A stretch of DNA of 64,000 nt. It comes from Minisyncoccota bacterium (GTDB lineage Bacteria > Patescibacteriota > Minisyncoccia > Phycocordibacterales > UBA1006). Positions 1 through 64,000 of the stretch are shown in pieces; positions within the stretch are counted from its first letter, which is position 1; the number at the start of each line of letters is the position of its first letter. Under the pieces are notes generated by a model. That model was given only the letters and a program-made list of their open reading frames with translations, was not told the DNA's origin and did no database searches. The stretch lies in the NCBI GenBank assembly GCA_036405175.1, contig DASWYC010000002.1, forward strand, positions 123,429 through 187,428, given 5' to 3'. The position numbers and the translations under genes were made by a program.

Positions 1-9
1 ACAGAGCCT

Positions 10-474
10 GTGACTCATTCATTGGTAGTAATGCTTGATAAAATTGAAGATCCGCATAACGTGGGAGCAATTGCGCGTACCGCGGTTGGAATGGGTGCTC
101 GTGCATTGATTATTCCTGAACATGGTCAGGCTCCAATAAGTGGAACGGTAATTAAAACATCAGTAGGAAGTATTTTTTCAATTCCAGTTATTAAGGTGAC
201 CAACTTGGCACGTACGCTTGAAGCATTTAAGCAGCGTAAATACTGGACCTATGGTCTTGATATGGGAGGTAAGCCTGTTGACGAGGTTGAATTTGCAGAA
301 AAGTCGGTCATTGTGATTGGTGGAGAAGGAGAAGGATTGCGCCAATTAACCGCAGAAACGTGTGATGAAGTAGTAAGCTTGCCAAAGTCTGAAGCACTTG
401 AATCATATAATGCATCAGTTTCAGGAGCAATGGCGATGTATGAATATAATCGGCAGACGGGACTTAATAAATAA
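10..474 (+). CDS. SpoU/TrmH-family RNA 2'-O-methyltransferase (minimal TrmL/RlmB-like; GTG at 10 or ATG at 31; may extend upstream of window)
   Basis: Motifs LDKIEDPHNVGAIARTA, IVIGGEGEGL and C-terminal SYNASVSGAMAMYEY typical of the SpoU methylase fold. No in-frame stop in nt 1-9. Confidence 0.55.
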   Translation: MTHSLVVMLDKIEDPHNVGAIARTAVGMGARALIIPEHGQAPISGTVIKTSVGSIFSIPVIKVTNLARTLEAFKQRKYWTYGLDMGGKPVDEVEFAEKSVIVIGGEGEGLRQLTAETCDEVVSLPKSEALESYNASVSGAMAMYEYNRQTGLNK

Positions 475-496
475 TTGAACGTTGCCATTTTAATAG

Positions 497-530
497 AATT
501 CGCCCAAGAGTTTCTTGGGCGAATTTTGTT
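497..530 (+). terminator. intrinsic terminator (12-bp stem aattcgcccaag/cttgggcgaatt then T-run)
   Basis: Perfect inverted repeat 497-508/514-525 followed by ttgtt, downstream of the methyltransferase stop. Confidence 0.65.
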
Positions 531-616
531 CGTACTGCAAAGCTTTTGAGTCTAATGACAATAAAGAATTTGCTGGATTTTTTATGTCTGAAAACCTAAA
601 ATTTTAATAAATCTCT

Positions 617-625
617 TGCTATACT
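617..625 (+). promoter_or_regulatory. extended -10 promoter element tgcTATACT, 12 nt upstream of the ATPase ATG
   Basis: TGn-TATACT motif. The same TATACT -10 recurs upstream of many genes in the window. Confidence 0.4.
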
Positions 626-637
626 ATATCAAAAGCT

Positions 638-3166
638 ATGGCAACGCCGTTTAATCCCAATAAGATCTCAATCTTCGCCAAAACTAACTTTCGAGGAGAA
701 TCACGCCCTATTGGTATTAAGGCTATTGATCGTCTCCGTCACATGTATATCATCGGAAAATCAGGAGTAGGAAAATCTACCTTGATTGATAACATGGTGG
801 CTCAGGATATTATCAACGGTGACGGAATCGCTCTCCTTGATCCGCATGGGAGTTCGGCGGAAAAATCAATCAAATATGTTCCTGAACATCGTATTCAAGA
901 TGTGGTGTACTTTAATCCGGACGATGTTAATCATCCATTGGCATTTAATTTGATTGAAGACGTTCACCCAGATAAGCGTTCAAAAGTTGCAAACGGACTT
1001 CTTTCAATGTTGAAGAAAATTTGGCCTGATTCATTCTCGGCACGTATGGAGTATCTGACGATGAACATGTTGTTGCTCCTTTTGGAAAATCCTGGATCAA
1101 CTATTTTAGGTATTAACCGTGCATTCGCAGATAAAGAATTTTTGAACACACTCATTGCAAACATTAAAAGTCCGTCACTTCGTTCGGTATGGGTTGATGA
1201 GATTTTGAAGTACGATGAAAAGTTTTATCGTGAGGCAACCGCGCCGATTCAAAACAAAGTAGGACAGTTTATTTCTGATCCGATCATTCGTAATATTGTT
1301 GGGCAACCAAAATCATCATTTGATTTTAGTGGTATCATGAACAATCAGAAAATCTTCATTGCAAACCTTTCAAAAGGAAAGATTGATGAACAGAATGCGC
1401 GTTTGTTGGGAGGAATGCTGGTGACCAAAATTTATTTGGCAGCAATGGGGCGTGCAGATATTGCAGAAGAAGAACAGGCTAAATTGCCGCCATTCTATTT
1501 ATATGTAGATGAGTTTCAGAACTTTGCATCAGAATCATATGCAGACATTCTATCTGAGGCCCGTAAATACAAGTTGGGACTTACGATGGCACACCAGTAC
1601 GTTGCACAGCTTCCTGAGCCAGTGCGTGATGCGGTGTTTGGAAACGTGGGAACCATGGTGACATTTTTGACGGGAAACTTGGATGCAGAACTCTTTGAAA
1701 AGGAATTTTCTCCTATTTTCACTAAAGAAGATTTTACCAGCCTTGGATTTGCACAAATCTATTTGAAATTATTAATTGACGGAATTGCATCAGCGCCATT
1801 TTCTGGTCAGACTATTGCGCCATGGCCATATCCGGAGAATAAGTTTGTTCAGGAGGTACTAGAAAGTTCGCGCACCTTGTATGGACGTGACCGTACAGTG
1901 TTGGAGCAAGAAATTGCTGATTGGTTTAAGCCAATGCCAAATAAAAAAGATGCTGAGCATGAACGCTATATTCTTGAACGTCGTCTTGAGATTGAACAGC
2001 GTGGCGGTGTCTGGCGAGACAAAGAAACCGGACAAGCCATGCCAAAATTAAGTGAAGAAGAAATTGATGCGTATGAAAAAAAGCTCACTGATATTTTAGG
2101 TGGTGAGGTAACATTTAATCGTGAAAAATCTGCTGTGAGTGCCGTGCCTGCAGGAGATCCTCAAGCTAGTCAACAATCAGGATCTGCAACAACAGGATTG
2201 AGTGCATCAGCTATTGCGATTGCTCATCATTTGATTCCCAAAAAACAATCTGTTGAACCAGTGATTTCTGCACCCACTACCACTTCAGTACAGTCTCAAA
2301 CTGTAACAACTCAAACACAGCGCGTGACACATCAATATGTGGCGCCAATCGCTCAAAAAGTAGAAAAGCCTCCGCAACCCCAACGCCCTCAAGCGCATGA
2401 ACAGAAGCGTGAGAATATTCAACAAAATTCAGTAGCACCACAGAAACAGCATCAAAATAATTATCAGCAAAAACCTCAACCGCAAGTGCAGCAAAAACCA
2501 GCTCAACGAGATGAAGATCTGGTGGTAGATTTGCCTCCTAAAAAAGAACGAGTAAATGTTTCAAATGATCTTAAAAACTTATTATCCTCGATTTCAGATG
2601 ATCAGAATGATGATGTGGTATTCTCAGACATTGATACATCATTTGATGTGAAGCGGTCGTTTGCTAAACCTAAAGAACAAAAGATGACGAGCGTTCATAC
2701 TGAAAAAGAAGAAGGATCACATCGCAAGTTACAGGATATTTTGCATGAAAAAACGCCAGAAGAGGATGAGGGAATTAGTCTTTCTGATTTGTTGAATAAA
2801 TCAATCATGCATAGCGTGCAGAATAACACTAATAAAGCTCATGCGCGTGAAGCATTAAAGACCGATAAGGAATCTCTTTCTGCTACCTTGGCGCGTTTGG
2901 GTGTTCAGAAGAAGACTGCTGAAGAAAAAGTTGAGAATAAAAATTCAGACAGCGTTAGTATGGTTGAGAGTGTTGCAAAAGAAGAACCGGCGATGGCAGA
3001 GGTTCCGATGTCTCAAGTTGTTCGCGAAGAAAAGCCAGCTTCAAATGTGTCACATGCGAATAATGCCAAAAGCGAATATTATAAACAGTCTGAACCAGTA
3101 GTAGGATCACAGCCAGTTCCACGATATGTGCCAGATGACTTATTAAAAGCCATGCTGGAAGAATAG
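638..3166 (+). CDS. conjugative coupling-protein-like (TraG/VirD4/HerA-FtsK type) P-loop ATPase with ~330-aa Q/P/S-rich low-complexity C-terminal tail
   Basis: Walker A IIGKSGVGKST at residues ~39-49, ALLDPHG, Walker B-like FYLYVDEFQNF, LTMAHQY. No N-terminal TM. The C-terminal third is a Q/P-rich repetitive tract (QPQVQQKPAQ...). Confidence 0.5.
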   Translation: MATPFNPNKISIFAKTNFRGESRPIGIKAIDRLRHMYIIGKSGVGKSTLIDNMVAQDIINGDGIALLDPHGSSAEKSIKYVPEHRIQDVVYFNPDDVNHPLAFNLIEDVHPDKRSKVANGLLSMLKKIWPDSFSARMEYLTMNMLLLLLENPGSTILGINRAFADKEFLNTLIANIKSPSLRSVWVDEILKYDEKFYREATAPIQNKVGQFISDPIIRNIVGQPKSSFDFSGIMNNQKIFIANLSKGKIDEQNARLLGGMLVTKIYLAAMGRADIAEEEQAKLPPFYLYVDEFQNFASESYADILSEARKYKLGLTMAHQYVAQLPEPVRDAVFGNVGTMVTFLTGNLDAELFEKEFSPIFTKEDFTSLGFAQIYLKLLIDGIASAPFSGQTIAPWPYPENKFVQEVLESSRTLYGRDRTVLEQEIADWFKPMPNKKDAEHERYILERRLEIEQRGGVWRDKETGQAMPKLSEEEIDAYEKKLTDILGGEVTFNREKSAVSAVPAGDPQASQQSGSATTGLSASAIAIAHHLIPKKQSVEPVISAPTTTSVQSQTVTTQTQRVTHQYVAPIAQKVEKPPQPQRPQAHEQKRENIQQNSVAPQKQHQNNYQQKPQPQVQQKPAQRDEDLVVDLPPKKERVNVSNDLKNLLSSISDDQNDDVVFSDIDTSFDVKRSFAKPKEQKMTSVHTEKEEGSHRKLQDILHEKTPEEDEGISLSDLLNKSIMHSVQNNTNKAHAREALKTDKESLSATLARLGVQKKTAEEKVENKNSDSVSMVESVAKEEPAMAEVPMSQVVREEKPASNVSHANNAKSEYYKQSEPVVGSQPVPRYVPDDLLKAMLEE

Positions 3167-3209
3167 ATTTTTGAACTAATAAATAGATTCTTATTTTGAG
3201 ATACTTGCC

Positions 3210-3325
3210 CTGAGCGGATACTAAAAGCACTCGCGGAAGCTGCCATCAAGAAGTGCGCAGCACGACTATGATGGACAGCTGAGCGTAGGGCCGATAGAGC
3301 CCGGGTGTTTTTAGTATCCGCTCAG
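3210..3325 (+). repeat. GC-rich hairpin-closed intergenic element, copy A (17-bp perfect closing helix ctgagcggatactaaaa/ttttagtatccgctcag)
   Basis: Conserved core ...cgactatgatggacagctgagcgtagggccgatagagcccgg... shared with copies at 18672-18790, 28694-28800, 42100-42209 and (degenerate) 52955-53041. Local GC is much higher than the flanks. Confidence 0.6.
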
Positions 3326-3392
3326 ATTAATTCACAAAAAGATTAGTTAAAATTTTCTTGAACTTAGAACATCTGTTACGTATGCTCATGAT

Positions 3393-4835
3393 ATGAGATA
3401 TGTTATTTATGCAATTCTGGTTGTGTGTGGTTTGTTTTCTGTGGTTCATGCAAGTGAAGCATTGGTTATTACTGAAATTATGTATGATGCCAAGGATGCT
3501 GATACTGATAAAGAATGGATTGAAGTTGTGACTGAAAGTTTGACCGCGCCGCTTGCTTCGATTCGACTCCAAGTGGGTGACAAGAAACATACACTCAAAA
3601 GTAATACGAGTGGCGATACGTTACCAAGCGGCGCGGTCTGTATTATTGCCCAATCAGAAACTAATTTTAAATTATTGTTTCCAAACTTTAGTGGGTGTAT
3701 TTTTGAGTCGGGATTTTCATTAACCAATCAATCGGGAAGTATAAAAATTGTACATGGAACGAGTGGTGAAGTGTATGGAGCTGCAGAGTATACAAGCGCA
3801 ATGGGTGCAGCTGGTGATGGGAACTCACTTACATTAGGGGGATCAGGGTTTGCAGGCAAAACACCGACCCCAGGCGTAGATTCTCGAGGTGGAGGGGATC
3901 AGGCGCCAGCTAATCCAGATAATACTTCTCAACCCACGCAACCTACAACACCATCTAACTCTGGAGTGGCAGAAGCAGTACAAATGAGTAATCCTCAGAC
4001 AGATTATAAAATTACAATTACGTCACCTAAATCGCTTTTTGAATATGAAACACTCCATATTCCGCTTACGGTGACCTTTAAGAGTGGCAGAGAGGTGCTT
4101 GAAATAAAAAGCGGGACACTCTACATATCATACGGAGACGGATCATTTGATGTAATTAATGATGGAAACTTTGCTTTAAAACATACGTATGAACATGCTT
4201 CAAATGTAACAATCAAGCTGTACTATTATTCATCACCATTGGCGAGTCTTGCCGACGCTGAAGCAACGGTTAAGCTAGAGGTAAAACAATTTCCGCTTAA
4301 TATTTTATATGGCGATAAACGAGAGCTGGTTATTACCAATAGCGATTCCATAGATTACAGCTTAACCGGATTCACTGTACAAACAGATACAACTCATGTG
4401 TATGAGTTTCCATTTGGTATGGTGGTTGCTGGTAAGGGAAGCATTGTCATTCCCTATGAGTTGCATGGGCTGCGTGGCGCGAATATCGTGCTCTATGATA
4501 AGCGTCATAAAAAGATCGTAACAACAGCAAGTCTTAATCCTACGGTTGAAAGTCTCATGGCTACTCAAGAGAAGGTGATGGAAGCAGTCTCACCGTTTAT
4601 TGAAACGCCTAGTGCGGATGCTGCATCTCAAGAAACATCAGGAGAGAGAATGATTGTTCAAGAAACGACTGCTCCAGGGCAAAAAAGCTCAAACAAGAAT
4701 GTAGGGCTTTATTTGGCACTCTTTGGGGCCGGAATACTCGTTTCATTTGCCATAGAATATACATCTAAGCTTATTGCACGCAAAAAAGCATCACCCGTGA
4801 AAGATGATGCTTTGATGGACGAACCACTCTTATAG
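3393..4835 (+). CDS. secreted/membrane-anchored lamin-tail-domain (LTD) protein
   Basis: Signal peptide MRYVIYAILVVCGLFSVVHA. LTD signature LVITEIMYDAKDADTDKEWIEVV...SLTNQSGSIKIV...GNSLTL. C-terminal TM anchor LYLALFGAGILVSFAI plus basic tail. Confidence 0.55.
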   Translation: MRYVIYAILVVCGLFSVVHASEALVITEIMYDAKDADTDKEWIEVVTESLTAPLASIRLQVGDKKHTLKSNTSGDTLPSGAVCIIAQSETNFKLLFPNFSGCIFESGFSLTNQSGSIKIVHGTSGEVYGAAEYTSAMGAAGDGNSLTLGGSGFAGKTPTPGVDSRGGGDQAPANPDNTSQPTQPTTPSNSGVAEAVQMSNPQTDYKITITSPKSLFEYETLHIPLTVTFKSGREVLEIKSGTLYISYGDGSFDVINDGNFALKHTYEHASNVTIKLYYYSSPLASLADAEATVKLEVKQFPLNILYGDKRELVITNSDSIDYSLTGFTVQTDTTHVYEFPFGMVVAGKGSIVIPYELHGLRGANIVLYDKRHKKIVTTASLNPTVESLMATQEKVMEAVSPFIETPSADAASQETSGERMIVQETTAPGQKSSNKNVGLYLALFGAGILVSFAIEYTSKLIARKKASPVKDDALMDEPLL

Positions 4836-5663
4836 TACTGATGAGAGTGATAGGTATTCGTACAAATCAGCAGTTTCTTTAAGAAGAGTCTTAATCTCGT
4901 GAATATTTGCATCTGAGAGAGCGTTAATGCGATGAGTAAGATCTTCAAGCTGTGCAACGGTCTTAGGGGTTGCAAGTTCAGGATGTTCTTTAATGATAGA
5001 TTCTGATTCATTAAGGGTGTCTTTGATCGCACGGATGATTTGAGAATAATCTTGTGTGCTGCCATTTGGTCCAACCATAGAAGTGATGGCAAGCTGTTCC
5101 TCGTATTCTTGATTGCGCTTGAGCATATCATTTACCAAACTTTGTACAAAGCTAAGCACTTCGCTGCTGCTATCTTTGTTAATCATGAGCATTGAAAGTG
5201 CTGATTGATAGAGTCCAAGGATAGCCGTACTTGAAACGAGCGTTTCTTCTGGTTTGGTGGTTACATTTTCTTCAATAGAATTTGCGTATGCGGTATGGGC
5301 AGAAATCAATGAAGAGCGCATCTCTGGCGTAAATGCAACAGGATTCTTTACCAAGAGTGCAATATTATTTTGAATAAGAGTATTTTGGTATTGTGAAGCC
5401 GTATCAATATTGGTGAAATAGTTTAGATACAACCCAGAAACTACCACGACTACTGAAAATGCAGCGGCAACAACCTTTTGAGAAAAGATAAATGAAAAAA
5501 ATGGACTCGTAGTTTTTTTATGACGACGAATTTGGTGTTGCGCGAGTTTGGTGCGGAATTGATCGTTGAGTTTTTGTGACTCAGCTGCAGACAAAGAAAA
5601 ATATCCTTGCGCATTTTTGGCAAGTGATTCAAAGTTTTTGTTGTGAGGATTATGAGTATTCAT
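4830..5663 (-). CDS. putative anti-sigma factor (single-pass membrane protein, operonic with ECF sigma)
   Basis: ATG at 5663 overlaps the sigma-factor stop (5650). TM segment VVAAAFSVVVVVSGLYL after a short cytoplasmic N-terminus, then a large extracytoplasmic domain. The architecture is typical of anti-sigma factors. Confidence 0.4.
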   Translation of the reverse strand: MNTHNPHNKNFESLAKNAQGYFSLSAAESQKLNDQFRTKLAQHQIRRHKKTTSPFFSFIFSQKVVAAAFSVVVVVSGLYLNYFTNIDTASQYQNTLIQNNIALLVKNPVAFTPEMRSSLISAHTAYANSIEENVTTKPEETLVSSTAILGLYQSALSMLMINKDSSSEVLSFVQSLVNDMLKRNQEYEEQLAITSMVGPNGSTQDYSQIIRAIKDTLNESESIIKEHPELATPKTVAQLEDLTHRINALSDANIHEIKTLLKETADLYEYLSLSSVL

Positions 5664-6201
5664 ACGTCTGGGATATTTTTTGGTACACCTCCTGAGCCTT
5701 GGCGAGTGCGCGGTGTGACAACACTGAAGCATTATTGAGACTGACACCGTAAATCTTGGCGATCTCTTCAATGGATAATTCATTAATATATCGCTTGATG
5801 AGAACATCTTGATATTTGGGTGAAAGCTGATCCATCACGCGGTTGAGAAGCGTCACATGTGTGACATCTTTCTCATTCTGCTTCTCGCTGACATCCATGT
5901 GATAGTCATCCATCATGGCATCCAGCGATACTGCTTTTTTCTTGCGAGAATGGTCAATAATAAGATTTTTTGCCACTTTGTATAAAAATGGACGGACGGT
6001 CTCAATAGTATGCTTCTCAAGGAAGTCATACGTTTTAATAAACACATCCGATGTGATATCCATCGCCACATCACGATCACGAACTCGCGCTACGACAAAC
6101 CGAAAGATTTCCTGCTGAAATTCATTGAAAATCTCAGAAATATCAAGGCTGTTTGATTGATTAAGTTCGCTCATAAGTAGTGACGTATGAGAGGGGTACA
6201 C
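5650..6201 (-). CDS. ECF-type sigma-70 family RNA polymerase sigma factor (start GTG 6201 or ATG 6174)
   Basis: Region 2 (FNEFQQEIFRFVVARVRDRDVAMDITSDVFIKTYDFL) and region 4 HTH (ELSIEEIAKIYGVSLNNASVLSHRALAKAQ) motifs. Confidence 0.7.
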   Translation of the reverse strand: MYPSHTSLLMSELNQSNSLDISEIFNEFQQEIFRFVVARVRDRDVAMDITSDVFIKTYDFLEKHTIETVRPFLYKVAKNLIIDHSRKKKAVSLDAMMDDYHMDVSEKQNEKDVTHVTLLNRVMDQLSPKYQDVLIKRYINELSIEEIAKIYGVSLNNASVLSHRALAKAQEVYQKISQTYEYS

Positions 6202-6265
6202 ATTACACCCAAATGGGGTTTTGTATGCGCGTCAAATACCCTTAAATTATAGCAGGTTTTTATGA

Positions 6266-7366
6266 TTATTCTGCTTTCTTTCGGGTGCTCATGAAGCTGC
6301 CGATAATCCCAGCAGTTCCAATAATGAGAAGGATTACGGCAATCCATTCGCGGGCGGTATTTGGAAGATTGATTCCACGTTCACGTTCAATCGCTGTTTC
6401 TTCCACGATAGGTTTGGTTTCTTGAGTAAACACAGCATCATCTTGATATGATTCTTCAGTAATTGGTTCAGTTTCCTGAACAAATACATCATCAGGTACA
6501 TCTTGTGATACTTCTACCTCTGAACGATCGCGAGTGTTCAGGAATTGAGCCCAGACACGCTTAATCCAAGCCCAAATGCGTTCAAAAAAGTTTTGTGAAT
6601 GAGATTCATCGGTAATTATAGGATCTTCAAGATAAGGATCCTGACTATAGGTTTCATCTTCAGGGAAGAGCGGGGTAAGATCTTCAAACGTAGGAAGATG
6701 GTCATCTTCAAAAACTTCAGGCTCTGCAGTAACTGGCGCTGGTTCAATAATGGTTGGTTCAACCGCTGCAGGTTCGGGGATAACTATAACGGGCGATGAT
6801 CTCTTTGGTTGTGTATAGGTGTACCGAGGGGTTGGATCTTTAAGAGTGGTGAGTTCGCGCTTGTAAGTTGCAGCAGTCATATTGCATCCACGTGCAAGAA
6901 TACGGTATTCATAACGAGTATTTGGCACCAAGTTTTCAACCTTTACCACTTCTGCTTGGTGTGAACTTGAAAGAATAAGAATGTCTGATTGTCGATGATT
7001 TCTGTACACAGAAGCATTTAAAAGAATTTGAGTACGAACAATAGGGCAGGTTGACCCTTCAATAGAAACAGGAATATATGCATGGGTTATTCCAACAGAC
7101 TCCGGCTCACGAATAGACAGATTGAGTCCAAGGGTGCCAAACGCAGGATTTGAGTCCCAAGTGCTTATTATGGTGTTGAAAGAAGAATTAGTAAAAGGCT
7201 GATGAGAAACCTCTACATATCCATTAGGAAGAACACGGGTGTAGCGTGACTGGGTTCCATCATCCGCAGTAGTACTCGTAATTAAAAGCCCAAATGCAAG
7301 CATGATTAAGCCACCAGAAAATACAAGCGTATGGGGCGAACGGAGTGAGCGGGTTGAGAATTTCAT
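6266..7366 (-). CDS. secreted surface protein with FN3-like domain, acidic/Pro-rich linker and C-terminal TM anchor
   Basis: Signal peptide after MKFSTRS. NLVPNTRYEYRI FN3-like strand pattern. EPAAVEPTIIEPAPVTAEPE linker. C-terminal WIAVILLIIGTAGIIGSF then RKKAE. Confidence 0.4.
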   Translation of the reverse strand: MKFSTRSLRSPHTLVFSGGLIMLAFGLLITSTTADDGTQSRYTRVLPNGYVEVSHQPFTNSSFNTIISTWDSNPAFGTLGLNLSIREPESVGITHAYIPVSIEGSTCPIVRTQILLNASVYRNHRQSDILILSSSHQAEVVKVENLVPNTRYEYRILARGCNMTAATYKRELTTLKDPTPRYTYTQPKRSSPVIVIPEPAAVEPTIIEPAPVTAEPEVFEDDHLPTFEDLTPLFPEDETYSQDPYLEDPIITDESHSQNFFERIWAWIKRVWAQFLNTRDRSEVEVSQDVPDDVFVQETEPITEESYQDDAVFTQETKPIVEETAIERERGINLPNTAREWIAVILLIIGTAGIIGSFMSTRKKAE

Positions 7367-7426
7367 AGATATCTTTATTGTGAGGAAAAATTCATACTCC
7401 ACAACTTGACGCCAGTCCTAAAGATT

Positions 7427-8215
7427 TTATATTTTTCGAGCTTGATTCCAGATAATATTAAATATTTGGCGATGAAGATCTGCAATCGTGCTGTTTTTAA
7501 TGATAACTGTTTCAAGTCCCTCATCCCAGGCGGTAAAAGAAACATAATCTCCCCAAATCGCTGTTTGGCAGTGGGGTTTATAAAGTTCTGGGGAATAGAG
7601 GCGAACTTCACGGAAACGCTCGTCAAGCTTTGTCTGAATTGCCTCGTCTTCACCATGGGGTGTACAGGGTAGGAGGAGTCGCACAAAGATATTCTTTTCT
7701 TTGCGTAATTGCCAAAAGTTAGAAAGCCTGCTGCGGCCACGCACAAAGTGTTTTGAGTCAGTGCCAAAACGGAGAATTTCTGAACCAGACGGTAAATCAA
7801 GTCCTCGCATAAAGCATTCAACTAAGCCGTCGTCACCTCGTAAGATTTCTGTTTCAATAGGTTCATGATCGCGCCACTGGGCGAACATTGTTTTCATTGA
7901 CGGTAAAACTTTACTGAGCGTCTCATACTTTTCCTGAAGCTGTCGTTCTTGCTGGGTAATATATTCAACAAGGGTGTCCGGTTTATCAATGTAGTAGAGT
8001 CGTTTACTGCCATGCGTTTGCACCGACACCACATGCTTTCGCACCAAGTCTTCAAGCGTATATACAATAGATGATCGAGGAAGACCGGTATCCGTCATGA
8101 TGTTTTTAATACTCGACAAATTGTTTTCAAAAAGATGATAAATAATCTGAACATCAGCGCGAGAGAAACCGATGCTATACAGCGCTTGCTTAACGTCATT
8201 AGGAATAACTTTCAT
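7427..8215 (-). CDS. TrmB-family winged-helix transcriptional regulator
   Basis: N-terminal HTH LYSIGFSRADVQIIYHLFENNLSSIKNIMTDTGLPRSSIVYTLEDLVRKHVV plus coiled region and C-terminal TrmB-like domain. ATG at 8215 confirmed. Confidence 0.5.
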   Translation of the reverse strand: MKVIPNDVKQALYSIGFSRADVQIIYHLFENNLSSIKNIMTDTGLPRSSIVYTLEDLVRKHVVSVQTHGSKRLYYIDKPDTLVEYITQQERQLQEKYETLSKVLPSMKTMFAQWRDHEPIETEILRGDDGLVECFMRGLDLPSGSEILRFGTDSKHFVRGRSRLSNFWQLRKEKNIFVRLLLPCTPHGEDEAIQTKLDERFREVRLYSPELYKPHCQTAIWGDYVSFTAWDEGLETVIIKNSTIADLHRQIFNIIWNQARKI

Positions 8216-8327
8216 ATGTATGCCTGATTTGTAGCATGGTTTGTTGGTAGCGCAAAGAGAAATGGTAACCAATTTTATTGTTGCCATCTTTGATTTTTTA
8301 AGGATGTTCGCGTATACTGACCTGGAT

Positions 8328-8579
8328 ATGTCAATTTTCTCAAATATTTTCGACAAAATGAAAAGCGGGGTAATGGAAAAATTGCTTGAAAAGCAACTTT
8401 CAAAATTGCCCCCTGAGCAGCGTGAAAAGGTAAAACAGGCGTTTATGAAAAACCCTGAATTATTTGAGAAAATTGCAAAAGAAATCGAGGCGCTCCAAAA
8501 GCAGGGGAAGAATCAAATGTTTGCATCAATGGAGGTGATGAAGAAATACGAGGATCAAATTCGTAAGGCGATGCAGTAA
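8328..8579 (+). CDS. small helical hypothetical protein (83 aa)
   Basis: ATG 8328 preceded by TATACT at 8307-8312. Lys/Glu-rich helical composition. No recognisable family. Confidence 0.3.
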   Translation: MSIFSNIFDKMKSGVMEKLLEKQLSKLPPEQREKVKQAFMKNPELFEKIAKEIEALQKQGKNQMFASMEVMKKYEDQIRKAMQ

Positions 8580-8658
8580 TTGATCAATTATAAAAAATAT
8601 GTATACTTCTTGTTAGGATATATAAATTTTTTATATTCCTGACATAGTTATCGGAAAT

Positions 8659-8683
8659 AGCACTACCTATGGAGTGCTTTTTT
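8659..8683 (+). terminator. intrinsic terminator (agcact/agtgct stem then TTTTT)
   Basis: Hairpin 8659-8678 followed by ttttt, 80 nt downstream of the 8579 stop. Confidence 0.5.
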
Positions 8684-8713
8684 ATTTGAATGAAGTATGT
8701 TTCCTTTGTCAAG

Positions 8714-8741
8714 TTGTACTTTTGGTCTAAGGGGATATACT
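8714..8741 (+). promoter_or_regulatory. sigma70-like promoter TTGTAC-16-TATACT driving a ~175-nt non-coding transcript
   Basis: -35 at 8714-8719, -10 at 8736-8741. No ORF longer than 18 codons up to the terminator at 8882-8921. Confidence 0.35.
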
Positions 8742-8881
8742 AATGATGTACTGATCTTTACTAAGTGTTCTGATTGAGATTGATGATTGTTTTTCGAAAA
8801 ACATGACCCAATCTCTCTCATTCACTTATCAAAAGTTCTTTACGAATCCCAATTTGTAATTTCTACAAATTATATATAAAA

Positions 8882-8921
8882 AACCTTAATTCTTAGTGGA
8901 TTAAGGTTTTCTTTTTTATTT
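8882..8921 (+). terminator. strong intrinsic terminator (aaccttaat/attaaggtt, 9-bp stem, then ttcttttttattt)
   Basis: Perfect 9-bp inverted repeat with a 9-nt loop and a long T-run. Confidence 0.7.
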
Positions 8922-8927
8922 AAAAAC

Positions 8928-8955
8928 TTGAAAAATAAAATAGACATACTATACT
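8928..8955 (+). promoter_or_regulatory. sigma70-like promoter TTGAAA-16-TATACT for the leuS leader
   Basis: -35 at 8928-8933, -10 at 8950-8955. Predicted TSS ~8962, ~155 nt upstream of the leuS ATG. Confidence 0.45.
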
Positions 8956-9040
8956 TTGAAGACCCAAAGTCCGGTCCGAGGTTGGTGGAAATCTTTTGCA
9001 GATTTTGCCAACCTCACAGGATATTATGATGGATAAATTT

Positions 9041-9073
9041 CCGCTCTAGAGTTTAGAGGGGATTTTTTATTTT
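9041..9073 (+). terminator. terminator/attenuator hairpin in the leuS 5' leader (ccgctcta/tagagggg then attttttatttt)
   Basis: 7/8-bp stem plus T-run, 44 nt before the leuS ATG. Preceded by a second hairpin ggttggtggaaatct/agattttgccaacc and a 7-codon ORF, MMDKFPL, ending in a Leu codon. Confidence 0.45.
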
Positions 9074-9116
9074 AATTCTCGCAAAAAGACCTTATCTTTG
9101 CTATGATGAGAATATT

Positions 9117-12074
9117 ATGAAGCAGGAATTTGACCCGAAAGCGTTCGAGAAAAAATGGCAGGATTACTGGCAAGAAAACGGCACCTACTCAACCAATTTT
9201 GAATCATCAAAACCAAAGAAATATATTCTGGATATGTTTCCCTATCCATCAGGGGCAGGACTCCATGTAGGACATCCTCGTGGATATATTGGAACGGATG
9301 TGTACTCACGTTTCCAACGCATGAAAGGGTTTGAAGTGCTTCACCCTATGGGATTTGATGCGTTTGGTCTGCCGGCAGAAGAGTATGCACTCAAAATGAA
9401 AACAACACCGCAGCTTTCGGTGTCACAAAATATTCAACGATATAAACAGCAGCTTGAAATTATGGGAGTTGATTACGATTGGTCAAACATGGTCTCAACG
9501 ACTGATGAGCAATTCTATAAATGGACACAGTGGATCTTTTTGGAGTGTTACAAAAAAGGACTCGCATATGAATCAAATGAACCGATCAACTGGTGTCCAA
9601 GTTGTAAGACGGGTCTTGCTAATGAAGATTTAAATAGTGATGGAACCTGTGAGCGCTGTGGAACGTTGGTTGAAAAAAAACCACTCAGACAGTGGGTATT
9701 AAAAATTACTGACTACGCAGATAAATTATTGACTGGACTTGATACACTTCCATTATGGCCGGACTTTGTTAAAGAATCGCAGCGCAATTGGATTGGAAAA
9801 AGTGAAGGAAGTGAATTTGTATTTAAATTAGTTGACGCAAACGGTAACGGGCTCGAAGAATCACTTACCGTATTTACTACACGTGCAGATACGTTGTTTG
9901 GGGTGACGTATGTGGTTGTTGCACCAGAACATGCATTGGTGACGAATAGTGCGATTGTAAATAAGCACGAAGTACTTGGCTATCAAGAATCTGCATTTAA
10001 GAAAAATGAAATTGAGCGTTCAAATCAAACTCTTGAAAAAACTGGCGTGAAAGTCGACGGTGTATTTGCCGTGCATCCTGCAACGGGTGAGCATATTCCG
10101 GTATATGTTGCTGATTATGTAATTGGATCATATGGAACGGGAGCCGTGATGGGTGTTCCTGCGCATGATGAACGTGATTTTGCGTTTGCAAAAAAATATA
10201 ACATTCCTGTTAAAAAGGTAGTATTTATTGAAAATGGTGATCGTCGTGAGAATGAAGAATTTAGAAATGGAGGTTGTGGTGTTATTTTTGATCCTGCCAC
10301 ACAAAAATATGCAGTAGCTAAGTGGAATGATGACGGGCGAGTATTGTTGTTTGCTGGAGGCGTTGATGATGGAGAAGATGTACACGATGGAGTATTAAGA
10401 GAAGTAAAAGAAGAAAGTGGTCTGTATGATATTAAGCACTTTGAATGGGTTGATACGGCTTACGCTCACTACTTTAATAAAGCGAAAAATGTAAATCGTG
10501 TTGCACGTGCTGAGTGCTATTTGGCTATTCTTAATTCTGCCGATGCGCAAGAAGTTCATCGGGAGCCTCATGAGAATTTTGAGTTAGTATGGATGAGTGC
10601 CCAAGAAATCTTAAATCATTGGATTGAAAAAAATGATTCAGGCTTACATCACTACATTCATTTCTTTAAGCAGGCGGTTGCTCGAGCTATTGAACTTGGT
10701 CATGATGCCGTGTCCTCTTCAAAAGTTTTTGCGGCAAACGCATTTTGTGATGATGGAATAGTTGAATTAGAATCAGGCGTAAATGGAATTACGTCTGAAG
10801 AAGCTCGCATAAAAATTACCGAACAATTTGGAAAGAAAGTTGTTAATTATAAAATTCGTGATTGGACATTTTCTCGTCAGCGTTATTGGGGTGAACCAAT
10901 TCCTCTTGTGTTTGACGCTAATCATAAAGCATATCCACTTCATATGAGTGAGCTTCCAGTAACACTTCCGAACGTTGAATTTTACGAGCCAACAGGAACC
11001 GGAGAATCGCCACTTGCGAACATTTCTGAATGGATGAATGTTGAAGGATATGTAGCCGAAGATGGGTCTGTGAAAACCATTAAAGAAGGAGAGTCTGCAC
11101 CCACAGGTGTAGCGGTTCAAAAGTTTACACGTGAATCAAACACCATGCCAGGATGGGCAGGTTCATCGTGGTATTACATCCGCTATATTGATATGAATAA
11201 TGACAATGAATTTATCAGCAAAGAGCGCGAACAAAAATGGTTGCCGGTTGATATGTATGTTGGTGGTGTTGAGCACGCAACACGTCACCTTATCTATGCA
11301 CGCTTTTGGCATAAAGTACTCTTTGATCTTGGATTTGTTCACACCGAAGAACCATTTACCGTTTTGAAAAACCAAGGACTCATTATGGCAAGCGATGGTC
11401 GCAAGATGAGTAAGCGTTGGGCGAATGTGGTAAATCCGGATGACGTAATTGCAATGTTCGGAGCTGATGCGTTCCGCATGTTTGAGCTCTTTATTGCACC
11501 ATTTGATCAAACAACACCGTGGCAAGATGATGGCGTAGTGGGAACCCGCCGATTCCTTGAACGTGTGCACAAATTAATGATTGCTGATCATAAAGAAGGG
11601 GAAGAGTCTGCAGAAGTGCTTAAAGCGCTCCATAAATCAATTAAGAAACTCACCGACGGTATTGAAAATTTTGCATTCAACACGTGCGTTTCTGATTTGA
11701 TGATTACCTTGAAGGTGCTTGAAAAACAGGAAGATGGGGTAACTGTTGAGGCTAAAAAAATCTTTGCACAGTTGTTGGCACCAATGGCACCACATGCAAC
11801 CGAAGAATGGTGGCGTATGTTGGGTGAAGAAACATCAATTCACAATAGTGCATGGCCTCAGTATGATGAGAAGTATCTTGTTGATGATGAAATGACTATT
11901 GCAGTCCAGATTAACGGAAAAGTTCGTGCGACCGTAGTCATTGCTGCTGATGCAGATGAAGCTGCGGTGCGTGAATTAGTATATGCACAAGAAGCGGTTC
12001 AAAAATATACTACAGGGGTTGAGATTAAGAAGGAAATGTATATTCCAGGAAAGATTTATACGATTGTAATCTAA
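9117..12074 (+). CDS. leuS: leucyl-tRNA synthetase carrying an inserted Nudix hydrolase domain
   Basis: PYPSGAGLHVGHPRGY (HIGH), TTRADTLFGVTY, GTGAVMGVPAHDERDF, RQRYWGEPIP, KMSKR (KMSKS). At 985 aa it is ~130 aa longer than typical. The extra segment contains Nudix box GGVDDGEDVHDGVLREVKEESGL. Confidence 0.9.
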   Translation: MKQEFDPKAFEKKWQDYWQENGTYSTNFESSKPKKYILDMFPYPSGAGLHVGHPRGYIGTDVYSRFQRMKGFEVLHPMGFDAFGLPAEEYALKMKTTPQLSVSQNIQRYKQQLEIMGVDYDWSNMVSTTDEQFYKWTQWIFLECYKKGLAYESNEPINWCPSCKTGLANEDLNSDGTCERCGTLVEKKPLRQWVLKITDYADKLLTGLDTLPLWPDFVKESQRNWIGKSEGSEFVFKLVDANGNGLEESLTVFTTRADTLFGVTYVVVAPEHALVTNSAIVNKHEVLGYQESAFKKNEIERSNQTLEKTGVKVDGVFAVHPATGEHIPVYVADYVIGSYGTGAVMGVPAHDERDFAFAKKYNIPVKKVVFIENGDRRENEEFRNGGCGVIFDPATQKYAVAKWNDDGRVLLFAGGVDDGEDVHDGVLREVKEESGLYDIKHFEWVDTAYAHYFNKAKNVNRVARAECYLAILNSADAQEVHREPHENFELVWMSAQEILNHWIEKNDSGLHHYIHFFKQAVARAIELGHDAVSSSKVFAANAFCDDGIVELESGVNGITSEEARIKITEQFGKKVVNYKIRDWTFSRQRYWGEPIPLVFDANHKAYPLHMSELPVTLPNVEFYEPTGTGESPLANISEWMNVEGYVAEDGSVKTIKEGESAPTGVAVQKFTRESNTMPGWAGSSWYYIRYIDMNNDNEFISKEREQKWLPVDMYVGGVEHATRHLIYARFWHKVLFDLGFVHTEEPFTVLKNQGLIMASDGRKMSKRWANVVNPDDVIAMFGADAFRMFELFIAPFDQTTPWQDDGVVGTRRFLERVHKLMIADHKEGEESAEVLKALHKSIKKLTDGIENFAFNTCVSDLMITLKVLEKQEDGVTVEAKKIFAQLLAPMAPHATEEWWRMLGEETSIHNSAWPQYDEKYLVDDEMTIAVQINGKVRATVVIAADADEAAVRELVYAQEAVQKYTTGVEIKKEMYIPGKIYTIVI

Positions 12075-12077
12075 AAT

Positions 12078-12779
12078 ATGAAAATCCTCTGGTGGAATGT
12101 TGGTCATGCATTTTTTGAAAAGCCTTCAAATTTTATAAAACTCTACAAAGGAGAAACGATGGATTGTTTTTATGATCCGCTCCATGGACCGGCACTTTCA
12201 GCATGGATCGCACAAGAAAATTATGATGTGGTATGTTTAACCGAAATTACTTCTGCAAAAGATTTAGAATCATTTAATCTTCCTGAATACAAATATAAAG
12301 ATTGGATTCCATCAGCATCGCATGCTCATGGGCGAGCTGTACTCAGTAAAATTCCTTTTATTAAAACCACTAAACAATACGGAAACTATAACGTTGCGGC
12401 ATATGATATAGGAGATGCTGTAATTATTCCGGTGCATTTTCATTGGGCAGATACAAAAATCAGAATGGATGAGGTGATTTCTGCGATTCAGTGTATTAAT
12501 GAGCAGGTAAAGCCAGTGCTTTTGGTGGGTGATTTTAATATGTGGTCATTTATGAGCACGCGACAAGTTTGGAAGGGAGATAGAAAAACATTTAGGATGT
12601 TAAATCGTGAATTGTTTGAACTAACTCAACATATTACAACTACTGAAATGATTCCTGGTATGAAACTTGATTATGTATTTACACAATCAGATAATGTAGA
12701 AATGTTTACCGTTGAGCGTGCTAAAAACTATCCAAAGCTTGGCATGGATCACAAGCCTTTGACTATTGAGATTATATAA
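12078..12779 (+). CDS. endonuclease/exonuclease/phosphatase (EEP) family protein
   Basis: ILWWNV start, VLLVGDFN and MDHKPL motifs typical of the EEP fold. Begins 3 nt after the leuS stop. Confidence 0.55.
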   Translation: MKILWWNVGHAFFEKPSNFIKLYKGETMDCFYDPLHGPALSAWIAQENYDVVCLTEITSAKDLESFNLPEYKYKDWIPSASHAHGRAVLSKIPFIKTTKQYGNYNVAAYDIGDAVIIPVHFHWADTKIRMDEVISAIQCINEQVKPVLLVGDFNMWSFMSTRQVWKGDRKTFRMLNRELFELTQHITTTEMIPGMKLDYVFTQSDNVEMFTVERAKNYPKLGMDHKPLTIEII

Positions 12780-12843
12780 TTGACAATGAGGATCTTTGAT
12801 CGTACACTAAAATTCATCGTTCAATTTTAAAAAATTTATATCA

Positions 12844-13353
12844 ATGAAAAATCAGATTACGAAAGAGCAGGCTGTTTTGAGACGAAATAGCATGATCCAA
12901 TCTATCGAATCAGGCAATTGCTTGCCGACTCTTGAAAACATTTTCAAGACAATTGAGAATCCTTATCGAACCAAGCTGGATGGTAGTCTCAAAAACAGGT
13001 CGTTAGTATGGATTAATAAGATCCTATTAGAAGAGTATTTAGAAAATGGCGAATTCACTGGAGATCGGAATTATATTTTTGATTCACAGCATAAAGTGAC
13101 CATTCCAAAGTTCAAGAGAGAACAACTTAAGTATCCAAGTCATCAGTTTCAATTGACGTGGAAAACAGTAAAAGGTCATGACTATATACTCACGATCCAT
13201 TGTAGTTCAGAAGGAGAAAGTAAGCCCTTACTGCTGGTATCTGCATTGCAATTAAAACCCAAAGAAAAGAAAAAAATTAATACAACACATCTTGAAACTC
13301 TTAAATCAACATGCAAGATGTGGAATATGGAGTTGTCAGTCGCAGCTGCATAG
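12844..13353 (+). CDS. hypothetical protein (169 aa)
   Basis: ORF only. No recognisable motif. Confidence 0.35.
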   Translation: MKNQITKEQAVLRRNSMIQSIESGNCLPTLENIFKTIENPYRTKLDGSLKNRSLVWINKILLEEYLENGEFTGDRNYIFDSQHKVTIPKFKREQLKYPSHQFQLTWKTVKGHDYILTIHCSSEGESKPLLLVSALQLKPKEKKKINTTHLETLKSTCKMWNMELSVAAA

Positions 13354-13376
13354 TTGTTGTGGGATTTTTAATCCAT

Positions 13377-13408
13377 AAAAGTCAACGAGAAGTTGACTTT
13401 TATTTTTT
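13377..13408 (+). terminator. intrinsic terminator (aaaagtcaac-gaga-gttgactttt then tattttttac)
   Basis: 10-bp perfect stem, GNRA-like loop, T-run. Confidence 0.7.
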
Positions 13409-13433
13409 ACTAATATAGATATAGAATGGACAT

Positions 13434-13886
13434 ATGAATTACTGGCTCATGAAAACCGAACCATCAACATATAGTATTGATGATCTTAAAAAAGATAAAA
13501 TTACGTCATGGGAAGGCGTACGAAATTATCAAGCACGTAATTATATGATGCATGATATGCAGGTGGATGATCTGGTACTTGTTTATCATTCAAATACTGA
13601 TGAAATTGGTGTGGTTGGTATTGGAAAAGTTGCTACTAAGGCTTATCCAGATAAGACTCAATTTGATCCACAAAGTGATTATTATGATCCTAAATCAACC
13701 AAAGAAAACCCGCGATGGTGGTGCGTTGATATTGGATTTGTTGAAAAATTTCCTAAGATTTTAACGTTGAATAAAATCAAAAGCTGTCCTGAGTTATCCA
13801 ATATGGTAGTAGCTCAAAAAGGTTCACGGCTTTCAATTACTCCGGTTGAGAAAAAACATTTTGAAGGCATACAAAAGAGATGCTAA
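13434..13886 (+). CDS. EVE (PUA-like) domain protein
   Basis: MNYWLMKTEPSTYSIDDL...WEGVRNYQARNYM...DLVLVYHS matches EVE-domain N-terminal signatures. Confidence 0.65.
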   Translation: MNYWLMKTEPSTYSIDDLKKDKITSWEGVRNYQARNYMMHDMQVDDLVLVYHSNTDEIGVVGIGKVATKAYPDKTQFDPQSDYYDPKSTKENPRWWCVDIGFVEKFPKILTLNKIKSCPELSNMVVAQKGSRLSITPVEKKHFEGIQKRC

Positions 13887-13946
13887 TACCTACTTAGCAA
13901 AACAAAGTCCTGACAGAAAACTTGCTTTTTGATATACTCAAACTAT

Positions 13947-14369
13947 ATGAAATCATTTATCGCTAAATATAATCTGTATCTTATTTTTGGAGTTTCGCTC
14001 TTGGCAATGCTCGGAAGTCTCTTTTTTAGTGAAGTAATGGATTTGCCACCATGTGTATTGTGCTGGTATCAGCGCATTGCACTCTATCCAATGGTAATTT
14101 TATCAGCTATTGCAATCTATAAGAAATCAAGAGAAGTATATAGCTATATGCTAGGGCTTTTGATTCCCGGATTCCTTATTTCGCTTTATCATAACTTACT
14201 CTACTATAAAATACTTCCAGAAAGCGTGTCTCCATGCACGGCGGGGGTATCATGTACGACCAAATTCTTTGAGTGGTTTGGCTTCATTACCATTCCTTTG
14301 CTTGCATTTGCTGCATTTGTTATACTGATCCTACTTGTGGTGAAAGGAAAAAATCGCCAAAGTAACTAA
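13947..14369 (+). CDS. disulfide bond formation protein B (DsbB/BdbC family)
   Basis: Four TM helices, CVLCWYQR (CxxC) in the first loop and a second Cys pair CTAGVSC. Confidence 0.6.
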   Translation: MKSFIAKYNLYLIFGVSLLAMLGSLFFSEVMDLPPCVLCWYQRIALYPMVILSAIAIYKKSREVYSYMLGLLIPGFLISLYHNLLYYKILPESVSPCTAGVSCTTKFFEWFGFITIPLLAFAAFVILILLVVKGKNRQSN

Positions 14370-14376
14370 TATATTT

Positions 14377-15105
14377 ATGAAGAATGAAACAAAAATTATT
14401 ATTGGAATTGTAATTGCAGCTGTTGCAATACTCATAGTTGGAGCATTTGTGTTCTCAAAGAATGCCGTGCAAGACGAAGTAGTATCAAATGAGCCAGTTG
14501 CAATGGATATTTTGGTAAAACCAAACAGTCATACCACGGGACTTTCTCAAGGAGAAAGTAAGGTAACCCTGGTTGAATTTGCAGACTTTGAGTGTCCTGC
14601 ATGTGCTTATGCTCATCCAATGACAAAAAAGATTATGAAGGATTATGCTGATAAGATCACTTTGGTGTATCGTAACTTCCCGCTTCATATAAATTCTAAT
14701 CTTGCAATCTATGCGGCCGAGGCTGCAGGTGAGCAAGGTAAGTTCTGGGAAATGCATGATAGATTGTTCGAAGGACAGCAATCATGGACCGGCAAGCCTA
14801 CTAAAGAAGTGAAAGAAATCTTTGGTCAGTATGCAACAGAAATTGGACTGGATGTTACAAAGTTCAAGGATGTAATGGATAGCAAAAAGTACGATAACTT
14901 GATTGAGTCAGATAAGAAAGACGGAAACACTGCTGGTGTGGGAGGAACTCCAACATTCTTCTTGAACGGTAAGCGTCTTGAAGGAGGCGTGCCAACAGAA
15001 GCTGGTTTGCGCAAGCTTATTGATGAAGCACTCAAGGCTAAAGTTCCAGCAACTCCAACTGCAGAAATTGGAAACATTGAAGTTGAAGCAGTTCCTGCTC
15101 AATAA
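14377..15105 (+). CDS. DsbA/BdbD-family thiol:disulfide oxidoreductase, membrane-anchored
   Basis: N-terminal TM anchor, thioredoxin-fold CPAC active site (FADFECPACAYAHP). GGTPTFFLNGK cis-Pro loop region. Confidence 0.65.
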   Translation: MKNETKIIIGIVIAAVAILIVGAFVFSKNAVQDEVVSNEPVAMDILVKPNSHTTGLSQGESKVTLVEFADFECPACAYAHPMTKKIMKDYADKITLVYRNFPLHINSNLAIYAAEAAGEQGKFWEMHDRLFEGQQSWTGKPTKEVKEIFGQYATEIGLDVTKFKDVMDSKKYDNLIESDKKDGNTAGVGGTPTFFLNGKRLEGGVPTEAGLRKLIDEALKAKVPATPTAEIGNIEVEAVPAQ

Positions 15106-15225
15106 TCAATTGAAAAACCTTAGCGAAAGCTCGGGTTTTTGTTTACTTGATAAAAAGTAGCTTGAATAGTATCCTGTATCTAGAAGTGTAGTTTCTAGTA
15201 ATAACCTTTAAAAAATTATTGTCAC

Positions 15226-15333
15226 ATGAGAAAGTTTACTGCTATTAGTTCGGCCATTGTGGTGGCTTTGGCGGTCTGCTTCTTTAAAGATAGTAGATCA
15301 GGTATATATAAGTTGTTTTTATCAAAAAGCTGA
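15226..15333 (+). CDS. candidate small hydrophobic peptide (35 aa, MRKFTAISSAIVVALAVCFFKD...)
   Basis: Short ORF with one TM-like segment, followed by the hairpin terminator at 15360-15387. No SD sequence. Speculative. Confidence 0.15.
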   Translation: MRKFTAISSAIVVALAVCFFKDSRSGIYKLFLSKS

Positions 15334-15359
15334 TTTCTAAAATGTTTTGCAGGTAAGAA

Positions 15360-15387
15360 ATAGTCCTTTCAGAAGGACTATTTTAAT
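15360..15387 (+). terminator. intrinsic terminator (tagtcctt-tcag-aaggacta then ttttaatat)
   Basis: 8-bp perfect stem and T-run, 74 nt upstream of the dnaE ATG. Confidence 0.55.
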
Positions 15388-15460
15388 ATATCTTTATTTG
15401 GCGACCATGCCACTGCCTGGTCAAGGTGTGGAAAGAAGGTCCATTGCTATACTAAATACC

Positions 15461-18400
15461 ATGTCGGAAGATACGCTCTCAAAACCATCTTCATTTGTGC
15501 ATTTGCACTGTCATACGCACTACTCGCTCCTTGATGGACTTAACAAAATTCCGGATCTCGTAAAAAAATGTAAAGAATTTAATATGGGTGCGTGTGCAAT
15601 TACTGACCATGGAAACATGCACGGTGCGCTTGAGTTTTATAAGGAATGTAATAAGCATGGCGTAAAGCCAATCATTGGTCTTGAAGCATATGTGGCAAAT
15701 CGTAGCCGCTTTGATAAAGATGCCGGAATTGATAATAAGCGTTTCCATTTAACCTTGCTTGCAAAAAATGAACAAGGATACAAAAACTTGATGAAAATTT
15801 CTTCAAAGGCATTTCTTGAAGGATATTACTATAAGCCTCGTGCAGATAAGGAATTACTTAAACAATACGGTGAAGGAATTATTTGTCTTACCGGATGTCC
15901 GGGATCAGAATTTATTTTTTATCTTAAGAACGGTGATCGTGCAAAAGCAGAAGGGCTCGTTGATTTTTATGTTGAGATTTTTGGACACGAACATGTATTT
16001 GTTGAAATCATGCGCCACGATGAGGTTGATTGGTATGTGCCTCTTAAAGATACGATTTTTGAAATTGCCCTCAAAAAAGGTTTGCAAGTTGTTGCTACGT
16101 GGGATTCTCACTATACGTGTAAAGAAGATCATCCAATTCATGATGTTCTTTTGGAAATTAATACCAATAATAAAGAATTTAAACTCACCGGAGATTATCA
16201 CTTTATCAATGAACACGAAGCACATGAAATCTATGAGGGCTTTGGTGACGCCGTAGTAAATACTACTAAAGTTGCAGACTTGGTAGATATTAAACTTGAT
16301 TTGGGTAATTGGTACTTCCCGCCGTTTCCTATTCCAGAAGGGGAAACACACGACTCACTGTTGCGTAAAAAAGTGTATGAAAAGGTTGAGTGGCGTTACA
16401 AAGAACTCACCGATGAAATTAAAGATCGTATTGAGCATGAGCTGGATGTGATCGCGTTTAAAGGGTTTTCAATTTACATTTTGATTGTGGCGGATCTTTT
16501 GGAGTATGCACACAATGAGGGAATTTTGACGAATATTCGTGGGTCAGTTGCAGGTTCTATTGTTACGTATTTGCTTGGAATTACGAGTGTTGATCCGCTC
16601 TACTTTAAACTTCCGTTTACCCGTTTTTTGAATCGTGAGCGTCCATCTGCGCCGGATATCGATATGGATATGGCGGATAACCGTCGTGATGACATGCTTG
16701 ACTATGCGCGCAGAAAGTACGGACGTGACGCTGTTGCACAGATTGGTACATTTGGAACTATGGCTGCGCGTGGTAGCGTGCGTGACGTTGCGCGTTCACT
16801 CGGTTATTCATATGAAACGGGAGATAAAATTTCTAAACTCATTCCACTTGGTCAGCAGGGGGCAACGATGACATTGGAAAAGGCACTCAAGATTGAACCG
16901 GACTTTAAAAAACTCTACGATTCAGATGCTGATGTTCGTAAGATTGTTGATATTGCAAAAAAGATTGAAGGTTCTGCGCGTCACGTGTCGGTTCATGCGG
17001 CGGGTGTGGTGATTTCTCCAACCGGAAATGTTGATGACTTTGCGCCGGTGCAGTTGGATCCAAAAGGGGGAAAGATTATTACACAGTACGATATGCACTA
17101 TGTTGAAGAGTCTGGTCTTATTAAGTTTGACTTCTTGGGACTCCGCAACTTGGGAATTCTTAAAGAGGCGCTCGATCGTGTAGAAAAAATTCGAGGTGTA
17201 GTGATTGATCTTGATAATCTTCCACAAAATGATCCAAAGACATTTGCTATGTTGGCGCGCGGAGAGACGGAAGGAGTATTCCAGCTTTCTGGAGGAGGAA
17301 TGACTAAATGGTTGATGGAACTTAAGCCATCAAACATAGATGATATTAACGCAATGGTTGCACTTTTTCGTCCGGGTCCAATGGATATGATTCCGGAATA
17401 TATTAAACGTAAACATAATCCAGCAAACGTACGTTTTGCAGATCCTCGTCTTAAAAATATTCTTGATCGTTCATATGGAGTGATTGTGTATCAGGATGAC
17501 GTGATGCTTATTTCTATTGAGCTTGCCGGATACAGCTGGCTTGAAGCGGATAAACTTCGTAAAGCAATGGGAAAGAAAATTCCGGAAGTTCTTCAGGCTG
17601 AAAAAGAAAAACTCATGAAAGGATTTGAAAAGAATGGCGTGAAAGCAGAAGTTATGGAAGAGTTGTGGGCGCAGATTGAACCGTTTGCAATGTATGGATT
17701 TAACAAAGCGCACGCAGCGTCGTATGGGCAATTGGCGTACCGTACGGCATATATGAAGGCGCATTATCCTCATGAATTTATGTCGGCAATTATGACTGCT
17801 GAATCCGGTGATCTTGAAAAGGTTGCAGATATTATCAATGAGTGTAAGCGCATGGGATTTCAGATCTTGCCGCCAGATGTTAATGAAAGTTATTCAGACT
17901 TTACGGTGGTGCTTGGTGAAGACAAGCAGCCAACCGATGAAATTCGCTTTGGGCTCAATAACGTTAAAAATCTTGGAGAAGATATTGGAAAGGCCATCAT
18001 TCATGAACGCAAAGCGGGTGGTAAGTTTACCTCATTCGAAAACTTCTTAGAGCGTGTGACGCATAAAAATTTGAATAAGAAATCATTGGAAGCACTTACG
18101 ATGTGTGGAGCATTGGATGAAATGATTGAGCGTAACGCCGTGCTTGCTAATATGGATACTATTTTAGCTTTCCATAAAGAATTAAAAGAAATGGGGAATG
18201 CACAAGATTCATTGTTTGGTGATTCTGCAGAAATAAAACCAAAGCTTCGATTGGCAGAAGTTGATCCGGTGTCGAAAGAGCGTATGTTGTTATGGGAAAA
18301 AGATTTGCTTGGATTGTATGTTTCCGGACATCCACTTGATAAATTTAAAGAGCGTCTTGTTAAGAGTAATAATTCAACCCAAAGAATCATGGAGCATGGC

Positions 18401-18655
18401 CGCCCTAACGAAGCAACTATTTTAGGTGGAATGATTAGTGCGATTAAAGAAGTAGTTACCAAAAAAGGAGATAAGATGGCTATTATTACGCTCACCGATT
18501 ATCACGGAACCATAGAGGCTGTTCTTTTCCCGGAAAGTTACAAAGAATTTAAAGATCTTTGCGTGCTGGATAGTGTGATTGCGGTGACCGGAAAAGTTAC
18601 CGAACGCAATGAGCAAAAAAATATTATTGTTGAGAAGGTAAAGCTTTTAGGGTAA
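15461..18655 (+). CDS. dnaE: DNA polymerase III alpha subunit
   Basis: PHP domain FVHLHCHTHYSLLDG, conserved polymerase core (GLLKFDFLGLRNL, FNKAHAASYG), OB-fold C-terminus. ATG 15461 chosen over the upstream ORF-track start. Confidence 0.9.
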   Translation: MSEDTLSKPSSFVHLHCHTHYSLLDGLNKIPDLVKKCKEFNMGACAITDHGNMHGALEFYKECNKHGVKPIIGLEAYVANRSRFDKDAGIDNKRFHLTLLAKNEQGYKNLMKISSKAFLEGYYYKPRADKELLKQYGEGIICLTGCPGSEFIFYLKNGDRAKAEGLVDFYVEIFGHEHVFVEIMRHDEVDWYVPLKDTIFEIALKKGLQVVATWDSHYTCKEDHPIHDVLLEINTNNKEFKLTGDYHFINEHEAHEIYEGFGDAVVNTTKVADLVDIKLDLGNWYFPPFPIPEGETHDSLLRKKVYEKVEWRYKELTDEIKDRIEHELDVIAFKGFSIYILIVADLLEYAHNEGILTNIRGSVAGSIVTYLLGITSVDPLYFKLPFTRFLNRERPSAPDIDMDMADNRRDDMLDYARRKYGRDAVAQIGTFGTMAARGSVRDVARSLGYSYETGDKISKLIPLGQQGATMTLEKALKIEPDFKKLYDSDADVRKIVDIAKKIEGSARHVSVHAAGVVISPTGNVDDFAPVQLDPKGGKIITQYDMHYVEESGLIKFDFLGLRNLGILKEALDRVEKIRGVVIDLDNLPQNDPKTFAMLARGETEGVFQLSGGGMTKWLMELKPSNIDDINAMVALFRPGPMDMIPEYIKRKHNPANVRFADPRLKNILDRSYGVIVYQDDVMLISIELAGYSWLEADKLRKAMGKKIPEVLQAEKEKLMKGFEKNGVKAEVMEELWAQIEPFAMYGFNKAHAASYGQLAYRTAYMKAHYPHEFMSAIMTAESGDLEKVADIINECKRMGFQILPPDVNESYSDFTVVLGEDKQPTDEIRFGLNNVKNLGEDIGKAIIHERKAGGKFTSFENFLERVTHKNLNKKSLEALTMCGALDEMIERNAVLANMDTILAFHKELKEMGNAQDSLFGDSAEIKPKLRLAEVDPVSKERMLLWEKDLLGLYVSGHPLDKFKERLVKSNNSTQRIMEHGRPNEATILGGMISAIKEVVTKKGDKMAIITLTDYHGTIEAVLFPESYKEFKDLCVLDSVIAVTGKVTERNEQKNIIVEKVKLLG

Positions 18656-18671
18656 AAAATAGTTAACAGCA

Positions 18672-18790
18672 ATCCATAATCGCAGCGGCCTCTATCGGGC
18701 CTACGCTCAGCTGTCCATCATAGTCGCGCCAAAGCATTGCAACGGCGCTTCCTACCAGCGGTTTCCGCGACTGCTTGCATGGTATTGATG
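18672..18790 (-). repeat. GC-rich intergenic element, copy B (inverted orientation, closing helix degraded)
   Basis: ggcctctatcgggcctacgctcagctgtccatcatagtcg is the reverse complement of the copy-A core. ...ccagcggtttccgcgactgc matches the RC of copy A cgcggaagctgcc.... Confidence 0.5.
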
Positions 18791-18916
18791 GGGAACTTTT
18801 AAAATTCATTTCTAAAATCAAGCTCGCTGTGCGCATAGTATGATGCATATATAATTCACAAACGAATAGTTTGAGTACGCTATACTTATTATATGAATCG
18901 ACTCTCTACATTTAAG

Positions 18917-20245
18917 ATGGGTGTTATGGTAGTTGCAGGTGTTGCAATTTTGTTGGCATTTATTTTATTCGCAACTAACCGTGGAACGTCTACGAGCGGT
19001 GCTGTTGTAGGTACGGTGAATGTATGGGGATCATTCCGTCCGGAAGAAATTGAACCGTTGCTCAATATTGCGCGCACACAGTATCCGGATCTTAAAATTG
19101 ATTTCACCAATAAGCCAGAAAGTACTATTTATACCGATTTTGTAAGCCAAGCTGCAACCAACCAGAGTCCTGATTTGGTAATTGTTCCTATTTCAGAAGT
19201 ACTTTCATATGTCCCATTCATTAGCCCTATTTCAAAAGCATCATTGTCTGATCGTGTAATTAGTGAGCAGTTTATTGATGGCGTATATCCGCTCAATACA
19301 GCACTTGGTATGATCGGTGTTCCAATTTCAATTAATCCTATGCTGTTCATTGCTAATAAAGAATATCTTCAATCAATTTTTGTTGCTAATCTGCCGGGAA
19401 CCTGGGAAGATCTTACAGGACTTACTGAACAACTTGCACGAACTGCTGGCTCTACCATTGAACAACCGGTAATTCCGCTTGGAACGATCTCACAACAATC
19501 AGAAAGCTATGGCGTACTTTTGTCTATGTTTTTACAGGCACGATCTACGTTAATAACCAGCCAATTAGGTACCAATGCAAACCCTACATCAACTGAGTCA
19601 CAGGTTGGATTTAGAAGTGATATTGAAGGTGCTTCATCAGTAATGTACACCTCGCTTGGATCTGCGTTTGATTATTTCTCTGCATATGCACGTCCCGGTT
19701 CAAATGTATTTTCATGGAGTGAGTCGTTGGGTAACCCTATTACATTATTTAAAACCAAGCAGTTGCCATTGTTAATGCTTTCATATAATAGTTTAATGAC
19801 AAACTTCTCAGCAAGTGATCTTTCAGCACTCGCAATAACCTTGTTACCGCTCACATCGCAAGATGTTACTGCAAGCAAACCGGTTTCTTATGCCGATGGA
19901 TACGTTGCTGTAATTCCAAAACTTGCACGTAATGTGAATGGAGCATATGGAACTGCCTTCTCGCTTATTGGTGAACAAGCTCAGCAGCAGATTCCAACAG
20001 CGCTTAAGCACTATCCAATTCTCAAGTCTCTTCTTGCTTCAAAAAAAGATAATCCATTGGATGAAATTGCTCGTAAAGCATCTATCCAATCGGTGGTTAT
20101 ACCATTTACCTCACGCCAGGCATTACGTGATTTGCTCGCCAAAACACTTGCATCATACACCAGCGGTCGCCTTGACCAAGACGGTGCTATTGTGGAGTTC
20201 TCAAATTCAATATCATCAATGCTTGAAAAACTTCAGCTTAAATAA
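18917..20245 (+). CDS. N-terminally anchored extracellular solute-binding-protein-like protein
   Basis: TM anchor MGVMVVAGVAILLAFILFA, then VNVWGSF...PDLKIDF...SPDLVIVP pattern resembling type-1 periplasmic binding proteins. No adjacent permease/ATPase genes. Confidence 0.35.
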   Translation: MGVMVVAGVAILLAFILFATNRGTSTSGAVVGTVNVWGSFRPEEIEPLLNIARTQYPDLKIDFTNKPESTIYTDFVSQAATNQSPDLVIVPISEVLSYVPFISPISKASLSDRVISEQFIDGVYPLNTALGMIGVPISINPMLFIANKEYLQSIFVANLPGTWEDLTGLTEQLARTAGSTIEQPVIPLGTISQQSESYGVLLSMFLQARSTLITSQLGTNANPTSTESQVGFRSDIEGASSVMYTSLGSAFDYFSAYARPGSNVFSWSESLGNPITLFKTKQLPLLMLSYNSLMTNFSASDLSALAITLLPLTSQDVTASKPVSYADGYVAVIPKLARNVNGAYGTAFSLIGEQAQQQIPTALKHYPILKSLLASKKDNPLDEIARKASIQSVVIPFTSRQALRDLLAKTLASYTSGRLDQDGAIVEFSNSISSMLEKLQLK

Positions 20246-20284
20246 CTGGGTAAAACAAAAATGAAGACATCGTGATAGCGTACA

Positions 20285-23200
20285 ATGTATATAACTATTA
20301 TGAATCCTGATGAACTCAAGGCTCAGCTGGAGCAGATTGAAAAAAAGAAAAAACGTAATGCAATGTTGATTGCCTTGGGATTTGCAGTGCTTGGCATCAT
20401 TGTTATTTTTGGAATTTATAGTGCGTTTGTGCGCAATGTAAATCGTGAACGAACCGAAAGTACGCAATACTCTCTTTTTGAGCGTATTTTTGGTGGTAAG
20501 AAAAATCCTCAAGTAGTAGATGAAGCAGCTCAGACAGAAGGAGAAACAAAACAGGTTGAGAATAAAAATAATGGAACATTCGGAGTAAAGTTCACCTCAC
20601 TTGCAGAAAAGTGGTTTCCAAGTTATGCAAAGGGTGTTAAAGAAAACTCAACAAACATTGTTCGCCCATTGAGTGTCTCATCAAATATCTTTGAAGACCC
20701 TGAATATATAAAAAAATATGGAAAAGTGAATAAAGATGAGGCAACGTTGGAAGACATGGCGCGTGCTATGGAATTTGCATCAGAGCGCGGCTCTGAAATT
20801 ACGGATCAAATTGGCAGCCTTGAAAAACAAGTAAGTGAATATAATCGTGAATTTGATGATGAAAAGCAAGAGCTTGATGCATTAAAAGCGCAGCTTGCAA
20901 ACTTAGAAGCACTTGAAGCCCAGGCTACTCAAAATGGTGATCCGGTTGATCTATCTCGCGTACGACGCCGTGCACAAATAGAATCTATTAAACAGCAAAT
21001 TTCTGGACTTGAGCAAAATGTTACCACACATCAGCAAATTTCTGGTGCAATGACCAAGCAGATTGGATCACTTAATACGCAATACAACGGAATTACTCAA
21101 CAAGTCGCAAACTACAACAGTAGCATTACCGGTCTTGAGCAGCAAATTGGAGGATTTTATTCTGAATATACCAAGCTTGATCCTCAGGTAAAACAATATT
21201 TGAATCAATTAAAGAATTTTGATCTTCAAATTCTTAAAACTGACCCAATGTTGAGCAAATTGTCACCACAGTTTTTGGAATTTTTTGTACAAATTAGTTC
21301 GCTCAGAAATCAGTTAACAGAAACATTTGATTCGCAGATTAAAGATCTGTATGCACAAATTAAGTTTTTGAAACTTCAGGTAACATCATTTACGAGTCAG
21401 AAAGTAGTACCAATCGTATCTCAACTTGATGTTCCTATTTTTAAAACCAAGTATCAAATTGGAGCTACCGCAAATGGCATTCCTGCAACAGAAGTCTATC
21501 TAGTAACTGCAATGAATAGTCTTAAAGGCTATTGGGATGGAATTGGAACGGTTAAGCCACAAGTAACAGGAGTTCTCTTCCAGCTTGATGCTAACAAAGA
21601 TGGCAAGTTATCATCAGTTGATTTTGATGGTCTTGGATTTACTCAAGAACAAGTTTTGTCACTTCAAAATCAAATTGATTACGATAAGCTTGAGGGTATT
21701 CCGTGGGCGACCTATGTTGAAGCGTATGATGTTGATCGTGACGGGATTGTTGAGCTATCTGAAATTAAAAAGGTTCTCAGTACTAATGCTGGTAATGCAC
21801 TTCAAAAACTTAATCTTACCCAACAGCTTGATCTCAACAAGGATGGGAAAGTTACCCCCGACGAGCTTCAAAATCAAATTGTATATATTGAAAATCAAGG
21901 AATTTCATGGGAGAAGTTCTTGGCGGCATATGATCTGAATAAAGACGGTTTTGTTACTACTAAAGAAATGAAGACTGCGCTTGAGAATAATACCGATAAT
22001 ATTCTTCAACGACTTAACCTTGCGCTTCAGCTTGATACTAATAAAGATGGAAGAGTATCTCTTATTGATTTTAAGAGTCAGATTGTTTATTTGGAAAATT
22101 CAGGACTTAAGTGGTCAGACTTTTTGGCGGCATATGATAGCAACGCAGATCGTCAGATTACCGTAGAAGAAATGAAGTATGCCATGGAAACTAATTATGG
22201 AAATGTGCTTAAGCAGCTCAATCTTACATCTCAACTTGATGTAAATAAAGATGGCATTGTTACTCAGAATGAATTTTTCCAGCAACTTGATGCCAACAAA
22301 GATGGTTTTGTGACCAAGGCTGACTTTGATGGATTTAGTAGTGGTATGATGATCGCAGAATTTGATGGAAGTATCACTGGTGTGCGTGATGGATTTGCAA
22401 CACTTGATGAAATTAGGTATGCACTCAGTAAAAATCAAAATAGCGTATTCTATCGCTTTAAGCTTAAGAATCAACTCGACCTTGATGGTGATAATATTGT
22501 AAAGCGTCCATATCTTAATATTTTTGGTGATTATGTAGTTGATTCTCGTGAAATGTTGAATGTTGCCGATATTAACGGTGACGGCATCTTTGAGCGCTGT
22601 AGATTTAAGGATATGTACGGTAACTGTATTCCAGAAGGATTTTTGCAGTTGGATGTTGATGGTAATCTTATCCCTGATGTATATCTGCAGGGCGATACTG
22701 ATGGTGATGGAAAAATTAATCCATGCTATTACACCGATACAGGAAAGCAATGTTTTGCAGAAGGATACAGCCCTAATGATTACAATTTCTTTGGTAATCC
22801 AGACTATTTCTTCCAGCTTGATACCAATGGTGACAATATTTACAACGAAAAAGATGCATTTGACCCATACACCTTTGTATTTAGAAAAACTGCAACGGTT
22901 CCAATATATATCAACGAAGAGGATTCATGGCGCGATGAAGAAAGTGGGCAAGCGCAAGTTGCCTTAATGGTAGACTTTACTCCAGGAAAGACGCTCATAC
23001 AAAATATGACGCTTACCATGGTGAAGTATAAGATTGATAAGACCGGAAAGCCGTACGATGTTAGCGGCTTTGGAGGAGGAACATGTACGCTCAGCCGTAC
23101 CAAGACAACTGTGCAAAAGAATGAAAAAGATCTTGGATTCTGCTATCTCCAAGGAGGAAATGTTTCTCCGGATGATTACTTTGATGTACTTGCAACATTG

Positions 23201-24829
23201 TATGGGCCAACATCAATTACTCAGCCAAACATTCTGCAGGGAATTCTTAATCAATTTACTCAAGCTCAAGCCAAGCCAATCATTACCTACGGCTACACAA
23301 CGGTTACCGTTATGAGTAGAAATTCATTCTCATCAATTGATCAGCCGGCAAGTAAATGGTATTACCTTACAAGCACCAATCCGCGCACCCCGAGTACGTA
23401 CTATGCTCAACGACAAATCTGTTTAAATGAGGCACGAGCATACGCAACTAGTACTGGTAAAACTGGCCAGCCGCCATGTTATCGAGAAATCTTTTCTCGC
23501 GCAACGTATTACTTCTTTACCGAGGTAGATCCTCAAATAGTAAAGAGTCCAGATTATCCTGATCTTAAGACGTGTACGGCAGAGGCACAAAAAGCAAAAC
23601 AAGCTGCTAAACAGGCCATGGAGGCAGAAATTAAGAAGCGTAACGATGAGTTGCGAAAACAAGGTAAACCTGCCAATGTTGGACCATCGTATGATCCTCG
23701 TTCATTTAGTTGTATTAATAGTGACAATAAATCACAGCTTCCAACGGTTGATGATGGGGAACCAACGTTCATTAACCAGATTGAAGGTCTTGTTGATCAG
23801 GATAAAACCTATCGCGGATTTACATTCTTTATTAAAACAAATCCAAAGCGCACCAACAAAGAGGCAACAATTGAGTTTGCGGCAACGAACTACATGCCAA
23901 GTGCATTGGCTTCAAAAGATGAGAATAAGGCATCAACCTATCCGGTAACGTTCTACTACTGGAAAGATGGAACTGCTAACAAGTTCACCATACCAATCAC
24001 CGCCAATGTTCAGCCATTAACGCCGGGTCAAACATTTTCAGGACTTTATGAAACCGTAAAGGTGACCGGAAATCCTGGAGAAACAATTAACTTTGAATTT
24101 ACCGAAATGGTGCCCGATGAAAGTACGTCTGATCCGGTTGACCTTAAAGAGGTAAGTGTCAGTGGTGTTCGATCAGTAACGCTGATGACCGATAAAGAAT
24201 TTGAAGCTTCGAAAGATTATAAGAAGAGTCCAGTAAACCAAAGTATGTACCAGGAGGTGAGCGCAGCATCGCCCACCTTTTCTGGTTTTGGTATCTTGAA
24301 GCAGGGGATTATTTTTTGTGGATACGATGGATATTGGCCAACATATGACGGAGCTAAAAAGAGATTCAATTACACATTGCCCGCGGCTTTTTTAGCTAAT
24401 CCAACTAAATATGGTATTGATCCTGCTAAAATAAAAGGCTTAGTTGAAGGTGAGGGTGCGAGCGCAAAAGCTGTTACATATTTTGACGGCAAACCTCAAA
24501 TGGTGACGGTGTTTAATAAACAAGTTGATGAGAATGAGCTCTGCTCATGGCCACATGTGATTGCCTCGTTCAATCGTATTGTGAATATTATCTTGAAGGT
24601 GTTTATGCCGCTTGCAATTGGGATCTTAATCATGGTGATCGGTGTTCGCTATTTGATTGCAGCATATAAGGGTGCTCCGGTTAAATTAGTTGAGAATAAA
24701 AAGGCATTATGGCGCATTGTTATTGGGACCTTGATTATTCTCAGCTCGTTTGTGATTGTTCGATTGATTGTGACTACGCTCAATCAACAAGAATGGTTTG
24801 GTCAGTTTGTTGACGTAACAGGGAAATAG
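20285..24829 (+). CDS. giant (1514 aa) membrane-anchored surface protein with coiled coils, ~10 EF-hand-like Ca-binding repeats, a Cys-rich domain and a C-terminal two-helix membrane domain
   Basis: N-terminal TM LIALGFAVLGIIVIFGIYSAF. Heptad-rich Q/E region. Repeated QLDxNKDGxVTxxE loops (DLNKDGKVTPDE, DTNKDGRVSLID, DVNKDGIVTQNE, DANKDGFVTKAD...). DTDGDGKINP. Many Cys. C-terminus FMPLAIGILIMVIGVRYLIAAY...ALWRIVIGTLIILSSFVIV. Confidence 0.5.
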   Translation: MYITIMNPDELKAQLEQIEKKKKRNAMLIALGFAVLGIIVIFGIYSAFVRNVNRERTESTQYSLFERIFGGKKNPQVVDEAAQTEGETKQVENKNNGTFGVKFTSLAEKWFPSYAKGVKENSTNIVRPLSVSSNIFEDPEYIKKYGKVNKDEATLEDMARAMEFASERGSEITDQIGSLEKQVSEYNREFDDEKQELDALKAQLANLEALEAQATQNGDPVDLSRVRRRAQIESIKQQISGLEQNVTTHQQISGAMTKQIGSLNTQYNGITQQVANYNSSITGLEQQIGGFYSEYTKLDPQVKQYLNQLKNFDLQILKTDPMLSKLSPQFLEFFVQISSLRNQLTETFDSQIKDLYAQIKFLKLQVTSFTSQKVVPIVSQLDVPIFKTKYQIGATANGIPATEVYLVTAMNSLKGYWDGIGTVKPQVTGVLFQLDANKDGKLSSVDFDGLGFTQEQVLSLQNQIDYDKLEGIPWATYVEAYDVDRDGIVELSEIKKVLSTNAGNALQKLNLTQQLDLNKDGKVTPDELQNQIVYIENQGISWEKFLAAYDLNKDGFVTTKEMKTALENNTDNILQRLNLALQLDTNKDGRVSLIDFKSQIVYLENSGLKWSDFLAAYDSNADRQITVEEMKYAMETNYGNVLKQLNLTSQLDVNKDGIVTQNEFFQQLDANKDGFVTKADFDGFSSGMMIAEFDGSITGVRDGFATLDEIRYALSKNQNSVFYRFKLKNQLDLDGDNIVKRPYLNIFGDYVVDSREMLNVADINGDGIFERCRFKDMYGNCIPEGFLQLDVDGNLIPDVYLQGDTDGDGKINPCYYTDTGKQCFAEGYSPNDYNFFGNPDYFFQLDTNGDNIYNEKDAFDPYTFVFRKTATVPIYINEEDSWRDEESGQAQVALMVDFTPGKTLIQNMTLTMVKYKIDKTGKPYDVSGFGGGTCTLSRTKTTVQKNEKDLGFCYLQGGNVSPDDYFDVLATLYGPTSITQPNILQGILNQFTQAQAKPIITYGYTTVTVMSRNSFSSIDQPASKWYYLTSTNPRTPSTYYAQRQICLNEARAYATSTGKTGQPPCYREIFSRATYYFFTEVDPQIVKSPDYPDLKTCTAEAQKAKQAAKQAMEAEIKKRNDELRKQGKPANVGPSYDPRSFSCINSDNKSQLPTVDDGEPTFINQIEGLVDQDKTYRGFTFFIKTNPKRTNKEATIEFAATNYMPSALASKDENKASTYPVTFYYWKDGTANKFTIPITANVQPLTPGQTFSGLYETVKVTGNPGETINFEFTEMVPDESTSDPVDLKEVSVSGVRSVTLMTDKEFEASKDYKKSPVNQSMYQEVSAASPTFSGFGILKQGIIFCGYDGYWPTYDGAKKRFNYTLPAAFLANPTKYGIDPAKIKGLVEGEGASAKAVTYFDGKPQMVTVFNKQVDENELCSWPHVIASFNRIVNIILKVFMPLAIGILIMVIGVRYLIAAYKGAPVKLVENKKALWRIVIGTLIILSSFVIVRLIVTTLNQQEWFGQFVDVTGK

Positions 24830-24837
24830 TTATTAAA

Positions 24838-24870
24838 AGAGCGGCGCACGTAGTGCGCCGCTCTTGTTTT
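24838..24870 (+). terminator. strong intrinsic terminator (12-bp GC-rich stem agagcggcgcac/gtgcgccgctct then tgtttt)
   Basis: Perfect 12-bp inverted repeat immediately after the giant gene stop. Confidence 0.8.
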
Positions 24871-24887
24871 GCTATACTATATTCATC

Positions 24888-25568
24888 ATGCTTTCAGATA
24901 ATTTAATGTGGCGTTATGCCACCAAACGCTACGATACTACTGAAAAAGTTTCAGAAGAAGATATTCAAAAAATCATTGAATGTGGACGCTATGCGCCATC
25001 ATCATATGGATTTGAACCATGGATGTTTTATGTGGTGTCAAATCAGGAGGTAAAAGAAAAAATCTATAATAGTGGATATAAGCTTGCGCCAGTAAAGTTT
25101 AGCCAGCCTCAATTTACTGAGTCATCACATATGATAGTGATTTGTGCAAAGCATCGGGTTACGCGGCGCGATGTTAAAAAATATCTTAGATTGATTGCGG
25201 AAGAGCGGAACATTACCCTTGAATCACTTAACCCATTTAAGAAGAGTCTCCACATGGCGCTTATCCTGGTGCGCCTCTCAGGACTTCTCAAGAATCCATT
25301 CGCACTCTTTACCGAGATGCGCTCATGGTGTGAACGTCAGTGCTATGTTGCACTTGGTTTTATGCTTGCAGAAGCTGCAGAGCGAAAAGTTGATTCATGT
25401 GCCCACGAGGGCTTTATTCCGGATCATGTAGGGAAGATTATCGGATGCAAAGATGGATATTCTCCAATGATCATCATGACACTTGGATATCGTGCAGAAA
25501 ATGATATCAGCATTGGATGGAAAAAAGTTCGTAAGGATTATCGTGATACGGTGGTTGAAATTAAATAA
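24888..25568 (+). CDS. nitroreductase-family NAD(P)H oxidoreductase
   Basis: RYATKRYD...VSEEDIQKIIECGRYAPSSYGFEPWMFYVV nitroreductase N-terminal signature. TATACT -10 at 24873-24878, 9 nt before the ATG. Confidence 0.6.
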   Translation: MLSDNLMWRYATKRYDTTEKVSEEDIQKIIECGRYAPSSYGFEPWMFYVVSNQEVKEKIYNSGYKLAPVKFSQPQFTESSHMIVICAKHRVTRRDVKKYLRLIAEERNITLESLNPFKKSLHMALILVRLSGLLKNPFALFTEMRSWCERQCYVALGFMLAEAAERKVDSCAHEGFIPDHVGKIIGCKDGYSPMIIMTLGYRAENDISIGWKKVRKDYRDTVVEIK

Positions 25569-25681
25569 ATAACACTAAGGTCAAAACAACCCGCGACATA
25601 CGTCACAGATTATTTTTTAAAATTAAGACAAGAAAAAACGTGCCCAATGGACACGTATTTCCCAACTTATAGCCATGAAAA

Positions 25682-26326
25682 CTAATTTTGTATAACTTCT
25701 TTTGTATTAACTTTTTTAATAATAAGCCACACTGCAGTCGCTGCAGCAAAAGGAGTCATATATATCCAAATATTTGCTGTCAAAGCAAGATAATCACGAC
25801 TCGCATCACCAAGCCAAGAAATTCTTGAAAACATGATTGCTGTTAGATTGATTTTTTCCCGATAAGAATAAATCGCAGATCCTGTTGCATGTGCAAATAA
25901 AAACCAGAAATATGCGACCAGGATATAGTGCCTTGTGATTCTTTGTTTCAATAAAGGATCCTTTGCACTATTTGTGTCCAAGTTCAAACCTTTAGGTTTT
26001 GGTTTAAAAAAACCAAATAGAACAATAAAGATTACTTTTTTGCCTATCTTTACCCAAGCAGTTATATGGGGCGGCCAGATAATTGATTTCAATACGAAAA
26101 TCAAGAAAATTCCACCTATGGTGTAAAGAGTAACCCGAATACCATAGGAAATGGATTCGTAATAATGTCTTGTGCTAATCAATGAAATGATTAGACCTAT
26201 CAAGACAAACATTGTTAGAAGGGCGGAAAGTGGCTTTCTAAGGCTATTTTTTAAATGAGCAAATAACCACAAGAAACCTTTTTTAGATAGTGTTTGCAAA
26301 AAACTCAATGGATTTTTCATCAGCAA
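25682..26326 (-). CDS. hypothetical polytopic membrane protein
   Basis: 4-6 predicted TM helices. No motif recognised. A minus-strand hairpin with T-run follows at ~25630-25660. Confidence 0.35.
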   Translation of the reverse strand: MLMKNPLSFLQTLSKKGFLWLFAHLKNSLRKPLSALLTMFVLIGLIISLISTRHYYESISYGIRVTLYTIGGIFLIFVLKSIIWPPHITAWVKIGKKVIFIVLFGFFKPKPKGLNLDTNSAKDPLLKQRITRHYILVAYFWFLFAHATGSAIYSYREKINLTAIMFSRISWLGDASRDYLALTANIWIYMTPFAAATAVWLIIKKVNTKEVIQN

Positions 26327-26503
26327 AGTCCTCCTAGACTTGGTTGTTTTAGTTTTTATAGATTATTAAGAAAACATAAATATCATACCACTTATATTAA
26401 AAAAGTCAATATTACAACATAAAACCACAGAATGTCTATATGGAAAAGCTCTAAAACCCTCAAAAACCTCAATGGTATACTGAAAAAACGAACATTATTT
26501 AGT

Positions 26504-27907
26504 ATGAATAATCTCTCTCCGTGGCTCTATGAACTCCCAGAACGTGTGGATAAACCTATCCTTACCAGCGATCTTGAAGCGGACATGGTAATTGTAGGAG
26601 CTGGGGTTTCCGGACTCACTAGTGCGTATCAAATCCTCACTCAAACTAATCGTTCCGTAACTCTTATAGACGCTTCACGTATTTGCCATGGTGCAACAGG
26701 GCACAATGCCGGACAGCTCGTTGCAGAATTTGAAATGAGCTACAAAGAACTCACGCGCCGTTATGGAACATTTATGGCAAAAGAAGCAGAAGAGGCTCTT
26801 GAATCATCATGGGATATTTTGAAAGATCTTCTTAAAAAAACAGAACTTGCTGTTTCGCCACATTTATTTATGGGAGCCAATGGATATGGTACTGAAGAAG
26901 ATTTGTATGATGTGCTTGAAGAAAACGCGCTACGCAAACAAACTGGACTCACACCAACCGATGTATATGTAATTCCATCCGTGTATAATGCACCACATTT
27001 TCCTCGTGCATATAAAAACTTGGTCCATGAAATGAGCCGTTCAGATATTGAATCTATGCTTGATGCACGAGAAAGTGCATTTATCGCAGTTGAGCTCAAG
27101 CAAAAAGGTGTACTTAACAGCGCACTCTTTGGAGAAAAATTGTGCGAGTGGCTCGAACAAAACTATTCAGAGCGTTTTCAAATATATGAACATACGCCGG
27201 TTACAAAAGTTATACTTAATCGCGCTCAACAAAAACTCATCATTAAAGACTTTACAATCACCTGTACTGATGTGATTTTATGTACTAATGGATTTGAACA
27301 CTTCACAATTGAAGAACAGGGAGGAGATATTGTTGATCGCAAACTCCATCACAATGTTGCAGGAGTGATTGGTTTTATGGGTGCCGTGCATCATCCAACC
27401 AATAAGCCTCCAATGGCGTATGGATACTATAACTCATCAATCGCATCAGATGATGAAATGAGCGATGAACTTGCTGCACTTAAGCTTGAAACACATGCAT
27501 GGGAGGCATTTAAAGAAGATCCCTATATTTATGTAACCAAACGTCCATTTATTTATGAAGGTGCAGCTGGCAATCTTACTTGTATTGGTGGACCTGAACG
27601 TAAATTAGCAGATACGCGTGCATATGATGAAGATCGTCAGATGGCTCCGCAGTTTTATTCGCTTATTGATCGGATAAAAACAGATATTCTTCATATTAAT
27701 GAGAAACTTGATTTTAATTGGCATGGATTAATGGGCTTTACCCCTACAAGTATTCGTATTGTGGGCCCAGAAACGCGGAATAAGCATCTGTGGTACAACC
27801 TTGGCTGCAATGGGGTAGGGATTATGCCTGCTATGTATGGATCGTGGAAATTGGCACAAATGTTGAATGGCAAGCACTTTTCACCATCGGTTTTTGATCC
27901 GCAGTAG
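26504..27907 (+). CDS. FAD-dependent oxidoreductase (DAO/glycine-oxidase-like)
   Basis: Rossmann dinucleotide motif DMVIVGAGVSGLTSAY near the N-terminus. Length and pattern match DAO family. ATG 26504 preferred over the 26432 track start. Confidence 0.5.
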   Translation: MNNLSPWLYELPERVDKPILTSDLEADMVIVGAGVSGLTSAYQILTQTNRSVTLIDASRICHGATGHNAGQLVAEFEMSYKELTRRYGTFMAKEAEEALESSWDILKDLLKKTELAVSPHLFMGANGYGTEEDLYDVLEENALRKQTGLTPTDVYVIPSVYNAPHFPRAYKNLVHEMSRSDIESMLDARESAFIAVELKQKGVLNSALFGEKLCEWLEQNYSERFQIYEHTPVTKVILNRAQQKLIIKDFTITCTDVILCTNGFEHFTIEEQGGDIVDRKLHHNVAGVIGFMGAVHHPTNKPPMAYGYYNSSIASDDEMSDELAALKLETHAWEAFKEDPYIYVTKRPFIYEGAAGNLTCIGGPERKLADTRAYDEDRQMAPQFYSLIDRIKTDILHINEKLDFNWHGLMGFTPTSIRIVGPETRNKHLWYNLGCNGVGIMPAMYGSWKLAQMLNGKHFSPSVFDPQ

Positions 27908-27970
27908 GTGATTGCCTCAAATCTGTCAGATTCTTTACTTTTTGAGGAAATTTAGTATACTTGCACCACT

Positions 27971-28594
27971 ATGTTTTCACTTCAAGCACAATCAAGAACG
28001 TCTGAAGACACCGTTGCAAAGCTTTCACAAGAAGGCCGCATTCCGGCTGTTTGTTATGGACAAGGGCAAAATATTGCCATTTCAGTATCTCAGCAAGAGG
28101 TTTCAAAGTTATATCAAAAAGCAGGTAGTGCATCTGTTGTAACTATTACTGTTGATGGACAAACCAAAGATACTCTTATTAAAGATATTAGCCGCGATCC
28201 AGTAAGTCATCTTCTTCGTCATGTAGACTTTTTGATCGTTGATAAGAACAAGGTTATTACCGTTACTGTTCCACTTACCTTTACCGGTGAAGCTCCTGCA
28301 GAAAAAGATGGTCTTGGAAACGCTATGATCCAAGTTCACGAAGTTGAAGTTGAATGTACTCCTGCAAATCTTCCTTCAAGCCTTGAGATTGATCTTTCAG
28401 TGCTTGATTCTCTTGAATCATCAATTAAGGCTGGAGATATCAAACTTCCAGCAGGTGTAACCCTTGTATCAGATGCTGATCAAGCAATTGCCGTAATCGC
28501 AGAACACCAGAAAGAAGTTGAAGAAGTAGAATTCAACGCTGAAGCTATTGGAGATTCAGTAACCAAAGGAAAGAAAGACGAAACTGAAGAATAA
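27971..28594 (+). CDS. rplY: 50S ribosomal protein L25 (general stress protein Ctc form)
   Basis: GRIPAVCYG motif, length ~207 aa with acidic C-terminal extension. TATACTtgcaccactATG leader shared with rplU. Confidence 0.75.
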   Translation: MFSLQAQSRTSEDTVAKLSQEGRIPAVCYGQGQNIAISVSQQEVSKLYQKAGSASVVTITVDGQTKDTLIKDISRDPVSHLLRHVDFLIVDKNKVITVTVPLTFTGEAPAEKDGLGNAMIQVHEVEVECTPANLPSSLEIDLSVLDSLESSIKAGDIKLPAGVTLVSDADQAIAVIAEHQKEVEEVEFNAEAIGDSVTKGKKDETEE

Positions 28595-28693
28595 AAATCG
28601 CAAAGAAAATCGCCACACGGCGATTTTCTTTTGCCCAATAGTATCCTAAGTTTGGCATACGAATGTGATTAAGAGATAGATGATACACAATAC

Positions 28694-28800
28694 AAGACCC
28701 TCAAAGCAGTCGCGCAGACTATTATTAAGGAGCACGGGCTTTGGGTGCGACTATAATAATAGTCGAGCGTTAGCCCTTGAGGCGCTGCTTTGAGGGTCTT
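28694..28800 (+). repeat. GC-rich hairpin-closed intergenic element, copy C (16-bp closing helix aagaccctcaaagcag/ctgctttgagggtctt, nested inner repeat gactattatta/taataatagtc)
   Basis: Interior ...gcacgggctttgggtgcgactataataatagtcgagcgttagccc... is homologous to copy D (ggctttgaggtgcga) and copy A (cgactatgatgg...gagcgtagggcc). Confidence 0.6.
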
Positions 28801-28862
28801 TTATGTGATGTGGTCTCTTCACCCCATCTTCATTATGCTATACTTATACTATCTCACGTTAT

Positions 28863-30200
28863 ATGGTTTTTTTAACCCGTTATATTAATCACAAAGTGAT
28901 TTCTGTATTAATGACCCTTACGTTTGTCTTTCAGCCATTCGTAATCTACGCTCAATCTACGTCAACTGAGCAACGAGCAGCACTTGAGGCTGAGCTTAAA
29001 AAGTTGGAAGCAGAAATTAAAGAGCAGGAAGGTTTGCTTAATGACCAAAAGAAAAAAACTGGTGTCATTAGTGGCGATCTTAAAAAGATCTCGGATCAAA
29101 TTGCTGCCAAGCGTACCGAAATTGCTGCTAAACAAAAACTTATTAGTAATCTTTCGTCTCAGATTGGGCAAAAAGACAGCACCATCAAGCAACTCACTTC
29201 AGAATTGACTCGTGAAAAGGAGTCACTTGCACGTTTGGTGCGTAAGATGCGTGAAGTTGAAGATGCTTCGCTCCCAGAATTTCTTCTTGATTCAAAGACT
29301 GTTTCTGAGTATTTCTCTGATTTTGATAATTCATCATTTATTCAAGACGAACTTCAGGGAAGTCTTCGTACGACTCGTATTGAACATGATAAAACCGTAG
29401 ATGAAAAAGAGGTATTGGAGGATAAGAAAACTAAAGAAGCAGAAGTACGTGCCAAGCTTGAAGCTGAACGCCAAAAAGCACAAGTTGATCACACCAAAAA
29501 AAATAGCGAACTTACTGATGCTAAAAAAGTAGAAACAAAAATCAGTAACGATATCGCTGCTCGTAAAAAAGAGGTAGCCAAGATTCAAGCTCGACTCTTT
29601 GAGCTCCGCGGACAAAAAGGAATTTCATTCGGTTCTGCATATGACTATGCAAGGAAAGCAGAAGCTAAGACGGGCGTAAGTGCGGCATTCGTATTGGCAA
29701 TTTTGAAGCAGGAAAGTAATCTTGGAAAGAATGTAGGAACCTGTAATCGTCCTGGCGATGCACGTACCTGGAAAGATATTATGCCGGGTCCTGATGATGG
29801 TTCATGGCGCGATGATCAAAAAGTGTATCTTGAGATCATGTCTGATCTTGGACGAAGCCCAGACGGACAGCCACTATCATGTCCAATTGGTAAAGGATGG
29901 GGAGGAGCAATGGGGCCTTCGCAGTTTATCCCAACCACCTGGAAGAGCTATGCGTCCCGCATTGCTAAGGCGGTAGGAGAATCACCCGCTGATCCGTGGA
30001 ATCCTGAGCATGCAATTACGGCAACATCACTCTACTTGTCAGATTTAGGCGCAGGATCAACGTATGAATCACTTAAGCAGGCAGCATGTAAGTACTATTC
30101 TGGACGTGCATGTGCCTCAAGTACGGTCTTCTATGGAAATGCGGTGGTAAGTCATGCTAAGGGATTTGAAGCAGATATTAAGTTGATTGAAAGTATCTAA
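28863..30200 (+). CDS. secreted coiled-coil protein with C-terminal lytic transglycosylase-like domain
   Basis: Signal peptide. Long coiled coil (LEAELKKLEAEIKEQEGLL...). C-terminal ILKQESNLGKN...GAMGPSQFIPTTW resembling the MltB/Slt catalytic motif. Architecture is PcsB/EnvC-like. Confidence 0.5.
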   Translation: MVFLTRYINHKVISVLMTLTFVFQPFVIYAQSTSTEQRAALEAELKKLEAEIKEQEGLLNDQKKKTGVISGDLKKISDQIAAKRTEIAAKQKLISNLSSQIGQKDSTIKQLTSELTREKESLARLVRKMREVEDASLPEFLLDSKTVSEYFSDFDNSSFIQDELQGSLRTTRIEHDKTVDEKEVLEDKKTKEAEVRAKLEAERQKAQVDHTKKNSELTDAKKVETKISNDIAARKKEVAKIQARLFELRGQKGISFGSAYDYARKAEAKTGVSAAFVLAILKQESNLGKNVGTCNRPGDARTWKDIMPGPDDGSWRDDQKVYLEIMSDLGRSPDGQPLSCPIGKGWGGAMGPSQFIPTTWKSYASRIAKAVGESPADPWNPEHAITATSLYLSDLGAGSTYESLKQAACKYYSGRACASSTVFYGNAVVSHAKGFEADIKLIESI

Positions 30201-30208
30201 TACAAAAA

Positions 30209-30234
30209 AATACCTCGCATGAGGTGTTTTTTTT
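30209..30234 (+). terminator. intrinsic terminator (tacctc-gcat-gaggtg then tttttttt)
   Basis: Hairpin directly after the 30200 stop with an 8-T run. Confidence 0.7.
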
Positions 30235-30342
30235 GTTTAAAAGATTGCACCGTACTTTGAACGGTGTATACTTTCTAAGGCAACTTCAGTTTTCTAAGCG
30301 GGCTGTCGGACCAATTGAATCAATTGTGCGAGACAGCCTTTT

Positions 30343-31791
30343 TTATTGAAGACTGACACCAAGAATCTTTGCAGGGAAATAGAATGATTCATCTTTTCCA
30401 TCTTCGCAGGCAATATTTTCTGCAAGAAGCTCATCACGGAGTTCATCTGATTTTTGATAGTCTTTATTGAGGCGAGCTTTATTTCGCTCATAAATGAGTG
30501 CTACCGTTTTTTCTTGGGTAAGAAACTTTTTAGTCGTAGAATCTACTTCCTTAAATTTAAGACCAAAAAGATCATCGAATTTTAACATTAGTATTGTTTT
30601 ATACCTTGAATCATAATTAATAGCAGGTTCTTCTCCAATATATCTCATAAATTGCGAAAATGATTGAGGAGTATTTAAGTCATTCTGATATCCGCTTAGA
30701 ATATCCGAGGTTTTGTAGTCTTCAACGAGAATTTGTACTGCATCTAGGGAACTTTTTTGACGTAAGTCATCATAAATACACTTTGCAATGGTTTTATATA
30801 GCCCACTTAATAGGTTTGAAGAAGCTTCTAGCGCATCCCAAGAAAAATTCAATACTGATCGGTAATGTGCTTGTAAAAAGAGTACACGTAATGCCAACGG
30901 AGAAATGTTCTTTTCTTCAAGATCTGCCAAGGTAAACATGTTACCAAGAGACTTTGCCATCTTTTCACTGTCGATATTCAAAAACTCTCCATGCATCCAG
31001 TAATGAGCAAAGTTCTTGTCCGTGCTGCAACATGCTTGAGCGATCTCATTATTATGATGAATAGGTTTAAGATCAATACCTCCTGTGTGAATATCAAACT
31101 CTTCACCAAGATATTTAATGCTCATGGCTGAACATTCAATATGCCAACCAGGAAAACCTTTACCAAGCTCAGAATCAAAACCCATCTCATCAAATTTCCA
31201 AAGAGCAAAATCTTGAATATTGCGCTTCTCAGATTCTTCAATACGAGAATTTTCTTCTTGTCCGCTCGTGGTGAGTCCGCCAAGAGCTCCGTAATGAGGA
31301 TCTTTAGAAACATCAAAGTAGATAGCATGCTTGGTAACGTATGAAATTTCTTTTGCAATAAGTTGTTGGATCATTGCAATTTGCTCTTTAATATGATCAG
31401 ACGCTTTAGGGAGTACATGCGGATGCAAAATATTAAGTGCTTCCAAGTCTTTTTCAAACTGTTCAGTTTCTTCCGCGGCAGCAGAGAGCATATTTTTAAG
31501 ATTAATCTCCAACCCCTTGCGCTTGAGAAGTCTCATCATTTTATCCTCACCAAAATCCGCATCCCCAGAGATGTGTCCGATATCGGTAATATTCATCACT
31601 TGCTTCACCTTGTGGCCGGTAAATTCAAAGTAGCGACGCAAGGTATCGGCTAAAAAGAATGAACGCAAGTTTCCAATATGAACACGATCGTAGACCGTTG
31701 GTCCGCAGTGATACATCGTGATTTCTCTATCATTTATTGGGGTAAACTCTTCTATTTGCTTATGGAGGGAATTATAAATATTTAGTGGCAT
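30343..31791 (-). CDS. cysS: cysteinyl-tRNA synthetase
   Basis: MYHCGPTVYDRVHIGN (HIGH variant), Zn-binding Cys pattern, KMAKSLGN (KMSKS). Confidence 0.9.
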   Translation of the reverse strand: MPLNIYNSLHKQIEEFTPINDREITMYHCGPTVYDRVHIGNLRSFFLADTLRRYFEFTGHKVKQVMNITDIGHISGDADFGEDKMMRLLKRKGLEINLKNMLSAAAEETEQFEKDLEALNILHPHVLPKASDHIKEQIAMIQQLIAKEISYVTKHAIYFDVSKDPHYGALGGLTTSGQEENSRIEESEKRNIQDFALWKFDEMGFDSELGKGFPGWHIECSAMSIKYLGEEFDIHTGGIDLKPIHHNNEIAQACCSTDKNFAHYWMHGEFLNIDSEKMAKSLGNMFTLADLEEKNISPLALRVLFLQAHYRSVLNFSWDALEASSNLLSGLYKTIAKCIYDDLRQKSSLDAVQILVEDYKTSDILSGYQNDLNTPQSFSQFMRYIGEEPAINYDSRYKTILMLKFDDLFGLKFKEVDSTTKKFLTQEKTVALIYERNKARLNKDYQKSDELRDELLAENIACEDGKDESFYFPAKILGVSLQ

Positions 31792-32701
31792 ACGATTTCT
31801 TACGATTGAAGTAGATAAATAGTATGATACCTACCAAGCCTGAAATAGCAAGAAGTGAGTACATGCGGAGCGGAGTTCCAAAAACGGTACCCTCAAGCAT
31901 GCCAGTAGAGATAAACGTTGCCATGGTGGCAATTGGTGTCATTGCACAAGCAACCAGTGTTATGAAATTCATTGATTTAGTTGAGCTAAGTTGTACCAAG
32001 AGAAAGCTCGTCTCACGAAGATCATCAAGAATATTTTTGGTATTTTCCACCTGAGATTCCAAAAAGCGGTACTGGGTGTGTAATTCTTCAACGTAGAGAA
32101 TAAATGATTCTTCAGCAAACAAATGTTTCTGACCAAGAATGGTCTCGTAGAGTTGAGAATGATTTTTGAGTGTACGATTACATGACAAAATAATTCTATT
32201 TACCGAGGCAAGCGTGTATACCATATATTCTTCTTCTCCAGAAAAGATTTTATCTTCCACCTTTTTAAGATCCCCAGAAACATTGTGGATTTCCTCAGAG
32301 ATAATTCCATAGAGAAGTTTAAGGAGTGAGGTGAACAGTTTGTATCCGCTCAATTCATGAGCCTGTTTTTGTACTAAAAACTGGGATTCAAGCTTTTTTT
32401 CAAATTCAAGAAGACCATCAAGCGGATTTTGGTGAATAGTGATAAGGGTTGAGCGGAATACAAGGATATCAAGTTTGGTTTCCCAGAGCGTGGTGTTGTC
32501 GTAGCGGTCGGTAGGGAAATACATCGTAAGGTGAATATAGTGCGGCATTACACGCGCACGTGAGTATTCAGTTTGATTAATGAGATCTTTTGAGCTGATG
32601 GCATCGAGAGAAAACTCCTCAACACATGAGACGAGCTCATCGTAGGATGGATTTTCATAGTCAATCCAGGTGGTTGAACCATAAGCAAATTCCTTTCGCA
32701 T
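31772..32701 (-). CDS. CorA/ZntB-like (MIT superfamily) divalent-cation transporter with GML in place of the canonical GMN motif
   Basis: Large cytoplasmic N-domain, then two C-terminal TM helices. Loop motif STGMLEG aligns where CorA has YGMNFE. Confidence 0.45.
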   Translation of the reverse strand: MRKEFAYGSTTWIDYENPSYDELVSCVEEFSLDAISSKDLINQTEYSRARVMPHYIHLTMYFPTDRYDNTTLWETKLDILVFRSTLITIHQNPLDGLLEFEKKLESQFLVQKQAHELSGYKLFTSLLKLLYGIISEEIHNVSGDLKKVEDKIFSGEEEYMVYTLASVNRIILSCNRTLKNHSQLYETILGQKHLFAEESFILYVEELHTQYRFLESQVENTKNILDDLRETSFLLVQLSSTKSMNFITLVACAMTPIATMATFISTGMLEGTVFGTPLRMYSLLAISGLVGIILFIYFNRKKSYATKYL

Positions 32702-32786
32702 GAATATATTGTAGCACCTATAAAATATAGGGATTTTGGCGTATTGGTAAGAATGGGGCAAAAATCCGGATTTTGCTCGTAATCGC

Positions 32787-32814
32787 TTGCAAAAACCAGA
32801 AAAGTAGGTATACT
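32787..32814 (+). promoter_or_regulatory. promoter TTGCAA-16-TATACT for rplU with near-leaderless geometry
   Basis: -35 at 32787-32792, -10 at 32809-32814, ATG at 32824. Confidence 0.45.
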
Positions 32815-32823
32815 TGTACCACT

Positions 32824-33156
32824 ATGTCAACCCAGTCGTCAGTATTTGCAGTAATCATTGCCGGAGGCAAGCAATATAAAGTTGCTCCAGGAATGAAGCT
32901 CAAAATCGAAAAAATCAACGATGAACTCAAAGCCGGAGATGCAGTAACCTTCTCAGAAGTCACTCTTGTTTCTAAGGATGGAAATGTAACCGTTGGAGCT
33001 CCAACCGTAGCAGGCGCATCAGTTATCGGGGAATTCATTGAAACCACTAAGGACGCAAAAATCCGTGTAGCAAAATTCCGCGCAAAGTCTAACTATCACA
33101 AAGTATACGGACACCGCCAGCCACACTCATACGTTCTTATTAAGGATATTAAATAA
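32824..33156 (+). CDS. rplU: 50S ribosomal protein L21
   Basis: FAVIIAGGKQYKVAPGMKL...IGEFIETTKDAKIRVAKFRAKSNYHKVYGHRQPHSYVLIKDI typical L21. Confidence 0.85.
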   Translation: MSTQSSVFAVIIAGGKQYKVAPGMKLKIEKINDELKAGDAVTFSEVTLVSKDGNVTVGAPTVAGASVIGEFIETTKDAKIRVAKFRAKSNYHKVYGHRQPHSYVLIKDIK

Positions 33157-33231
33157 CACTCTCGCAAGAGGGTTTTATTTTTTTCTATGGTATTGTGAAG
33201 CTATTCACTCATAATTTTTTAAAAATTAACA

Positions 33232-33777
33232 ATGAAAACACTAAGTATACTCATTTGTTCAGAGAGTCCTGCAAAAACAGAAGCAACTCGGTTGGCATTC
33301 CAAGAAGCTTTTCCTAACACTAATCTGAGATACTATAATTTTGCTGCAGATTCAAAGATTCACATTCAGCCCATAAGTCTTGAAATGACGGCATTGGGGG
33401 CCATTAATCGTATTAATGGGGCATTGCAAAATATACCTGGATGCGACTACTATGTTTCGATTGAATCCGGAGTTAATAAGCTCTTCGATCAAATTGTATG
33501 TTTCTCCGTAATCTGTATTCATGAAGCTGCTACCAATAAAAGGGTGGTGATACCGGGCTCATCAATTCCGCTCCCGAGTCAAATCTACGAGGAGAAGATA
33601 TTTAGGCACATGTCTGGGGTTGGTGAAATCACTGACGAATACTTTGGAGTTGAGAATACTAAAAAGTTTGATGGTGCATTTTCATACTTGAGTAATGGTA
33701 AATTTAAGCGTTATGAAGTTGATGCTCGGGATATAAGTTTTGCACTCTTGCCGTTCATCTCAGAATTTTACAAATAA
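33232..33777 (+). CDS. non-canonical purine NTP phosphatase (YjjX/DUF84-family inosine/xanthosine triphosphatase)
   Basis: Length and pattern (ICSESPAK, VSIESGV..., IPLPSQIY) parallel E. coli YjjX. Confidence 0.5.
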   Translation: MKTLSILICSESPAKTEATRLAFQEAFPNTNLRYYNFAADSKIHIQPISLEMTALGAINRINGALQNIPGCDYYVSIESGVNKLFDQIVCFSVICIHEAATNKRVVIPGSSIPLPSQIYEEKIFRHMSGVGEITDEYFGVENTKKFDGAFSYLSNGKFKRYEVDARDISFALLPFISEFYK

Positions 33778-33810
33778 TTCACAAATAGAGCGATACCAAG
33801 TATTGCTCTA

Positions 33811-34431
33811 TTATTTTCTTCCTTCCAATGCTGAACTAATAGTTGATCGATCAAGATATTCAAGCTCGCTACCCGTTGAAATTCCACGTCCGAGCGTTGA
33901 AACTTTAAAGGTATAAAACGGAATCTGATCTTCAATCGTATTTTTAATCTTATTCATTGTCATATCTCCCTCAAGTGAAGGTGATAGCGCAAAAATAATT
34001 TCTTTAAGCGTATTATCAGAATCAAGTACTTTAATGCGCTCAATCAACTCAGGAATCCTGGAATAAAATTTTTTCTTACGCTCAATTAATGGTTCAAGAT
34101 TTCCTAATACAAAATATTTTCCGTTATACACTGCAGACTCTTCAACTGCTTTAAGATCAGAGTCTTTTTCAACAATCATGAGCGTTTCAGCAGAGCGAAG
34201 CGGATTCCGTTCAATAGGAGAAAGACCGGTCGCATCGAATTGATCAAAGTAAATCTGAAAGCTATGTTTGCAGACGCGCATATTGCCACGAACTTCAGTT
34301 ATGAGCCTGGCAAAACGATTAATTTCATCCCCAGACATTTTCATGAGTGAAAAAATAAACCGCTCAGCTTGTCGCGGTCCAACACCAGGAAGACCTTTAA
34401 AAATTTCTAAGAGTTCATCTCGGACAGACAT
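33811..34431 (-). CDS. recR: recombination protein RecR
   Basis: LPGVGPRQAERFIFSLM helix-hairpin-helix N-terminus, degenerate zinc finger, Toprim domain. ATG at 34431 directly follows the dnaB stop. Confidence 0.8.
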   Translation of the reverse strand: MSVRDELLEIFKGLPGVGPRQAERFIFSLMKMSGDEINRFARLITEVRGNMRVCKHSFQIYFDQFDATGLSPIERNPLRSAETLMIVEKDSDLKAVEESAVYNGKYFVLGNLEPLIERKKKFYSRIPELIERIKVLDSDNTLKEIIFALSPSLEGDMTMNKIKNTIEDQIPFYTFKVSTLGRGISTGSELEYLDRSTISSALEGRK

Positions 34432-34432
34432 A

Positions 34433-35884
34433 CTAGAATTCATCAAAATCAACACCTACACCAGAGCGTCCGCTATTGCCTGGGTCCATGTCTCCATACC
34501 CGCGATCGCGCACAATGTCTTCAAAGGTGGTATTTTTACCATTAAAGTAGAGCTCAACAATTCCTGTTGGTCCATTGCGATGCTTTTCAATAATGATTTC
34601 TGCAATGTTGGTGCGTTCGGCTTCGTCTTTAGACTTATCTTCACGGTGAATAAACATCACCACATCGGCGTCCTGCTCAATAGATCCAGAATCACGAAGA
34701 TCAGAAAGACGAGGCTTTCCTCCGCGACTTTCCACATTACGAGAAAGCTGTGACAGTGCAATCACGGGTACATCCATTTCACGCGCGAGCTCTTTAAGTC
34801 CACGAGAAACTTCGGTGGTTTGTTGAACAATATTATCTGTTTTTCTTTCTGGATTAATGAGCTGAAGGTAATCAACAATAATCATATCAAGTCCATGTTC
34901 GCGTTTAAGACGGCGCGCCGCAGAACGCATATTCAAAAGTGTATTTCCTGGTTGATCTTCAATAAAGAGGGGAGCTTTTGAAAGCACGGCCATGGCTTCT
35001 TGAATTTTCTCATAGTCTTCCGGCGATAAGTTTCCGTTACGAATTTTCCATCCATCAACTCGTGATTGAGATGAAAGGAGACGAGAGATCAACTGCTCAG
35101 ATGACATTTCTAATGAAAAGATTCCAACTTTTGCTCCAGCATTTACCGCAGCATTGCGTGCAATATCCATTGCTAGTGTTGTTTTTCCAACCGAGGGACG
35201 TGCTGCCAATATTATTAGGTCTGAACGTTGAAATCCTGCGAGTTTAAGATCAAGTGCCGCAAATCCAGATGACACACCACGCATCTCATCAGGAGATTCT
35301 GAAAGTTTTTCAAGCGCAGCAAATGCATTAGGAAGCATTTCATTGATGCCAACAAATTTATGCTTGGTAAGATTTGACTGTGTTGATTCTGAAAAGATTT
35401 TTTCTGCAGTATCAATCGTGTCGTTCAAAGTTTTGTCTTCAATAAATCCAAGCTCGGTAATTTGCGCACCGGCTTCAATAAGTTTTCTGTGCGTAGATTT
35501 TTCTGCAACAATTTTTGCATAATGTTCAATGTGCGCAGATGAGTGAGTAGATTCGGTGAGGCGAGAAAGGTAACTGGTTCCGCCAATAAATTCAAGCGTT
35601 CCTAAATCTTTAAGTTTTGCGGTAATGGTCAAAAGATCAATTGGCTCATGATTGGTCATGAGGGTTTTCATCGTTGAATAGATGAGGCCATTTTTTTCTG
35701 CATAAAACGAATCGCTGGCAATAAGATCAAGAATATCAAAGAGTGCCTGCGGACGAAGCATGATACCTCCAAGTACCGCTTCTTCAGCTTCAAGATTATG
35801 TGGTGGAATACGATTTTTATAAAGATTGTCAAGAGAAATTTGAGGTTTTTGAAATCCAACATTTTTCACCGCTTCTTTAGCCAT
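34433..35884 (-). CDS. dnaB: replicative DNA helicase DnaB
   Basis: Walker A ARPSVGKTTLAMD, IIVDYLQLI (Walker B), SQLSR motif. N-terminal DnaB domain. No intein. Confidence 0.9.
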   Translation of the reverse strand: MAKEAVKNVGFQKPQISLDNLYKNRIPPHNLEAEEAVLGGIMLRPQALFDILDLIASDSFYAEKNGLIYSTMKTLMTNHEPIDLLTITAKLKDLGTLEFIGGTSYLSRLTESTHSSAHIEHYAKIVAEKSTHRKLIEAGAQITELGFIEDKTLNDTIDTAEKIFSESTQSNLTKHKFVGINEMLPNAFAALEKLSESPDEMRGVSSGFAALDLKLAGFQRSDLIILAARPSVGKTTLAMDIARNAAVNAGAKVGIFSLEMSSEQLISRLLSSQSRVDGWKIRNGNLSPEDYEKIQEAMAVLSKAPLFIEDQPGNTLLNMRSAARRLKREHGLDMIIVDYLQLINPERKTDNIVQQTTEVSRGLKELAREMDVPVIALSQLSRNVESRGGKPRLSDLRDSGSIEQDADVVMFIHREDKSKDEAERTNIAEIIIEKHRNGPTGIVELYFNGKNTTFEDIVRDRGYGDMDPGNSGRSGVGVDFDEF

Positions 35885-36026
35885 AGTGGTATAAGTATAG
35901 CATTGGAAGCACATGCGCAATCTTGAACACTTTCACAAAAAGATTGGTTATTTTTTAGCTGAATTTTGTAGTACATTTTTATACCATAAGAAGATGAAAG
36001 AGTTTAAGATGTGGAGTAGGGTAAAA

Positions 36027-36380
36027 ATGAGCATTAACGAATACAATCATATTCGCCGTGTTCATGAGCGGGATATATGGTGGTGCTCCATGGGTGTAAA
36101 TGTGGGTGATGAGCTCGATGGAAAAGGGCAAGAATTTGGACGTCCCGTCTTGGTGATGAAGCAGCTGAGCGCCAGAATGGTTTTGATTGTGCCGCTTACT
36201 TCTAGTCAGAGTGAACACAAATATCGTCTTGATGTTGGCTATGTTAAGAGAGAAAGGTCAAAAATAATTTTATCTCAGATCAGAGTTGTTGATACTCGAA
36301 GATTTATGGAGCGAATCACTATACTCGATAAGAAGACATTTGGCGCAATACAAAAAGCAGCTAGAGAATTGCTTTTCTAA
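36027..36380 (+). CDS. MazF/PemK-like (CcdB/MazF fold) putative endoribonuclease toxin, orphan
   Basis: ERDIWWCSMGVNVGDELDGKGQEFGRPVLVMKQ...IVPLTSS...SQIRVVDTRRF follows the PemK/MazF pattern. Good RBS ggagtagggtaaaa before ATG 36027. No adjacent antitoxin ORF. Confidence 0.45.
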   Translation: MSINEYNHIRRVHERDIWWCSMGVNVGDELDGKGQEFGRPVLVMKQLSARMVLIVPLTSSQSEHKYRLDVGYVKRERSKIILSQIRVVDTRRFMERITILDKKTFGAIQKAARELLF

Positions 36381-36559
36381 CTGCTTTTTCTTTTCTTCTT
36401 CATACACGCGTGCACTGCGTATAAATGTATGAAGACGGACCCGAAGGCACTTGTACATCTAGTATAACTTGGCTCGTGTGTTTGTCAAATAAATATTGAG
36501 AATGTCAAAGAAGTTGGTTATTTTGTAAAAGCGCTTTTATTTTGTATACTTACTTTAAT

Positions 36560-37582
36560 ATGTCAGAATTTGCTCCAAAATCTAATGTGCTTTTGACCGG
36601 TGATCGTCCAACAGGCAGGCTTCATCTTGGGCACTATGTTGGTTCAATTAAAAATCGTGTAGATCTCCAAAACGATACCTCAATCACTAAACGATTTTAC
36701 ATGGTGGCAGACTTGCAGGGACTCACCGATAACTTTAATAATCCTGAAAAAATTAGAGATAATGTTCGTGAAGTAATTTTAGATAATCTTGCCTGCGGAC
36801 TTGATCCAGAAAAAACAACCATTTTTATTCAATCAACCATTCCATTTATTGCCGAGCTTACCATGCTGTTTATGAATTTGGTAACGGTATCACGTCTTAA
36901 ACGCAATCCAACGGTAAAAGAAGACATCAAAGAAAAGAATTTTGGCGAAGCTGTGCCAGCTGGATTTTTAACCTTCCCAATTTCTCAAGCAGCGGATATT
37001 TTATGCGTAAAAGCAGATATTGTTCCTGTGGGGGCAGATCAAATGCCACATATTGAACAGACCAATGAAATTGGTGCGTCATTTAATAGAATGTATGCGC
37101 CGCTCTTTCCGTATGTAAAAGGAGTTATTTCAGAATATCCACGTTTGGTAGGGACTGATGGGAATGCAAAAGCATCAAAATCGTTGGGTAATGCTATTTA
37201 CTTGAGTGATTCATTTGAAGAAATTTCAAAGAAGGTAATGAGTATGTATACCGATCCTAATCATGTGAATGTTGCTGATCCAGGAAAAGTAGAAGGGAAT
37301 GTTGTGTTTACCTATTTGGATATTTTTGATGATAAAAAGGATGAAGTTGCTGAATTAAAAGCACAGTATATGAAAGGCGGATTAGGGGATGTTGTATTAA
37401 AGAAGCGATTGATTGACGTGCTTGAAAACGTAATTGCACCGATTCGTGCAAAGCGCGAAGAGCTTGAAAAGAATCCTGAATATATTGATAAGATTTTGAA
37501 ACAAGGATTTGAAACAACTATGAAAGAGACAGAGAAAATACGAGATGAAGTACGCGAGGCCGTAAAACTTTACAATATTTAA
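36560..37582 (+). CDS. trpS: tryptophanyl-tRNA synthetase
   Basis: LLTGDRPTGRLHLGHYVG (HIGH), KASKSLGN (KMSKS), ~340 aa. TATACT at 36545-36550, 9 nt before the ATG. Confidence 0.85.
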   Translation: MSEFAPKSNVLLTGDRPTGRLHLGHYVGSIKNRVDLQNDTSITKRFYMVADLQGLTDNFNNPEKIRDNVREVILDNLACGLDPEKTTIFIQSTIPFIAELTMLFMNLVTVSRLKRNPTVKEDIKEKNFGEAVPAGFLTFPISQAADILCVKADIVPVGADQMPHIEQTNEIGASFNRMYAPLFPYVKGVISEYPRLVGTDGNAKASKSLGNAIYLSDSFEEISKKVMSMYTDPNHVNVADPGKVEGNVVFTYLDIFDDKKDEVAELKAQYMKGGLGDVVLKKRLIDVLENVIAPIRAKREELEKNPEYIDKILKQGFETTMKETEKIRDEVREAVKLYNI

Positions 37583-37615
37583 ACCAGAGTTTATAGCTCT
37601 GGTTGTAATGTAATT

Positions 37616-37855
37616 TTAGTTTAAATGGATAGTAACGTGTTCACGAGGGATACCCTGATGAATATAGCAAGCTGAAAGATAAAGGATTCTCTCTCGTGTG
37701 CGTGCGTTACCTTTAAAGAATAAGAACTCTCCGTCTACTCTGAGAAGCTCTAGTTTCTGAATGAGGTTATGTTCGCAAAGAGTTATGCTGCATACCATTC
37801 CAGGCAGCAGGTTACCCACAGGAAATTTATCGGATTCAACATTAAAGCTTTGCAT
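37616..37855 (-). CDS. hypothetical small protein (79 aa)
   Basis: ORF only. Confidence 0.2.
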   Translation of the reverse strand: MQSFNVESDKFPVGNLLPGMVCSITLCEHNLIQKLELLRVDGEFLFFKGNARTRERILYLSACYIHQGIPREHVTIHLN

Positions 37856-37988
37856 AGCGTATATGATTTTGTAAGTGTGTGAAATAAAGAACTTCTTATA
37901 AAGATGTATACTTCTTCATAAAAAGAGTCAAGAAAATAAAAAGTCTCACGAATATTCGTGAGACTCCTTATAATTTACATAAGGTAAC

Positions 37989-38627
37989 TCAGTCATCTTT
38001 TTTATTAAAGATTTGCATGAGTTCAGGGAGGCTTAATTCATCAGCTTTGGAAACAAACGGCGCACGCAAGCTTAGCTCAGTTGACTTAAAAACAAGGATA
38101 TTAATATCACTTGGTATTGTGATATTCTCGCCCTGTCCTAACTTAAGAACACTCCCTCCGGATATCTGTTTTTTCTCTAAAAAAATTCCTGGAGCAATAG
38201 TTTCCAAACTTTGTGTAGAAAGCAAGGTTGCTATAAATACTTTGTCAGCAGATAATATACTCGGGTATTTTTCTTTCAGAATATTGACTACTCGATTCAA
38301 TTCAGATATCTTCACGGTCATGAGTTTTTCTGTAAACAGAAAGTCGTTAAGGTTACTTGATGTAAGTGTTCCTTGCACTACTCTTAATAGGGTATATATA
38401 CCTGGTCTATTTCTGCCTCCTATTATCGTTAGTGATTCTAATACTATAGGAGTAGTTTTTTTAGAAGTTATGGAGTGCCAGTGCCATTCAATAACCTTTT
38501 TTTCAATGCGTGTAGTATCTTCAATTGTCCTACCTGTAAACGGGTAGTACGTAACTTCTTGCGCAGTAGCTTTAAGATTAAATAAGAAAAATGCAACAGC
38601 GAGGATAAAAAATAAGTTTTTCATCAA
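37989..38627 (-). CDS. secreted hypothetical protein
   Basis: Signal peptide MMKNLFFILAVAFFLFNLKATAQ. No motif recognised. Confidence 0.35.
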   Translation of the reverse strand: MMKNLFFILAVAFFLFNLKATAQEVTYYPFTGRTIEDTTRIEKKVIEWHWHSITSKKTTPIVLESLTIIGGRNRPGIYTLLRVVQGTLTSSNLNDFLFTEKLMTVKISELNRVVNILKEKYPSILSADKVFIATLLSTQSLETIAPGIFLEKKQISGGSVLKLGQGENITIPSDINILVFKSTELSLRAPFVSKADELSLPELMQIFNKKDD

Positions 38628-38708
38628 TTTTAGATGTTTAAGTGTTATGAAATTATTTAGGTACTATTCAAATAGTATTATAACATATTATATATGTTAA
38701 GTCAATAC

Positions 38709-39251
38709 TTACTCTTCAAACGGATTAGGGGAGATATCAGCCACCTTCATAAGCGTAATTTCGCTATTTAAAGCATGTTTTTCACGTAAAAACTCAATAA
38801 ACTCTTCAATGGGATGCTGGGTCACCCAAACACCACTGCGCATCTGGATACAGCCAATAGAAACAAGGGATTTACGCACTTCGTCACGAATTTTGCGGTC
38901 TTCTTCACCAAAATCAAGCATTACCACACGATAAAAACCGTCAAAACTAAAGTCTGGATGGAGAGCAATAGGGTTTTGGAGGGGTTGTTGTTTGACGTGC
39001 TCGCGACCAATTGAGGTGAGGGAAATAGAGCAGGTGTCGTCAGAATATTCAAAGTTCACAAAGCCGCGCTCCTCAAGGCGCTTGAGTGTGCGTGAGATCA
39101 AATATTCTGGCTTAAAACTGCGCTCATCAACTGCTTTGAGTGAAGACGAGTCTGATACACGAAAGATCGCCTCAGGGACAATATCTTCCTTTGAGAGCAA
39201 GCCACGCTCCGAGAGGATCTCGAGAATGATGTGTTGGAGACTCTTTTTCAT
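38709..39251 (-). CDS. winged-helix DNA-binding protein with C-terminal alpha/beta domain (PaaX-/Cas2-like pattern; function unknown)
   Basis: N-terminal wHTH (IILEILSERGLLSKEDI...TLKRLEERGFV). C-terminal FYRVVMLDFGEEDRKIRDEVRKSLVSIGCIQMRSGVWVT. Confidence 0.3.
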   Translation of the reverse strand: MKKSLQHIILEILSERGLLSKEDIVPEAIFRVSDSSSLKAVDERSFKPEYLISRTLKRLEERGFVNFEYSDDTCSISLTSIGREHVKQQPLQNPIALHPDFSFDGFYRVVMLDFGEEDRKIRDEVRKSLVSIGCIQMRSGVWVTQHPIEEFIEFLREKHALNSEITLMKVADISPNPFEE

Positions 39252-39340
39252 GTAAAACTTATACCATATTTGACAGTTTTGACAATAAGTGACACAATTT
39301 ATTTAATTATTATTTATTAACCTTTTAAACTAAAAAGATA

Positions 39341-39733
39341 ATGTGGAAAATAATCGCCTTTATTCTTTTTGTTTGCTTTGCTGTAATTGCAAAGAAGTCG
39401 GGTTTTGGTTTTGAAGTGCTCAATCCTTTTCAGGTAGAGTTTAGAGAGGCCTGGAATGATGTTTTTGGTACTTATTTAGACACAAATCCCGTAAGTTTTT
39501 ATTGGGGAGACATTGACCTGGATGATCCAGTCAATTTGTTTGTAATATTTATTGGTGCAATAATTGTAGGCTTGCTATTTTTGATTGGATTCCTTTTAGT
39601 CGTAAGGAAGCTTTCTTCTGATGATAATGTTGCTCATGATATGTATATCGCAAAAGAGTTTAAAACATCTCTTAACGAAGACAGTTCTGGGCTATTGGAC
39701 GTTCGATCGACGGAACTTAAAAGTCTTTTATAG
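39341..39733 (+). CDS. hypothetical membrane protein
   Basis: Two predicted TM helices. ORF only. Confidence 0.3.
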   Translation: MWKIIAFILFVCFAVIAKKSGFGFEVLNPFQVEFREAWNDVFGTYLDTNPVSFYWGDIDLDDPVNLFVIFIGAIIVGLLFLIGFLLVVRKLSSDDNVAHDMYIAKEFKTSLNEDSSGLLDVRSTELKSLL

Positions 39734-39767
39734 TTATTTTTTGTTCAACTTAAATTAAAAAGAAAAA

Positions 39768-39974
39768 ATGAATGCAACTTTCGCAGCAGTTTTAAATTCT
39801 GTTAATCTTATCGCCAATCTCGGTGACCCACGATTGCGTTACTATTTGTTAGTATGCGCCGTATTAATTATTTTTATGTTGATTCTTATATATTTGATGA
39901 CGCTTGGATGCTTTCTTAATCAGAGAGCACCTGCTTATCAAAAATATAGATCTACAACAATGTTGGTATCTTAA
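39768..39974 (+). CDS. hypothetical small membrane protein (68 aa)
   Basis: ORF with a single TM segment. Confidence 0.2.
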   Translation: MNATFAAVLNSVNLIANLGDPRLRYYLLVCAVLIIFMLILIYLMTLGCFLNQRAPAYQKYRSTTMLVS

Positions 39975-39980
39975 TTAAAA

Positions 39981-40018
39981 AATGCCTTGCAAACTTTTAT
40001 ATTTGTAAGGCATTTTTG
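39981..40018. terminator. bidirectional terminator (aatgccttgcaaa/tttgtaaggcatt, 13-bp stem flanked by A- and T-runs)
   Basis: Lies between the plus-strand small ORF and the minus-strand tRNA-Leu 3' end. Confidence 0.6.
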
Positions 40019-40020
40019 TG

Positions 40021-40103
40021 TGCCGGAAAGAGGACTCGAACCTCCACTTGGTTGCCCAAAATTGATTTTGAGTCAATCGCGTCTACCATTCCGCCATTCC
40101 GGC
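40021..40103 (-). tRNA. tRNA-Leu (anticodon CAA), class II with long variable arm; CCA not encoded
   Basis: Manual fold: acceptor GCCGGAA/TTCCGGC, anticodon stem ATTGA/TCAAT with loop CTCAAAA, variable hairpin TTGGGCAACCAA, T-loop TTCGAGT. Confidence 0.8.
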
Positions 40104-40204
40104 AATAGCAGAATTGTAGCATTTTGGGGATTAATTGAAAAGCAGGTTTGGATCTGATACGCTTAATAAAACTAACCTTTAAAACTTAATCGCTACCTAA
40201 TAAT

Positions 40205-40594
40205 ATGACAGCACTATCTCAAATTTCTAGGCTAATATTGCCTGAGGTTAAAGTACTCGTAAATGGTTGGTTGCGAAGAATTGACCATTCAAAAACAACC
40301 ACCAAGAAGAGAAGATTTACCAATAAGAGCTACAAAATTGAAGCTCTTATGCCATCAAATCAGATGAGTATCAAAAGCAAGAAAGAACTAAAATTCTTTG
40401 ATTGCTATGTTGGCTTTACGTTGTATCTCCAAGACGACTACAAAATGTTTGATCAGGTAGTCATAACACCAGTTCACAAAAGTCTGTACCGGGGATTCTT
40501 TATTTCTTTGCGCTCTATGAATGAAAATAATGTAATGACTGAAGTTTATTACGGACTATTCTTTGTAAAGCCTCAATTCTTATTAAACAATTAG
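40205..40594 (+). CDS. hypothetical protein (129 aa)
   Basis: ORF only. Adjacent to tRNA-Leu. Confidence 0.3.
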   Translation: MTALSQISRLILPEVKVLVNGWLRRIDHSKTTTKKRRFTNKSYKIEALMPSNQMSIKSKKELKFFDCYVGFTLYLQDDYKMFDQVVITPVHKSLYRGFFISLRSMNENNVMTEVYYGLFFVKPQFLLNN

Positions 40595-40606
40595 AGCCAA
40601 AAACCG

Positions 40607-41107
40607 ATGAAAGTAATCAAAAGACCTCTATGGCGGAGTGCTCTTAGAGTCTCTATCGGATATATTCTTTTTGGTGATAACCGTTTGGGGATTACAAAGG
40701 CGCTTATTGATTTCTCTGAAGAAATAACGCAAAAGGAATATATCATGAGACGGCTTGAAAAAGCTGAAAAGAATAAAGGGCACTTCGCAAGTATAAGAAA
40801 AGATATTATTATCGTCTTATACGGCGCTACGCAAATTCCCGTTTTTATAAAGTTAAAAAGCGTTGCGTATTGGGTGGACGGTAATACATCCTTAAATGAT
40901 GTTTCATTTAAGTTTAAGGGTGAATGGTGGTATGACCAGGGGGATGAAAAGCTCATCCGCAAATCTGCCGTTGAGGGTTGTGTTCGGCAACTTCACGCCG
41001 TTAAATTTACAGAAGAAATGTTGGATCAAAAAAGATTTGACTTTCCTCTGGATGTGGAGGCAATTCCATCAAAAGCGAATCGTATAGTAAGGTCAGAAGT
41101 GGCCTAA
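40607..41107 (+). CDS. hypothetical protein (166 aa)
   Basis: ORF only. Tightly coupled to the previous ORF. Confidence 0.3.
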   Translation: MKVIKRPLWRSALRVSIGYILFGDNRLGITKALIDFSEEITQKEYIMRRLEKAEKNKGHFASIRKDIIIVLYGATQIPVFIKLKSVAYWVDGNTSLNDVSFKFKGEWWYDQGDEKLIRKSAVEGCVRQLHAVKFTEEMLDQKRFDFPLDVEAIPSKANRIVRSEVA

Positions 41108-41140
41108 AGGCTAAATATTTACCTATAGATATTTAGCCTT

Positions 41141-42061
41141 TTATTTTGTAAATGATCTAAATAAATCTTCAAGCGCACGCACACCATCACCGGCAGCAAT
41201 GTTATTTTGATGATAGAGAACATTAGTGCAATCACCAGCTGCCCAAATGCGATCATGAGATGTTTTTCCGGTCCAAGGATCAATCACAATAGAATTGTAT
41301 TCAGAAATTGCTACAAGGTTTTGAATCAGATGAATATTCGGAATTTGTCCGATCTCAGAAAAAATAGCTGAACAGGGAATGGTTTGTGCTTCTTCGGTGA
41401 TAGAATTTTTTACCGTAATCGATTCAAGTGCATCTTCACCATTAATTGAGGTCGGTTGTGTATTGATAAGAAGAGTAAATTTAGGATCACTCATAACTTT
41501 TTGCACGGTTGTTTCATCAGCCTTTGGCGTACTGCGTGCAATCAAGGTAACTTTTGGACAGTATTGAAGAAGTTCAAATGCGGCTTCAAAACCAGCATTA
41601 CCACCGCCAACCACTACCACTTCTTTACCAGCAAAGAGCGGTCCATCGCATGATGCGCAATACATAATGCTGGTGTTATCAAACTTTTCAATCCCATCCA
41701 CCTCCATTTTTTTGTGTGATGAGCCTGCGGCATACAGAATATTTTTTGCAGTTACGGTTTCGTTGTTTGAAAGGGTGATAGTAAAAGATTCTCCGGTATC
41801 TTCAATAGATGTTGCGCGAAAGTATTCAGAAATCACCGCCTTCTCAAGTTGATTTGCTTTGGCATGTTGTTTGAGTTTTTCTGCAAGATCAAGACCGGAA
41901 ATATGAGGTTCTCCAATCCAGTTTTGAATATCAGTTGAAACCGATGACTGTCCGCCAAACGTTTCGGTAATTAAAATAGTTGAAAGTCCTTTGCGAGAGG
42001 CATACACAAATGCCGCAACGCCGGCTGGTCCGCCGCCAATTATTGCTACGTCGTAAATCAT
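41141..42061 (-). CDS. trxB: thioredoxin-disulfide reductase
   Basis: Two Rossmann motifs (YDVAIIGGGPAG, VVVVGGGNAGFE) and redox-active CASCDG. Confidence 0.85.
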   Translation of the reverse strand: MIYDVAIIGGGPAGVAAFVYASRKGLSTILITETFGGQSSVSTDIQNWIGEPHISGLDLAEKLKQHAKANQLEKAVISEYFRATSIEDTGESFTITLSNNETVTAKNILYAAGSSHKKMEVDGIEKFDNTSIMYCASCDGPLFAGKEVVVVGGGNAGFEAAFELLQYCPKVTLIARSTPKADETTVQKVMSDPKFTLLINTQPTSINGEDALESITVKNSITEEAQTIPCSAIFSEIGQIPNIHLIQNLVAISEYNSIVIDPWTGKTSHDRIWAAGDCTNVLYHQNNIAAGDGVRALEDLFRSFTK

Positions 42062-42099
42062 ACCAGTAGTATATCGTACCGATAGAAAGACCACAAAAA

Positions 42100-42209
42100 C
42101 CTCTGTAAAAAGCAGCGGGTCTATCGCCCTAGTCTCGACGATCCAATATATTCGCACCTCAAAGCCTGGCGCTCATTATTGGTCGTCTGCGAACTGCTTT
42201 TTACAGAGG
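42100..42209 (-). repeat. GC-rich hairpin-closed intergenic element, copy D (16-bp closing helix cctctgtaaaaagcag/ctgctttttacagagg with T-runs on both strands)
   Basis: RC interior ...gccaggctttgaggtgcgaatatattggatcgtcgagactagggcgatagacccg is homologous to copies A and C. Lies between the ftsZ 3' end and the trxB start. Confidence 0.6.
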
Positions 42210-42261
42210 TTTTTGTACCATCTTAATCTAGACGATAGCTACTCGTATGGGATTTTCTAGA

Positions 42262-42287
42262 GAAAATAAAAACACCTTTAGGTGTTT
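42262..42287 (-). terminator. intrinsic terminator just downstream of ftsZ stop (aacacc-ttta-ggtgtt then T-run on minus strand)
   Basis: Hairpin plus tttttattttctc on the minus strand. Confidence 0.6.
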
Positions 42288-43523
42288 TTATTCGTTATTA
42301 AATGGTTTTCTGCGGAGAAGTGGGGGAAGTTTGCCGCCAAATCGTGAAGCACTGTTTTGCGTATTGCCAAATGAGGGTTCTTCAACAACAATTTCTGTTA
42401 CATCATGTTTAGCTGAGCGCTGAGCAGGTTGTTCTTCATCAAATTTAGGTTGATCAACTTGGATAGTAGTCTGTTGTTGAGGTGTATGCTTGGGTTCTTC
42501 TTTTTTGAGTGGTGTATGCAAGTGCTCCTTTGCAGAATGTGCTGGTTTTTGCGCATCAAATCCTGCAGCTATAATCGTTACTTTAACTTCACCTTCCTTA
42601 AGCTCCTTGAGATTATCTGGTGAGTGCATGATTTGTCCATAAATTACACGAGCATTTGGATCAATTGATTCGGTAATGATCTGAGAGATCTTGTTGAGTT
42701 CAGTCATGCGGAAGTCCTGGCCAGAAGTAATACAGTAAAGAACATTTTTAGCTCCCGAGATAGACATATTAAGAAGCGGCGTGCTGATTGCTTTGCGAGC
42801 AGCTTCTTCTGCGCGGTGTTCTCCATGCGCAAATCCAATTCCAATGAATGCTGATCCGGCACCGGTAAGAATAGCCTGGAAATCACGGAAGTCAGTGTTG
42901 ATTTTTCCTGGGGTAATAATAATGTTTGAAATTCCTTCAACCGTTTGACGCAAAATTTCATCACAGAGTTCAAATGCGTCATTAAGAGTTTTTTCTTCAT
43001 CAATAACTTCAAGAATTTGATCGTTAGGAATCACAATAATCGCATCAACTTCTTTGCGGAGATCTTCAACTCCTTTATCCGCAATGCTATTACGCTGTTT
43101 TCCTTCAAAATTAAATGGCTTGGTAACTACAGCGACCGTTAAAACACCCTGATCGCGTGCTTCACGAGCAATAACCGGTGATGCACCCGTTCCGGTTCCT
43201 CCTCCCATACCGCAGGCAATAAATACCATATCGGCACCTTTAAGTACTTCCTGGATTTCTGAGCGAGTTTCTTCTGCGGCTTCACGTCCAATATCGGGAT
43301 TCATTCCTGATCCTTTTCCACTCGTAAGATTGCGTCCCAAGTGAATCTTGGTATTTGCAAGAGACTTATGAAGATCCTGCGAGTCGGTATTCATTCCAAT
43401 AAATTCAACACCTTCAACCCCCATTCTGATCATGTGGTTAATGGCGTTAAGTCCTGATCCTCCAATGCCGATTACTTTAATATTGGCGGTCGTTTGCGGT
43501 TCTCGTTCGATTGGTCGTGGCAT
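42288..43523 (-). CDS. ftsZ: cell division protein FtsZ
   Basis: [13 protein letters not shown] and [15 protein letters not shown] tubulin signatures. Disordered C-terminal linker. Confidence 0.9.
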
Positions 43524-43611
43524 ATAATTCGTTAGTAAGTATAACATAAAGCAGGATGTCACTCCTTTACGACTTTAAAATATACGGTGTTGTAGATGAA
43601 TTAAAAATGAA

Positions 43612-44790
43612 TTATGGAGCAATTTTCCTGAAGATTTTCTTAAGAATAATACGGAAAGTATCCAAAATATCTTGTGCAGAGATTGAAAAGAGTGCATCTT
43701 TGTATTCTGATGCTAATAGGCAGGTTCCATATGCCGTTGCCCATGATGTTTCTCGTACACGAACGCGCGGATTGATTTGCAGATCAATGGTCGAAACAAA
43801 CGCTGGCAATTGCAAATGCATTTTTGCACTCTGATCAATTTTTTGAAGTTGAGATCCTCCTCCCATAATGATGATTCCGGCAGGGAATTGTGAATTTGGA
43901 TGATGATTTTCAAGATGGAATGAAATGGTTTCAAAAATAGATTTAAGACGCGTTTGAATAATACTTGAAACAAGATCTTTGGGGAGCGGATGAAGGAGCT
44001 TTTCAAATTCACCTTTTTTAGCTTTTTCTGCTTCTTCTAGAGAAATTTGAAGATTAATTGCAATATCGTTGGTGATATCACTTGAACCAGTTTCATACAC
44101 TTTTAGCGAAGAAAGTACCCCTTCTTCATATCCAGAGATGGTGAGCGTCTCCGCACCTAAATCAACAAAAATACAACCAGAAACTTTTTGCTTTTCCGTG
44201 AGCATTGCGCGAGCAGACGCTTGAGGAGCAGACAGCATGCCGTGAATTTCAATACCAAGTGATGAAAAAACATCAGTAATATCCATAAGGTGATGCTCCG
44301 GATACAAGATATAGAGCATTGAAGCAGAAATAACTTCACCTAACAGACCAAGAGGCTTTCCAAGAATTGGTTTTTGATCCAACAGATAACGACGAATAAT
44401 CGAATCAATAATATGATAATTAGGTTGATAGTGCTCAACATAATCCTTTCCTTTTCCGTAGAGAACCTTCAAATCATCATCGGTAATGGTTTTTCTGTGT
44501 GAAAGAGTGGTAGATGCCGTGAGTGAAAATGAGGTAAGGCCGATTCCTCCTAAAGATATGTAGCAAGATTTTATTGGAATTGATGATTCTTTTTGAGCTT
44601 TGTTGACGGCTTCCTGGATTGAACGAGAGATTTCTTTTTTATTGATGATATATCCATTACGCATGCCACGGGAGGGTGCCTCGCCGATAGAAATTATTTT
44701 AGGAGCAGTGCCGTCACTTTTAACTTCGCATACCATGACGCGAACGTGTGAGCTTCCCAGGTCAATAGATGTTATCAGAGCCGTTCTCAT
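43612..44790 (-). CDS. ftsA: cell division protein FtsA
   Basis: Actin-like ATPase: IDLGSSHVRVMV phosphate-1, GGIGLTSFS, IIIMGGGSQLQ phosphate-2/adenosine motifs. Directly upstream of ftsZ. Confidence 0.85.
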   Translation of the reverse strand: MRTALITSIDLGSSHVRVMVCEVKSDGTAPKIISIGEAPSRGMRNGYIINKKEISRSIQEAVNKAQKESSIPIKSCYISLGGIGLTSFSLTASTTLSHRKTITDDDLKVLYGKGKDYVEHYQPNYHIIDSIIRRYLLDQKPILGKPLGLLGEVISASMLYILYPEHHLMDITDVFSSLGIEIHGMLSAPQASARAMLTEKQKVSGCIFVDLGAETLTISGYEEGVLSSLKVYETGSSDITNDIAINLQISLEEAEKAKKGEFEKLLHPLPKDLVSSIIQTRLKSIFETISFHLENHHPNSQFPAGIIIMGGGSQLQKIDQSAKMHLQLPAFVSTIDLQINPRVRVRETSWATAYGTCLLASEYKDALFSISAQDILDTFRIILKKIFRKIAP

Positions 44791-44852
44791 GGAAATAAGT
44801 ATATCACGAGACGATTTGACATAGGTGAAAGTTGGGGTAGAAAAGTGACAGA

Positions 44853-44878
44853 TAAAAACACCCTCAGGGTGTTTTTAT
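44853..44878. terminator. bidirectional terminator (aaaaacaccc-tca-gggtgttttt)
   Basis: Near-palindromic hairpin with A/T runs on both sides, between ybeY 3' end and ftsA start. Nearly identical in sequence to the hairpin at 42262-42287. Confidence 0.6.
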
Positions 44879-45270
44879 CTGTCGATCATTGGCAGATATT
44901 TTTTATAATATTTCCGCTCTTCGGTTTCCATTTTGCTGCCATGGGTAAATCCTTTTAAATGCAAACATCCATGGATCAAAATAAATAACAAGTGTTCATG
45001 AAACGTGCGGTCATACGACGCAGCTTTTGCGCGGATTGAGGGAAGATGCAAAATAATTTCTCCTGAATCTTTTTCAAACGGAAAACTCAAAATATCAGCA
45101 GGGCCATCTTTGTGTTTAAATTGCTGATGAAGTTTTTCTGATTGTGGTGCTCGCACACACACAACAGACAGTGCATATTTTTTACCCAAAATATCATTTT
45201 TAACAGCAAATAACGGAAGCGTTGGGAACGTTCCGTTATGCATGAGCTCTACCGTAAGGGTATGATCCAT
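44875..45270 (-). CDS. ybeY: rRNA maturation endoribonuclease YbeY
   Basis: Zn-binding motif HGCLHLKGFTHG (HxxxHxxGxxH). Confidence 0.8.
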   Translation of the reverse strand: MDHTLTVELMHNGTFPTLPLFAVKNDILGKKYALSVVCVRAPQSEKLHQQFKHKDGPADILSFPFEKDSGEIILHLPSIRAKAASYDRTFHEHLLFILIHGCLHLKGFTHGSKMETEERKYYKKYLPMIDR

Positions 45271-45283
45271 ACCGCTGTGTCAA

Positions 45284-45517
45284 TTACTGACGAGGAGCAA
45301 TTTTGCCAAGTTTCTCGAGCTTGAGTTTTTCTGCAACACGCTTAATGCGTACAAGAGCACCTTCTTTTCGCTTGAGACTTGATTTTGAGCGCTTGTAGTA
45401 GCGTTCATCTTTGATTTCTGAAACATATCCCGCAGAGCGTACTTTGCGAGAAAAGCGTCGGAGAAGTCCGAGAGCGTTTTCTGTTCCATGTTTTGTTACG
45501 ATAACTTGAAATGGCAT
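45284..45517 (-). CDS. rpsU: 30S ribosomal protein S21
   Basis: 77-aa basic protein. N-terminus MPFQVIVTKHGTENALGLLRRFSRKV resembles S21. Confidence 0.6.
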   Translation of the reverse strand: MPFQVIVTKHGTENALGLLRRFSRKVRSAGYVSEIKDERYYKRSKSSLKRKEGALVRIKRVAEKLKLEKLGKIAPRQ

Positions 45518-45561
45518 ATGTGTTCCAATGGTACCATAGTATTTTATATTTGCAACGAAAA

Positions 45562-47193
45562 TTAAGGGTTTGCAAGATGAGGCTTGTGCTCATGTGGATG
45601 GGCTGATAATAGAGCTTCCTGGAGAATGTCGGTTGGAGTTGGGGCAAGTGCTGCATCGTCACTAATAAGCGTTAAATGGTCAGCTTTTATCATAATAAGC
45701 GCTAAAACAGTACTTCTGTTAAAGGTCGTTGCTTGACTGTAGGCAAGCTGATCATAATCCAAAATATAGAGACTATCAAAGTGGAGGGCGGTGCTCAGAA
45801 ATGCCTTTAGACTTCCAATCAAGATGCCGCCTTGGCTGTGGATATCGCTAACCATGGCGGTTATTTTTTTAGGAGAAAGTGATTCAGATGACACCTTAAA
45901 AGCATCCAGGCGGAAAAGAGGTATCTTTGTTGGAAAGTACTCACGTAAATATTCTTCAAGTTGCTCAGTACCAACACCAAGTTCTATCAAGCTGAGTGCA
46001 CCGCAATATTGGCATATATCCCACGGGTCAAAGTCTTTATTCTCATTGTGACATCGATAGGTGACTTTTTTATTCTGAACATGCTTGTGGAGTTTTGCAT
46101 CACATGACGGGCATCGTGCAACTTTTTTGCATGTGGTACAAAAGATTGCAGATGAATAGCCAGTCTGGAGTGAAAAAATTCCAATCGTCTTTTTTTGTTT
46201 AAGATCTTTGCTCAGCAAGCCAAGCATTTTTTTTGGGAGCATCGCTTCGAGTGCAGAGATATAGGTAGTGGATTGTTTATCTTTGCGTTCAATGATCGTA
46301 TAGGGAATTGTGGATATATATTTATTAAGATCTTTCGTGAGTCCATAACAATGGACTGATATATCGGCTGTTCCTAATAAGAACTGTGCGTGAGAAAAGT
46401 TGTGCTCGCTATCTTGATGATAAATATTTTCTGGCTCAATAAGAATCGTAGTAAGGCGTGTATCACTGTATATGAATGGGATAAATGATGACGTAGTAAG
46501 AATAACCGTTCGTTCACCATCTGCTTGAGTGTCACTCAAAAACTGTTCAGTAATACGTTGCTCGCCCGCAGTTGACCCGCCGTAGAATGTGGTAAGGAGT
46601 GTGTGATCAGATTCAAGTGCATCAGTAAGCTGTTCCTGAAGAGTTCGTAAATATAAAACCGACGGACAAATAATTATTAACGAGTATTCGCTTTCAAGAA
46701 TATCTTGGATTAAGGTATTGATAGGATGAAATTCATGGATAGCGGGTGTATTTGTCGAAGGTAGCCACTTAGGTAGCTGCGTCATAAATCGCTCAAAAAT
46801 CTTTGTTGAAATAAGGGTGTGAAGCGGTGTTTGTGCTTGTTCGGCAAACTTCACTATGGTCTGTAATAGGTAAGGAGTAATTATTCCGAGTGGTTCTTGC
46901 GGCTTAAGAGGTTTTAATTCAAATGACACATGCTTAATGGTAAGCTTTCGCTCAACAATTGACTGACAGGATACTACAAGTACGAACACATCATTTTGTT
47001 TGAGGGGTGCTACGAGTACAGAACCCTCTTCATATTTTTGGGTTGATCGAAACGAAAGGAGAGGATTAGGAAGGTTTCTATATAACACCAGTGCTTCAAT
47101 AATATACATATATCTAGTGTACCCGAGCATAGGGTAATCTTTTTTGACAATTTGCATCCACTGCTTTGTAATGTCAACAAAATTGGCTGTCAT
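45562..47193 (-). CDS. primosomal protein N' (PriA) homolog with degenerate helicase motifs
   Basis: PriA Cys-rich Zn region CTTCKKVARCPSCDAKLH...YRCHNENKDFDPWDICQYCG followed by GTEQLEEYLREYFP. No Walker A (GxGKT) or motif VI arginine finger is recognisable. Confidence 0.5.
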   Translation of the reverse strand: MTANFVDITKQWMQIVKKDYPMLGYTRYMYIIEALVLYRNLPNPLLSFRSTQKYEEGSVLVAPLKQNDVFVLVVSCQSIVERKLTIKHVSFELKPLKPQEPLGIITPYLLQTIVKFAEQAQTPLHTLISTKIFERFMTQLPKWLPSTNTPAIHEFHPINTLIQDILESEYSLIIICPSVLYLRTLQEQLTDALESDHTLLTTFYGGSTAGEQRITEQFLSDTQADGERTVILTTSSFIPFIYSDTRLTTILIEPENIYHQDSEHNFSHAQFLLGTADISVHCYGLTKDLNKYISTIPYTIIERKDKQSTTYISALEAMLPKKMLGLLSKDLKQKKTIGIFSLQTGYSSAIFCTTCKKVARCPSCDAKLHKHVQNKKVTYRCHNENKDFDPWDICQYCGALSLIELGVGTEQLEEYLREYFPTKIPLFRLDAFKVSSESLSPKKITAMVSDIHSQGGILIGSLKAFLSTALHFDSLYILDYDQLAYSQATTFNRSTVLALIMIKADHLTLISDDAALAPTPTDILQEALLSAHPHEHKPHLANP

Positions 47194-47261
47194 GCCTTCC
47201 CAAAATTCATCTGCTCGTGGTAGAATTTGCCCTCATGATACAACGGCGTATACTTAGCTCA

Positions 47262-48281
47262 ATGGCATCCATGTTTGTCAGAAAACTTGGTATTGATATT
47301 GGAAGTTCATATACCCGAATTTACATCCCACAAAAAGGCATTGTGCTTGAGGAGCCGACGCTGGTTGCGCTCTCTAAAAAAACTGGAGAAGTCGTAGCAA
47401 TTGGAAAAGATGCAGAAATTATGCAAGGGAAAAACCCTGACAGCATAGAAGTATATGCGCCGGTTGCTGGCGGACTTCCTGTTCACCTTCCGTTGCTTGA
47501 GGTAATGATCCGCGAATATATTCATAGTGTGATCAGCACCTATTCATTTGTTAAACCTGAGGTGGTACTTTCTATTCCGACTGATATTTCTTCAACAGAA
47601 AAACGTGCGTTGGTGGAGTCAATTTTGAAGTCACATGTAAAAGCAGTGTATGTGGTAAAACAGCCGGTGCTTGCAGCGTATGGAGCTATGATTAACACTG
47701 ATCATGCAAAAGGTTCAATGATGGTAACCATTGGAGGTGGAACTACCGATATTGCAATCACTTCTCTGGGGTCAACGGTATCAGGAAAGTCACTTAAACT
47801 TGGTGGACGTGATATTGATAAAAAAATTAAAGAATATATTGCAACAAATAAAAATCTTGAAGTGTCAGAGAAAAATGCAGAAGATATTAAAATTGCTATT
47901 GCGAGTGCTATTTTTGAAGAAGATGAAGAATATGTAGTAGAAGTGCGTGGACGTGATATCTTTTCTGGATTGCCAGCAAGTTTTGATATTACCTCAAATG
48001 AGATTTATCCCATTATTAAAGAATTTCTTGAAGAAGTTTGTGAAGGAATCCGTGTAGTGCTTTCTTTAACACCGCCAGAGATTGTGGTGGATATTATGGA
48101 TCAAGGAATCCACTTGGCAGGAGGTTCTGCCCAAATTACCAATATTACCGAATTCATTTTTAGAAAAACCGGTGTACGATCACGCTTAGTGCAAGATCCA
48201 TCCCATGTGGTAATTCTTGGAACCGACAAAGCGTTGACTAAACTTCAGGATTACAAAGACGCAGATAAAATTACACGATAA
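47262..48281 (+). CDS. mreB: rod shape-determining actin homolog MreB
   Basis: GIDIGSSYTRIY, DIGGGTTDIAI, ILKSHVKAVYVVKQPVLAAYGA match MreB. TATACT at 47249-47254 is only 7 nt before the ATG (leaderless). Confidence 0.8.
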   Translation: MASMFVRKLGIDIGSSYTRIYIPQKGIVLEEPTLVALSKKTGEVVAIGKDAEIMQGKNPDSIEVYAPVAGGLPVHLPLLEVMIREYIHSVISTYSFVKPEVVLSIPTDISSTEKRALVESILKSHVKAVYVVKQPVLAAYGAMINTDHAKGSMMVTIGGGTTDIAITSLGSTVSGKSLKLGGRDIDKKIKEYIATNKNLEVSEKNAEDIKIAIASAIFEEDEEYVVEVRGRDIFSGLPASFDITSNEIYPIIKEFLEEVCEGIRVVLSLTPPEIVVDIMDQGIHLAGGSAQITNITEFIFRKTGVRSRLVQDPSHVVILGTDKALTKLQDYKDADKITR

Positions 48282-48351
48282 TCTCTCGCTTCGGCTGGAG
48301 ATTTTTTGATTGTCAAAGTTGGTTTCTGCAGGTGAGTGATACACTAACAGT

Positions 48352-48984
48352 ATGAATCGGTCAGGACTCTTTTTGGTAAGTATTGCAAGTGCTCAGTTGT
48401 TGAGTAGATTATCTCAACAGGAAGTGATTGGATTGCTTTCTGAAAATGGGTTTGAAGTTGATGTTCAGCAAATATCATTTCATGCAACATATGAGCGCCT
48501 TTCAATTGAAGATGCTCGGGAGCTTCGTCAAAAGATTGCAGAAGTAGTCCATGGGGCAACAATTCTTGTAGTTGCTGATCGCTTGCCAGAAGATTCACAA
48601 CAGCCATTGTTAAAAATTTTAGAAGAATTGCCGCGCAATATGCAGTTGATATTAATAACTCCGCCCTCAGCAACTATTTTACCAACGGTAATTTCTCGTG
48701 CAGTCGGGTCGTTCGCAATTAAACTTGAAGAACAAGAAGGAGAGTTCACTCAAAAAAATCTTGAGTCCCTTCACAAAAAAGATCCTGAGCTCTATAAACA
48801 CTCACTCATAACCTTTGGTAAGCAACTATTGGCACGTATTACCGCTGCTGCAAGTCTTAAAAATCCTGCCCGTGCTCAACTCTACTCAAACACTCTTAAA
48901 TTGATTGAACGCATCCCATCTGCCCGCTCAGCTAAGATGATTGGGGATTATCTTTTAAATATCGATCGACTTACCAGAAGGTAA
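48352..48984 (+). CDS. DNA polymerase III delta'-like clamp-loader subunit lacking a P-loop
   Basis: LLKILEELPRNMQLILITPPSATILPTVISRA matches the delta'/delta box (LLKTLEEPP...IL.T...LLPTI.SR). No GxxGxGK motif in the short N-terminus. Confidence 0.45.
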   Translation: MNRSGLFLVSIASAQLLSRLSQQEVIGLLSENGFEVDVQQISFHATYERLSIEDARELRQKIAEVVHGATILVVADRLPEDSQQPLLKILEELPRNMQLILITPPSATILPTVISRAVGSFAIKLEEQEGEFTQKNLESLHKKDPELYKHSLITFGKQLLARITAAASLKNPARAQLYSNTLKLIERIPSARSAKMIGDYLLNIDRLTRR

Positions 48985-48993
48985 CAAAGGAAA

Positions 48994-49027
48994 AGCCGGA
49001 ATCTTATTGATAAGATTCCGGCTCTTT
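48994..49027. terminator. bidirectional terminator (agccggaatctta-ttga-taagattccggct)
   Basis: 13-bp perfect stem between convergent genes. Confidence 0.7.
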
Positions 49028-49033
49028 AGATTT

Positions 49034-49468
49034 CTATAACAATGTGAAATCTATAATTGCTGAGTCCTTGGTACTGCTTTTGATTTCAATCTCTACAAGT
49101 TTTTTCCATCTTTGAGCAATGTCTTGTATTTCTTCTTCGAAGACTTTAATGTTAGAAATACCGGTGAATTTCCTCAAATCATGGATGTTAAATTCAATAT
49201 AGAACCAATCCTCATGAGAAGGACTATTCATAAGACTCATAGTTTCTGAAATGAGATGCTCCAGCAATCCTTCTTCTTTTCCATTTTCTTGACCATTGGG
49301 ATCAGAATAGTGATAGTTTTTGACTTCAAACATCTTTTTCTGAGAATCAGTTAATTTCTCAAGAAGAATGTCTCTAAAGATTGCATTGAAAGTATTTTGT
49401 AGATCCCTCCATCTTTCGCCCATAACCCTTGGGCGAAACAGCTGAAGTTTGGTAAATTCTCGCTTCAT
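49034..49468 (-). CDS. hypothetical protein (144 aa)
   Basis: ORF only. Confidence 0.3.
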   Translation of the reverse strand: MKREFTKLQLFRPRVMGERWRDLQNTFNAIFRDILLEKLTDSQKKMFEVKNYHYSDPNGQENGKEEGLLEHLISETMSLMNSPSHEDWFYIEFNIHDLRKFTGISNIKVFEEEIQDIAQRWKKLVEIEIKSSTKDSAIIDFTLL

Positions 49469-49591
49469 TTCTGTAATTTTTTAGGTATATATCTGACTCT
49501 TATGTACCACACTGGCGTCCCTATGTCTAATGGAGGCGTTCGATCTGTTAAGGAGTTGCATAAAAACCCCAATAATGGTATAGTAATCGTC

Positions 49592-49840
49592 ATGAAAAAA
49601 GGCATTCACCCAGAATATCGCGATGTTGCTTTTAAGGACGTTACCAGCGGCGAGATCTTCGTTATTGGTGCATCAATCGCAACCGATAAGACCATTAATT
49701 ATAATGGTAAAGATCTTCCTTTGGTAGAGGTTGAAATCTCAAGCGTTTCTCACCCATTCTATACCGGAGATGTAAAGAACGTTGAAAATGCAGGACGTGC
49801 AGAAAAATTCCGCAGCCGTGCAGCTAAGGCATCAAAATAA
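49592..49840 (+). CDS. rpmE: 50S ribosomal protein L31 (type B, non-zinc form)
   Basis: MKKGIHPEYRDV...SHPFYTGD. No CxxC pairs. Confidence 0.75.
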   Translation: MKKGIHPEYRDVAFKDVTSGEIFVIGASIATDKTINYNGKDLPLVEVEISSVSHPFYTGDVKNVENAGRAEKFRSRAAKASK

Positions 49841-49850
49841 CGGTATAATA

Positions 49851-49877
49851 AAAACACTTCACCGAAGTGTTTTTATT
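49851..49877 (+). terminator. intrinsic terminator (aaaacacttc-acc-gaagtgtttt)
   Basis: Hairpin plus T-run after the rpmE stop. Confidence 0.65.
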
Positions 49878-49900
49878 GTTGAATTCCTATCCATAATTAT

Positions 49901-50881
49901 ATGAACAAAGACCAGCGCGACGAACTCCAAAAAGATCCACGATTTGCCTACACGATCAAAGAAATTGAGCGTCTTTATGGCATGATTGAAGAAAGCGAGC
50001 TCTTGCGTGATGATCCAGAATTGGGATCAATGGTGGATGCTGAAATTGCGAATATTCAAAAACAAATTGCAGATCTTGAACAATATATTTATGACATCCA
50101 AAAGCAGGATGAATTGGCTGAACAATTTCCATCAGAATTGATGCTTGAAATCCGTGCAGGTGCCGGAGGTGACGAAGCATCACTCTTCGCATTTGAATTG
50201 GCAGAAATGTATCAAAAATATGCGGAGCTTAAAGGCTGGCGTGCAAGCATTGTTGATGCATCAGAGAATGAGGTGGGCGGATACAAAGAAGTGACCATTG
50301 AAATGAAAGGGGAAGAGATTTTTAAATACATGCGTTATGAAACGGGTGTTCACCGTGTGCAGCGTATCCCAGCAACAGAAAAGCAGGGACGTATTCATAC
50401 TTCAACGGTCTCTGTTGTGATCATGCCGATCCGTAAAAAATTTACGGTAGAACTTAATCCTGGAGATCTTGAATTTGAAACATCACGTTCAGGTGGAGCA
50501 GGGGGACAAAATGTAAACAAAGTTGAAACAGCAGTGCGCGTAATTCATAAGCCAACCGGATTGTGGGTTCGTTCAACATCAGAACGCATGCAACTTAAGA
50601 ACAAAGAAAAGGCAATTGAAATTTTGCGTAACAAGTTGCAAGACATTGCGGACGAAGAAGCTGCAAAAAAAGATGCAAGTCTTCGTTCTGGACAGGTAGG
50701 GACTATGGATCGTTCAGAAAAAATTCGTACGTACAACTTCCCACAAGATCGTATTACCGATCACCGTATTAAGCAATCATGGAGTAATATCCCAAAGATT
50801 ATGCTCGGCTACATTGATCCTATTATTGAAGCGCTTCAGATTGGTGGCGAACAAGGATTCTCTCATGACGATTTTGAATAA
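49901..50881 (+). CDS. prfA: peptide chain release factor 1
   Basis: GGQ motif [19 protein letters not shown] and RF1-specific PAT tripeptide ([14 protein letters not shown]). Confidence 0.85.
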
Positions 50882-50882
50882 T

Positions 50883-52673
50883 ATGAATTCCTCTCACATC
50901 AGAAACTTTAGTATTATTGCACACATTGATCACGGAAAGTCTACCTTGGCTGACCGCATGATTGAACTTACCCAAACCATTGAAAAACGCGTGATGAAGG
51001 ATCAGGTACTTGATTCTATGGAGCTTGAGCGTGAGCGTGGAATCACGATTAAAATGCAGCCGGTGCGTATGAACTATCGTCATAATGGTCAGGACTATGT
51101 TTTGAATTTAATTGATACTCCAGGACATATTGATTTTTCTTATGAGGTATCAAGAGCACTCCAAGCAGTTGAAGGAACACTGTTGTTGGTGGATTCAACA
51201 CAGGGAATGCAAGCACAAACATTGACGGTGCTTGATATGGCGTTGCAACTTGGGATTACTATTATTCCAGTTATTACAAAAATTGATTCACCGCTTGCGC
51301 GCATTACAGAAATTAAAAAAGAAATTTCAGATTATTTACTTATTGATGAATCAGAGATTTTGGAAGTTTCGGGAAAGACGGGAGCTGGGGTAGATCAACT
51401 CTTGGCAACAATTATTGAAAAGATTCCTGCACCAAAGATGGTGCCTCAGGATGCACCGGTGCAAGGACTCGTATTTGACTATGCATATTCCGGACACCGT
51501 GGAATTATTATCTATCTTCGTCTTATTGCGGGTTCAATCAAAAAAGGTGATGAGCTTACCCTTTTAGGAGCTAATGTTTCTTTTATTGCTAATGAAGTTG
51601 GGGTGTTTGCACCACAAGAAATGCCGGTGCCGGTATTAGAGGAGGGAATGATTGGCTATGTGGTAACAGGATTTAAAGAGGCAGGAGTAGCTTCTGTTGG
51701 AGATACGGTGACTAATAAACAACGTAAAGGAGAAATGCTTGCCGGATATGCTCAGCCCGTACCTATGGTGTTTGCATCGTTGTATCCAGAAGCTCAGGAT
51801 GATTTTCCTGCACTCACTACCGCACTTAAGCGTCTTTCACTTTCTGACTCTTCATTTACTTTTGAAGAAGAAACATCGGGTGTTCTTGGGCGTGGATATC
51901 GCTGTGGATTTTTGGGGATGCTTCACTTGGAAATTATTACCGAACGTTTGCGTCGCGAACACAATCTTGAACTTATCATTACGCAGCCCAGTGTGACGTA
52001 TAAAATTACCACCAAGAATGATGAGGTTTTAACGGTGTATTCACCAATTCAATTTCCAGATTATGGAAATATCAAGCAGGTTGAAGAGCCGTGGGTAATT
52101 ACCACGCTTATGTTCCCGAATGACTACATGAACAATGTCATGAAGCTTTTGCATGAACATGAAGGAGAAATCACCTCAACAGAAACATTGTTAGATGGGC
52201 GTGTAAAAATTATGGTAAATATGCCACTCAGAGAATTGATGCGTAATTTCTTTGATGAGCTTAAATCAGCGTCATCAGGATATGCTTCTATTTCATATAA
52301 AGAATCAGAATATCGTCATGCTGATGTAGTGCGTTTGGATATTTTGTTAGCAGATGAACCGGTAATTGCACTTACTAAAATTGTTGCACGCCGTCGTCTT
52401 GAAGAAGATGCAGAAAAGTTTGTTGAAAAGCTGGAAGATATTTTGCCGCGTCAGCAGATTGTGGTGAAGATTCAGGCAAAAGCAATTGGACGCATTGTTG
52501 CATCACGAACCCTTAAATCATTTAGAAAAGATGTTACGGGGTATTTGTATGGAGGAGATATTACGCGCAAAATGAAACTTCTTGAAAAACAAAAGAAGGG
52601 GAAGAAGAAAATGCAGCAGACCGGAAAAGTTAATTTGGATCATGATGTATTTATTAAAATTATGAAAAGCTAA
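50883..52673 (+). CDS. lepA: translation elongation factor 4 (LepA)
   Basis: IRNFSIIAHIDHGKSTLADR, LIDTPGHIDF, LepA-specific C-terminal domain. ATG immediately after the prfA stop. Confidence 0.9.
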   Translation: MNSSHIRNFSIIAHIDHGKSTLADRMIELTQTIEKRVMKDQVLDSMELERERGITIKMQPVRMNYRHNGQDYVLNLIDTPGHIDFSYEVSRALQAVEGTLLLVDSTQGMQAQTLTVLDMALQLGITIIPVITKIDSPLARITEIKKEISDYLLIDESEILEVSGKTGAGVDQLLATIIEKIPAPKMVPQDAPVQGLVFDYAYSGHRGIIIYLRLIAGSIKKGDELTLLGANVSFIANEVGVFAPQEMPVPVLEEGMIGYVVTGFKEAGVASVGDTVTNKQRKGEMLAGYAQPVPMVFASLYPEAQDDFPALTTALKRLSLSDSSFTFEEETSGVLGRGYRCGFLGMLHLEIITERLRREHNLELIITQPSVTYKITTKNDEVLTVYSPIQFPDYGNIKQVEEPWVITTLMFPNDYMNNVMKLLHEHEGEITSTETLLDGRVKIMVNMPLRELMRNFFDELKSASSGYASISYKESEYRHADVVRLDILLADEPVIALTKIVARRRLEEDAEKFVEKLEDILPRQQIVVKIQAKAIGRIVASRTLKSFRKDVTGYLYGGDITRKMKLLEKQKKGKKKMQQTGKVNLDHDVFIKIMKS

Positions 52674-52707
52674 ATCCGCTCAAACGAGGGGATTTTTGCT
52701 AATAAAA

Positions 52708-52730
52708 AAGCTTATTCGTTTGAATAAGCC
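52708..52730 (-). terminator. minus-strand terminator downstream of the tRNA cluster (gcttattc-gttt-gaataagc, T-run on minus strand)
   Basis: Hairpin preceded on the plus strand by aaaaaa (TTTTTT on minus). Confidence 0.55.
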
Positions 52731-52732
52731 TG

Positions 52733-52831
52733 TGGTCACCCCTGTAGGACTCGAACCCACATAAACAGAGCCAAAATCTGGTACTCTCGGAATAATTCTA
52801 ATTGTATTCCCACCAATTGAGCTAAGGGGTA
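52733..52831 (-). tRNA. tRNA-Gln (anticodon UUG) with a 23-nt hairpin insertion in the D-loop; CCA encoded
   Basis: Manual fold: U1 acceptor TACCCCT/AGGGGTG+A+CCA, D-stem GCTC/GAGT, anticodon stem CCAGA/TCTGT with loop TTTTGGC, T-arm GTGGG-TTCGAGT-CCTAC. The D-loop contains an extra hairpin GGAATA-CAATTAGAAT-TATTCC. Confidence 0.5.
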
Positions 52832-52869
52832 TTATGAGAAAATAAAAGCTAAACATTTGTTTAGCTTCG

Positions 52870-52943
52870 TGGACAGGAAGGGAATCGAACCCTCAACCGT
52901 ATCATTGCAAATGATATGCTCCAGCCAATTGAGCTACCCGCCC
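52870..52943 (-). tRNA. tRNA-Cys (anticodon GCA); CCA not encoded
   Basis: Acceptor GGGCGGG/CCTGTCC, D-arm GCTCAATTGGCTGGAGC, anticodon stem ATCAT/ATGAT with loop TTGCAAT, T-loop TTCGATT. Confidence 0.8.
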
Positions 52944-52954
52944 GTTCGTAAAAG

Positions 52955-53041
52955 GAAGCAATTTAAAGAGGGATCGGACCTCTCTGCTTAGACTGTGTAT
53001 ACTAGCCCAAGCATGACGCATTTTCGCGCCTCAAATTGCTC
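52955..53041 (-). repeat. degenerate fifth copy (E) of the GC-rich hairpin-closed element (closing helix agcaattt..gagg/cctc..aaattgct)
   Basis: RC interior ...gcttgggctagtatacacagtctaagcagagaggtccgatccctc resembles copy A ...cgactatgatggacagctgagcgtagggccgatagagccc. Retains a hairpin with a CCGAT-containing loop. Confidence 0.3.
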
Positions 53042-53263
53042 TATATTGTGTTGATAAAGTAGAATTTAGGTATTCAATATAACCTTTCTTCAAATAAAGT
53101 CAAGTGTTGAGTCTAAAATCCCAAAATACCAGTATAGGTTGCAATGAGAGAAATAATAATGAGTACTGCAATGATTCCAAAAGCAATACTAATTTTTTTC
53201 TTGTGTTTTGGGTGGAAAATAGAGCTCATAAATGTAGTACAATTGTACTATAAACCCTCGCGT

Positions 53264-53665
53264 ATGCAAAGCTATTCAACAGGTCTTCCTCAGCGTAAGC
53301 GCCTTAAAACCTATAATAAAAAAAAGATCTTTATAAGCTTTTTAATTACGTTGGTGGCGCTTATTGTAGTCATTCACTTTGGTATTAAGATGCGTCGCGC
53401 ATACCTCTTTTCAAAAGAAATTCAAGCAAAGAAAAATCTTACCCTAGAAGAACTTGAAACCAAAAGCAAGCAATTAGAAGATCAGCTGCAACTCTATGAA
53501 TCACCAGTAGGTCAAGAGCGCTTGTTGCGTGAACGCTATAGTATGGTCAAAGATGGTGAGCATGAAATTATTATTGAAGAAGGTCAAAAGAAATCTGATG
53601 ATAATAACAAAAAAGACGCTGGTGGATTATGGCAGCGCTTCGTACGTCTTTTTAAGAAAGACTAA
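53264..53665 (+). CDS. FtsB/DivIC-like septum formation initiator
   Basis: Single TM (ISFLITLVALIVVIHF) then coiled coil, and C-terminal SPVGQERLLRERYSMVKDGEHEIII matching the FtsB/DivIC conserved tail. Confidence 0.5.
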   Translation: MQSYSTGLPQRKRLKTYNKKKIFISFLITLVALIVVIHFGIKMRRAYLFSKEIQAKKNLTLEELETKSKQLEDQLQLYESPVGQERLLRERYSMVKDGEHEIIIEEGQKKSDDNNKKDAGGLWQRFVRLFKKD

Positions 53666-54351
53666 TCGGTGTCAGCATCTTTTTCTGGTAATGCAACAGG
53701 AGATTTGCTATAGAGTTCAAGATAATTATTAGCAGTAATAAATGAGCTCACCGTAAGAAGTGGCAAAAGAATAATCAAGAAAATCAGTGAACTTGAGAAG
53801 TTGCTAATAATTCCTGATGTTGAAACAAACAAGAAAATAGTAATTGCAAAGAGGCCAAAAAATCCAAGATGATGACGAGTAAGTTTTGACGTTTGATAGA
53901 AAGAATTTTTATAAGCTTCTTTAAGGTTGGCATTACCAAGCACGGTTTGAGGAATCACAAACATTGAGCGGATCACAAATAGAATTCCAGGGATAATAAC
54001 AAGGATAAATGTTACCATTGAGCCAAGAATGAGACTTCCTGTTGGTTTGATAATTTTCTTTGCAAGGTCTTTACTTTGTTTTTTAAGGGTAAGCCAATAC
54101 TGTTTGGTGAGCGGATTGGTAGTATTTTTATCAAGCATGATAAGCCCGGTGCTTCCAATAAATACCAGACTGTATACATAAATGATTGAGGTAAAGATAC
54201 TCACAAATACTGAAATTGATCCAATCGCGGTAAGGATTTGGTCGCTGATAAGGGCAATAATGATAAGAATTCCAAAGAATCCAAGCTGATATTTTTTATG
54301 ATGAAACTTCTGCTTGAGCGCAGGAAACGGAGAATGAGAAAGACGAAGCAT
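53662..54351 (-). CDS. hypothetical polytopic membrane protein
   Basis: 5-6 TM helices. No motif. Confidence 0.35.
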   Translation of the reverse strand: MLRLSHSPFPALKQKFHHKKYQLGFFGILIIIALISDQILTAIGSISVFVSIFTSIIYVYSLVFIGSTGLIMLDKNTTNPLTKQYWLTLKKQSKDLAKKIIKPTGSLILGSMVTFILVIIPGILFVIRSMFVIPQTVLGNANLKEAYKNSFYQTSKLTRHHLGFFGLFAITIFLFVSTSGIISNFSSSLIFLIILLPLLTVSSFITANNYLELYSKSPVALPEKDADTD

Positions 54352-54435
54352 GGTCTTATCCTACCATATTTGACTGATAATAAAAAGCAGGGGATATTTG
54401 AAAAAGGCTGATTTTATGATACTATTAACGGTATT

Positions 54436-54512
54436 GCCGAAGTAGCTCAGTTGGTTAGAGCGCTCGCCTGAAGAGCGATAGGTCGGCGGTTCGAGTCCGC
54501 CTTTCGGCACAC
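54436..54512 (+). tRNA. tRNA-Phe (anticodon GAA); CCA encoded
   Basis: GCCGAAG acceptor, D-arm GCTCAGTTGGTTAGAGC, anticodon loop CTGAAGA, T-arm GGCGG-TTCGAGT-CCGCC, ...GGCACCA. Confidence 0.85.
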
Positions 54513-54526
54513 CAAAACTTCAAAAA

Positions 54527-54560
54527 TTAAAACACGCCCAATTAAGTGCGTGTTTTAATT
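54527..54560 (+). terminator. intrinsic terminator after tRNA-Phe (aaacacgc...gcgtgttt then T-run)
   Basis: 8-bp stem with T-rich tail. Confidence 0.55.
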
Positions 54561-54623
54561 TTATTTAAAATACCTTAATCCGAAGACTAAGGTATTGAGA
54601 TTAACAAGTGACAACATTAAGAG

Positions 54624-54968
54624 CTAAGTTAAACCGAGAAGTGCACGATCTTCAGGGCTAAGTTTTGCAAGTGCTTTTTCTTTGGCAGCAAGAGCCTCAT
54701 CTTCATCGTTGAAAAGTTTAACGGACCGAACATCTTTAAATAGATAACACGTAGTGCCATCTGTTAATACGAGGACCTGATTTGTTTTAATGTAGTTTGA
54801 ATCCGACTGGTTGCCTGCAAAAGCTGCTGCAACAGTTGGATTTTTAAAAACACCGATCGTTTGAGTAGCCATTCCTTCCTCGTTTGTGCGATATACTTCG
54901 GTCATCTGAGTAATTTTAAAATTCTCGAGATTTTGATCGACCAGAGCAGATAAATCAGTACTTTGCAT
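54624..54968 (-). CDS. hypothetical protein (114 aa)
   Basis: ORF only. Confidence 0.3.
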   Translation of the reverse strand: MQSTDLSALVDQNLENFKITQMTEVYRTNEEGMATQTIGVFKNPTVAAAFAGNQSDSNYIKTNQVLVLTDGTTCYLFKDVRSVKLFNDEDEALAAKEKALAKLSPEDRALLGLT

Positions 54969-55057
54969 TTTTCTGGAATTGTTTAGCGTGATAAGATAAT
55001 TTCCATCAAATTACCATAAAAGTATTGGCGAGTCAAAAGAGGCCCTTAAGGCCTCTT

Positions 55058-55579
55058 TTATTGTACTCTCACTCTATTTGATCGCTCTTTATCAACCTTA
55101 GGCATCTTTACGGTAAGAAGTCCGTATTCTTCTCGTGCCTCGGTGTTATCAATATCAACTTCGTCGGGGAGTTCAATAATTCGTTCAAATTCACCCCACA
55201 TAAGTTCACTCAAATGGCGAGTTTCGCGATAACTATTAGTAGTTGGCTCTTGGCGATTCACGCTAATGGTAATTGCACTGCGAGATAAGGCAATTTGTAC
55301 ATCATTCTTGCGAGCTCCAGAGGTAAACGCGGTAATAAAAATAGCATCATGGGTTTCAAAGAGATCAATAGGGAGGATTTGAGGAGCGGGTTCTTCAATA
55401 ACTTCTTGAATAGGAACTTTTTTAGCATCAGCAATACTTAAATCACGCAATGATGAAACACCATCCTCGCTGTCATCTTCAATTTCTTCCTCAATGTATT
55501 CTTCTTCATACTCAACGTATGAATTTCCAAAATTGAACAAGTCTTTTAGTTTTTGCCAGAATGATTGCTTTTCGTACAT
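55058..55579 (-). CDS. Hsp20/alpha-crystallin family small heat-shock protein with acidic N-terminal extension
   Basis: IDLFETHDAIFITAF...GEFERIIELPDEVDIDNTEAREEYGLLTVKMPK matches the alpha-crystallin domain. Confidence 0.65.
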   Translation of the reverse strand: MYEKQSFWQKLKDLFNFGNSYVEYEEEYIEEEIEDDSEDGVSSLRDLSIADAKKVPIQEVIEEPAPQILPIDLFETHDAIFITAFTSGARKNDVQIALSRSAITISVNRQEPTTNSYRETRHLSELMWGEFERIIELPDEVDIDNTEAREEYGLLTVKMPKVDKERSNRVRVQ

Positions 55580-55581
55580 AG

Positions 55582-56328
55582 TTACTTAGTTGATGCTTTC
55601 TTACGTGAGGCTCGCTGTGAAACCTTCTTACTTCCTAATTGTAACACCCCGTGAATGAGAAAATATACCATTATGAACAGTATCCACGAAATCGCCACAA
55701 CAGTATACGTAGAAAGGCTTGATGGGCTGGTTACTAAGACGGTAATTACGGTGCTTATGGCTGCGCCACCAATCCATCCTAGTGCGTGTAACAAATGTTC
55801 ATGATGAGGATTTTTCGCAAATGACGCATGTGCAAAGAGTGAACCAAAAACCGTTCCAGCAAGAACAAAGATGAGCGACGAAACCACCGGAGAAATTGAG
55901 CCTACATATAATGGAAGGGCATTGAGAAGTGATGATCCCGGCATGAGGTTTGAAAACGTATGAGTCATTAGGGAAAGTCCAAGTAATGCCGTGGTGTAAT
56001 ACACAATATAGTCATATGGTTCATCCAAAGTTTGCAGACTGGTTTGAGTAAGTTCGATGAGTAAGAACATCACAAAGAAGATAAGGAGGGTATAAAAGAA
56101 TAATTCAGTTGCAGGTGATCCAAATACTGGATGAATGTGAGAGGTAATAGCATCAATCACAAAGTATGATGTCATCCCTCCAATAAACGTAACAAGTAGC
56201 GCGCTTTTTGGTTCACGATGACGATCTTGTGATAAAAATATTGCAAGCCATACAATTGTTGGAATGATGATTTCACTGAGCGAGCGGAACATGTCCGAAA
56301 ACGGTGTCATATATGTATGATACCCCAA
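55582..56328 (-). CDS. hypothetical polytopic membrane protein (His-rich loop HHEHLLHALGW; possible metal transporter)
   Basis: 6-7 TM helices. Function not assignable. Confidence 0.3.
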   Translation of the reverse strand: MGYHTYMTPFSDMFRSLSEIIIPTIVWLAIFLSQDRHREPKSALLVTFIGGMTSYFVIDAITSHIHPVFGSPATELFFYTLLIFFVMFLLIELTQTSLQTLDEPYDYIVYYTTALLGLSLMTHTFSNLMPGSSLLNALPLYVGSISPVVSSLIFVLAGTVFGSLFAHASFAKNPHHEHLLHALGWIGGAAISTVITVLVTSPSSLSTYTVVAISWILFIMVYFLIHGVLQLGSKKVSQRASRKKASTK

Positions 56329-56422
56329 CTAATATGAAGTTTGATGAATTTATACACACGCAGCTCGTATATAACATACAAAGTTGTTAAAAAATCGCTT
56401 CATTCATGAAGCGATTTTTTTA

Positions 56423-58627
56423 TTACTTATTCCATTGAGTAATTGCTAAGAATCGAGGAAGATCATCGTTGAGTGTGCGAACATCTTTCCAAATCTTTTC
56501 AGTAATGAATGGCATAAATACATGATTCATGGTAAGGAGATTTTTAAATAAGTATGAAAGGGTATGAGAAGCAGTTTCATAATCCGCATGCTCAGTATCT
56601 GCAAGCACTGTTTTAAGCTCTTCAATAATCTTATCTGCAAAGGTGTGCCAGGTATAATGATACGCTTCTTCTGCAGCAAGATAGATTTTGTGATTCTCAA
56701 TATTTTTTCCAATAGTGTTCATCATCTCCTGTTGCTCGGCAACATAACTGCCCCAGGGTGAAGTAGAAATCACCTCCATATCGGGCTTTTGATAATATGA
56801 CAAACAGAAACGGGCAATGTTCCAGAGTTTGTTGGTGTATTTCTTGTACGCACCAACTTTATCGGTTCCAAGATTAAGATTGCTTCCTGGTGGATTTCCA
56901 ACGGTGAGTGCCATACGGAGTGCATCAATTCCATGAGTTTTACGAATTTCAAGCGGATCAATACCATTGCCGAGTGATTTAGAAATCTTACGTCCTTTTT
57001 CGTCGTATACCGTTCCATGGAAATACACGGTTTTAAACGGAATCTGCCCAATCAAAGTAGTACTCATTAAAATCATACGCGCAACCCAGAAGAAAAGAAT
57101 ATCCGGACCAGTTTCAAGCATACTGGTTGGGTGATAAATTTTAAGATCATCGGTTGTGTTAGGCCATCCCAATGTTGAGAACGTCCAGAGTGCAGAAGAG
57201 AACCATGTATCAAGGGTATCTGGATCTTGTGACCACTCAGTATCAGAAGCATCAGGAGATACAAGTGAAATTTCGGTACCTTTTACTGGATGAGTCCATA
57301 CTGGAATACGGTGTCCGTAAATGATCTGACGAGAAATACACCAGTCGTGCAAGTTATTGATCCAGCTAAAATACACCGCCTCATAACGCTCAGGAACCAT
57401 AGCGATAGATTTATTATTCACCACGTGCTGCATCATACCTTTAAGCGTCACCTTGTCGCCAGAATTAATGCCATCAATTTCACTGTGCTCAAGCACAAAC
57501 TCTTTTTCAACCGCAACAAACCATTGCTTCATGATCTGTGGCTCAACCATTCCTTCAGTACGTTCAGCAGTTGCAACATTGTGAGTATAATCTTTTTCTG
57601 ACACTACTAAATTCTTTTCTTTAAGTTTTTCAATAATCTTTGCACGAGCCTCACTAATTTTCATGCCGGCAAAGTCGCCAGCAACTGGCAACAACTTTCC
57701 ATACGTATCAATAATTTGTTCTTTCTCAAGATTGTGGCGATTAGCAATTTCAAAATCTACCTTTGAGTGCCATGGGGTAATAGTCATTGCTCCGGTTCCA
57801 AATTCCATATCAATAGAGTCGTCTTTAATAACGGTTGCCGTAATAGGTCCGTTGATCCATTCACATTCAAACGTATCACCGTGATTAAACTGCGCATAAC
57901 GGGCATCATCAGGGTGTACCACAACATATTTATCGCCAAATTTAGTTTCTGGACGCACGGTTCCAATCACAAACGGACCATATTGAAGCTCATAAAACTT
58001 TGAGGTTTCTTCTTTATAAATAATCTCATCATCAGAAATTACCGTCTGACCTTTTGGATCCCAGTTCACAATGCGTTCTCCTTGGTAAATAAGTCCAAGA
58101 TTGTATAAACGTTTGAATGCTTCAACAACGGCTTCTTGGCGTGCTTCATCCAAGGTAAATGCTTCACGAGACCAATCCAAGCTTGATCCCATAGCACGGA
58201 GCTGTGATTGAATAGTTGATTTTGATTCCATTGCATATTCTTGAATCTTTGCAAACAATTCCTCGCGGGGAAGTTGGCGAGGTTTAATCCCTTTTTTTTC
58301 AAGCTCTTTTTCAACTTTTGATTGTGTTGCAATCGCGGCATGGTCCGCCCCCGGAATCCAGAGGGTTCGGTAGCCATTCATGCGATGAAAACGAGTAAAG
58401 ACATCCTCAACAGTACACATAATGGCGTGACCAGTATGAAGAATTCCGGTTACGTTTGGTGGTGGAAGTACCATAGAAAATACGGGTGCATTTTCTTCCG
58501 TAACACCATCTTTAATGTTTTGCTCAGGATTAAAAATTTGTGCAGCTTCCCACTCAGGATAGAGGACGACTTCATGCTCAACTGCATTATAGCCGCTCAA
58601 ATATTCTTGGGGTGGTTGCTGTTTCAT
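56423..58627 (-). CDS. valS: valyl-tRNA synthetase (compact, lacks C-terminal coiled coil)
   Basis: PPPNVTGILHTGHA (HIGH), WIPGADHAAIATQ, KISKSLGN (KMSKS). 734 aa. Confidence 0.85.
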   Translation of the reverse strand: MKQQPPQEYLSGYNAVEHEVVLYPEWEAAQIFNPEQNIKDGVTEENAPVFSMVLPPPNVTGILHTGHAIMCTVEDVFTRFHRMNGYRTLWIPGADHAAIATQSKVEKELEKKGIKPRQLPREELFAKIQEYAMESKSTIQSQLRAMGSSLDWSREAFTLDEARQEAVVEAFKRLYNLGLIYQGERIVNWDPKGQTVISDDEIIYKEETSKFYELQYGPFVIGTVRPETKFGDKYVVVHPDDARYAQFNHGDTFECEWINGPITATVIKDDSIDMEFGTGAMTITPWHSKVDFEIANRHNLEKEQIIDTYGKLLPVAGDFAGMKISEARAKIIEKLKEKNLVVSEKDYTHNVATAERTEGMVEPQIMKQWFVAVEKEFVLEHSEIDGINSGDKVTLKGMMQHVVNNKSIAMVPERYEAVYFSWINNLHDWCISRQIIYGHRIPVWTHPVKGTEISLVSPDASDTEWSQDPDTLDTWFSSALWTFSTLGWPNTTDDLKIYHPTSMLETGPDILFFWVARMILMSTTLIGQIPFKTVYFHGTVYDEKGRKISKSLGNGIDPLEIRKTHGIDALRMALTVGNPPGSNLNLGTDKVGAYKKYTNKLWNIARFCLSYYQKPDMEVISTSPWGSYVAEQQEMMNTIGKNIENHKIYLAAEEAYHYTWHTFADKIIEELKTVLADTEHADYETASHTLSYLFKNLLTMNHVFMPFITEKIWKDVRTLNDDLPRFLAITQWNK

Positions 58628-58713
58628 ATCTTGTCATAATACAAGAAAAATGGCGGTTTTTCAATAAATAAAAGAGGTGTTCGAGAATTAATTCTCGAAC
58701 ACCTCTTGGGACA

Positions 58714-59145
58714 TTAAGAGCGAACAAGTCGACTCATCAAACTCCCTAAAGCCATCAGCCCAATATAAATGGATAGATTAAGGCTGGGATGAGCAGGATT
58801 TATAAAGCCCATCGCACATAAAAGCAATATGCTTATCCCTACCGGGTTAGACCCAAACATTCTTAGTAGAATAAGTCCCGCCACACTATTCGTTTCTATT
58901 TCTTCATCAAGGAAAGAAGAGGTGCTTAGAAACTTTTCAGAAATTCTAATAATAAACACAATCGTAAGAAATAAGGTTATTCCAATCGAGATAATATAAG
59001 GTGTTTCCAAACCTATCTCAGCATTTCCACGCTTGAAATAATAAACCGAAACAATAGCAAACAATAAAAATCGAGCAAGCATACTACTCAATTTCACAAA
59101 AGAGCTCCCAGGGGTAATCGCAAAAGTGGTTTCGTTGTCTTCCAC
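58714..59145 (-). CDS. hypothetical small membrane protein
   Basis: 3-4 TM helices. ORF only. Confidence 0.3.
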   Translation of the reverse strand: MEDNETTFAITPGSSFVKLSSMLARFLLFAIVSVYYFKRGNAEIGLETPYIISIGITLFLTIVFIIRISEKFLSTSSFLDEEIETNSVAGLILLRMFGSNPVGISILLLCAMGFINPAHPSLNLSIYIGLMALGSLMSRLVRS

Positions 59146-59230
59146 TGCATTGAGGTTAATAAGTTAAAGGTATATTTATCGAACTATACAACACTTTGTA
59201 TAGAATGTATAGTGCAAAACTTTCCGAGGT

Positions 59231-60409
59231 TTAAATTGAAAGATTTCCTTGTGCCGTAAGTGTGTTTGGCTCAATCGGCTCATTTAAGAGTGAGGCAATT
59301 CCAATCATTACCGCGTTATCTGTGGCGAGGAGTTTTTCTGGGAAGGTAACAGACAAGCCTGGATAAAACTCATCAATAAACTTTTGAATCTTCTGACGCA
59401 AACGGGTGCTTGCTGCAACACCACCGGCAACAACTAATGAATTCACTTCATGTGCTGAAAAAATCTTTGCTAATTTATTGAGCACCGTATCAAATGCAGC
59501 TTCACTAAACTCGTACGCAATTAATCCAGGATCAGCGTTAGGGTGTTTTTCAAGATGATATTTCACCGATGTTTTTAATCCAGAATATGAGACATTAAAA
59601 TCTGGCGTGTGCGTCATACTGCGCGGAAAGAGCTCAGCTTTTGGCTCGCCGTTATTATTCATATATATAGTTGCAAGTTTTTCAATCTCCGGACCACCAG
59701 GATAGGGAAGACCAAGCATGCGTGCCACTTTATCAAAACTTTCACCAAGTGCATCATCAACCGTTGCGCCAAGTTTGGTGCGTCTATCTGCAGTGGTGTA
59801 AATAAATTCCGTATGACCACCAGATACTAAGAGGGCAAGTTGCGGAAGCTCCGGTGTTGCAAGCGTAAAAGTAGTACCTGTTGAATTCACAGACAGCATA
59901 TGTCCAATCATATGATTCACGGGCACTACGGGAATATTCCAAATCGTTCCCAAGACTTTTGCCGTGTTTACACCAACCCAAAGAGCCGGGTTTAATCCCG
60001 GACCAACCGTTACCGCAATATGTGAGAGCATTGGCTTTGGGGTTGATTCAATAAATTCAATAATCATTGGAGCAAAACCCTCCTCGTGAGCAAGTGTAGT
60101 TTTAACGTATTCTTTTTGTTCATCTGTAAGTGTAATAGTTGGACCATAAAAATCATCAAGCTCTTCCAGTGTCTCAAGGGTTTCTCTTAGGATCGGTAAA
60201 ATATTTTTGATATGCTCGCGCTTTGCCATGTTGGGATACACGCCACCGTATGCTCTGTGGACTTCAATCTGCGACTGAATTTTGTGACTCAAAATATCAC
60301 CAGAAAAACTGCCGTCATCAGCGCGCGTAGTCGAAAGGAGAGCAATTGCAGTCTCATCACAACTGGTTTCCATGGCCAAAATATATGAGTTGATTTGCAT
60401 AAATTTCAT
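59231..60409 (-). CDS. tsaD: tRNA N6-adenosine threonylcarbamoyltransferase TsaD (Kae1/YgjD family)
   Basis: METSCDETAIAL N-terminal motif, HMIGHM metal-binding His pair, GGVAAS C-terminal motif. Contains an internal ~50-aa insertion. Confidence 0.8.
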   Translation of the reverse strand: MKFMQINSYILAMETSCDETAIALLSTTRADDGSFSGDILSHKIQSQIEVHRAYGGVYPNMAKREHIKNILPILRETLETLEELDDFYGPTITLTDEQKEYVKTTLAHEEGFAPMIIEFIESTPKPMLSHIAVTVGPGLNPALWVGVNTAKVLGTIWNIPVVPVNHMIGHMLSVNSTGTTFTLATPELPQLALLVSGGHTEFIYTTADRRTKLGATVDDALGESFDKVARMLGLPYPGGPEIEKLATIYMNNNGEPKAELFPRSMTHTPDFNVSYSGLKTSVKYHLEKHPNADPGLIAYEFSEAAFDTVLNKLAKIFSAHEVNSLVVAGGVAASTRLRQKIQKFIDEFYPGLSVTFPEKLLATDNAVMIGIASLLNEPIEPNTLTAQGNLSI

Positions 60410-60429
60410 GCTATACTATGACACATATT

Positions 60430-60504
60430 GGCCCTATCGTCTATCGGTTAGGACACAGGATTTTCATTCCTGGAAGCGGAGTTCGATTCTCCGTAGGGTC
60501 ACCA
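60430..60504 (+). tRNA. tRNA-Glu (anticodon UUC); CCA encoded
   Basis: GGCCCTA acceptor, D-arm TCGTCTATCGGTTAGGACAC (E. coli tRNA-Glu-like), anticodon stem CAGGA/TCCTG with loop TTTTCAT, T-arm CGGAG-TTCGATT-CTCCG. Confidence 0.8.
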
Positions 60505-60574
60505 AGTCGTGCTAGCTCGCTATTTTTATTCTTTTAGAATTTTTAATAAATAATATTAATGTTATAAATAAAGT

Positions 60575-61186
60575 ATGAAAACCCTTTTTCTCACCTCTGC
60601 TTTTAAAGATGTTATAGATAAATTCAAAGAAAATGTATCCGTAACTCCTGGAATGAAAGTTGCTTTTATTCCTACGGCTTCAGATACCTATGAAACAAAA
60701 CCATGGGTAGATAATGATCGACAAGCTCTCATTAATCTTGGTTTAGATGTTGAAGATTTAGACATCAAAGACAAAAACCAAGATGAGCTGTATGACTTTC
60801 TTAAAAACAAAGATATTATCTTTGTCGCAGGTGGAAATACCTTTTATCTTCTTTATTATGTAAAGCAAAGTGGTTTCTACGGTGCTCTATCAAAATTACT
60901 AGATGAAGGGAAGATATACATAGGCTCAAGTGCTGGATCGGTATTGGTTGGTCCTAATATTGAACCGGTAAAAACAATGGATGATCCTCAGGATGCACCT
61001 GAGTTGAAGTATTTTGAAGGACTAGGTTTAATCGATATGGTGCTACTTCCTCATTATGGAAAAGAGAAATACGAACAACAGTATCAGGATATTATTAAAG
61101 AGTGGTCAGATAAATTTAAACTACAACTTTTGAAAGATGATGAGGTTATTTTGGTAAAAGATGGGGAAGTTAAGATATTGGATTAG
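60575..61186 (+). CDS. peptidase S51 (dipeptidase E / cyanophycinase-like) family protein
   Basis: IIFVAGGNTFYLL and nucleophile motif IGSSAGS. ~200 aa. Confidence 0.55.
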   Translation: MKTLFLTSAFKDVIDKFKENVSVTPGMKVAFIPTASDTYETKPWVDNDRQALINLGLDVEDLDIKDKNQDELYDFLKNKDIIFVAGGNTFYLLYYVKQSGFYGALSKLLDEGKIYIGSSAGSVLVGPNIEPVKTMDDPQDAPELKYFEGLGLIDMVLLPHYGKEKYEQQYQDIIKEWSDKFKLQLLKDDEVILVKDGEVKILD

Positions 61187-61261
61187 AAATATTGAAACCT
61201 TATGAATCAAAAATATAACCACCTTTTTATGGGTGGTTATGTAATTAATTCTTTGTAAAAG

Positions 61262-62062
61262 CTAATCAAAAGTATGATCTTTCATAATTCTTTTGAATAG
61301 TTCTTCGCCATCGAGTGAAAATCCCCAAGCACCTTTTTCGATTAGGTGACTAACCGTAATTTCATACGGGATCATGAGTAACTTGGCGTTATACTTCCAA
61401 CCCTCCATACTCCAACAGTTAGTAAGAACATCTAAGTCTCTACCACCAACAATCAGTGCATCAGGATTCGTTCCTACTTTTTCCACTGCCTCTTCAAAGG
61501 TTTCTGTAAGGACAATACCTGCTTTGGGGTAAATATTGCGCATGTATCCTTTGATTACTTTAGGAAAAGCTCCACGACTATCTTTCATTTCTCTGAGATC
61601 TTTAAATGAGTATAGACCTTCATCTTTAACTAAGAGTAGGTAGCTGTTTAAATATTGCTCAACAATACAAATTGTCTTTGGACTCTTAATGCACCAAGGA
61701 GAGATATTTGTGAGTATTTTCTCGAAGGAGTACTTTTGAAAGATATCGCCAATTTGTTTAATCATTGCAGTATTCAATGGGGTTAGCGTTTCCAATCCAG
61801 CATCTACTGCCAGTTTGAATTCTTCTTCGACTAATTTCCCAAGCTGTGCACCTCTTAAACATTTGAAGTCAGAAAAGTAGAGCGTTGGGCCTTTAGTAGA
61901 AAGTAGAAGCTGTCGTAGTGGTTCTACCATTTCATCAAGAAGAGTTTCTTCCGGGAAGATAAGCTTTGTAACTTGAACATCTTTAGGAACGAAGGCTAAT
62001 ACTTCATGAGCATAGCGGGTAATATTGCTATTTTCCTGATATGCAACAAATAGGTTTTTCAT
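61262..62062 (-). CDS. hypothetical protein (possible periplasmic-binding-protein-like fold, prephenate dehydratase/MqnA-like)
   Basis: Weak pattern similarity only. Confidence 0.25.
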   Translation of the reverse strand: MKNLFVAYQENSNITRYAHEVLAFVPKDVQVTKLIFPEETLLDEMVEPLRQLLLSTKGPTLYFSDFKCLRGAQLGKLVEEEFKLAVDAGLETLTPLNTAMIKQIGDIFQKYSFEKILTNISPWCIKSPKTICIVEQYLNSYLLLVKDEGLYSFKDLREMKDSRGAFPKVIKGYMRNIYPKAGIVLTETFEEAVEKVGTNPDALIVGGRDLDVLTNCWSMEGWKYNAKLLMIPYEITVSHLIEKGAWGFSLDGEELFKRIMKDHTFD

Positions 62063-62151
62063 TATATATGAGGTTTAAAGTGTTATTAAGGAGTTGATTT
62101 ACCTACATAAAATAACATATAAATATATAATGTCAATATTTATAAGGGAAT

Positions 62152-63621
62152 TCAGTCTATATTCAACCCTCGTCCTCTTGGGGCATCACCTTCATGTAAA
62201 ACAGCAGGAGAGTGTAGTAGATCCACGGCTTTTCTTGAATCTTGTACTTTTGATGCTGACCGCTCTGCTATTTCTTGTTCAAACTCATTCAACATACTTT
62301 CTCTAATCCCAACCTTTCGCCAATCTACATCACTATCACACACCACAGAAATTTTGCGTGCCAATGCAAGCGCATCAAGCAATGCCTGATTAGCTCCTTG
62401 TCCTTTAAAGGGACTCATTGGGTGAGCCGCATCACCTAGCAAGGTCACATTGCCTTTTTCACGCAACCACATGGGATCAAATAATTTACGATCATACACC
62501 GGATACCCGGTAATCTGTGAATCCAATGTTGCCGCTAAAATTTGAGGAACAGGACTGTGCCAATTGTCAAGCCGCTTCAACGCTTCTTCTTTCATCGCAC
62601 CTGCACTTTGAGCACTTACATGTTGTGCATCGTCCTCGGATAACGGAAAACTTAATTGCCACATAATCGTATCCGCATCATAGGGCATCATATAGATGCG
62701 CTCATGACCATTCACCGTTTGAAACACAGTAGCAGAATCAAGCAGTGGGCTCTCAATATTGCCAAGAGATTTCAACGGACAAATTCCCAATATCACAATA
62801 CATCCCAAATACTGTAGTGGTGTTGCGTCTTCACCAAGAGTTAGCTTGCGCACCATGCTGTAGATACCATCCGCACCAACCACCACATCCGCGTGAGTGG
62901 TTTTTTGTTGATCACCAGCTTGGAAGGTAAGTTCCATTGCACCAGTTTGAGTAGGAGAGATGTTGAGGAGTTTGTGTCCCCATTGGATTGATTCAGGAGT
63001 TTCCACTTCCTGCAGCAAGAGTGAACGCAACGTTTGCCGAGCAATATGCACATTCTTGCGACCGGTTTTTTGCACCCATGTTTTTCTCCATTTTCTGAGT
63101 CCCCATTCACCAATGATCTTTCCGTCCGGCGTATGCACTACATGGCGGGTAGAAGTAACGCCGTCATCAAGCGAGGTGATTCCTAATGCTTCAACTGCTT
63201 TGCTGGCTTGCTGGAGGGTGAGACCGTATCCCTGCGAGCGCGCATCAAAGCTTGCGTCGCGTTCATATAATGTATACGGGATGCCGCGGTGTTGGCAGGC
63301 AACGGCTAATGCTACGCCTCCAATACCGCCACCAATAATTGCTAGGGTGGGATATTTTTGAGGATTTGGTTGGATGGGCTGAGTGCTGGCGACAAGACCA
63401 GAGCCACCGCAATTGGGGCAGACATCAAGATTTCCAAGAGGAGGTTGTGGGGCAGTGGTGCCGGTATTGGCGTTGCCGTTAGCACCGCCGCGTAGTTCAT
63501 ATTTAGCGAGTTCATTCTTAAAAAGACCCCATCGTTTAGGAGAAGGACGTCTGAGGGTTTTGCCTTGGCCGTGGCAGGCGGGGCAGATGGTCCAATGTTG
63601 TTTAGCATGAGCTGATTCCAT
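62152..63621 (-). CDS. FAD-dependent monooxygenase (salicylate hydroxylase/UbiH-like) with N-terminal double CxxCxGxG zinc-ribbon; locally GC-rich
   Basis: LAIIGGGIGGVALA dinucleotide fold, GADGIYSMVRK, C-terminal DAAHPMSPFKGQGAN. N-terminal CPACHGQGK...CPNCGGSG. GC content is visibly higher than neighbours. Confidence 0.6.
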   Translation of the reverse strand: MESAHAKQHWTICPACHGQGKTLRRPSPKRWGLFKNELAKYELRGGANGNANTGTTAPQPPLGNLDVCPNCGGSGLVASTQPIQPNPQKYPTLAIIGGGIGGVALAVACQHRGIPYTLYERDASFDARSQGYGLTLQQASKAVEALGITSLDDGVTSTRHVVHTPDGKIIGEWGLRKWRKTWVQKTGRKNVHIARQTLRSLLLQEVETPESIQWGHKLLNISPTQTGAMELTFQAGDQQKTTHADVVVGADGIYSMVRKLTLGEDATPLQYLGCIVILGICPLKSLGNIESPLLDSATVFQTVNGHERIYMMPYDADTIMWQLSFPLSEDDAQHVSAQSAGAMKEEALKRLDNWHSPVPQILAATLDSQITGYPVYDRKLFDPMWLREKGNVTLLGDAAHPMSPFKGQGANQALLDALALARKISVVCDSDVDWRKVGIRESMLNEFEQEIAERSASKVQDSRKAVDLLHSPAVLHEGDAPRGRGLNID

Positions 63622-63693
63622 TTGTAAACCTACTATAGCAAAGGATTATTATCTTACAACGCATAGAATGAGACGTTATGATATATTGAATAT

Positions 63694-64000
63694 ATGAATT
63701 CTCAAAAATCTCAATTATTACGAATGGATAATATGGGTATCGTGGTGGAGTCGCTGGATACTGCAATTGTATTTTTTGAAGAACTTGGACTTATTCTTGA
63801 GGGGCGCACAATCATCGAAGGGGAATGGTCGGGGCGTGTTACCGGATTGCGTGATCAAAAAGTTGAGATAGCTATGATGGTTACTCCAGATAATCACAGT
63901 CGACTTGAACTCTCACAATTTATATCTCCTGCAATAGTTTCTGATCACCGTAATGCTCCAGTGAATGCCCTTGGGTATTTACGAGCTATGTTTACGGTGA
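63694..64000 (+). CDS. VOC/glyoxalase-family protein (3' end beyond window)
   Basis: Translation MNSQKSQLLRMDNMGIVVESLDTAIVFFEELGLIL...EIAMMV resembles the glyoxalase/bleomycin-resistance fold. Runs to the window end without a stop. Confidence 0.45.
   Translation, partial: MNSQKSQLLRMDNMGIVVESLDTAIVFFEELGLILEGRTIIEGEWSGRVTGLRDQKVEIAMMVTPDNHSRLELSQFISPAIVSDHRNAPVNALGYLRAMFTV

Follow-up and report, generated by a model that had tools for sequence, protein, structure and literature searches.

A family of structured intergenic elements with conserved cores and locus-specific closing helices in a Paceibacteria genome

Our analysis supports a real and previously uncatalogued family of structured intergenic elements in a metagenome-assembled genome of a candidate-phyla bacterium of the Paceibacteria (Patescibacteria). 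The genomes of Patescibacteria are very small and little understood, and to our knowledge almost nothing is known of their non-coding elements. Four copies (A, B, C and D) occur in about 80 kb, made up of the window (the whole 64,000-nucleotide stretch that was analysed) and 16 kb of extensions. Each element is 107-124 nt long and contains a GC-rich, non-coding core of 81-93 nt, enclosed by a closing helix that differs between loci (Table 1). The cores are kept nearly unchanged in a sister species, which suggests that the element is probably functional. The module most likely acts as RNA, and the outer helix was probably made and repaired at the DNA level by replication template switching.

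Table 1 Coordinates of the elements and of neighbouring features in the window.
Feature	Position	Strand	Remarks
Copy A, whole	3210-3325	+	nhmmer, covariance model
Copy A, left arm (CTGAGCGGATACTAAAA)	3210-3226	+	perfect complement of 3309-3325
Copy A, core; P2, P3 (long hairpin with bulges) and P4 (small hairpin) form a three-way junction	3227-3307	+	
Copy A, right arm (TTTTTAGTATCCGCTCAG)	3308-3325	+	no T-run after arm
Copy B, core	18682-18774	-	covariance-model score 81-86 bits
Copy B, interrupted outer pairing	18664-18681 with 18775-18792	-	pair counts
Copy C, left arm (AAGACCCTCAAA)	28694-28705	+	perfect complement of 28789-28800
Copy C, core	28706-28788	+	covariance-model score 82-86 bits
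Copy C, right arm (TTTGAGGGTCTT)	28789-28800	+	TTAT next; terminator-like
Copy C, left outer flank	28644-28693	+	degenerate in-register inverted copy of 28801-28850
Copy C, right outer flank	28801-28850	+	-10-like boxes TATGCT/TATACT of next gene
rplY terminator hairpin, separate, upstream of C	28602-28631	+	context only, outside element
Copy D, left arm, sense strand (ACAAAAACCTCTGTAAAAA)	42198-42216	-	19 bp perfect with 42093-42111
Copy D, core	42112-42197	-	covariance-model score 73-81 bits
Copy D, right arm (TTTTTACAGAGGTTTTTGT)	42093-42111	-	symmetric A-run/T-run, bidirectional terminator-like hairpin
Copy D, left outer flank	42217-42266	-	decayed inverted copy, trxB promoter and start region
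Copy D, right outer flank	42043-42092	-	-10 box TATACT (42073-42068), trxB start codon (42061)
ftsZ terminator hairpin (AATAAAAACACC-TAAA-GGTGTTTTTATT), separate, upstream of D	42265-42292	-	context only
Former copy E	52955-53041	-	structured leader between promoter-like site and tRNA-Ala
tRNA-Ala	52869-52943		beside former copy E

The interiors of the four copies align as homologs, as the first-pass annotation had proposed from the sequence alone, with nhmmer E-values of 1e-17 to 2e-21 in the window. A covariance model, the check suggested there, scored A-D at 73-88 bits (88 bits for core A) and everything else in the window at 13 bits or less; the 16 kb of extension beyond the window contained no additional copy. 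Core GC content is 51-62% against approximately 39% for the window, in agreement with the earlier description of GC-rich elements in an AT-rich genome. The minimum free energy z-scores are -8 to -10 for A, C and D (-70 kcal/mol and z = -10 for A) and -0.3 for B. Rfam 15 was searched with three copies and yielded no relevant family: only tRNAs were returned at the gathering threshold, and relaxing the search to E<=10 gave nothing for A and generic miRNA-hairpin noise for C and D. Two degenerate DNA patterns, which covered three of the four and four of the five copies known when they were designed, each gave 0 matches in the GTDB species genomes, and neither matched IMG/VR. The first pattern matched JGI metagenomes 4 times, all judged on inspection to be chance. 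Nothing was matched by blastn of D against phage records or of B against plasmid records. Since the genome is metagenome-assembled and one sister-species contig ends inside an element (B', the ortholog of B), chance similarity or an assembly artefact has to be considered. However, the same loci are 100% identical across contigs from independent assemblies of nine or more sequencing runs, the orthologs came from different projects, and the E-values reach down to 1e-21, leaving this explanation a negligible probability.

The first-pass annotation had counted at least four clear copies and a degenerate fifth, E. Copies A-D were recovered close to where it had placed them, but E is not a member, as it was not matched by nhmmer or by two covariance models, even at E<=10. 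Since E goes undetected, the "gagg/cctc" example of covariation and the fourth helix sequence quoted in support of the family, both of which had been taken from E, fall outside it. The "T4CP-like" label given to one neighbouring gene is not confirmed, as it corresponds to a 50-residue P-loop match far under the family cut-off. A weak match in a third relative (X; 12.8 bits, E = 0.7) is not significant by covariance model; we nonetheless count it as a diverged member, since it aligns globally to D with z = 5.3 and is closed by an 18-bp helix.

The core folds as a three-way junction. Its arms are a 3-bp stem, a small hairpin (P4) with the loop C-GNUA-G-A, and a long hairpin (P3) that has a tandem G/A internal loop as well as conserved bulges. 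Across seven copies, 14 of the 27 pairs show double changes, compared to 8.1 +/- 1.4 when shuffled. None of 500 shuffles reached this count, slid controls gave 5 at most, and paired cells amounted to 94% versus 81% on shuffling; orthologs are included in this set of seven to eight copies and are non-independent observations. The substitutions present in P3 between orthologs are compensatory. Thus, the covariation previously claimed for the apical hairpin is real, as is that of the long inner hairpin, once the example drawn from E is removed. The sense strand folds more stably than the antisense strand in 8 of 8 copies, but we give this no weight, as the copies are homologous and hence do not count as independent. 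Visual inspection suggested hammerhead motifs (CUGANGA/GAAA) and box C/D-like motifs in A and B; these were rejected because C and D lack them. The element also lacks attC-like ends.

Conserved junctions and loops combined with a variable closing stem are the usual pattern of a functional RNA. The copies might thus be independent small-RNA genes, each producing a trans-acting or protein-scaffolding RNA from its own left-flank promoter and ending in the closing helix and a U-run as terminator. Five copies lie sense and two (A', the ortholog of A, and B) antisense to the flanking genes, a free orientation that fits such genes, and -10-like boxes are seen in some left flanks (GCTATCGT upstream of D, TATAAA in the A' arm). 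A U-run follows the stem in D, C, C' and X. In D the A5...T5 tracts are symmetric and terminator-like, in accordance with the bidirectional terminator suggested for this copy. Yet A, A' and B have no U-run, and consensus scans for promoters and terminators near the copies were uninformative, with no promoter motif common to the left flanks. Moreover, paralogs are only about 60% identical (about 40% different, loops included), which is odd for one function, and the P3 apical loop varies from 3 to 21 nt. We consider independent small-RNA genes very unlikely.

To what extent the elements are conserved can be judged from the sister species, which shares approximately 81% nucleotide identity with the host (61% at 4-fold sites; 41-80% per gene) and holds copies at all 4 of the orthologous sites. 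The cores of C, D and B are 97-100% conserved: 75 of 77 aligned positions in C, 83 of 86 in D, and the 24 nt of core available for B, where B' and B are identical over 50 of 50 nt (24 nt of core and 26 nt of flank). The two substitutions between C and C' form one compensatory pair and are accompanied by a 6-nt deletion in the apical loop. Conservation exceeds that at 4-fold sites for D (P = 4e-10), C (P = 7e-6) and B (P = 2e-11); it lies above that of synonymous sites of the adjacent essential genes and is similar to that of first and second codon positions. For core A, conservation beyond the neutral rate is not significant. The identity of 97-100% despite 61% at 4-fold sites argues strongly that B, C and D are functional. 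In two more distant relatives, the D site is empty in one (G2) and the A and C sites in the other (G3); one of the two does hold a diverged member of the family. Empty and filled sites differ by the whole spacer of approximately 215 nt, with no clean element-sized insertion.

The closing helices behave differently from the cores. They are locus-specific, exclusively Watson-Crick and strand-symmetric. The helix is perfect in A (17 bp, or 23 bp with a GCAC/GUGU extension), C (12 bp, or 16 with GCAG/CUGC) and D (19 bp + 4), whereas that of B is interrupted (4+5+4 bp) and its inner hairpin is partly broken; a perfect 15-17-bp helix in every intact copy, as first described, therefore applies to A, C and D only. 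The description of the helix sequences as completely different holds for A against the rest and is overstated for C against D, as the arms of C, D and X are of a common A-tract/CCTC...GAGG/T-tract type. Otherwise, the only terminal sequence common to the copies is GCAG/CTGC and a short A/T run. Between orthologs the closing helices change rapidly, with 15 both-arm and 7 one-arm changes in 49 pairs. In A versus A', 7 of the 18 pairs are changed and all 7 are compensated (both-arm to one-arm changes, 7:1), leaving both helices perfect, while the arms of D' are imperfect (13/16).

Core A and its ortholog are 66-70% identical and are inverted between the orthologous arms, such that A' is antisense to both neighbouring genes. 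A and A' are each nearer to B (77%) than to each other (66%). From half-by-half identities, core B is chimeric, with a left P3 arm like A' and a right half like A, the latter including 27 consecutive identical bases. B is antisense to the flanking dnaE and solute-binding-protein genes.

The helices of C and D extend outward for approximately 50 nt, in register, into inverted copies of the downstream promoter region that progressively decay. This outer-flank palindromy is significant for C (z = 3.0, p = 0.003) and D (z = 3.5, p = 0.001) and stronger for C' (z = 4.7), and none was found at 13 stand-alone or ordinary palindromes of the window. In D, the left flank gives ACGATAGCTACTCGTATGGGATTT when reverse-complemented, compared to ACGATATACTACTGGTATGATTT for the right flank, and the trxB -10 box and start codon appear inverted in the left flank. 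The right outer flank of C, beyond which the next gene starts at 28863, is nearly identical in the sister species. Comparisons of left with left and right with right flanks between copies were no better than shuffles, and a GTGGTCTYTTC motif common to the outer flanks of C and D is not significant as homology. By our own reading, G-U outnumbers A-C in the decayed outer arms by 7 to 2, too few for use, and the asymmetry in arm divergence between D and D' likewise involves too few sites to serve as a template-switch signature. With only two species, the signature of one arm rewritten from the other is not statistically demonstrable.

Because the arms are locus-specific, strictly Watson-Crick and continuous with decaying inverted copies of the promoter region, they point to an origin at the DNA level and not to simple covariation of one ancestral RNA helix. 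This qualifies the earlier contention that conserved pairing with changed sequence marks a structured RNA as opposed to terminal inverted repeats. It is borne out by compensatory pairing in the inner helices between paralogs and in the closing helix between orthologs, but not by the closing helices of paralogs, the flip between A and A', or the antisense position of two of the seven copies. Template switching has been documented as a source of inverted repeats and RNA hairpins, which it can also homogenise and lengthen (PMC8794818, PMC13100816, PMC7202029). It would yield strictly Watson-Crick arms that differ between loci and turn over at a near-neutral rate while remaining paired, an outward fade into decayed inverted copies of the promoter region, and a core able to flip. 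The closing helix would then be local DNA turned into an inverted repeat by fold-back copying, with the self-pairing core nucleating the template switches that keep re-perfecting the arms. Such re-perfecting would not be constant, given the imperfect arms of D'.

The closing helices could alternatively be old terminator stems, if a MITE inserted into the AT-rich apex of pre-existing terminator palindromes. The family is short, multi-copy, non-coding and intergenic, and the normal terminators of this host are long perfect palindromes with loops of 0-10 nt and A/T tracts, like the arms of C and D. The orthologous sites are empty in the two more distant relatives, and the opposite orientation of A and A', each nearer B, could reflect independent insertions into the same palindrome. 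A TA dinucleotide adjoins the A/T runs of A, A', D and C' and is missing there from B, C and D'; it is uninformative, because the symmetry of a palindrome mirrors a TA at one end in a TA at the other. The proposed check for target-site duplications showed no direct repeat outside the arms. Terminal conservation is limited to the short sequence given above with no long terminal repeat, and no transposase, integrase or RAYT gene, nor any parent insertion sequence, was found in approximately 80 kb of the host (about 12% of its genome) and 100 kb of relatives. A dead MITE would not be expected to show the strong purifying selection seen in the cores of B, C and D. At C and D a separate terminator already lies upstream, and the flank palindromy extends approximately 50 nt past any terminator stem. 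In G2 the ftsZ-trxB gap is 11 nt, which leaves no pre-existing hairpin at the D site. A simple MITE thus fares poorly, and we judge it distinctly unlikely.

We favour, at somewhat less than an even chance, a selected core that folds as a single strand, similar in kind to ERIC and Correia repeats, with an outer helix made by template switching. ERIC and Correia repeats are transcribed as long stem-loops affecting mRNA stability (PMC2229807). According to this proposal, the core spread in the common ancestor of the host and the sister species, has been selected at each locus, and would now be vertically inherited at gene boundaries, past the end or terminator of the upstream gene and 20-60 nt ahead of the near-leaderless promoter of the next. 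There it would work in read-through or 3'-UTR transcripts as a very stable hairpin, possibly bound by protein or processed by RNase, insulating the adjacent transcription units; C and D may additionally be back-up bidirectional terminators. The analysis establishes the copies, their fold and covariation, the conservation between orthologs, the inversion, the palindromic flanks and the lack of a match to known families; action as RNA, the insulator or terminator role and the making of the arms by template switching are inferred. Termination cannot be the function common to all copies, as A, A' and B are without U-runs, and an RNA role that depends on orientation would not be tolerated in A' and B, which are antisense to both neighbours. 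A good terminator lies upstream of the element at both C and D, such that transcription through the element may be low.

Watson-Crick arms and conserved bulges equally suit a role in single-stranded DNA or in protein binding. The element could act entirely at the DNA level, as a single-stranded or cruciform structure or as a composite protein-binding site, with no part played by RNA. Its partner would be a recombinase, an HUH-type (IS200/IS605, RAYT-like) transposase, or a nucleoid or regulatory protein at the promoter edge. The strand symmetry of the arms favours this, as does the location of C and D behind terminators and just upstream of promoters. Orientation is conserved neither relative to genes nor to replication (A+, B-, C+, D-, with A' flipped); GC skew is uniform along the strand, and with copies on both strands we found no pattern relative to the replication strand. 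HUH transposases typically act on hairpins that have conserved bulges (PMC3333891), and GTAG precedes the small hairpin in A and B (compare PMC3733652). However, the tag is not kept elsewhere, C having TTAG, D CTAG and A' GCAG, and the examined DNA of host and relatives lacks a gene for such an enzyme. Double-stranded binding sites do not need covarying helices, and 97% identity between orthologs alongside approximately 60% between paralogs is unexpected for a shared enzyme recognition site. Action at the DNA level is in our estimation unlikely, although less so than a MITE.

Several known systems resemble the element in part. The ERIC/IRU repeats of enterobacteria (127-bp imperfect palindromes) are likewise non-coding, multi-copy, intergenic long stem-loops of approximately 100 nt, found in either orientation at operon boundaries or in 3' UTRs. 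Effects on mRNA stability have been reported for them, and how they spread is not known (PMC2229807). They do not resemble the element in sequence, and ERIC termini are shared, with TA ends and duplications, whereas the element has a locus-specific outer helix, a conserved internal three-way junction and a candidate-phyla host. The role proposed for the element resembles that of ERIC, Correia and BOX repeats in other bacteria. Correia/NEMIS repeats of Neisseria are also short palindromic repeats beside genes, transcribed into long perfect dsRNA that is an RNase III substrate, and can hold promoter or terminator activity (PMC2229807). They differ in having conserved terminal repeats of 24-26 bp and TA target duplications, both absent here. 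REP/REPIN sequences and their RAYT (Y1 HUH) partners share hairpins with conserved imperfections and long vertical inheritance (PMC3116915, PMC3333891, PMC3733652) and, in some copies only, GTAG beside a small GC-rich hairpin. REP units are palindromes of 20-40 bp with a GTAG or CGTC tag. In the element, GTAG is not conserved, the unit is not an inverted REP pair, no RAYT gene occurs in approximately 80 kb of host DNA, and paralogs are far more diverged than REPIN populations. The selfish, GC-rich hairpin repeats of organelles (sponge mitochondrial RHE, Volvox palindromes) similarly occupy the spacers of compact AT-rich genomes (PMC2800124, PMC2670323) but decay and vary between close relatives, in contrast to element orthologs under strong purifying selection. 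Integron attC sites carry R''/R' sites (RYYYAAC ... GTTRRRY) at either end of an imperfect hairpin and lie beside cassettes and an integrase, whereas the element ends in GCAG...CTGC, neighbours housekeeping genes and has no integrase in the examined DNA.

The outer helix resembles the quasipalindromes formed by template switching, in which one arm is perfected and extended by copying the other and compensatory change arises without stepwise selection (PMC8794818, PMC13100816, PMC7202029); the perfect Watson-Crick arms and the outward decay of the flank palindromy agree with this. Quasipalindrome template switching is a mutational process, whereas the element is a family with a conserved, dispersed core that appears to nucleate the process repeatedly. 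We know of no description of repeated template switching nucleated in this way. In a bolder form, possible but on balance doubtful, the core would be a new functional nucleic acid of the Paceibacteria lineage (an RNA scaffold, processing signal or regulator, or a single-stranded DNA signal) whose self-pairing ends nucleate replication fold-back, repeatedly copying the promoter region in inverted form, building and renewing the helix and dividing former operons into separate transcription units. An example of such a division would be the ftsZ-trxB spacer, which measures 11 nt in G2 and approximately 225 nt in the host (terminator, element and promoter). On this view, a dispersed element would generate palindromes specific to each locus.

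The element sits at the boundaries of transcription units that apparently use near-leaderless promoters, and if it acts as RNA it would constitute a new family. If its arms are template-switched, it would offer a naturally occurring case in which hairpins, terminators and the palindromic surroundings of promoters are created and kept paired without stepwise selection. It would also warn that a closing helix may show perfect "covariation" of mutational, and not selective, origin.

A profile built from related copies matched exactly four places in the window (E-values 1e-17 to 2e-21). With filters off, two covariance models scored these four copies (A to D) at 73-88 bits and the rest of the window at no more than 13 bits, confirming the family of related intergenic copies described in the first-pass annotation. 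The degenerate fifth copy proposed there, E, was never recovered by the profile or the covariance models, even at E<=10. It sits between a strong promoter-like TTGACT-17-TATATT on one side and tRNA-Ala on the other, and was therefore rejected as a family member; the segment is likely to be the leader of a tRNA precursor. The window is 100% identical to independent Logan assemblies (at least nine runs), so its sequence is not an assembly artefact. At gathering thresholds, Rfam 15 returned four tRNAs only, and at E<=10 it gave nothing, or generic miRNA-hairpin noise only, for copies A, C and D. Two degenerate patterns, each of which matched most of the copies known at its design, had no match in GTDB (one genome per species) or in IMG/VR. 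The first gave chance matches only in JGI metagenomes, and blastn against phage and plasmid records was empty.

Positions of the element copies and of other features in the window and in relatives' contigs (L numbers; primes denote orthologous copies in the sister species G1)
Feature	Position	Strand	Remark
Copy A core	3227-3307	+	profile match
Copy B core	18682-18774	-	profile match
Copy C core	28706-28788	+	profile match
Copy D core	42112-42197	-	profile match
A'	L024 3875-3958	opposite to A	same two neighbour genes, recognisably orthologous arms
B', at contig end	L031 13250-13299
C'	L021 3651-3727		6-nt apical-loop deletion and two substitutions relative to C
D'	L028 11327-11411		83/86 identical to D
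Rejected copy E	52955-53041
Copy E as a separate structured segment, ~90 nt	52955-53110	-	fold z = -4.9
tRNA-Ala	52869-52943
Copy C alternative pairing	28773-28797
Orphan 842-aa protein	638-3166	+
Leucine-tRNA ligase	9117-12074	+
Orphan 1514-aa protein	20285-24829	+
PemK-type toxin gene	~35994-36380
NUDIX gene, G1	L021 3052-3561		compared with window 28595-28700
Inverted dnaE, G3	L027 15506-19576
RVT_1 locus, G2	L009 16185-17901
Long perfect terminators	58672-58707, 44847-44883, 49847-49877, 54523-54562, 48991-49026, 39978-40017, 42265-42292
Example gene starts with TATACT box	27971, 32824, 35884, 36560, 15461, 18893, 42061, 44790

The consensus fold is a three-way junction. Its parts are a terminal helix of 4 bp, a stem of 3 bp (CGC/GCG), a long hairpin (P3) and a small one. 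P3 has 17 pairs, interrupted by two conserved bulges of one base each and by a GA/GA internal loop, and its apical loop measures 3-21 nt; the small hairpin has the loop C-GNUA-G-A in most copies. Across seven copies, standard pairs fill 94% of cells compared to 81% after shuffling, and both sides have changed in 14 of the 27 pairs, against 8.1 +/- 1.4 in shuffles (0/500 reach the observed value) and at most five when partners were slid by 1-3 columns. Therefore, the claimed covariation holds for the inner helices. Perfect inverted repeats outside a shared GCAG/CUGC (GCAC/GUGU in A) close copies A, C and D, with lengths of 17, 12 and 19 bp, and the fold z-scores of these copies are -8 to -10. 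Copy B has interrupted outer pairing only and an unexceptional fold (z = -0.3). The initial description was thus largely right, the four copies, the structure and the covariation all being real, with copy E wrong and the perfect helix ascribed to each intact copy present in A, C and D but not in B. The small-hairpin region of copy C, GCCCTTGAGGC, is able to pair with the right arm instead. The smaller terminator-like hairpin that results, with CTTTTAT after it, could represent a competing conformation, and the segment is kept in the sister species.

Three relatives, G1, G2 and G3, were recovered through homolog searches and subsequent look-ups of the contigs; their nucleotide identities to the window are ~81%, ~75% and ~72%. 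The proteins of six flanking genes are 77-98% identical between G1 and the window, and 4-fold degenerate sites 61% (41%-80% per gene). G1 carries the element at 4/4 orthologous sites. The two substitutions between C and C' together convert a single P3 pair from T-A to G-C. B', where the contig stops 24 nt into the copy, is identical to B over all the available 50 nt (24 core and 26 flank); this break is consistent with a repeat interrupting the assembly graph, and suggests that the G1 genome holds more copies. Conservation exceeds the highest local neutral identity with P = 7e-6 (C'), 4e-10 (D') and 2e-11 (B'). The B, C and D cores are therefore under purifying selection, with conservation similar to that of codon positions 1 and 2 in neighbouring genes, which argues against selfish DNA in decay.

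Identity between A' and A is only 66-70%, and their surroundings evolve fast (4-fold identity 41-58%). A, A' and B group as a subfamily, in which the left half of B resembles A' (73%) and the right half A (85%, with an unbroken run of 27 identical bases). This mixed likeness accounts for the broken hairpin of B and points to exchange between copies. The element is absent from 21 kb of G2, where the ftsZ-trxB spacer measures 11 nt versus ~225 nt in the window. In G3 the A and C sites are empty, with gaps of 61 and 158 nt, and a diverged copy, X, adjoins dnaE. X is not significant by covariance model; its global alignment to D has z = 5.3, and its closing helix is imperfect over 18 bp. Taken together, the empty sites and orthologous copies indicate a family restricted to a small clade, gained or lost site by site and since then vertically inherited.

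Further differences were seen between the window and its relatives. In G3, dnaE has the opposite orientation to that in the window and G1, with X in an adjoining 870-nt non-coding region, and the inversion breakpoint may lie at an element. Between rplY and C', G1 has a 169-aa NUDIX gene that is absent from the window, where a terminator hairpin takes its place. In G2, a reverse-transcriptase gene (RVT_1, 295 aa) and then ~830 nt without coding sequence separate the tRNA-ligase gene from dnaB, at the site of a PemK-type toxin gene in the window; this locus may be a retron or diversity-generating retroelement.

The closing helix differs in kind from the core, on four observations. Arm similarity between paralogs is not significant. 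Between orthologs, the arms change fast and pairing is kept: A and A' show both-arm changes in 7/18 pairs (including three transversion swaps) versus one single change, with both helices still perfect, and the ratio of double to single changes is 3 to 2 in C/C' and 5 to 4 in D/D' (in total 15 double versus 7 single in 49 pairs), the D' arms being imperfect (13/16). The perfect parts contain zero G-U pairs, with wobbles and mismatches further out only. In C, C' and D, the 50 nt outside the perfect left arm correspond, in register and in degenerate form, to the reverse complement of the 50 nt outside the right arm (z = 3.0, 4.7 and 3.5; p <= 0.003), a palindromy found neither in 13 ordinary palindromic terminators of the window nor in A, A' and B. 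The right flank of D is native DNA, with a TATACT -10 box, the trxB ATG and first codons and an N-terminus homologous to G2; its left flank is a decayed inverted copy of the right (ACGATAGCTACTCGTATGGGATTT versus ACGATATACTACTGGTATGATTT). The arms look like DNA-made, locus-specific palindromes, and their differences between copies are unsafe as the proof of RNA-level covariation that they had been taken for.

Template switching is documented as a process that makes inverted repeats perfect and longer and that gives rise to RNA hairpins or maintains them (PMC7202029, PMC13100816, PMC8794818). Here, the nascent strand would fold back onto the self-pairing core during replication and copy its own flank, and repeated switching would leave perfect pairing beside the core with outward decay. 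The inversion between A and A' would be a flip of the segment between inverted repeats. We infer that fold-back template switching may have made the arms. Alternatively, the arms could be pre-existing terminator stems with a mobile core inserted into their loop. In favour of this, the genome's terminators form perfect palindromes of unusual length with A- and T-tracts, the arms of C, D and X are of that type, and several copies are flanked by TA dinucleotides. Against it, a good terminator already lies 50-60 nt upstream of C and of D, the palindromy of the flanks extends far past any terminator stem, and the empty G2 site has no hairpin. Nor was a direct target duplication or a shared terminal repeat seen among the copies, or a transposase in the ~180 kb examined. 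Ordinary intergenic terminators have 14-18 bp arms and 0-10 nt loops, one being a 36-bp perfect palindrome, and several long ones share ATAAAAACAC...GTGTTTTTAT. These terminators may reflect a palindrome-perfecting tendency of the genome like that proposed for the arms.

All copies lie between co-directional genes, 20-60 nt upstream of the next gene's -10-like box and beyond the stop or terminator of the preceding gene. A (GC)TATACT box starts 12-20 nt before the ATG at ~13/46 gene starts in the window, and rplY, rplU and dnaB share TATACTTRYACCACT-ATG. This spacing would imply near-leaderless mRNAs and suggests a conserved promoter/start module. Terminator-like tails occur in D (A5...T5) and C and in none of A, A' and B. 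Relative to their neighbours, five copies are sense and two antisense, so a common function must tolerate either orientation; GC skew is uniform across the window and copies lie on both strands, so there is no tie to replication direction. One candidate role is that of an insulator, processing site or stabiliser, played by a very stable hairpin in RNA that reads through from either side, as reported for ERIC and Correia repeats (PMC2229807). Another is a folded-DNA or protein-binding site at the promoters' upstream edge. The identities of orthologs (97%) and paralogs (~60%), with conserved bulges, junctions and compensatory changes, favour a folded single strand under selection, RNA being somewhat more likely than DNA as the acting form.

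Among genes of the window, the orphan 842-aa protein gave one match only, a P-loop similarity of 50 residues to coupling proteins of the TraD type that falls far short of the family cut-off, so its earlier label 'T4CP-like' is weak. The leucine-tRNA ligase has an inserted NUDIX hydrolase domain, an architecture common to many Patescibacteria homologs. The orphan 1514-aa coiled-coil protein has EF-hand/XopAW-like calcium-binding repeats and a 1653-aa counterpart in G3.

The view of a novel structured element that is not a classical MITE is thus supported, and is strengthened by orthologous conservation; the selection on the core is the most important addition to it. The element is best filed with the small structured intergenic repeats of the ERIC, Correia and REPIN kind, here in a candidate-phyla bacterium. 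It is unusual among them in that a core under selection is nested in what would be self-renewing inverted repeats of local DNA.

Follow-up and report, generated by a model that had tools for sequence, protein, structure and literature searches.

The largest ORF in a 64 kb window (the whole stretch of DNA that was analysed) from an ultra-small member of the Paceibacterota (Patescibacteria) codes for a giant protein whose C-terminal hairpin, as judged by sequence and profile comparisons, shares ancestry with the VirB2-like pilins of Patescibacteria (PF18895). On balance, the evidence leans towards its being an extreme "modular" version of such a pilin or surface protein, for which we infer a role in Ca-stabilised contact. 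Its size and rank in the window were correctly stated in the original prediction, with 1514 aa counted from ATG 20285; ATG 20300 (1509 aa) is the likelier real start, because the NCBI annotation (VGE63_00940, 1509 aa, "Candidatus Paceibacterota bacterium") and an 81%-identical ortholog both begin at Met6. About 1,380 residues separate an N-terminal anchor from the pilin module. They begin with a coiled-coil-like helical stalk, continue with about four pairs of EF-hands and then two acidic loops stapled by Cys, and finish in an orphan head of 520 aa. The relevant features are:

13929-14369, strand not given: DsbB, confirmed
14377-15105, strand not given: DsbA, confirmed
18893..20245, + strand: membrane-anchored SBP_bac_1/8-like protein, 450 aa (Pfam SBP_bac_8, 30.4 bits)
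20285..24829, + strand: giant ORF (VGE63_00940 in NCBI), 1514 aa from ATG 20285
20363..20431, + strand: N-terminal transmembrane helix, aa 27-49 (hydropathy), preceded by a Lys/Arg-rich 26-aa tail
20702..21409, + strand: Q/L/E-rich alpha-helical region with a heptad-like pattern (heptad scan), aa 140-217, 221-299 and 339-375
21560..22504, + strand: EF-hand array, aa 426-740, eight canonical Ca loops with a 34-aa period, Pfam above cut-offs
22568..22864, + strand: two ~42-aa repeats, in both of which a C-x8-C pair (C772/C781 and C814/C823) comes after an acidic loop of the DxDGDG type
22865..24433, + strand: orphan ectodomain ("head"), aa 861-1383, seven conserved Cys (934/953, 1046/1065, 1097/1143, 1345)
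24434..24826, + strand: VirB2-like module of the PF18895 T4SS_pilin type (phmmer, hhalign, family HMM)
24837..24865, + strand: intrinsic-terminator-like hairpin with a 13-bp stem (9 G-C pairs) and a T-rich tail, 8 nt past the giant's stop codon

The C-terminal module and its relatives

Hydropathy analysis recovers three hydrophobic helices in the giant, at aa 27-49, 1437-1460 and 1474-1495, and the latter two form the core of the pilin module, together with the conserved C1420, a short KGAPVKLVENKK loop between the helices and a 19-aa tail. A phmmer search with the giant against 1.84 billion proteins returned 30 matches with E values from 2e-6 to 9e-4, each of them confined to the final ~90 aa; 27 of the 30 belong to PF18895 (T4SS_pilin) and 11 also to PF04956 (TrbC/VirB2), which bears out the earlier proposal that these helices are VirB2/TrbC-like. 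Alignment of the module with the pilin family by hhalign gave 98% probability (E 1.4e-13) over 90 columns inclusive of polar motifs, and a family HMM built without the giant as query scores its module at 82.8 bits. The motifs kept outside the hydrophobic cores are C-x-[FW]-x-H-[VL]-I..NRI, a proline in helix 1, G-x-P-x-K and KK-x-LW-x-V-IG, and the AF2 model of the module is a helical hairpin with pLDDT >90. Speaking against a pilin are the scores of the library models, i.e. 12.8 bits for PF18895 (E 0.13, cut-off 26.6) and 20.2 bits for NF045849 (E 3.6e-4, cut-off 40), and the unclear first Cys of the family GLVPCG motif, opposite which MAFFT puts either C1345 or "GLVEGEG". NF045849 describes the Mbov_0395 family of pilin-like conjugal transfer proteins from Mycoplasma ICEs, which along with TrbC/VirB2 are two-helix pilin-like proteins of wall-less or monoderm T4SSs; the giant covers positions 8-79 of the 80 in this model but reaches only half the curated cut-off, and the proteins themselves differ in being ~80-120 aa long and encoded within conjugative elements.

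The adjacent SBP-like gene, overlooked in the original prediction, provides the most informative context, as a gene of this kind is conserved at the head of arrays of VirB2-like pilins. A gap of 39-54 nt separates it from the giant gene downstream, with which it is probably co-transcribed, and the hairpin beyond the giant would terminate this transcription unit. Full-length homologs of its product are recovered with phmmer, and also BLASTP, at four loci (L011, E 4e-30; L006, 2e-28; L003, 1e-21; L005, 1e-5), where the gene lies directly upstream of an extended pilin, as at the giant locus. More generally, among the 80 GTDB loci from Patescibacteria species that carry a member of this subfamily, 73 have a pilin-module ORF directly after the SBP-like gene, and the modal count is five pilin ORFs per locus. 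The giant gene thus sits in the first-pilin position of an SBP-led array, and first pilins account for 35 of the 77 matches to its module, though they make up only 74 of all 327 pilin ORFs. The flanks of the SBP-giant pair differ from the usual GyrA-methyltransferase neighbourhood, and the persistence of the adjacency despite this suggests a functional pair.

Pilins of the VirB2-like type, and arrays of them, occur widely across the Patescibacteria (PMC12102498). Southlakia epibionticum requires such pilins (PMC10633639; PMC12857230), and its strain ML1 has an essential six-gene pilin array (PMC10633639, PMC12102498, PMC12857230). The giant shares with these proteins of its own phylum the homologous module (two helices, basic loop and conserved motifs) and the position after the SBP-like leader, but departs from them in most other respects. 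In the relatives the mature protein consists of little more than the module (array pilins have a median length of 132 aa, the longest reaches 766 aa, and 21 of 327 are at least 300 aa), whereas in the giant it occupies the last ~100 residues of a protein whose length is about 11-fold the median and double that of the longest array pilin. Its locus has a single module as against four to six in the arrays, and it carries coiled-coil, EF-hand and orphan domains where they have none or fn3/PKD. The closest parallels are N-terminally extended PF18895 pilins (such as P0021 with PKD and pilin domains, 411 aa; L062, 766 aa; and L083 with fn3/CHB_HEX_C and pilin domains), which likewise run from a leader through extracellular domains to a C-terminal module and in many cases come first after the SBP-like gene. 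The inserted stretches, 100-650 aa long, are made up of Ig-like beta-sandwich domains; the long pilins that were scanned have fn3, PKD or Ig-like domains between a signal-peptide-like N-terminus and the module, and none has EF-hands or a coiled coil or shares sequence with the giant's ectodomain.

The N-terminus also differs: the array pilins have cleavable signal peptides, and even the long ones have typical signal-peptide-like N-termini, unlike the giant, in which inspection revealed no AXA site. The helix at aa 27-49, in agreement with the signal-anchor proposed earlier, is probably an uncleaved anchor with a cytoplasmic N-terminus. In modular type IV pilins, such as PilB and PilC of Streptococcus sanguinis, a polymerising pilin module similarly bears a grafted adhesin or lectin module. 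Their fold is unrelated, as is their machinery (T4P, with a class III signal peptide), and they carry the graft at the C-terminal end, whereas the giant lacks the prepilin-peptidase motif and has its graft N-terminal to a VirB2-type pilin, on the side that would face outwards.

A further point against a pilin is that the 64 kb window holds no other pilin module, and no VirB4, VirB6 or VirB3 was found in it or in the 8 kb upstream (~72 kb in all). SBP-led arrays in other species have no VirB4 within 8 kb either. To our knowledge, no pilus of the PF18895 family has been visualised so far. The ATPase at 638-3166, which had been likened to a coupling protein, does match P-loop models of the T4CP/HerA type, but all these matches are sub-threshold or borderline and the link is weak. 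Coupling-protein genes in Patescibacteria are usually distant from virB4 (PMC12102498).

It is possible, though rather doubtful, that the pilin-derived hairpin was exapted as a plain C-terminal anchor, making the giant an envelope or surface protein (a spacer, S-layer-associated or cell-cell contact protein) that is anchored at both ends, stabilised by Ca and independent of any T4SS or pilus, with the SBP-like neighbour kept only as the remnant of a pilin array that has decayed. Such a fate would suit an array down to one module, the ~72 kb devoid of T4SS genes, the possible loss of the first family Cys and the uncleaved anchor. Together with the hairpin, this anchor would tether both ends of the protein, which makes its extraction into a pilus difficult to envisage. 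Nevertheless, the module belongs to the more conserved portions of the giant (88% identity to the ortholog, dN 0.085 vs 0.23-0.30 in the head), it retains the family loop and pre-helix motifs beyond mere hydrophobicity, and the SBP-pilin adjacency survives in altered flanks. We disfavor, as highly improbable, the idea that the likeness to pilins is an artefact of transmembrane composition in an unrelated two-helix anchor: a PDB profile search with the module does rank GPCR helices above VirB2 structures, which are not significant (E 0.31), Foldseek with the hairpin found no match and the library scores are below cut-off, but all 30 significant matches in 1.84 billion proteins are of one family and none is a random membrane protein, the hhalign alignment takes in polar motifs, and the same leader gene precedes the giant and bona fide PF18895 pilins, which is independent genomic evidence.

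The ectodomain

The heptad-like helix spans ~aa 140-375 in three segments parted by Pro, hence ~235 aa rather than the ~350 aa of coiled coil originally predicted, and matches coiled-coil families, e.g. Crescentin rod and SMC, at sub-threshold levels only. Two ~78-aa helices split by a GDP turn suggest a helical-hairpin stalk. The repeats that follow had been taken for EF-hands, and both EF-hand models (EF-hand_1 71.5, EF-hand_5 69.8, EF-hand_6 64.4 and EF-hand_7 59.9 bits) and Dockerin_1 (49.0 bits, cut-off 22.9) pass their curated cut-offs. The eight canonical 12-residue loops start at aa 435, 482, 516, 550, 584, 618, 652 and 669, and three well-kept 68-aa units with ~50% mutual identity (E 1e-13 to 1e-19) are flanked on both sides by degenerate copies. 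Based on the Dockerin_1 score and a 34-aa loop spacing resembling that within dockerins, the repeats could be read as dockerin-type and the giant as a scaffold, or as cargo, in a surface assembly of a cohesin-dockerin-like kind. We consider this very unlikely, since the EF-hand models score higher, each loop has an entering and an exiting helix (WEKFLAAY-DLNKDGFVTTKE-MKTAL), implying 68-aa EF-hand pairs, no dockerin is among the 60 best solved-structure matches listed, the closest being calmodulin, CDPK and KChIP, and Pfam scans found no cohesin among the ORFs scanned.

With the EF-hand block as query, a search detected 82 multi-EF-hand proteins, mostly bacterial or metagenomic and counted irrespective of cellular location, which weakens the earlier claim that such arrays are rare in bacterial surface proteins. 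Tandem canonical EF-hand pairs are shared by the XopAW family of Ca-binding effectors (NF041410, on which the giant scores 76.6 bits against a cut-off of 120) and by proteins with the generic name "EF-hand domain-containing" from Planctomycetota, Acidobacteria and other groups, which are 23-30% identical. These proteins differ in being 240-770 aa long and lacking the pilin module, coiled coil and orphan head.

The two ~42-aa repeats downstream (aa 774-808 vs 816-850, E 4e-4) also include the acidic loops DVDGN and DTNGDN, match EF-hands only sub-threshold, and have their Cys kept in the ortholog. Indeed, all 12 Cys of the giant are conserved there as six neighbouring pairs, but the giant is not Cys-rich: the ~600-aa domain so described earlier has just eight Cys in ~560 aa. 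The head has no Pfam match, AF2 models it with pLDDT <50, Foldseek came back empty, and phmmer, run against 1.84 billion representatives, yielded no homolog beyond the head's 50% cluster. With dN of 0.23-0.30, compared with 0.07-0.09 in the other domains, it evolves three to four times faster than they do, most rapidly in aa 861-1000 and 1101-1300.

The ortholog (P0002), from two independent other samples, has a matching architecture and aligns full-length with only 13 gapped columns (eight small indels), and the overall dN/dS of 0.067 against it indicates that the gene is under purifying selection. Given this ratio across all domains, the full-length ortholog and an identical protein on five contigs, it is exceedingly improbable that several genes were fused by frameshift or chimera in assembly or annotation, for which only the unusual size and mosaic make-up speak.

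Proposed role

Returning to the modular pilin or surface protein that we favor, the N-terminal tail and the inter-helix loop would be cytoplasmic, because both are basic, and all of the residues between anchor and module would lie outside the cytoplasmic membrane. An exported, disulfide-bonded ectodomain fits this topology. The DsbB/DsbA pair, noted earlier and lying 5 kb upstream of the giant, would oxidise the paired Cys. The EF-hands, with their predicted Ca binding, would be permanently loaded at extracellular Ca2+ levels, and the block would act as a rigid Ca-dependent spacer and not a sensor. The pilin module may dock the giant to the cell's VirB2-like pilin assembly or insert it there at low stoichiometry, and the co-transcribed SBP-like partner would probably act jointly with it. 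The variable head would thereby be displayed where it can meet a host cell or a surface, and we infer an adhesin or host-interaction role for the giant.

Sequence reality and conservation of the giant gene

The 1514-aa ORF at 20285-24829 on the forward strand, singled out in the original prediction as the largest of the window, was borne out by ORF analysis. Its product is identical to the NCBI protein VGE63_00940 (1509 aa; 'Candidatus Paceibacterota bacterium' MAG, 668-kb contig), and a co-linear ortholog with 81% identity is present in two other samples. As both the NCBI protein and the ortholog annotations begin at Met6, the ATG at 20300 is the likelier start. Codon comparison of the giant with its ortholog gave a dN/dS of about 0.07 overall and only 8 small indels, which together point to a constrained gene rather than an assembly artefact, and a mis-assembly is unlikely. 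Neither a tRNA nor an Rfam family lies within the gene, and it is free of tandem repeats at the DNA level; given the lack of such DNA repeats, the 68-aa repeats of its product are old. Antisense ORFs within it (e.g. 22115-22750, minus strand) are without support and were taken as chance ORFs. A full-length word-indexed search with the giant had only itself and one ortholog among the matches listed. The protein can be divided into the following segments, with a hairpin right after the gene:

Features of the giant protein and the 3' flank of its gene
aa 1-26: Lys/Arg-rich tail (sequence)
aa 27-49: 23-aa hydrophobic helix with no obvious signal-peptidase site (hydropathy)
aa 140-217, 221-299 and 339-375: heptad-like helices separated by prolines (heptad scan)
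about aa 426-740: EF-hand array (Pfam, loop register, internal repeats)
aa 762-860: two ~42-aa repeats, each with a DxDGDG loop and a C-x8-C pair (sequence, internal repeats)
aa 861-1383: orphan domain, here termed the head (no family or homolog matches)
aa 1384-1514: pilin-like module (phmmer, hhalign, HMM)
24837-24865, + strand: strong terminator-like hairpin, 13-bp stem with 9 G-C pairs, right after the giant gene

Because the downstream nitroreductase ORF, as listed with a TTG start at 24864, overlaps this hairpin, its real start probably lies further downstream.

A divergent VirB2-like pilin module at the C-terminus

A phmmer search of a 1.84-billion-protein library with aa 860-1514 recovered 30 non-self matches (E 2.3e-6 to 9e-4), all of which fall on the last ~90 residues of the giant and pair with the C-termini of 100-530-aa proteins. 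Among these, 27 belong to PF18895 (T4SS_pilin) and 11 of the 30 also match PF04956 (TrbC/VirB2). An HMM derived from the same matches, with the query left out, scored 82.8 bits on the giant, and hhalign aligned the giant-plus-ortholog profile with 50 PF18895 proteins over 90 columns with 98% probability (E 1.4e-13). Besides hydrophobic stretches, the giant and the family have several polar motifs in common: C-x-W-x-H-V-I..NRI precedes helix 1, the loop contains G-A-P-x-K, and KK-x-LW-x-V-IG is shared too; a compositional artefact is an unlikely source of the similarity. These results establish homology to PF18895 pilins, as had been anticipated from the VirB2/TrbC-like look of the C-terminal helices. 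The helices (aa 1437-1460 and 1474-1495) are joined by the positively charged loop KGAPVKLVENKK, and AF2 modeled aa 1330-1514 as a confident helical hairpin (pLDDT above 90).

The isolated C-terminus scored 12.8 bits against PF18895 (E 0.13; cut-off 26.6) and the giant 20.2 bits against NF045849 (E 3.6e-4; cut-off 40), both below threshold. A PDB profile search with the pilin alignment placed VirB2 (8exh, 8cue) at E 0.31-0.95, amid GPCR helices, and Foldseek returned zero matches for the aa 1330-1514 model, so that these structural comparisons did not confirm the VirB2 similarity. The second Cys of the family pair (GLVPCG...C-x-F) is retained as C1420, while for the first the alignments give C1345 in one case and the Cys-less stretch 'GLVEGEG' in the other. 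From these sequence comparisons we conclude that the module belongs to the VirB2-like pilin superfamily of Patescibacteria, in which it is a divergent form and not a standard PF18895 member.

The giant directly downstream of an SBP-like leader gene

The gene directly upstream of the giant (18893-20245, + strand), separated from it by 39-54 nt, codes for a divergent, membrane-anchored SBP_bac_1/8-like protein. This protein shows full-length homology to the product of the gene directly before N-terminally extended PF18895 pilins in four unrelated metagenome loci (L003, L005, L006 and L011). All 80 loci returned for its homologs from GTDB species genomes are from Patescibacteria, and in 73 of these a pilin-module ORF starts beside the SBP stop codon: the offset is -73 to +41 nt for 71 loci, and the other two have the ORF 140 or 282 nt downstream. 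The 7 exceptions include two with less than 200 nt of downstream sequence and one with only a fragment of the SBP ORF. Usually 4-6 pilin ORFs per locus follow the SBP-like gene. The SBP-led arrays are embedded amid housekeeping genes, with GyrA and a methyltransferase upstream and IF-2 downstream; in L003, L006 and L011, where upstream genes are annotated, the methyltransferase precedes the SBP gene and this the pilin array, and in L003 and L011 GyrA lies upstream of all three. No VirB4 was found within 8 kb of these arrays and no VirB6 or VirB3 around them, and in the annotated loci no ABC permease or ATPase adjoins the SBP-like gene (about 430-450 aa). As a first gene of pilin arrays the SBP-like gene is conserved in Paceibacteria-type genomes (the window, L003, L006, L011 and L013-L092).

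The pilin HMM used in this locus survey was built from matches to the giant; in a spot-check of 10 long ORFs with Pfam PF18895, 9 matched (E<0.01), 6 of them above the gathering score; another 3 array ORFs matched PF18895 below threshold. Several array ORFs that lack precomputed Pfam annotation are also divergent pilins. The module is C-terminal in 292 of 327 family ORFs. A modular sub-class is represented by 21 of the 327 PF18895 array pilins, which are 300-766 aa long and all carry a C-terminal module. Array pilins of at least 400 aa have a signal-peptide-like N-terminus, and the long ones that were scanned contain fn3, PKD, CHB_HEX_C or Ig-like domains ahead of the module. That a sub-class bears such grafted extracellular domains argues that array pilins present binding modules outward.

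Examples of modular array pilins
L003, 10001-11236
L062, 9299-11596
L083, 9242-10600
L036, 9262-10797

By its position behind the SBP-like gene the giant occupies the first-pilin slot of such a cassette, and its module preferentially matches the first pilins of arrays. At 1514 aa it far exceeds the 327 array pilins (median 132 aa, 95th percentile 417 aa, maximum 766 aa); its insert is twice the length of any other array pilin insert and unrelated to them in sequence. A small size (about 100-230 aa) and a cleavable signal peptide immediately ahead of the mature pilin, which serve as marks of Patescibacteria PF18895 pilins, do not apply to the giant. An HMM search found no second pilin module in the 64 kb window; the neighbors of the giant are housekeeping genes (LeuRS, DnaE, nitroreductase, L25 and CysRS), and neither the window nor the 8 kb preceding it encodes VirB4, VirB6 or VirB3.

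The N-terminal anchor, putative helical stalk and EF-hand array

By inspection, the 26-aa charged tail and 23-aa helix at the N-terminus are without an AXA site, and the N-terminal sequence MYITIMNPDELKAQLEQIEKKKKRNAMLIALGF contains no prepilin-peptidase motif. The type IV (T4P) pilins were considered as a possible affiliation and rejected, as these are defined by a class III signal peptide (G|F/M-x-x-x-E) along with an N-terminal hydrophobic helix, a combination that the giant does not have. The coiled coil that follows had been put at ~350 aa, but the heptad-like helices span only about 235 aa, and matches of this helical region to coiled-coil families were sub-threshold only.

The predicted EF-hands held up in Pfam scans, with EF-hand_1/5/6/7 above their gathering scores (71.5, 69.8, 64.4 and 59.9 bits for the PF00036/PF13202/PF13405/PF13499 group). 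There are eight canonical 12-residue loops with a 34/68-aa periodicity, six of which (aa 482 to 652) recur at exact 34-residue intervals, and the three 68-aa units share about 50% identity with one another. Dockerin_1 (PF00404) also scored 49.0 bits on this block against a cut-off of 22.9 bits. Every loop is flanked by an entering and an exiting helix, and calmodulin, CDPK and KChIP match best among solved structures, the matches listed being EF-hand proteins with no dockerin among those from PDB; this indicates EF-hand pairs, with the dockerin score probably being a cross-match through the Ca loops. The F-hand geometry of type I dockerins (a ~70-aa module lacking the entering helix) is at odds with the entering helices that precede every loop, and no cohesin was detected among the window ORFs scanned with Pfam, making it unlikely that the repeats are dockerins. 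Searches with the EF-hand block retrieved generic EF-hand proteins only, with no specific relatives or like architectures. Extended arrays of this kind had been thought rare in bacterial surface proteins, but multi-EF-hand bacterial proteins are common in metagenomes, and hence the array alone is not remarkable.

Paired cysteines and a fast-evolving orphan head

The region described in the original prediction as Cys-rich is not so, as the whole giant has only 12 Cys. All are kept in the ortholog and form six neighboring pairs (772/781, 814/823, 934/953, 1046/1065, 1097/1143 and 1345/1420), a pattern that fits a putative exported, disulfide-bonded domain. The DsbB/DsbA genes noted at the outset were indeed found at 13929-15105, 5 kb upstream of the giant gene, and constitute an extracytoplasmic disulfide-forming pair. 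The DsbB gene (PF02600, 55.8 bits; 13929-14369, + strand) adjoins that for a membrane-anchored DsbA-like thioredoxin (Thioredoxin_4, 101.9 bits; 14377-15105, + strand).

The head matches no Pfam family, and an exhaustive phmmer search of 1.84 billion representatives found no homolog beyond its own cluster. AF2 left it unmodelled (aa 690-1514, alignment of the ortholog and 50 pilins; mean pLDDT 48), and Foldseek against PDB with this model gave only noise (E above 2). In phmmer comparisons with all ORFs of 90 pilin or SBP loci the giant had no match outside the pilin module, indicating that its ectodomain was not assembled from array genes. The rate of nonsynonymous change differs sharply along the protein:

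dN between the giant and its ortholog
N-terminal anchor: 0.008
Pre-pilin segment, aa 1301-1383: 0.026
Pilin module: 0.085
Head segments, aa 861-1000 and 1101-1300: 0.23-0.30

By dN, the head segments thus outpace the stalk and EF-hand regions by a factor of 3-4, within a gene that is under purifying selection. Such a pattern is the one expected of a conserved mounting device with a variable contact surface, which the giant may represent.

Other genes of the window

An 842-aa soluble P-loop ATPase without an N-terminal TM segment is encoded at 638-3166 (+ strand). It shows only sub-threshold or borderline matches of the T4CP/TraD/HerA type (DUF87, TraG-D_C, TrwB_AAD_bind), and the 8 kb upstream contains no T4SS genes. 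This accords with the reported distance that separates most T4CP-like genes of Patescibacteria from virB4 (PMC12102498). The ATPase gene recurs at 100% identity in samples SRR11449184 and SRR11449186. A 445-aa protein (28863-30200, + strand) begins with a coiled coil and ends in an SLT_2/MltB-like lytic transglycosylase domain; a role as VirB1-like cell-wall hydrolase is conceivable, but no T4SS gene is linked to it in the window. Another surface protein is probably encoded at 3393-4835 (+ strand; 480 aa); a Lamin Tail Domain (PF00932, 38 bits) forms its N-terminal part, and the remainder is unannotated. In the 985-aa LeuRS (9117-12074, + strand) the editing domain is followed by an inserted NUDIX domain (aa 409-505, E 1.3e-9), an architecture repeated in the precomputed annotation of L093, a locus of the same organism that reaches just upstream of the window and encodes a NusB-NUDIX fusion (1998-2924). 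Sizeable ORFs without a family match are found on the minus strand at 4830-5807, 6266-7402 (with faint fn3-like matches only), 25682-26326 (by inspection, resembling a multi-pass membrane protein) and 45562-47193.

Possible roles of the giant and its significance

VirB2-like pilins and pilin arrays are known in Patescibacteria (PMC12102498); Southlakia epibionticum requires the pilins (PMC10633639; reviewed in PMC12857230), and the arrays are essential for epibiotic growth in the one species tested (PMC10633639, PMC11665869, PMC12857230). The giant is best filed as an extreme variant among these already known pilins. In T4SS and pilin papers and full-text searches we found no mention of the SBP-like leader, of domain-bearing pilins or of EF-hand fusions of Patescibacteria pilins.

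From sequence and genomic context, we infer a function for the giant. In the favored reading, of moderate confidence, the N-terminus would be cytoplasmic, the ectodomain outside and the hairpin loop inside. Disulfides would form via DsbA/DsbB, and the EF-hands, constitutively Ca-loaded outside the cell, would act as a rigid spacer. The pilin module would couple the giant to the VirB2-like pilin assembly of the cell, aided by the SBP-like protein, and the head would contact a host or surface. In the main rival reading, possible though doubtful, the pilin hairpin would have no role left beyond that of a second membrane anchor. Such a role would accord with the tethering of the giant at both ends, its lone pilin module and the absence of T4SS genes nearby, but the family motifs of the module are strongly conserved and the SBP partnership has been retained. 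With low confidence, we also advance the more speculative proposal that the giant is a pilus-associated modular VirB2-type pilin recruited by a Patescibacteria T4SS-like machine; a VirB2-like filament, or else its base or tip, would display a Ca2+-rigidified stalk and a fast-evolving binding head. The SBP-like protein would here be a dedicated system component (a pilin chaperone, assembly factor or ligand receptor).

If the giant only uses the module for anchoring, it would still illustrate clearly how a pilin module can be reused to hold a protein in the membrane. The SBP-like partner, directly before the arrays in most species loci, offers a testable handle on pilin arrays. A candidate host-specificity determinant is naturally to be sought in the fast-evolving orphan head. 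Should the modular-pilin proposal be true, the giant would equip a secretion-system pilus with a pilin-borne device for host recognition, and the SBP-like protein would be a previously unrecognised component of that system.

What the first reader, a model, noticed from the sequence alone, without database searches (positions are those of the whole stretch)
52733..52831. tRNA-Gln(UUG) gene with a 23-nt hairpin insertion in the D-loop
The minus-strand gene has a canonical acceptor stem with U1 (a Gln identity feature), encoded CCA, a normal T-arm (GTGGG-TTCGAGT-CCTAC) and an anticodon arm CCAGA-TTTTGGC-TCTGT (anticodon UUG). The D-stem GCTC/GAGT encloses a 32-nt 'loop': AATTGGT + [GGGAATACAATTAGAATTATTCC] + GA. 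The bracketed 23 nt fold as a perfect 6-bp hairpin (GGAATA/TATTCC). Removing it restores a standard 9-nt D-loop. D-loop insertions are essentially unknown in bacterial tRNAs. Bacterial introns are group I in the anticodon loop, and non-canonical intron positions are an archaeal feature. It is either a novel small intron or extra arm, a pseudogene, or an assembly artefact. It is the only Gln tRNA in the window.
Basis: seen in the sequence. Interest (0 to 1): 0.55.

Follow-up and report, generated by a model that had tools for sequence, protein, structure and literature searches.

The report
tRNA-Gln with extra D-loop hairpin
A tiny-genome (CPR/Patescibacteria) bacterium carries an otherwise perfect glutamine tRNA gene with a 23-base hairpin in its D-loop, and similar hairpins recur at the same spot in phage and bacterial tRNAs that gene finders miss or mis-type.

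Summary
On the minus strand at 52733-52831 lies a tRNA-Gln(UUG) gene with a 23-nt insert (52789-52811) between D-loop positions 20 and 21.

- **Detection:** ARAGORN and Rfam miss the gene. Deleting the insert gives a 76-nt tRNA-Gln scoring as well as the genome's other tRNAs.
- **Not an artefact:** the insert is identical in two independent single-run assemblies.
- **Host and locus:** the host is a Paceibacteria-type CPR bacterium. Its two closest relatives (LepA 95% and 88% identical) carry an uninterrupted tRNA-Gln(UUG) at the same locus.
- **Need:** CAA/CAG still encode conserved Gln.
- **Not an intron of a known kind:** there is no credible bulge-helix-bulge motif, and 23 nt is too short for a group I intron.
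- **Wider class:** pattern scans found about 30 distinct, otherwise high-scoring tRNAs (Lys, His, Thr, Arg, Gly, Glu and others) from phages and cellular contigs with hairpins at the same site. Many are GNRA-capped with covarying stems. I found no description of this class in the searchable literature.

My best reading (about 0.5) is a working tRNA-Gln that keeps the hairpin as an extra arm at a solvent-exposed site. The main rival (about 0.28) is a freshly disabled gene. The hairpin alone is no more stable than chance, and expression is untested.

The parts
52733..52831 (-). tRNA-Gln(UUG) gene, 99 nt including the encoded CCA (52733-52735). Acceptor UACCCCU/AGGGGUG (U1.G72), discriminator A73.
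   Evidence: Sequence. ARAGORN calls tRNA-Gln(ttg) once the insert is removed. All tertiary-interaction nucleotides are present: U8, A14, A15-U48, G18, G19, A21, U54, U55, C56, A58.
52789..52811 (-). 23-nt insert between D-loop positions 20 and 21. It forms a hairpin with stem GGAAUA/UAUUCC (6 bp) and a 10-nt loop CAAUUAGAAU.
   Evidence: Stem pairing probability is 0.84-0.96 in the full-length context. It adds about -3 kcal/mol to the cloverleaf without creating new competing folds.
52772..52774 (-). Anticodon UUG (positions 34-36). The loop is UUUUGGC with G37.
   Evidence: The same UUUUGGY loop occurs in the tRNA-Gln of both relatives and in 35 viral tRNA-Gln genes.
52708..52731 (-). Intrinsic-terminator hairpin (AGGCUUAUUC AAAC GAAUAAGCUU) plus a U run, starting 1 nt after the CCA.
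   Evidence: Equivalent terminators follow the tRNA-Gln of the relatives.
52845..52868 (-). Terminator-like or processing hairpin between tRNA-Ala and tRNA-Gln, ending 13 nt before the tRNA-Gln 5' end.
   Evidence: It is conserved in L081 after tRNA-Ile. It implies that tRNA-Gln is made by read-through or co-transcription.
52869..52943 (-). tRNA-Ala(UGC), the upstream gene of the same transcription unit.
52956..53041 (-). Structured leader RNA of unknown function between the promoter and tRNA-Ala. It folds as a four-way junction with a T-arm-like hairpin.
   Evidence: z = -4.05; same architecture in L081, z = -3.4; no Rfam family.
53076..53103 (-). Sigma-70-type promoter, TTGACT-16-TATATT (10 of 12 matches), for the leader/tRNA-Ala/tRNA-Gln unit.
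   Evidence: Positionally conserved promoters occur in L081 and L084.

Best explanation
This is the cell's working tRNA-Gln(UUG) gene, and the 23 nt stay in the mature tRNA as a fifth, small arm.

Proposed mechanism:
1. The gene is transcribed from the promoter at 53076-53103 together with a structured leader and tRNA-Ala. Transcription ends at the terminator at 52708-52731.
2. The transcript folds into a normal cloverleaf and L-shape.
3. The hairpin projects from D-loop positions 20a/20b. This is the variable, solvent-exposed corner next to the G19-C56 elbow, where extra bases are known to flip outwards.
4. The acceptor, anticodon and T arms and all core tertiary contacts stay intact, so the tRNA can still be processed, charged and used on the ribosome.

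What is shown: the gene is real, intact apart from the insert, sits at the conserved tRNA-Gln locus, and the insert sits at a recurrently used permissive site.

What is inferred: expression, retention of the hairpin, and function in translation.

Because bacterial GatCAB reads this very site and U1-A72, I further infer that this lineage charges tRNA-Gln directly with GlnRS, or has a GatB that tolerates the arm.
For: 1. **The body is not decayed.** ARAGORN scores 116.0 after excision, against 110-121 for bona fide tRNAs of the same genome and lineage. Every tertiary-interaction nucleotide is kept.
2. **It is the positional counterpart of the relatives' tRNA-Gln.** In the two closest relatives (LepA 95% and 88% identical), the tRNA-Gln(UUG) sits at the same place, convergent with the lepA 3' end. 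It shares the promoter context, terminator and G37 loop.
3. **The window has no other tRNA-Gln**. CAA/CAG occupy all 8 LepA columns that are >=90% Gln in 120 homologues, so Gln decoding is needed.
4. **The insert sits at the most permissive site.** It lies between position 20 and A21, one of very few places where extra nucleotides flip out of the fold (PMC2811023). A random insertion into a gene free of selection would hit this site only a few percent of the time (my estimate, by inference).
5. **The same site carries hairpins in about 30 distinct, otherwise high-scoring tRNAs.** ARAGORN scores are 111-129 after excision. They come from phage arrays and from cellular contigs (Mur ligase, beta-galactosidase and glycine-cleavage neighbours). 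Inserts are 7-35 nt, many are GNRA-capped, and stems covary: GUC/GAC, GCC/GGC, GGA/UCC, CC/GG.
6. **It is reproducible.** The sequence is identical in three assemblies.
7. **The hairpin and the cloverleaf are energetically compatible**.
Against: - There are no expression data.
- No other species carries this particular insert. All 33 viral tRNA-Gln relatives that parsed have normal D loops. The other two, L311 and L344, were mis-parsed and only look normal by eye. So there is no evidence of selection on the hairpin itself.
- The hairpin is AU-rich with a floppy 10-nt loop and is no more stable than chance. This contrasts with the compact GNRA-capped helices of the phage examples.
- The locus shows tRNA turnover and holds a decayed tRNA-like element in the 95% relative.
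- A terminator-like hairpin lies 13 nt upstream of the gene.
- The pair is U1.G72 and there is a large insert at 20a. Both should be bad for GatCAB if that pathway is used (PMC1635274; PMC2811023).
- A hairpin next to G19 could clash with partners that read the elbow, namely RNase P and the L1 stalk (my own knowledge, not tested here).
- Only 64 kb of the genome was seen, so a second tRNA-Gln elsewhere cannot be excluded.
Confidence: 0.5

Rival explanations
1. It is a recently inactivated tRNA-Gln gene, that is, a young pseudogene. A 23-nt insertion or slippage event disrupted the D loop. A second tRNA-Gln elsewhere in the genome now does the work, and too little time has passed for further decay.
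For: - Standard detectors reject it.
- The locus is a hotspot of tRNA gain and loss. Three close relatives carry three unrelated tRNA-Gln sequences, and L081 keeps a decayed tRNA-like remnant at the equivalent position.
- The insert is species-specific.
- The hairpin is not better than chance.
- A terminator-like hairpin lies just upstream.
Against: - There is no other lesion. Its score equals that of functional tRNAs, and the encoded CCA and its own terminator are kept.
- The insert sits exactly at the one site where comparable hairpins are tolerated and conserved in many other tRNAs. This is unexpected for an unselected hit.
- No second tRNA-Gln is in the 64 kb.
- In the relatives this locus holds the only tRNA-Gln seen.
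- These genomes are streamlined (my own knowledge).
Confidence: 0.28
2. The 23 nt are an intervening sequence removed after transcription. Either it is cut and re-ligated like archaeal and red-algal D-loop introns at 20/21, or it is cut without ligation. The latter would leave a nicked two-piece tRNA held together by its stems, as with fragmented rRNA.
For: - Introns at exactly 20/21 exist in A. pernix and in the red alga Chondrus crispus, and they are spliced (PMC3241643; bioRxiv 10.1101/2021.12.21.473619).
- CPR rRNA genes very often carry insertions. 42% of 16S and 77% of 23S genes have insertions of >=100 nt (PMC9297842).
- One positionally compatible weak BHB-like motif can be drawn.
Against: - That motif rests on three G.U pairs and 2-bp flanking helices. 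It competes with the 6-bp hairpin, and such motifs are commoner in shuffled sequence (mean 4.5 versus 3 observed).
- The host is a bacterium, and no bacterial tRNA-splicing endonuclease is known (my own knowledge).
- No endonuclease or RtcB-type ligase is among the 19 window ORFs scanned.
- 23 nt is far too small for a self-splicing intron, and a 6-bp stem is too short for RNase III (my own knowledge).
- The 2-4-bp GNRA mini-helices at the same site in phage tRNAs look like structural modules, not excision substrates.
Confidence: 0.12
3. It is a tRNA-derived RNA that has left translation, for example a regulatory or decoy tRNA-like RNA. The hairpin would serve as a new binding site, or as a shield against enzymes that read the D loop or elbow.
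For: - Many hairpin-bearing phage tRNAs sit next to a normal isoacceptor. This suggests specialisation, such as escape from tRNA-targeting nucleases (D-loop variation in phage tRNAs is noted in PMC12475279).
- The insert lies at the GatB-tail contact site.
- A tRNA-shaped leader RNA of unknown function shares the operon.
Against: - The anticodon loop, acceptor end and CCA are fully canonical, which is unnecessary for a non-translational role.
- No partner or target is identified.
- This is purely inferential.
Confidence: 0.08
4. It is an assembly or sequencing artefact.
For: None beyond the oddity itself.
Against: The locus is identical in the window and in two contigs assembled separately from different sequencing runs.
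Confidence: 0.02

Closest known systems
Archaeal non-canonical BHB tRNA introns in the D loop (e.g. Aeropyrum pernix pre-tRNA-Thr2(UGU), cut by EndA)
   Same: A short insert in the D loop of an otherwise normal tRNA gene. Gene finders fail unless it is removed (PMC3241643).
   Different: Those introns carry a bulge-helix-bulge motif and need the archaeal splicing endonuclease plus a ligase. Here the host is bacterial, the BHB test is at chance level, and no such enzymes were seen.
Red-algal nuclear tRNA introns between positions 20 and 21 (Chondrus crispus, Cyanidioschyzon merolae)
   Same: The same insertion point, 20/21. These genes were also mistaken for pseudogenes by tRNAscan-SE (bioRxiv 10.1101/2021.12.21.473619).
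   Different: They are eukaryotic, shown to be spliced, and depend on the eukaryotic Sen endonuclease. Nothing comparable is known in bacteria.
Long variable arm of class II tRNAs (Leu, Ser, bacterial Tyr, Sec)
   Same: An extra stem-loop retained in the mature tRNA, projecting from the core without disturbing the L-shape. This is the best functional analogy for the 'extra arm' reading.
   Different: That arm lies between the anticodon and T arms (positions 44-48), not in the D loop. It is ancient, universal for those isotypes and used as an identity element.
Supernumerary D-loop nucleotides 20A/20B of bacterial tRNA-Glu and tRNA-Asp
   Same: Extra nucleotides at the very same site. They flip out of the D/T-loop junction and are tolerated by the translation machinery (PMC1635274; PMC2811023).
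   Different: These are one or two bases, not a 23-nt hairpin. They mark tRNAs that GatCAB must reject, whereas here the extra material is on a tRNA-Gln.
Insertion sequences in CPR rRNA genes
   Same: The same phylum-level habit of carrying insertions in structural RNA genes (PMC9297842).
   Different: Those are >=100 nt up to kilobases, often introns with ORFs, and lie in rRNA. No tRNA counterpart is described there.
D-loop-hairpin tRNAs found here (phage tRNA-Lys/His/Thr/Arg/Gly; cellular tRNA-Glu and 'AUU' tRNAs)
   Same: The same architecture, AxUUGG-N-[hairpin]-N-A21, in an otherwise high-scoring tRNA that ARAGORN misses or mis-types.
   Different: Most of those hairpins are GC-rich and GNRA-capped, and recur with compensatory changes across related genes. 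The window's is AU-rich, has a 10-nt loop, is seen in one species only, and is the only tRNA-Gln example found.

Membership tests
Bacterial elongator tRNA (Rfam RF00005, tRNA-Gln) | 7-bp acceptor stem, discriminator base and 3' CCA | tested here: met
   UACCCCU/AGGGGUG gives 7 of 7 pairs (U1.G72 is a wobble), with A73 and an encoded CCA.
Bacterial elongator tRNA (Rfam RF00005, tRNA-Gln) | T arm with G53-C61 and a UUCRANY loop, plus the core nucleotides U8, A14, G18, G19, A21 and R15-Y48 | tested here: met
   The T arm is GUGGG-UUCGAGU-CCUAC. U8, A14, A15-U48, G18, G19 and A21 are all present.
Bacterial elongator tRNA (Rfam RF00005, tRNA-Gln) | 5-bp anticodon stem, 7-nt loop with U33, anticodon UUG | tested here: met
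   CCAGA-UUUUGGC-UCUGU gives 4 pairs plus a C27.U43 mismatch. The window's tRNA-Phe has the same mismatch.
Bacterial elongator tRNA (Rfam RF00005, tRNA-Gln) | D loop of about 7-11 nt, and detection by standard models | tested here: not met
   The D loop is 32 nt. ARAGORN does not call it, Rfam is below gathering (21.2 versus 29 bits) and the hit is misaligned. Both criteria are met once 21-24 nt are removed.
BHB-type tRNA intron (archaeal / eukaryal) | Bulge-helix-bulge motif: two 3-nt bulges separated by a 4-bp helix at the exon-intron junctions | tested here: not met
   The only positionally compatible motif uses three G.U pairs and 2-bp flanks and competes with the 6-bp hairpin. Shuffles give more such motifs (mean 4.5 versus 3 observed; 76% of shuffles reach 3).
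BHB-type tRNA intron (archaeal / eukaryal) | Host encodes a tRNA-splicing endonuclease (EndA/Sen) and an RNA ligase | not testable with these tools
   Only 64 kb of the genome is available. None of the 19 ORFs scanned matches such enzymes. The host is bacterial.
Bacterial group I tRNA intron | Self-splicing intron of about 200 nt or more, located in the anticodon loop | tested here: not met
   The insert is 23 nt and lies in the D loop. No intron family is hit in Rfam.
tRNA pseudogene | Multiple disabling changes (broken stems, lost core nucleotides, abnormal anticodon loop) | tested here: not met
   Apart from the insert, the gene scores 116.0, within the range of functional tRNAs. Contrast the L081 remnant, which no single deletion rescues.
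tRNA pseudogene | A functional paralogue elsewhere in the genome | not testable with these tools
   There is none in the 64-kb window. The rest of the genome was not available.
GatCAB-substrate tRNA-Gln (indirect pathway) | U1-A72 first base pair and no supernumerary nucleotide at 20A/20B | tested here: not met
   The pair is U1.G72 and 23 extra nt lie at that site. The rule is from PMC1635274 and PMC2811023. The relatives also lack U1-A72: A1xA72 in L084 and C1-G72 in L081.
D-loop-hairpin tRNAs (class delineated here) | Hairpin inserted between G19(+1-3 nt) and A21 of a tRNA that is otherwise canonical and high-scoring after excision | tested here: met
   The window matches the D-loop-specific pattern and behaves like about 30 other distinct sequences in the excision test.
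D-loop-hairpin tRNAs (class delineated here) | Hairpin conserved with compensatory changes among related genes | tested here: not met
   This holds for the phage Lys and His groups and the 'AUU' group. The window's insert has no homologue in any other species.

The most novel reading that the evidence does not exclude
This is the sole tRNA-Gln of a free-standing bacterial genome, and it works in translation as a five-armed tRNA with a 23-nt arm at D-loop position 20a. It would be one cellular example of a wider, so far undescribed structural class of D-loop-arm tRNAs. That class is also used by phages, there as compact GNRA-capped helices on tRNA-Lys and tRNA-His, possibly to change which enzymes or nucleases can read the tRNA elbow and D loop. 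In this CPR lineage the arm may be tolerated because tRNA-Gln is charged without GatCAB, and perhaps because the L1 stalk is reduced.
Probability: 0.35. Interest if true: 0.75.

Novelty: new variant of a known kind. Interest (0 to 1): 0.6.

Why it matters
**tRNA architecture.** tRNA shape is among the most conserved features of life. The only accepted extra arm is the variable arm of class II tRNAs. A retained hairpin in the D loop would be a second way to add an arm.

**Possible biological role.** Its recurrence in phage tRNA-Lys and tRNA-His, which are targets of anticodon nucleases and other tRNA-directed defences, hints at a role in identity or immune evasion.

**Annotation.** Such genes are missed or mis-typed by ARAGORN. 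Examples here were called Leu(gag), Cys(gca), Ser(aga) or nothing. This can make a genome look as if it lacks an essential tRNA, or has an odd code.

**Gln decoding in CPR bacteria.** The case gives a concrete test of how Gln-tRNA is made, because the insert sits on the GatB recognition site.

**Engineering.** Position 20a may be a natural, tolerated site for inserting tags into tRNAs.

Tried and rejected
- **Exact 40-nt search in genome contigs:** no hit for the D arm plus insert.
- **LepA-based retrieval of 80 GTDB loci:** the best identities were only 50-64% and the synteny differs (tRNA-Gly/Arg/Phe downstream of lepA). These loci were uninformative for the tRNA-Gln itself.
- **First survey pattern (any 10-40-nt insertion between G19 and the T arm):** too unspecific. 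All viral hits were anticodon-loop or variable-region insertions. I replaced it with a D-loop-specific pattern.
- **False positives in the metagenome scan, set aside:** eukaryote-type intron tRNA-Tyr, tandem 5'-fragment duplications, and a class II tRNA (L276).
- **Class II reading of the window's gene** (hairpin as anticodon arm, real anticodon arm as variable arm): rejected. The hairpin has a 6-bp stem and a 10-nt loop, and no D stem would remain. ARAGORN proposes it only after artificial 2-nt deletions.
- **Mobile-element or repeat origin:** the insert is unique in the window and in all fetched loci except the same species. There is no target-site duplication.
- **Codon reassignment (CAR read as Glu because GatCAB is blocked):** rejected. 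All conserved Gln columns of LepA are CAA/CAG.
- **Search for GlnRS, GatCAB or an RNA ligase in the window:** none found among 19 ORFs.
- **Alignment of the upstream leader between the window and L081:** failed, because MAFFT misaligned them.
- **ARAGORN fed through stdin:** returns nothing. The 'undeleted' lines are void, and repeats the test properly.
- **Literature searches:** no description of D-loop hairpin insertions in bacterial or phage tRNAs. Subscription-only papers were not searchable.
Full report
**1. What is in the sequence**

Read on the minus strand from 52831 to 52733, the DNA spells a complete tRNA:
- Acceptor stem UACCCCU/AGGGGUG.
- U8 and A9.
- D stem GCUC/GAGU.
- Anticodon arm CCAGA-UUUUGGC-UCUGU, with anticodon UUG.
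- A 4-nt variable loop, UUAU.
- T arm GUGGG-UUCGAGU-CCUAC.
- Discriminator A73 and an encoded CCA.

The D loop is 32 nt: AAUUGGU, then a 23-nt insert GGGAAUACAAUUAGAAUUAUUCC (52789-52811), then GA.

ARAGORN and Rfam at gathering threshold find four other tRNAs in the window but not this one. A permissive Rfam scan gives only a misaligned 21.2-bit hit.

Deleting 21-24 nt at the insert makes ARAGORN call a 75-78-nt tRNA-Gln(ttg) at default settings. Its score is 116.0. The tRNA-Gln genes of the two closest relatives score 115.9 and 110.2. The window's tRNA-Ala, Phe, Glu and Leu score 114-121.

- The first pair is U1.G72, not U1-A72, and the discriminator is A.
- G10.U25 is a wobble.
- Pair 27:43 is a C.U mismatch, which the window's tRNA-Phe also has.

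**2. Is it more than chance, and is it real?**

The hairpin is a 6-bp stem (GGAAUA/UAUUCC) with a 10-nt loop. It folds at only -2.7 kcal/mol on its own. 9% of shuffles and 21% of random 23-mers from the window do as well, so the hairpin alone is unremarkable.

In context the stem forms with probability 0.84-0.96. It adds about 3 kcal/mol to the cloverleaf without creating new competing structures.

The insert is unique in the window.

The window's exact LepA protein is encoded on seven other contigs. Two of them, assembled separately from runs SRR11449188 and SRR11449184, were fetched and are 100% identical to the window over the whole intergenic locus, insert included. An assembly artefact is effectively excluded.

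**3. Genomic context**

The window is a chromosomal core region: MreB, release factor, LepA, LeuRS, CysRS, DnaB, FtsZ and FtsA. It comes from a Paceibacteria/Parcubacteria-type member of the Candidate Phyla Radiation.

The tRNA-Gln gene is convergent with the 3' end of lepA. It is the last gene of a small unit:
- A sigma-70-type promoter, TTGACT-16-TATATT, at 53076-53103.
- An approximately 86-nt strongly structured leader.
- tRNA-Ala(UGC) at 52869-52943.
- A terminator-like hairpin at 52845-52868.
- tRNA-Gln.
- A canonical intrinsic terminator at 52708-52731.

Because only 13 nt separate the upstream hairpin from the tRNA-Gln 5' end, and no promoter fits there, tRNA-Gln must be made by read-through. 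The same is true of the intact tRNA-Gln in the 95% relative.

**4. Relatives**

Species representatives in GTDB are distant (LepA <=64% identical) and have different genes downstream of lepA.

The large protein collection holds two close relatives:
- **P0001 (95% LepA identity; loci L081-L083).** It has promoter, leader, tRNA-Ile(GAU), hairpin, a degenerate tRNA-like remnant, tRNA-Gln(UUG) with no insert, and a terminator.
- **P0002 (88% LepA identity; loci L084-L085).** It has promoter, tRNA-Gln(UUG) with no insert, and a terminator.

The window's gene is therefore the positional counterpart of the relatives' tRNA-Gln, and the insert is specific to this species.

The three tRNA-Gln genes share the UUUUGGY anticodon loop but have unrelated acceptor stems. 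The upstream tRNA is Ala in one genome and Ile in the other. This locus turns tRNA genes over.

None of the three has the U1-A72 pair.

**5. Does the cell need this tRNA?**

In LepA, all eight alignment columns that are at least 90% Gln across 120 homologues are CAA or CAG in the window. Decoding is standard, and a tRNA-Gln reading CAA/CAG is required.

No other tRNA-like sequence exists in the 64 kb, even at permissive thresholds. The rest of the genome could not be examined.

**6. Known kinds of tRNA insert**

Bacterial tRNA introns are self-splicing group I introns of hundreds of nucleotides in the anticodon loop. This insert is 23 nt and lies in the D loop.

Introns at exactly positions 20/21 are known in Archaea. 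A. pernix pre-tRNA-Thr2 is cut by EndA at a bulge-helix-bulge motif (PMC3241643). They are also known in red algae (Chondrus crispus; bioRxiv 10.1101/2021.12.21.473619).

A formal search for two 3-nt bulges separated by a 4-bp helix found one positionally compatible motif. It rests on three G.U pairs and 2-bp flanks and competes with the 6-bp hairpin. Such motifs are commoner in shuffled sequence. No endonuclease or ligase candidate was seen in the window.

I therefore do not file the insert as an intron of any known type.

**7. A wider class**

I scanned public collections with a pattern that fixes the D-stem 3' strand at the normal distance from the T arm. Any extra nucleotides must then lie between G19 and A21. 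The pattern matches the window once and shuffles never.

With the AAUUGG D loop it gave 4 viral and 83 metagenome hits. With AGUUGG it gave 34 viral hits.

I first removed the false positives: intron-bearing tRNA-Tyr, tandem 5'-fragment duplications, and a class II tRNA. About 30 distinct sequences remain, with 7-of-7 (or 6-of-7) acceptor pairing, a normal anticodon arm and a hairpin at the same site as in the window:
- **tRNA-His(GUG):** GUC-GCAA-GAC, GCC-GAAA-GGC or GC-GAAA-GC.
- **tRNA-Lys(UUU):** many, with 2-4-bp stems capped by GAAA, GCAA, GUAA or GGAA. The stems are GC/GC, GGA/UCC, CC/GG, GGC/GCC and GUC/GAC.
- **tRNA-Thr(UGU).**
- **tRNA-Arg(UCU):** 22 nt between G19 and A21.
- **tRNA-Gly(CCC):** 35 nt.
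- **tRNA-Glu(UUC):** 28 nt.
- **A group with anticodon AUU:** 25-26 nt, with covarying 6-9-bp stems.

Excising the insert raises every one of them to ARAGORN scores of 111-129. Left intact, they are missed or mis-typed as Leu, Cys, Ser or Glu.

Many lie in dense phage-type tRNA arrays, often beside a normal isoacceptor. At least two lie in ordinary cellular contexts, next to Mur ligase and beta-galactosidase, or next to glycine-cleavage T protein.

Within tRNA-Gln itself the window is so far alone. Of 35 viral tRNA-Gln(UUG) genes with the same anticodon-loop and T-arm context, the 33 that parsed have normal D loops. The other two, L311 and L344, were mis-parsed and only look normal by eye.

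Reviews of non-canonical tRNAs and my other full-text searches do not describe this class.

**8. Mechanism**

Positions 20a/20b are the variable part of the D loop. In tRNA-Glu the extra base there flips out of the D/T-loop junction (PMC2811023). A hairpin rooted there can point into solvent while U8-A14-A21, G18-U55, G19-C56 and A15-U48 all form. All of these nucleotides are present here.

The covarying, GNRA-capped helices at this site in many otherwise excellent tRNAs argue that such arms are kept under selection. Stems of 2-4 bp look like structural modules rather than excision signals.

A random insertion into a gene free of selection would be unlikely to land on this one permissive site. 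Finding it there in an otherwise intact gene is what selection on a needed gene would leave behind. This is an inference, not a measurement.

I therefore favour a functional tRNA-Gln that retains the arm (about 0.5).

Bacterial GatCAB uses U1-A72 as a determinant and an extra 20A/20B base as an anti-determinant (PMC1635274; PMC2811023). This tRNA violates both, and its relatives also lack U1-A72. The lineage therefore probably charges tRNA-Gln with GlnRS. This is untested.

Some Parcubacteria lack uL1, and CPR rRNA genes often carry insertions (PMC9297842). A reduced L1 stalk might relax constraints near the tRNA elbow. This is speculation.

**9. Rivals**

- **Young pseudogene (about 0.28).** It is favoured by tRNA turnover at the locus, the decayed remnant in L081, the species-specific and statistically unremarkable hairpin, and the upstream terminator-like hairpin. 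It is disfavoured by the absence of any other lesion and by the insert's position.
- **Post-transcriptional removal (about 0.12).** It has precedents in other domains, but there is no motif or enzyme here.
- **A non-translational tRNA-derived RNA (about 0.08).**
- **An artefact (about 0.02).**

**10. Verdict**

The finding is real and unusual. As a single gene its function is unproven. As the entry point to a recurrent class of D-loop-arm tRNAs that annotation misses, it deserves follow-up.

I rate it a new variant of a known kind, namely tRNAs with an extra arm, at interest 0.6.

Noticed in passing
window 52956-53041 (-); L081:8745-8842 (-): An approximately 86-nt RNA lies between the promoter and tRNA-Ala. 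It folds into a tRNA-shaped four-way junction: an 11-bp closing stem, a 5-bp arm, a long arm, and a T-arm-like GAGG-UCCGAUC-CCUC hairpin. z = -4.05. The 95% relative has the same architecture despite diverged sequence (z = -3.4). No Rfam family matches, and its function is unknown.
   Followed up: partly
window 53113-53229 (-); L084:7956-8072 (-): An uncalled 38-aa small membrane protein (MSSIFHPKHKKKISIAFGIIAVLIIISLIATYTGILGF) ends 10 nt before the tRNA-operon promoter. It is conserved in the 88% relative. The overlapping 173-aa plus-strand ORF probably starts later, near 53264.
   Followed up: partly
L081:8540-8650 (-), also L083: A degenerate tRNA-like element lies between tRNA-Ile and tRNA-Gln in the 95% relative. 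It has T arm CUGAG-UUCGAUU-CUCAG and a 4-nt 'anticodon loop'. No single deletion rescues it, so it looks like a decayed tRNA(-Gln) gene.
   Followed up: partly
window 52733-52943 versus L081:8463-8738 and L084:7831-7907: Three close relatives (LepA 88-95% identical) carry different tRNA sets at the same locus: Ala + Gln, Ile + remnant + Gln, and Gln only. Their tRNA-Gln acceptor stems are unrelated. This is unusually fast tRNA gene turnover for a chromosomal core region.
   Followed up: partly
L013:565-653 (+); L015: about 911-999 (+): A second tRNA-Leu(CAA) lies directly after a normal one. Its D loop is about 19 nt with no hairpin. ARAGORN calls it only after at least 2 nt are deleted from the D loop. 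The sequence is identical in two different Paceibacteria MAGs.
   Followed up: partly
L227, L250, L295-L299, L304, L308, L309, L313, L314, L323, L326 (viral and metagenome contigs): Phage tRNA-Lys(UUU) genes carry a 2-4-bp, GNRA-capped mini-helix at D-loop position 20a with covarying stems. They often sit next to a normal tRNA-Lys in the same array. tRNA-Lys(UUU) is a known target of anticodon nucleases, so a role in evading defence is conceivable but untested.
   Followed up: partly
L236, L258:7421-7499 (-), L289: tRNA genes with anticodon AUU (A34, unusual in bacteria), an encoded CCA and a 6-9-bp D-loop hairpin (25-26 extra nt between G19 and A21) whose stems covary. L258 is a cellular contig. 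The gene there lies beside tRNA-Thr(GGU) and an IS1-like ORF.
   Followed up: no
L229, L238, L239, L282: A family of tRNA-like genes with a perfect 7-bp acceptor stem, a normal T arm, a 6-nt 'anticodon loop' AUUUUA and D-loop hairpins (23-39 extra nt between G19 and A21). They are not typeable as any standard tRNA.
   Followed up: no
L219:657-749 (-); L224:1327-1404 (-): tRNA-like genes with an encoded CCA carrying two hairpins in the D loop. L219 has 41 nt at -24 kcal/mol and L224 has 24 nt. Their anticodon arms do not parse canonically. An HNH endonuclease ORF lies nearby in L219.
   Followed up: no
L212, L222, L223, L225, L230, L234, L235, L281, L290 (soil metagenome contigs): tRNA-Asn(GUU) genes are preceded by a tandem duplicate of their own 5' fragment (acceptor 5' strand plus D-arm start). 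This recurs in several related contigs and mimics a D-loop insertion in pattern searches.
   Followed up: no
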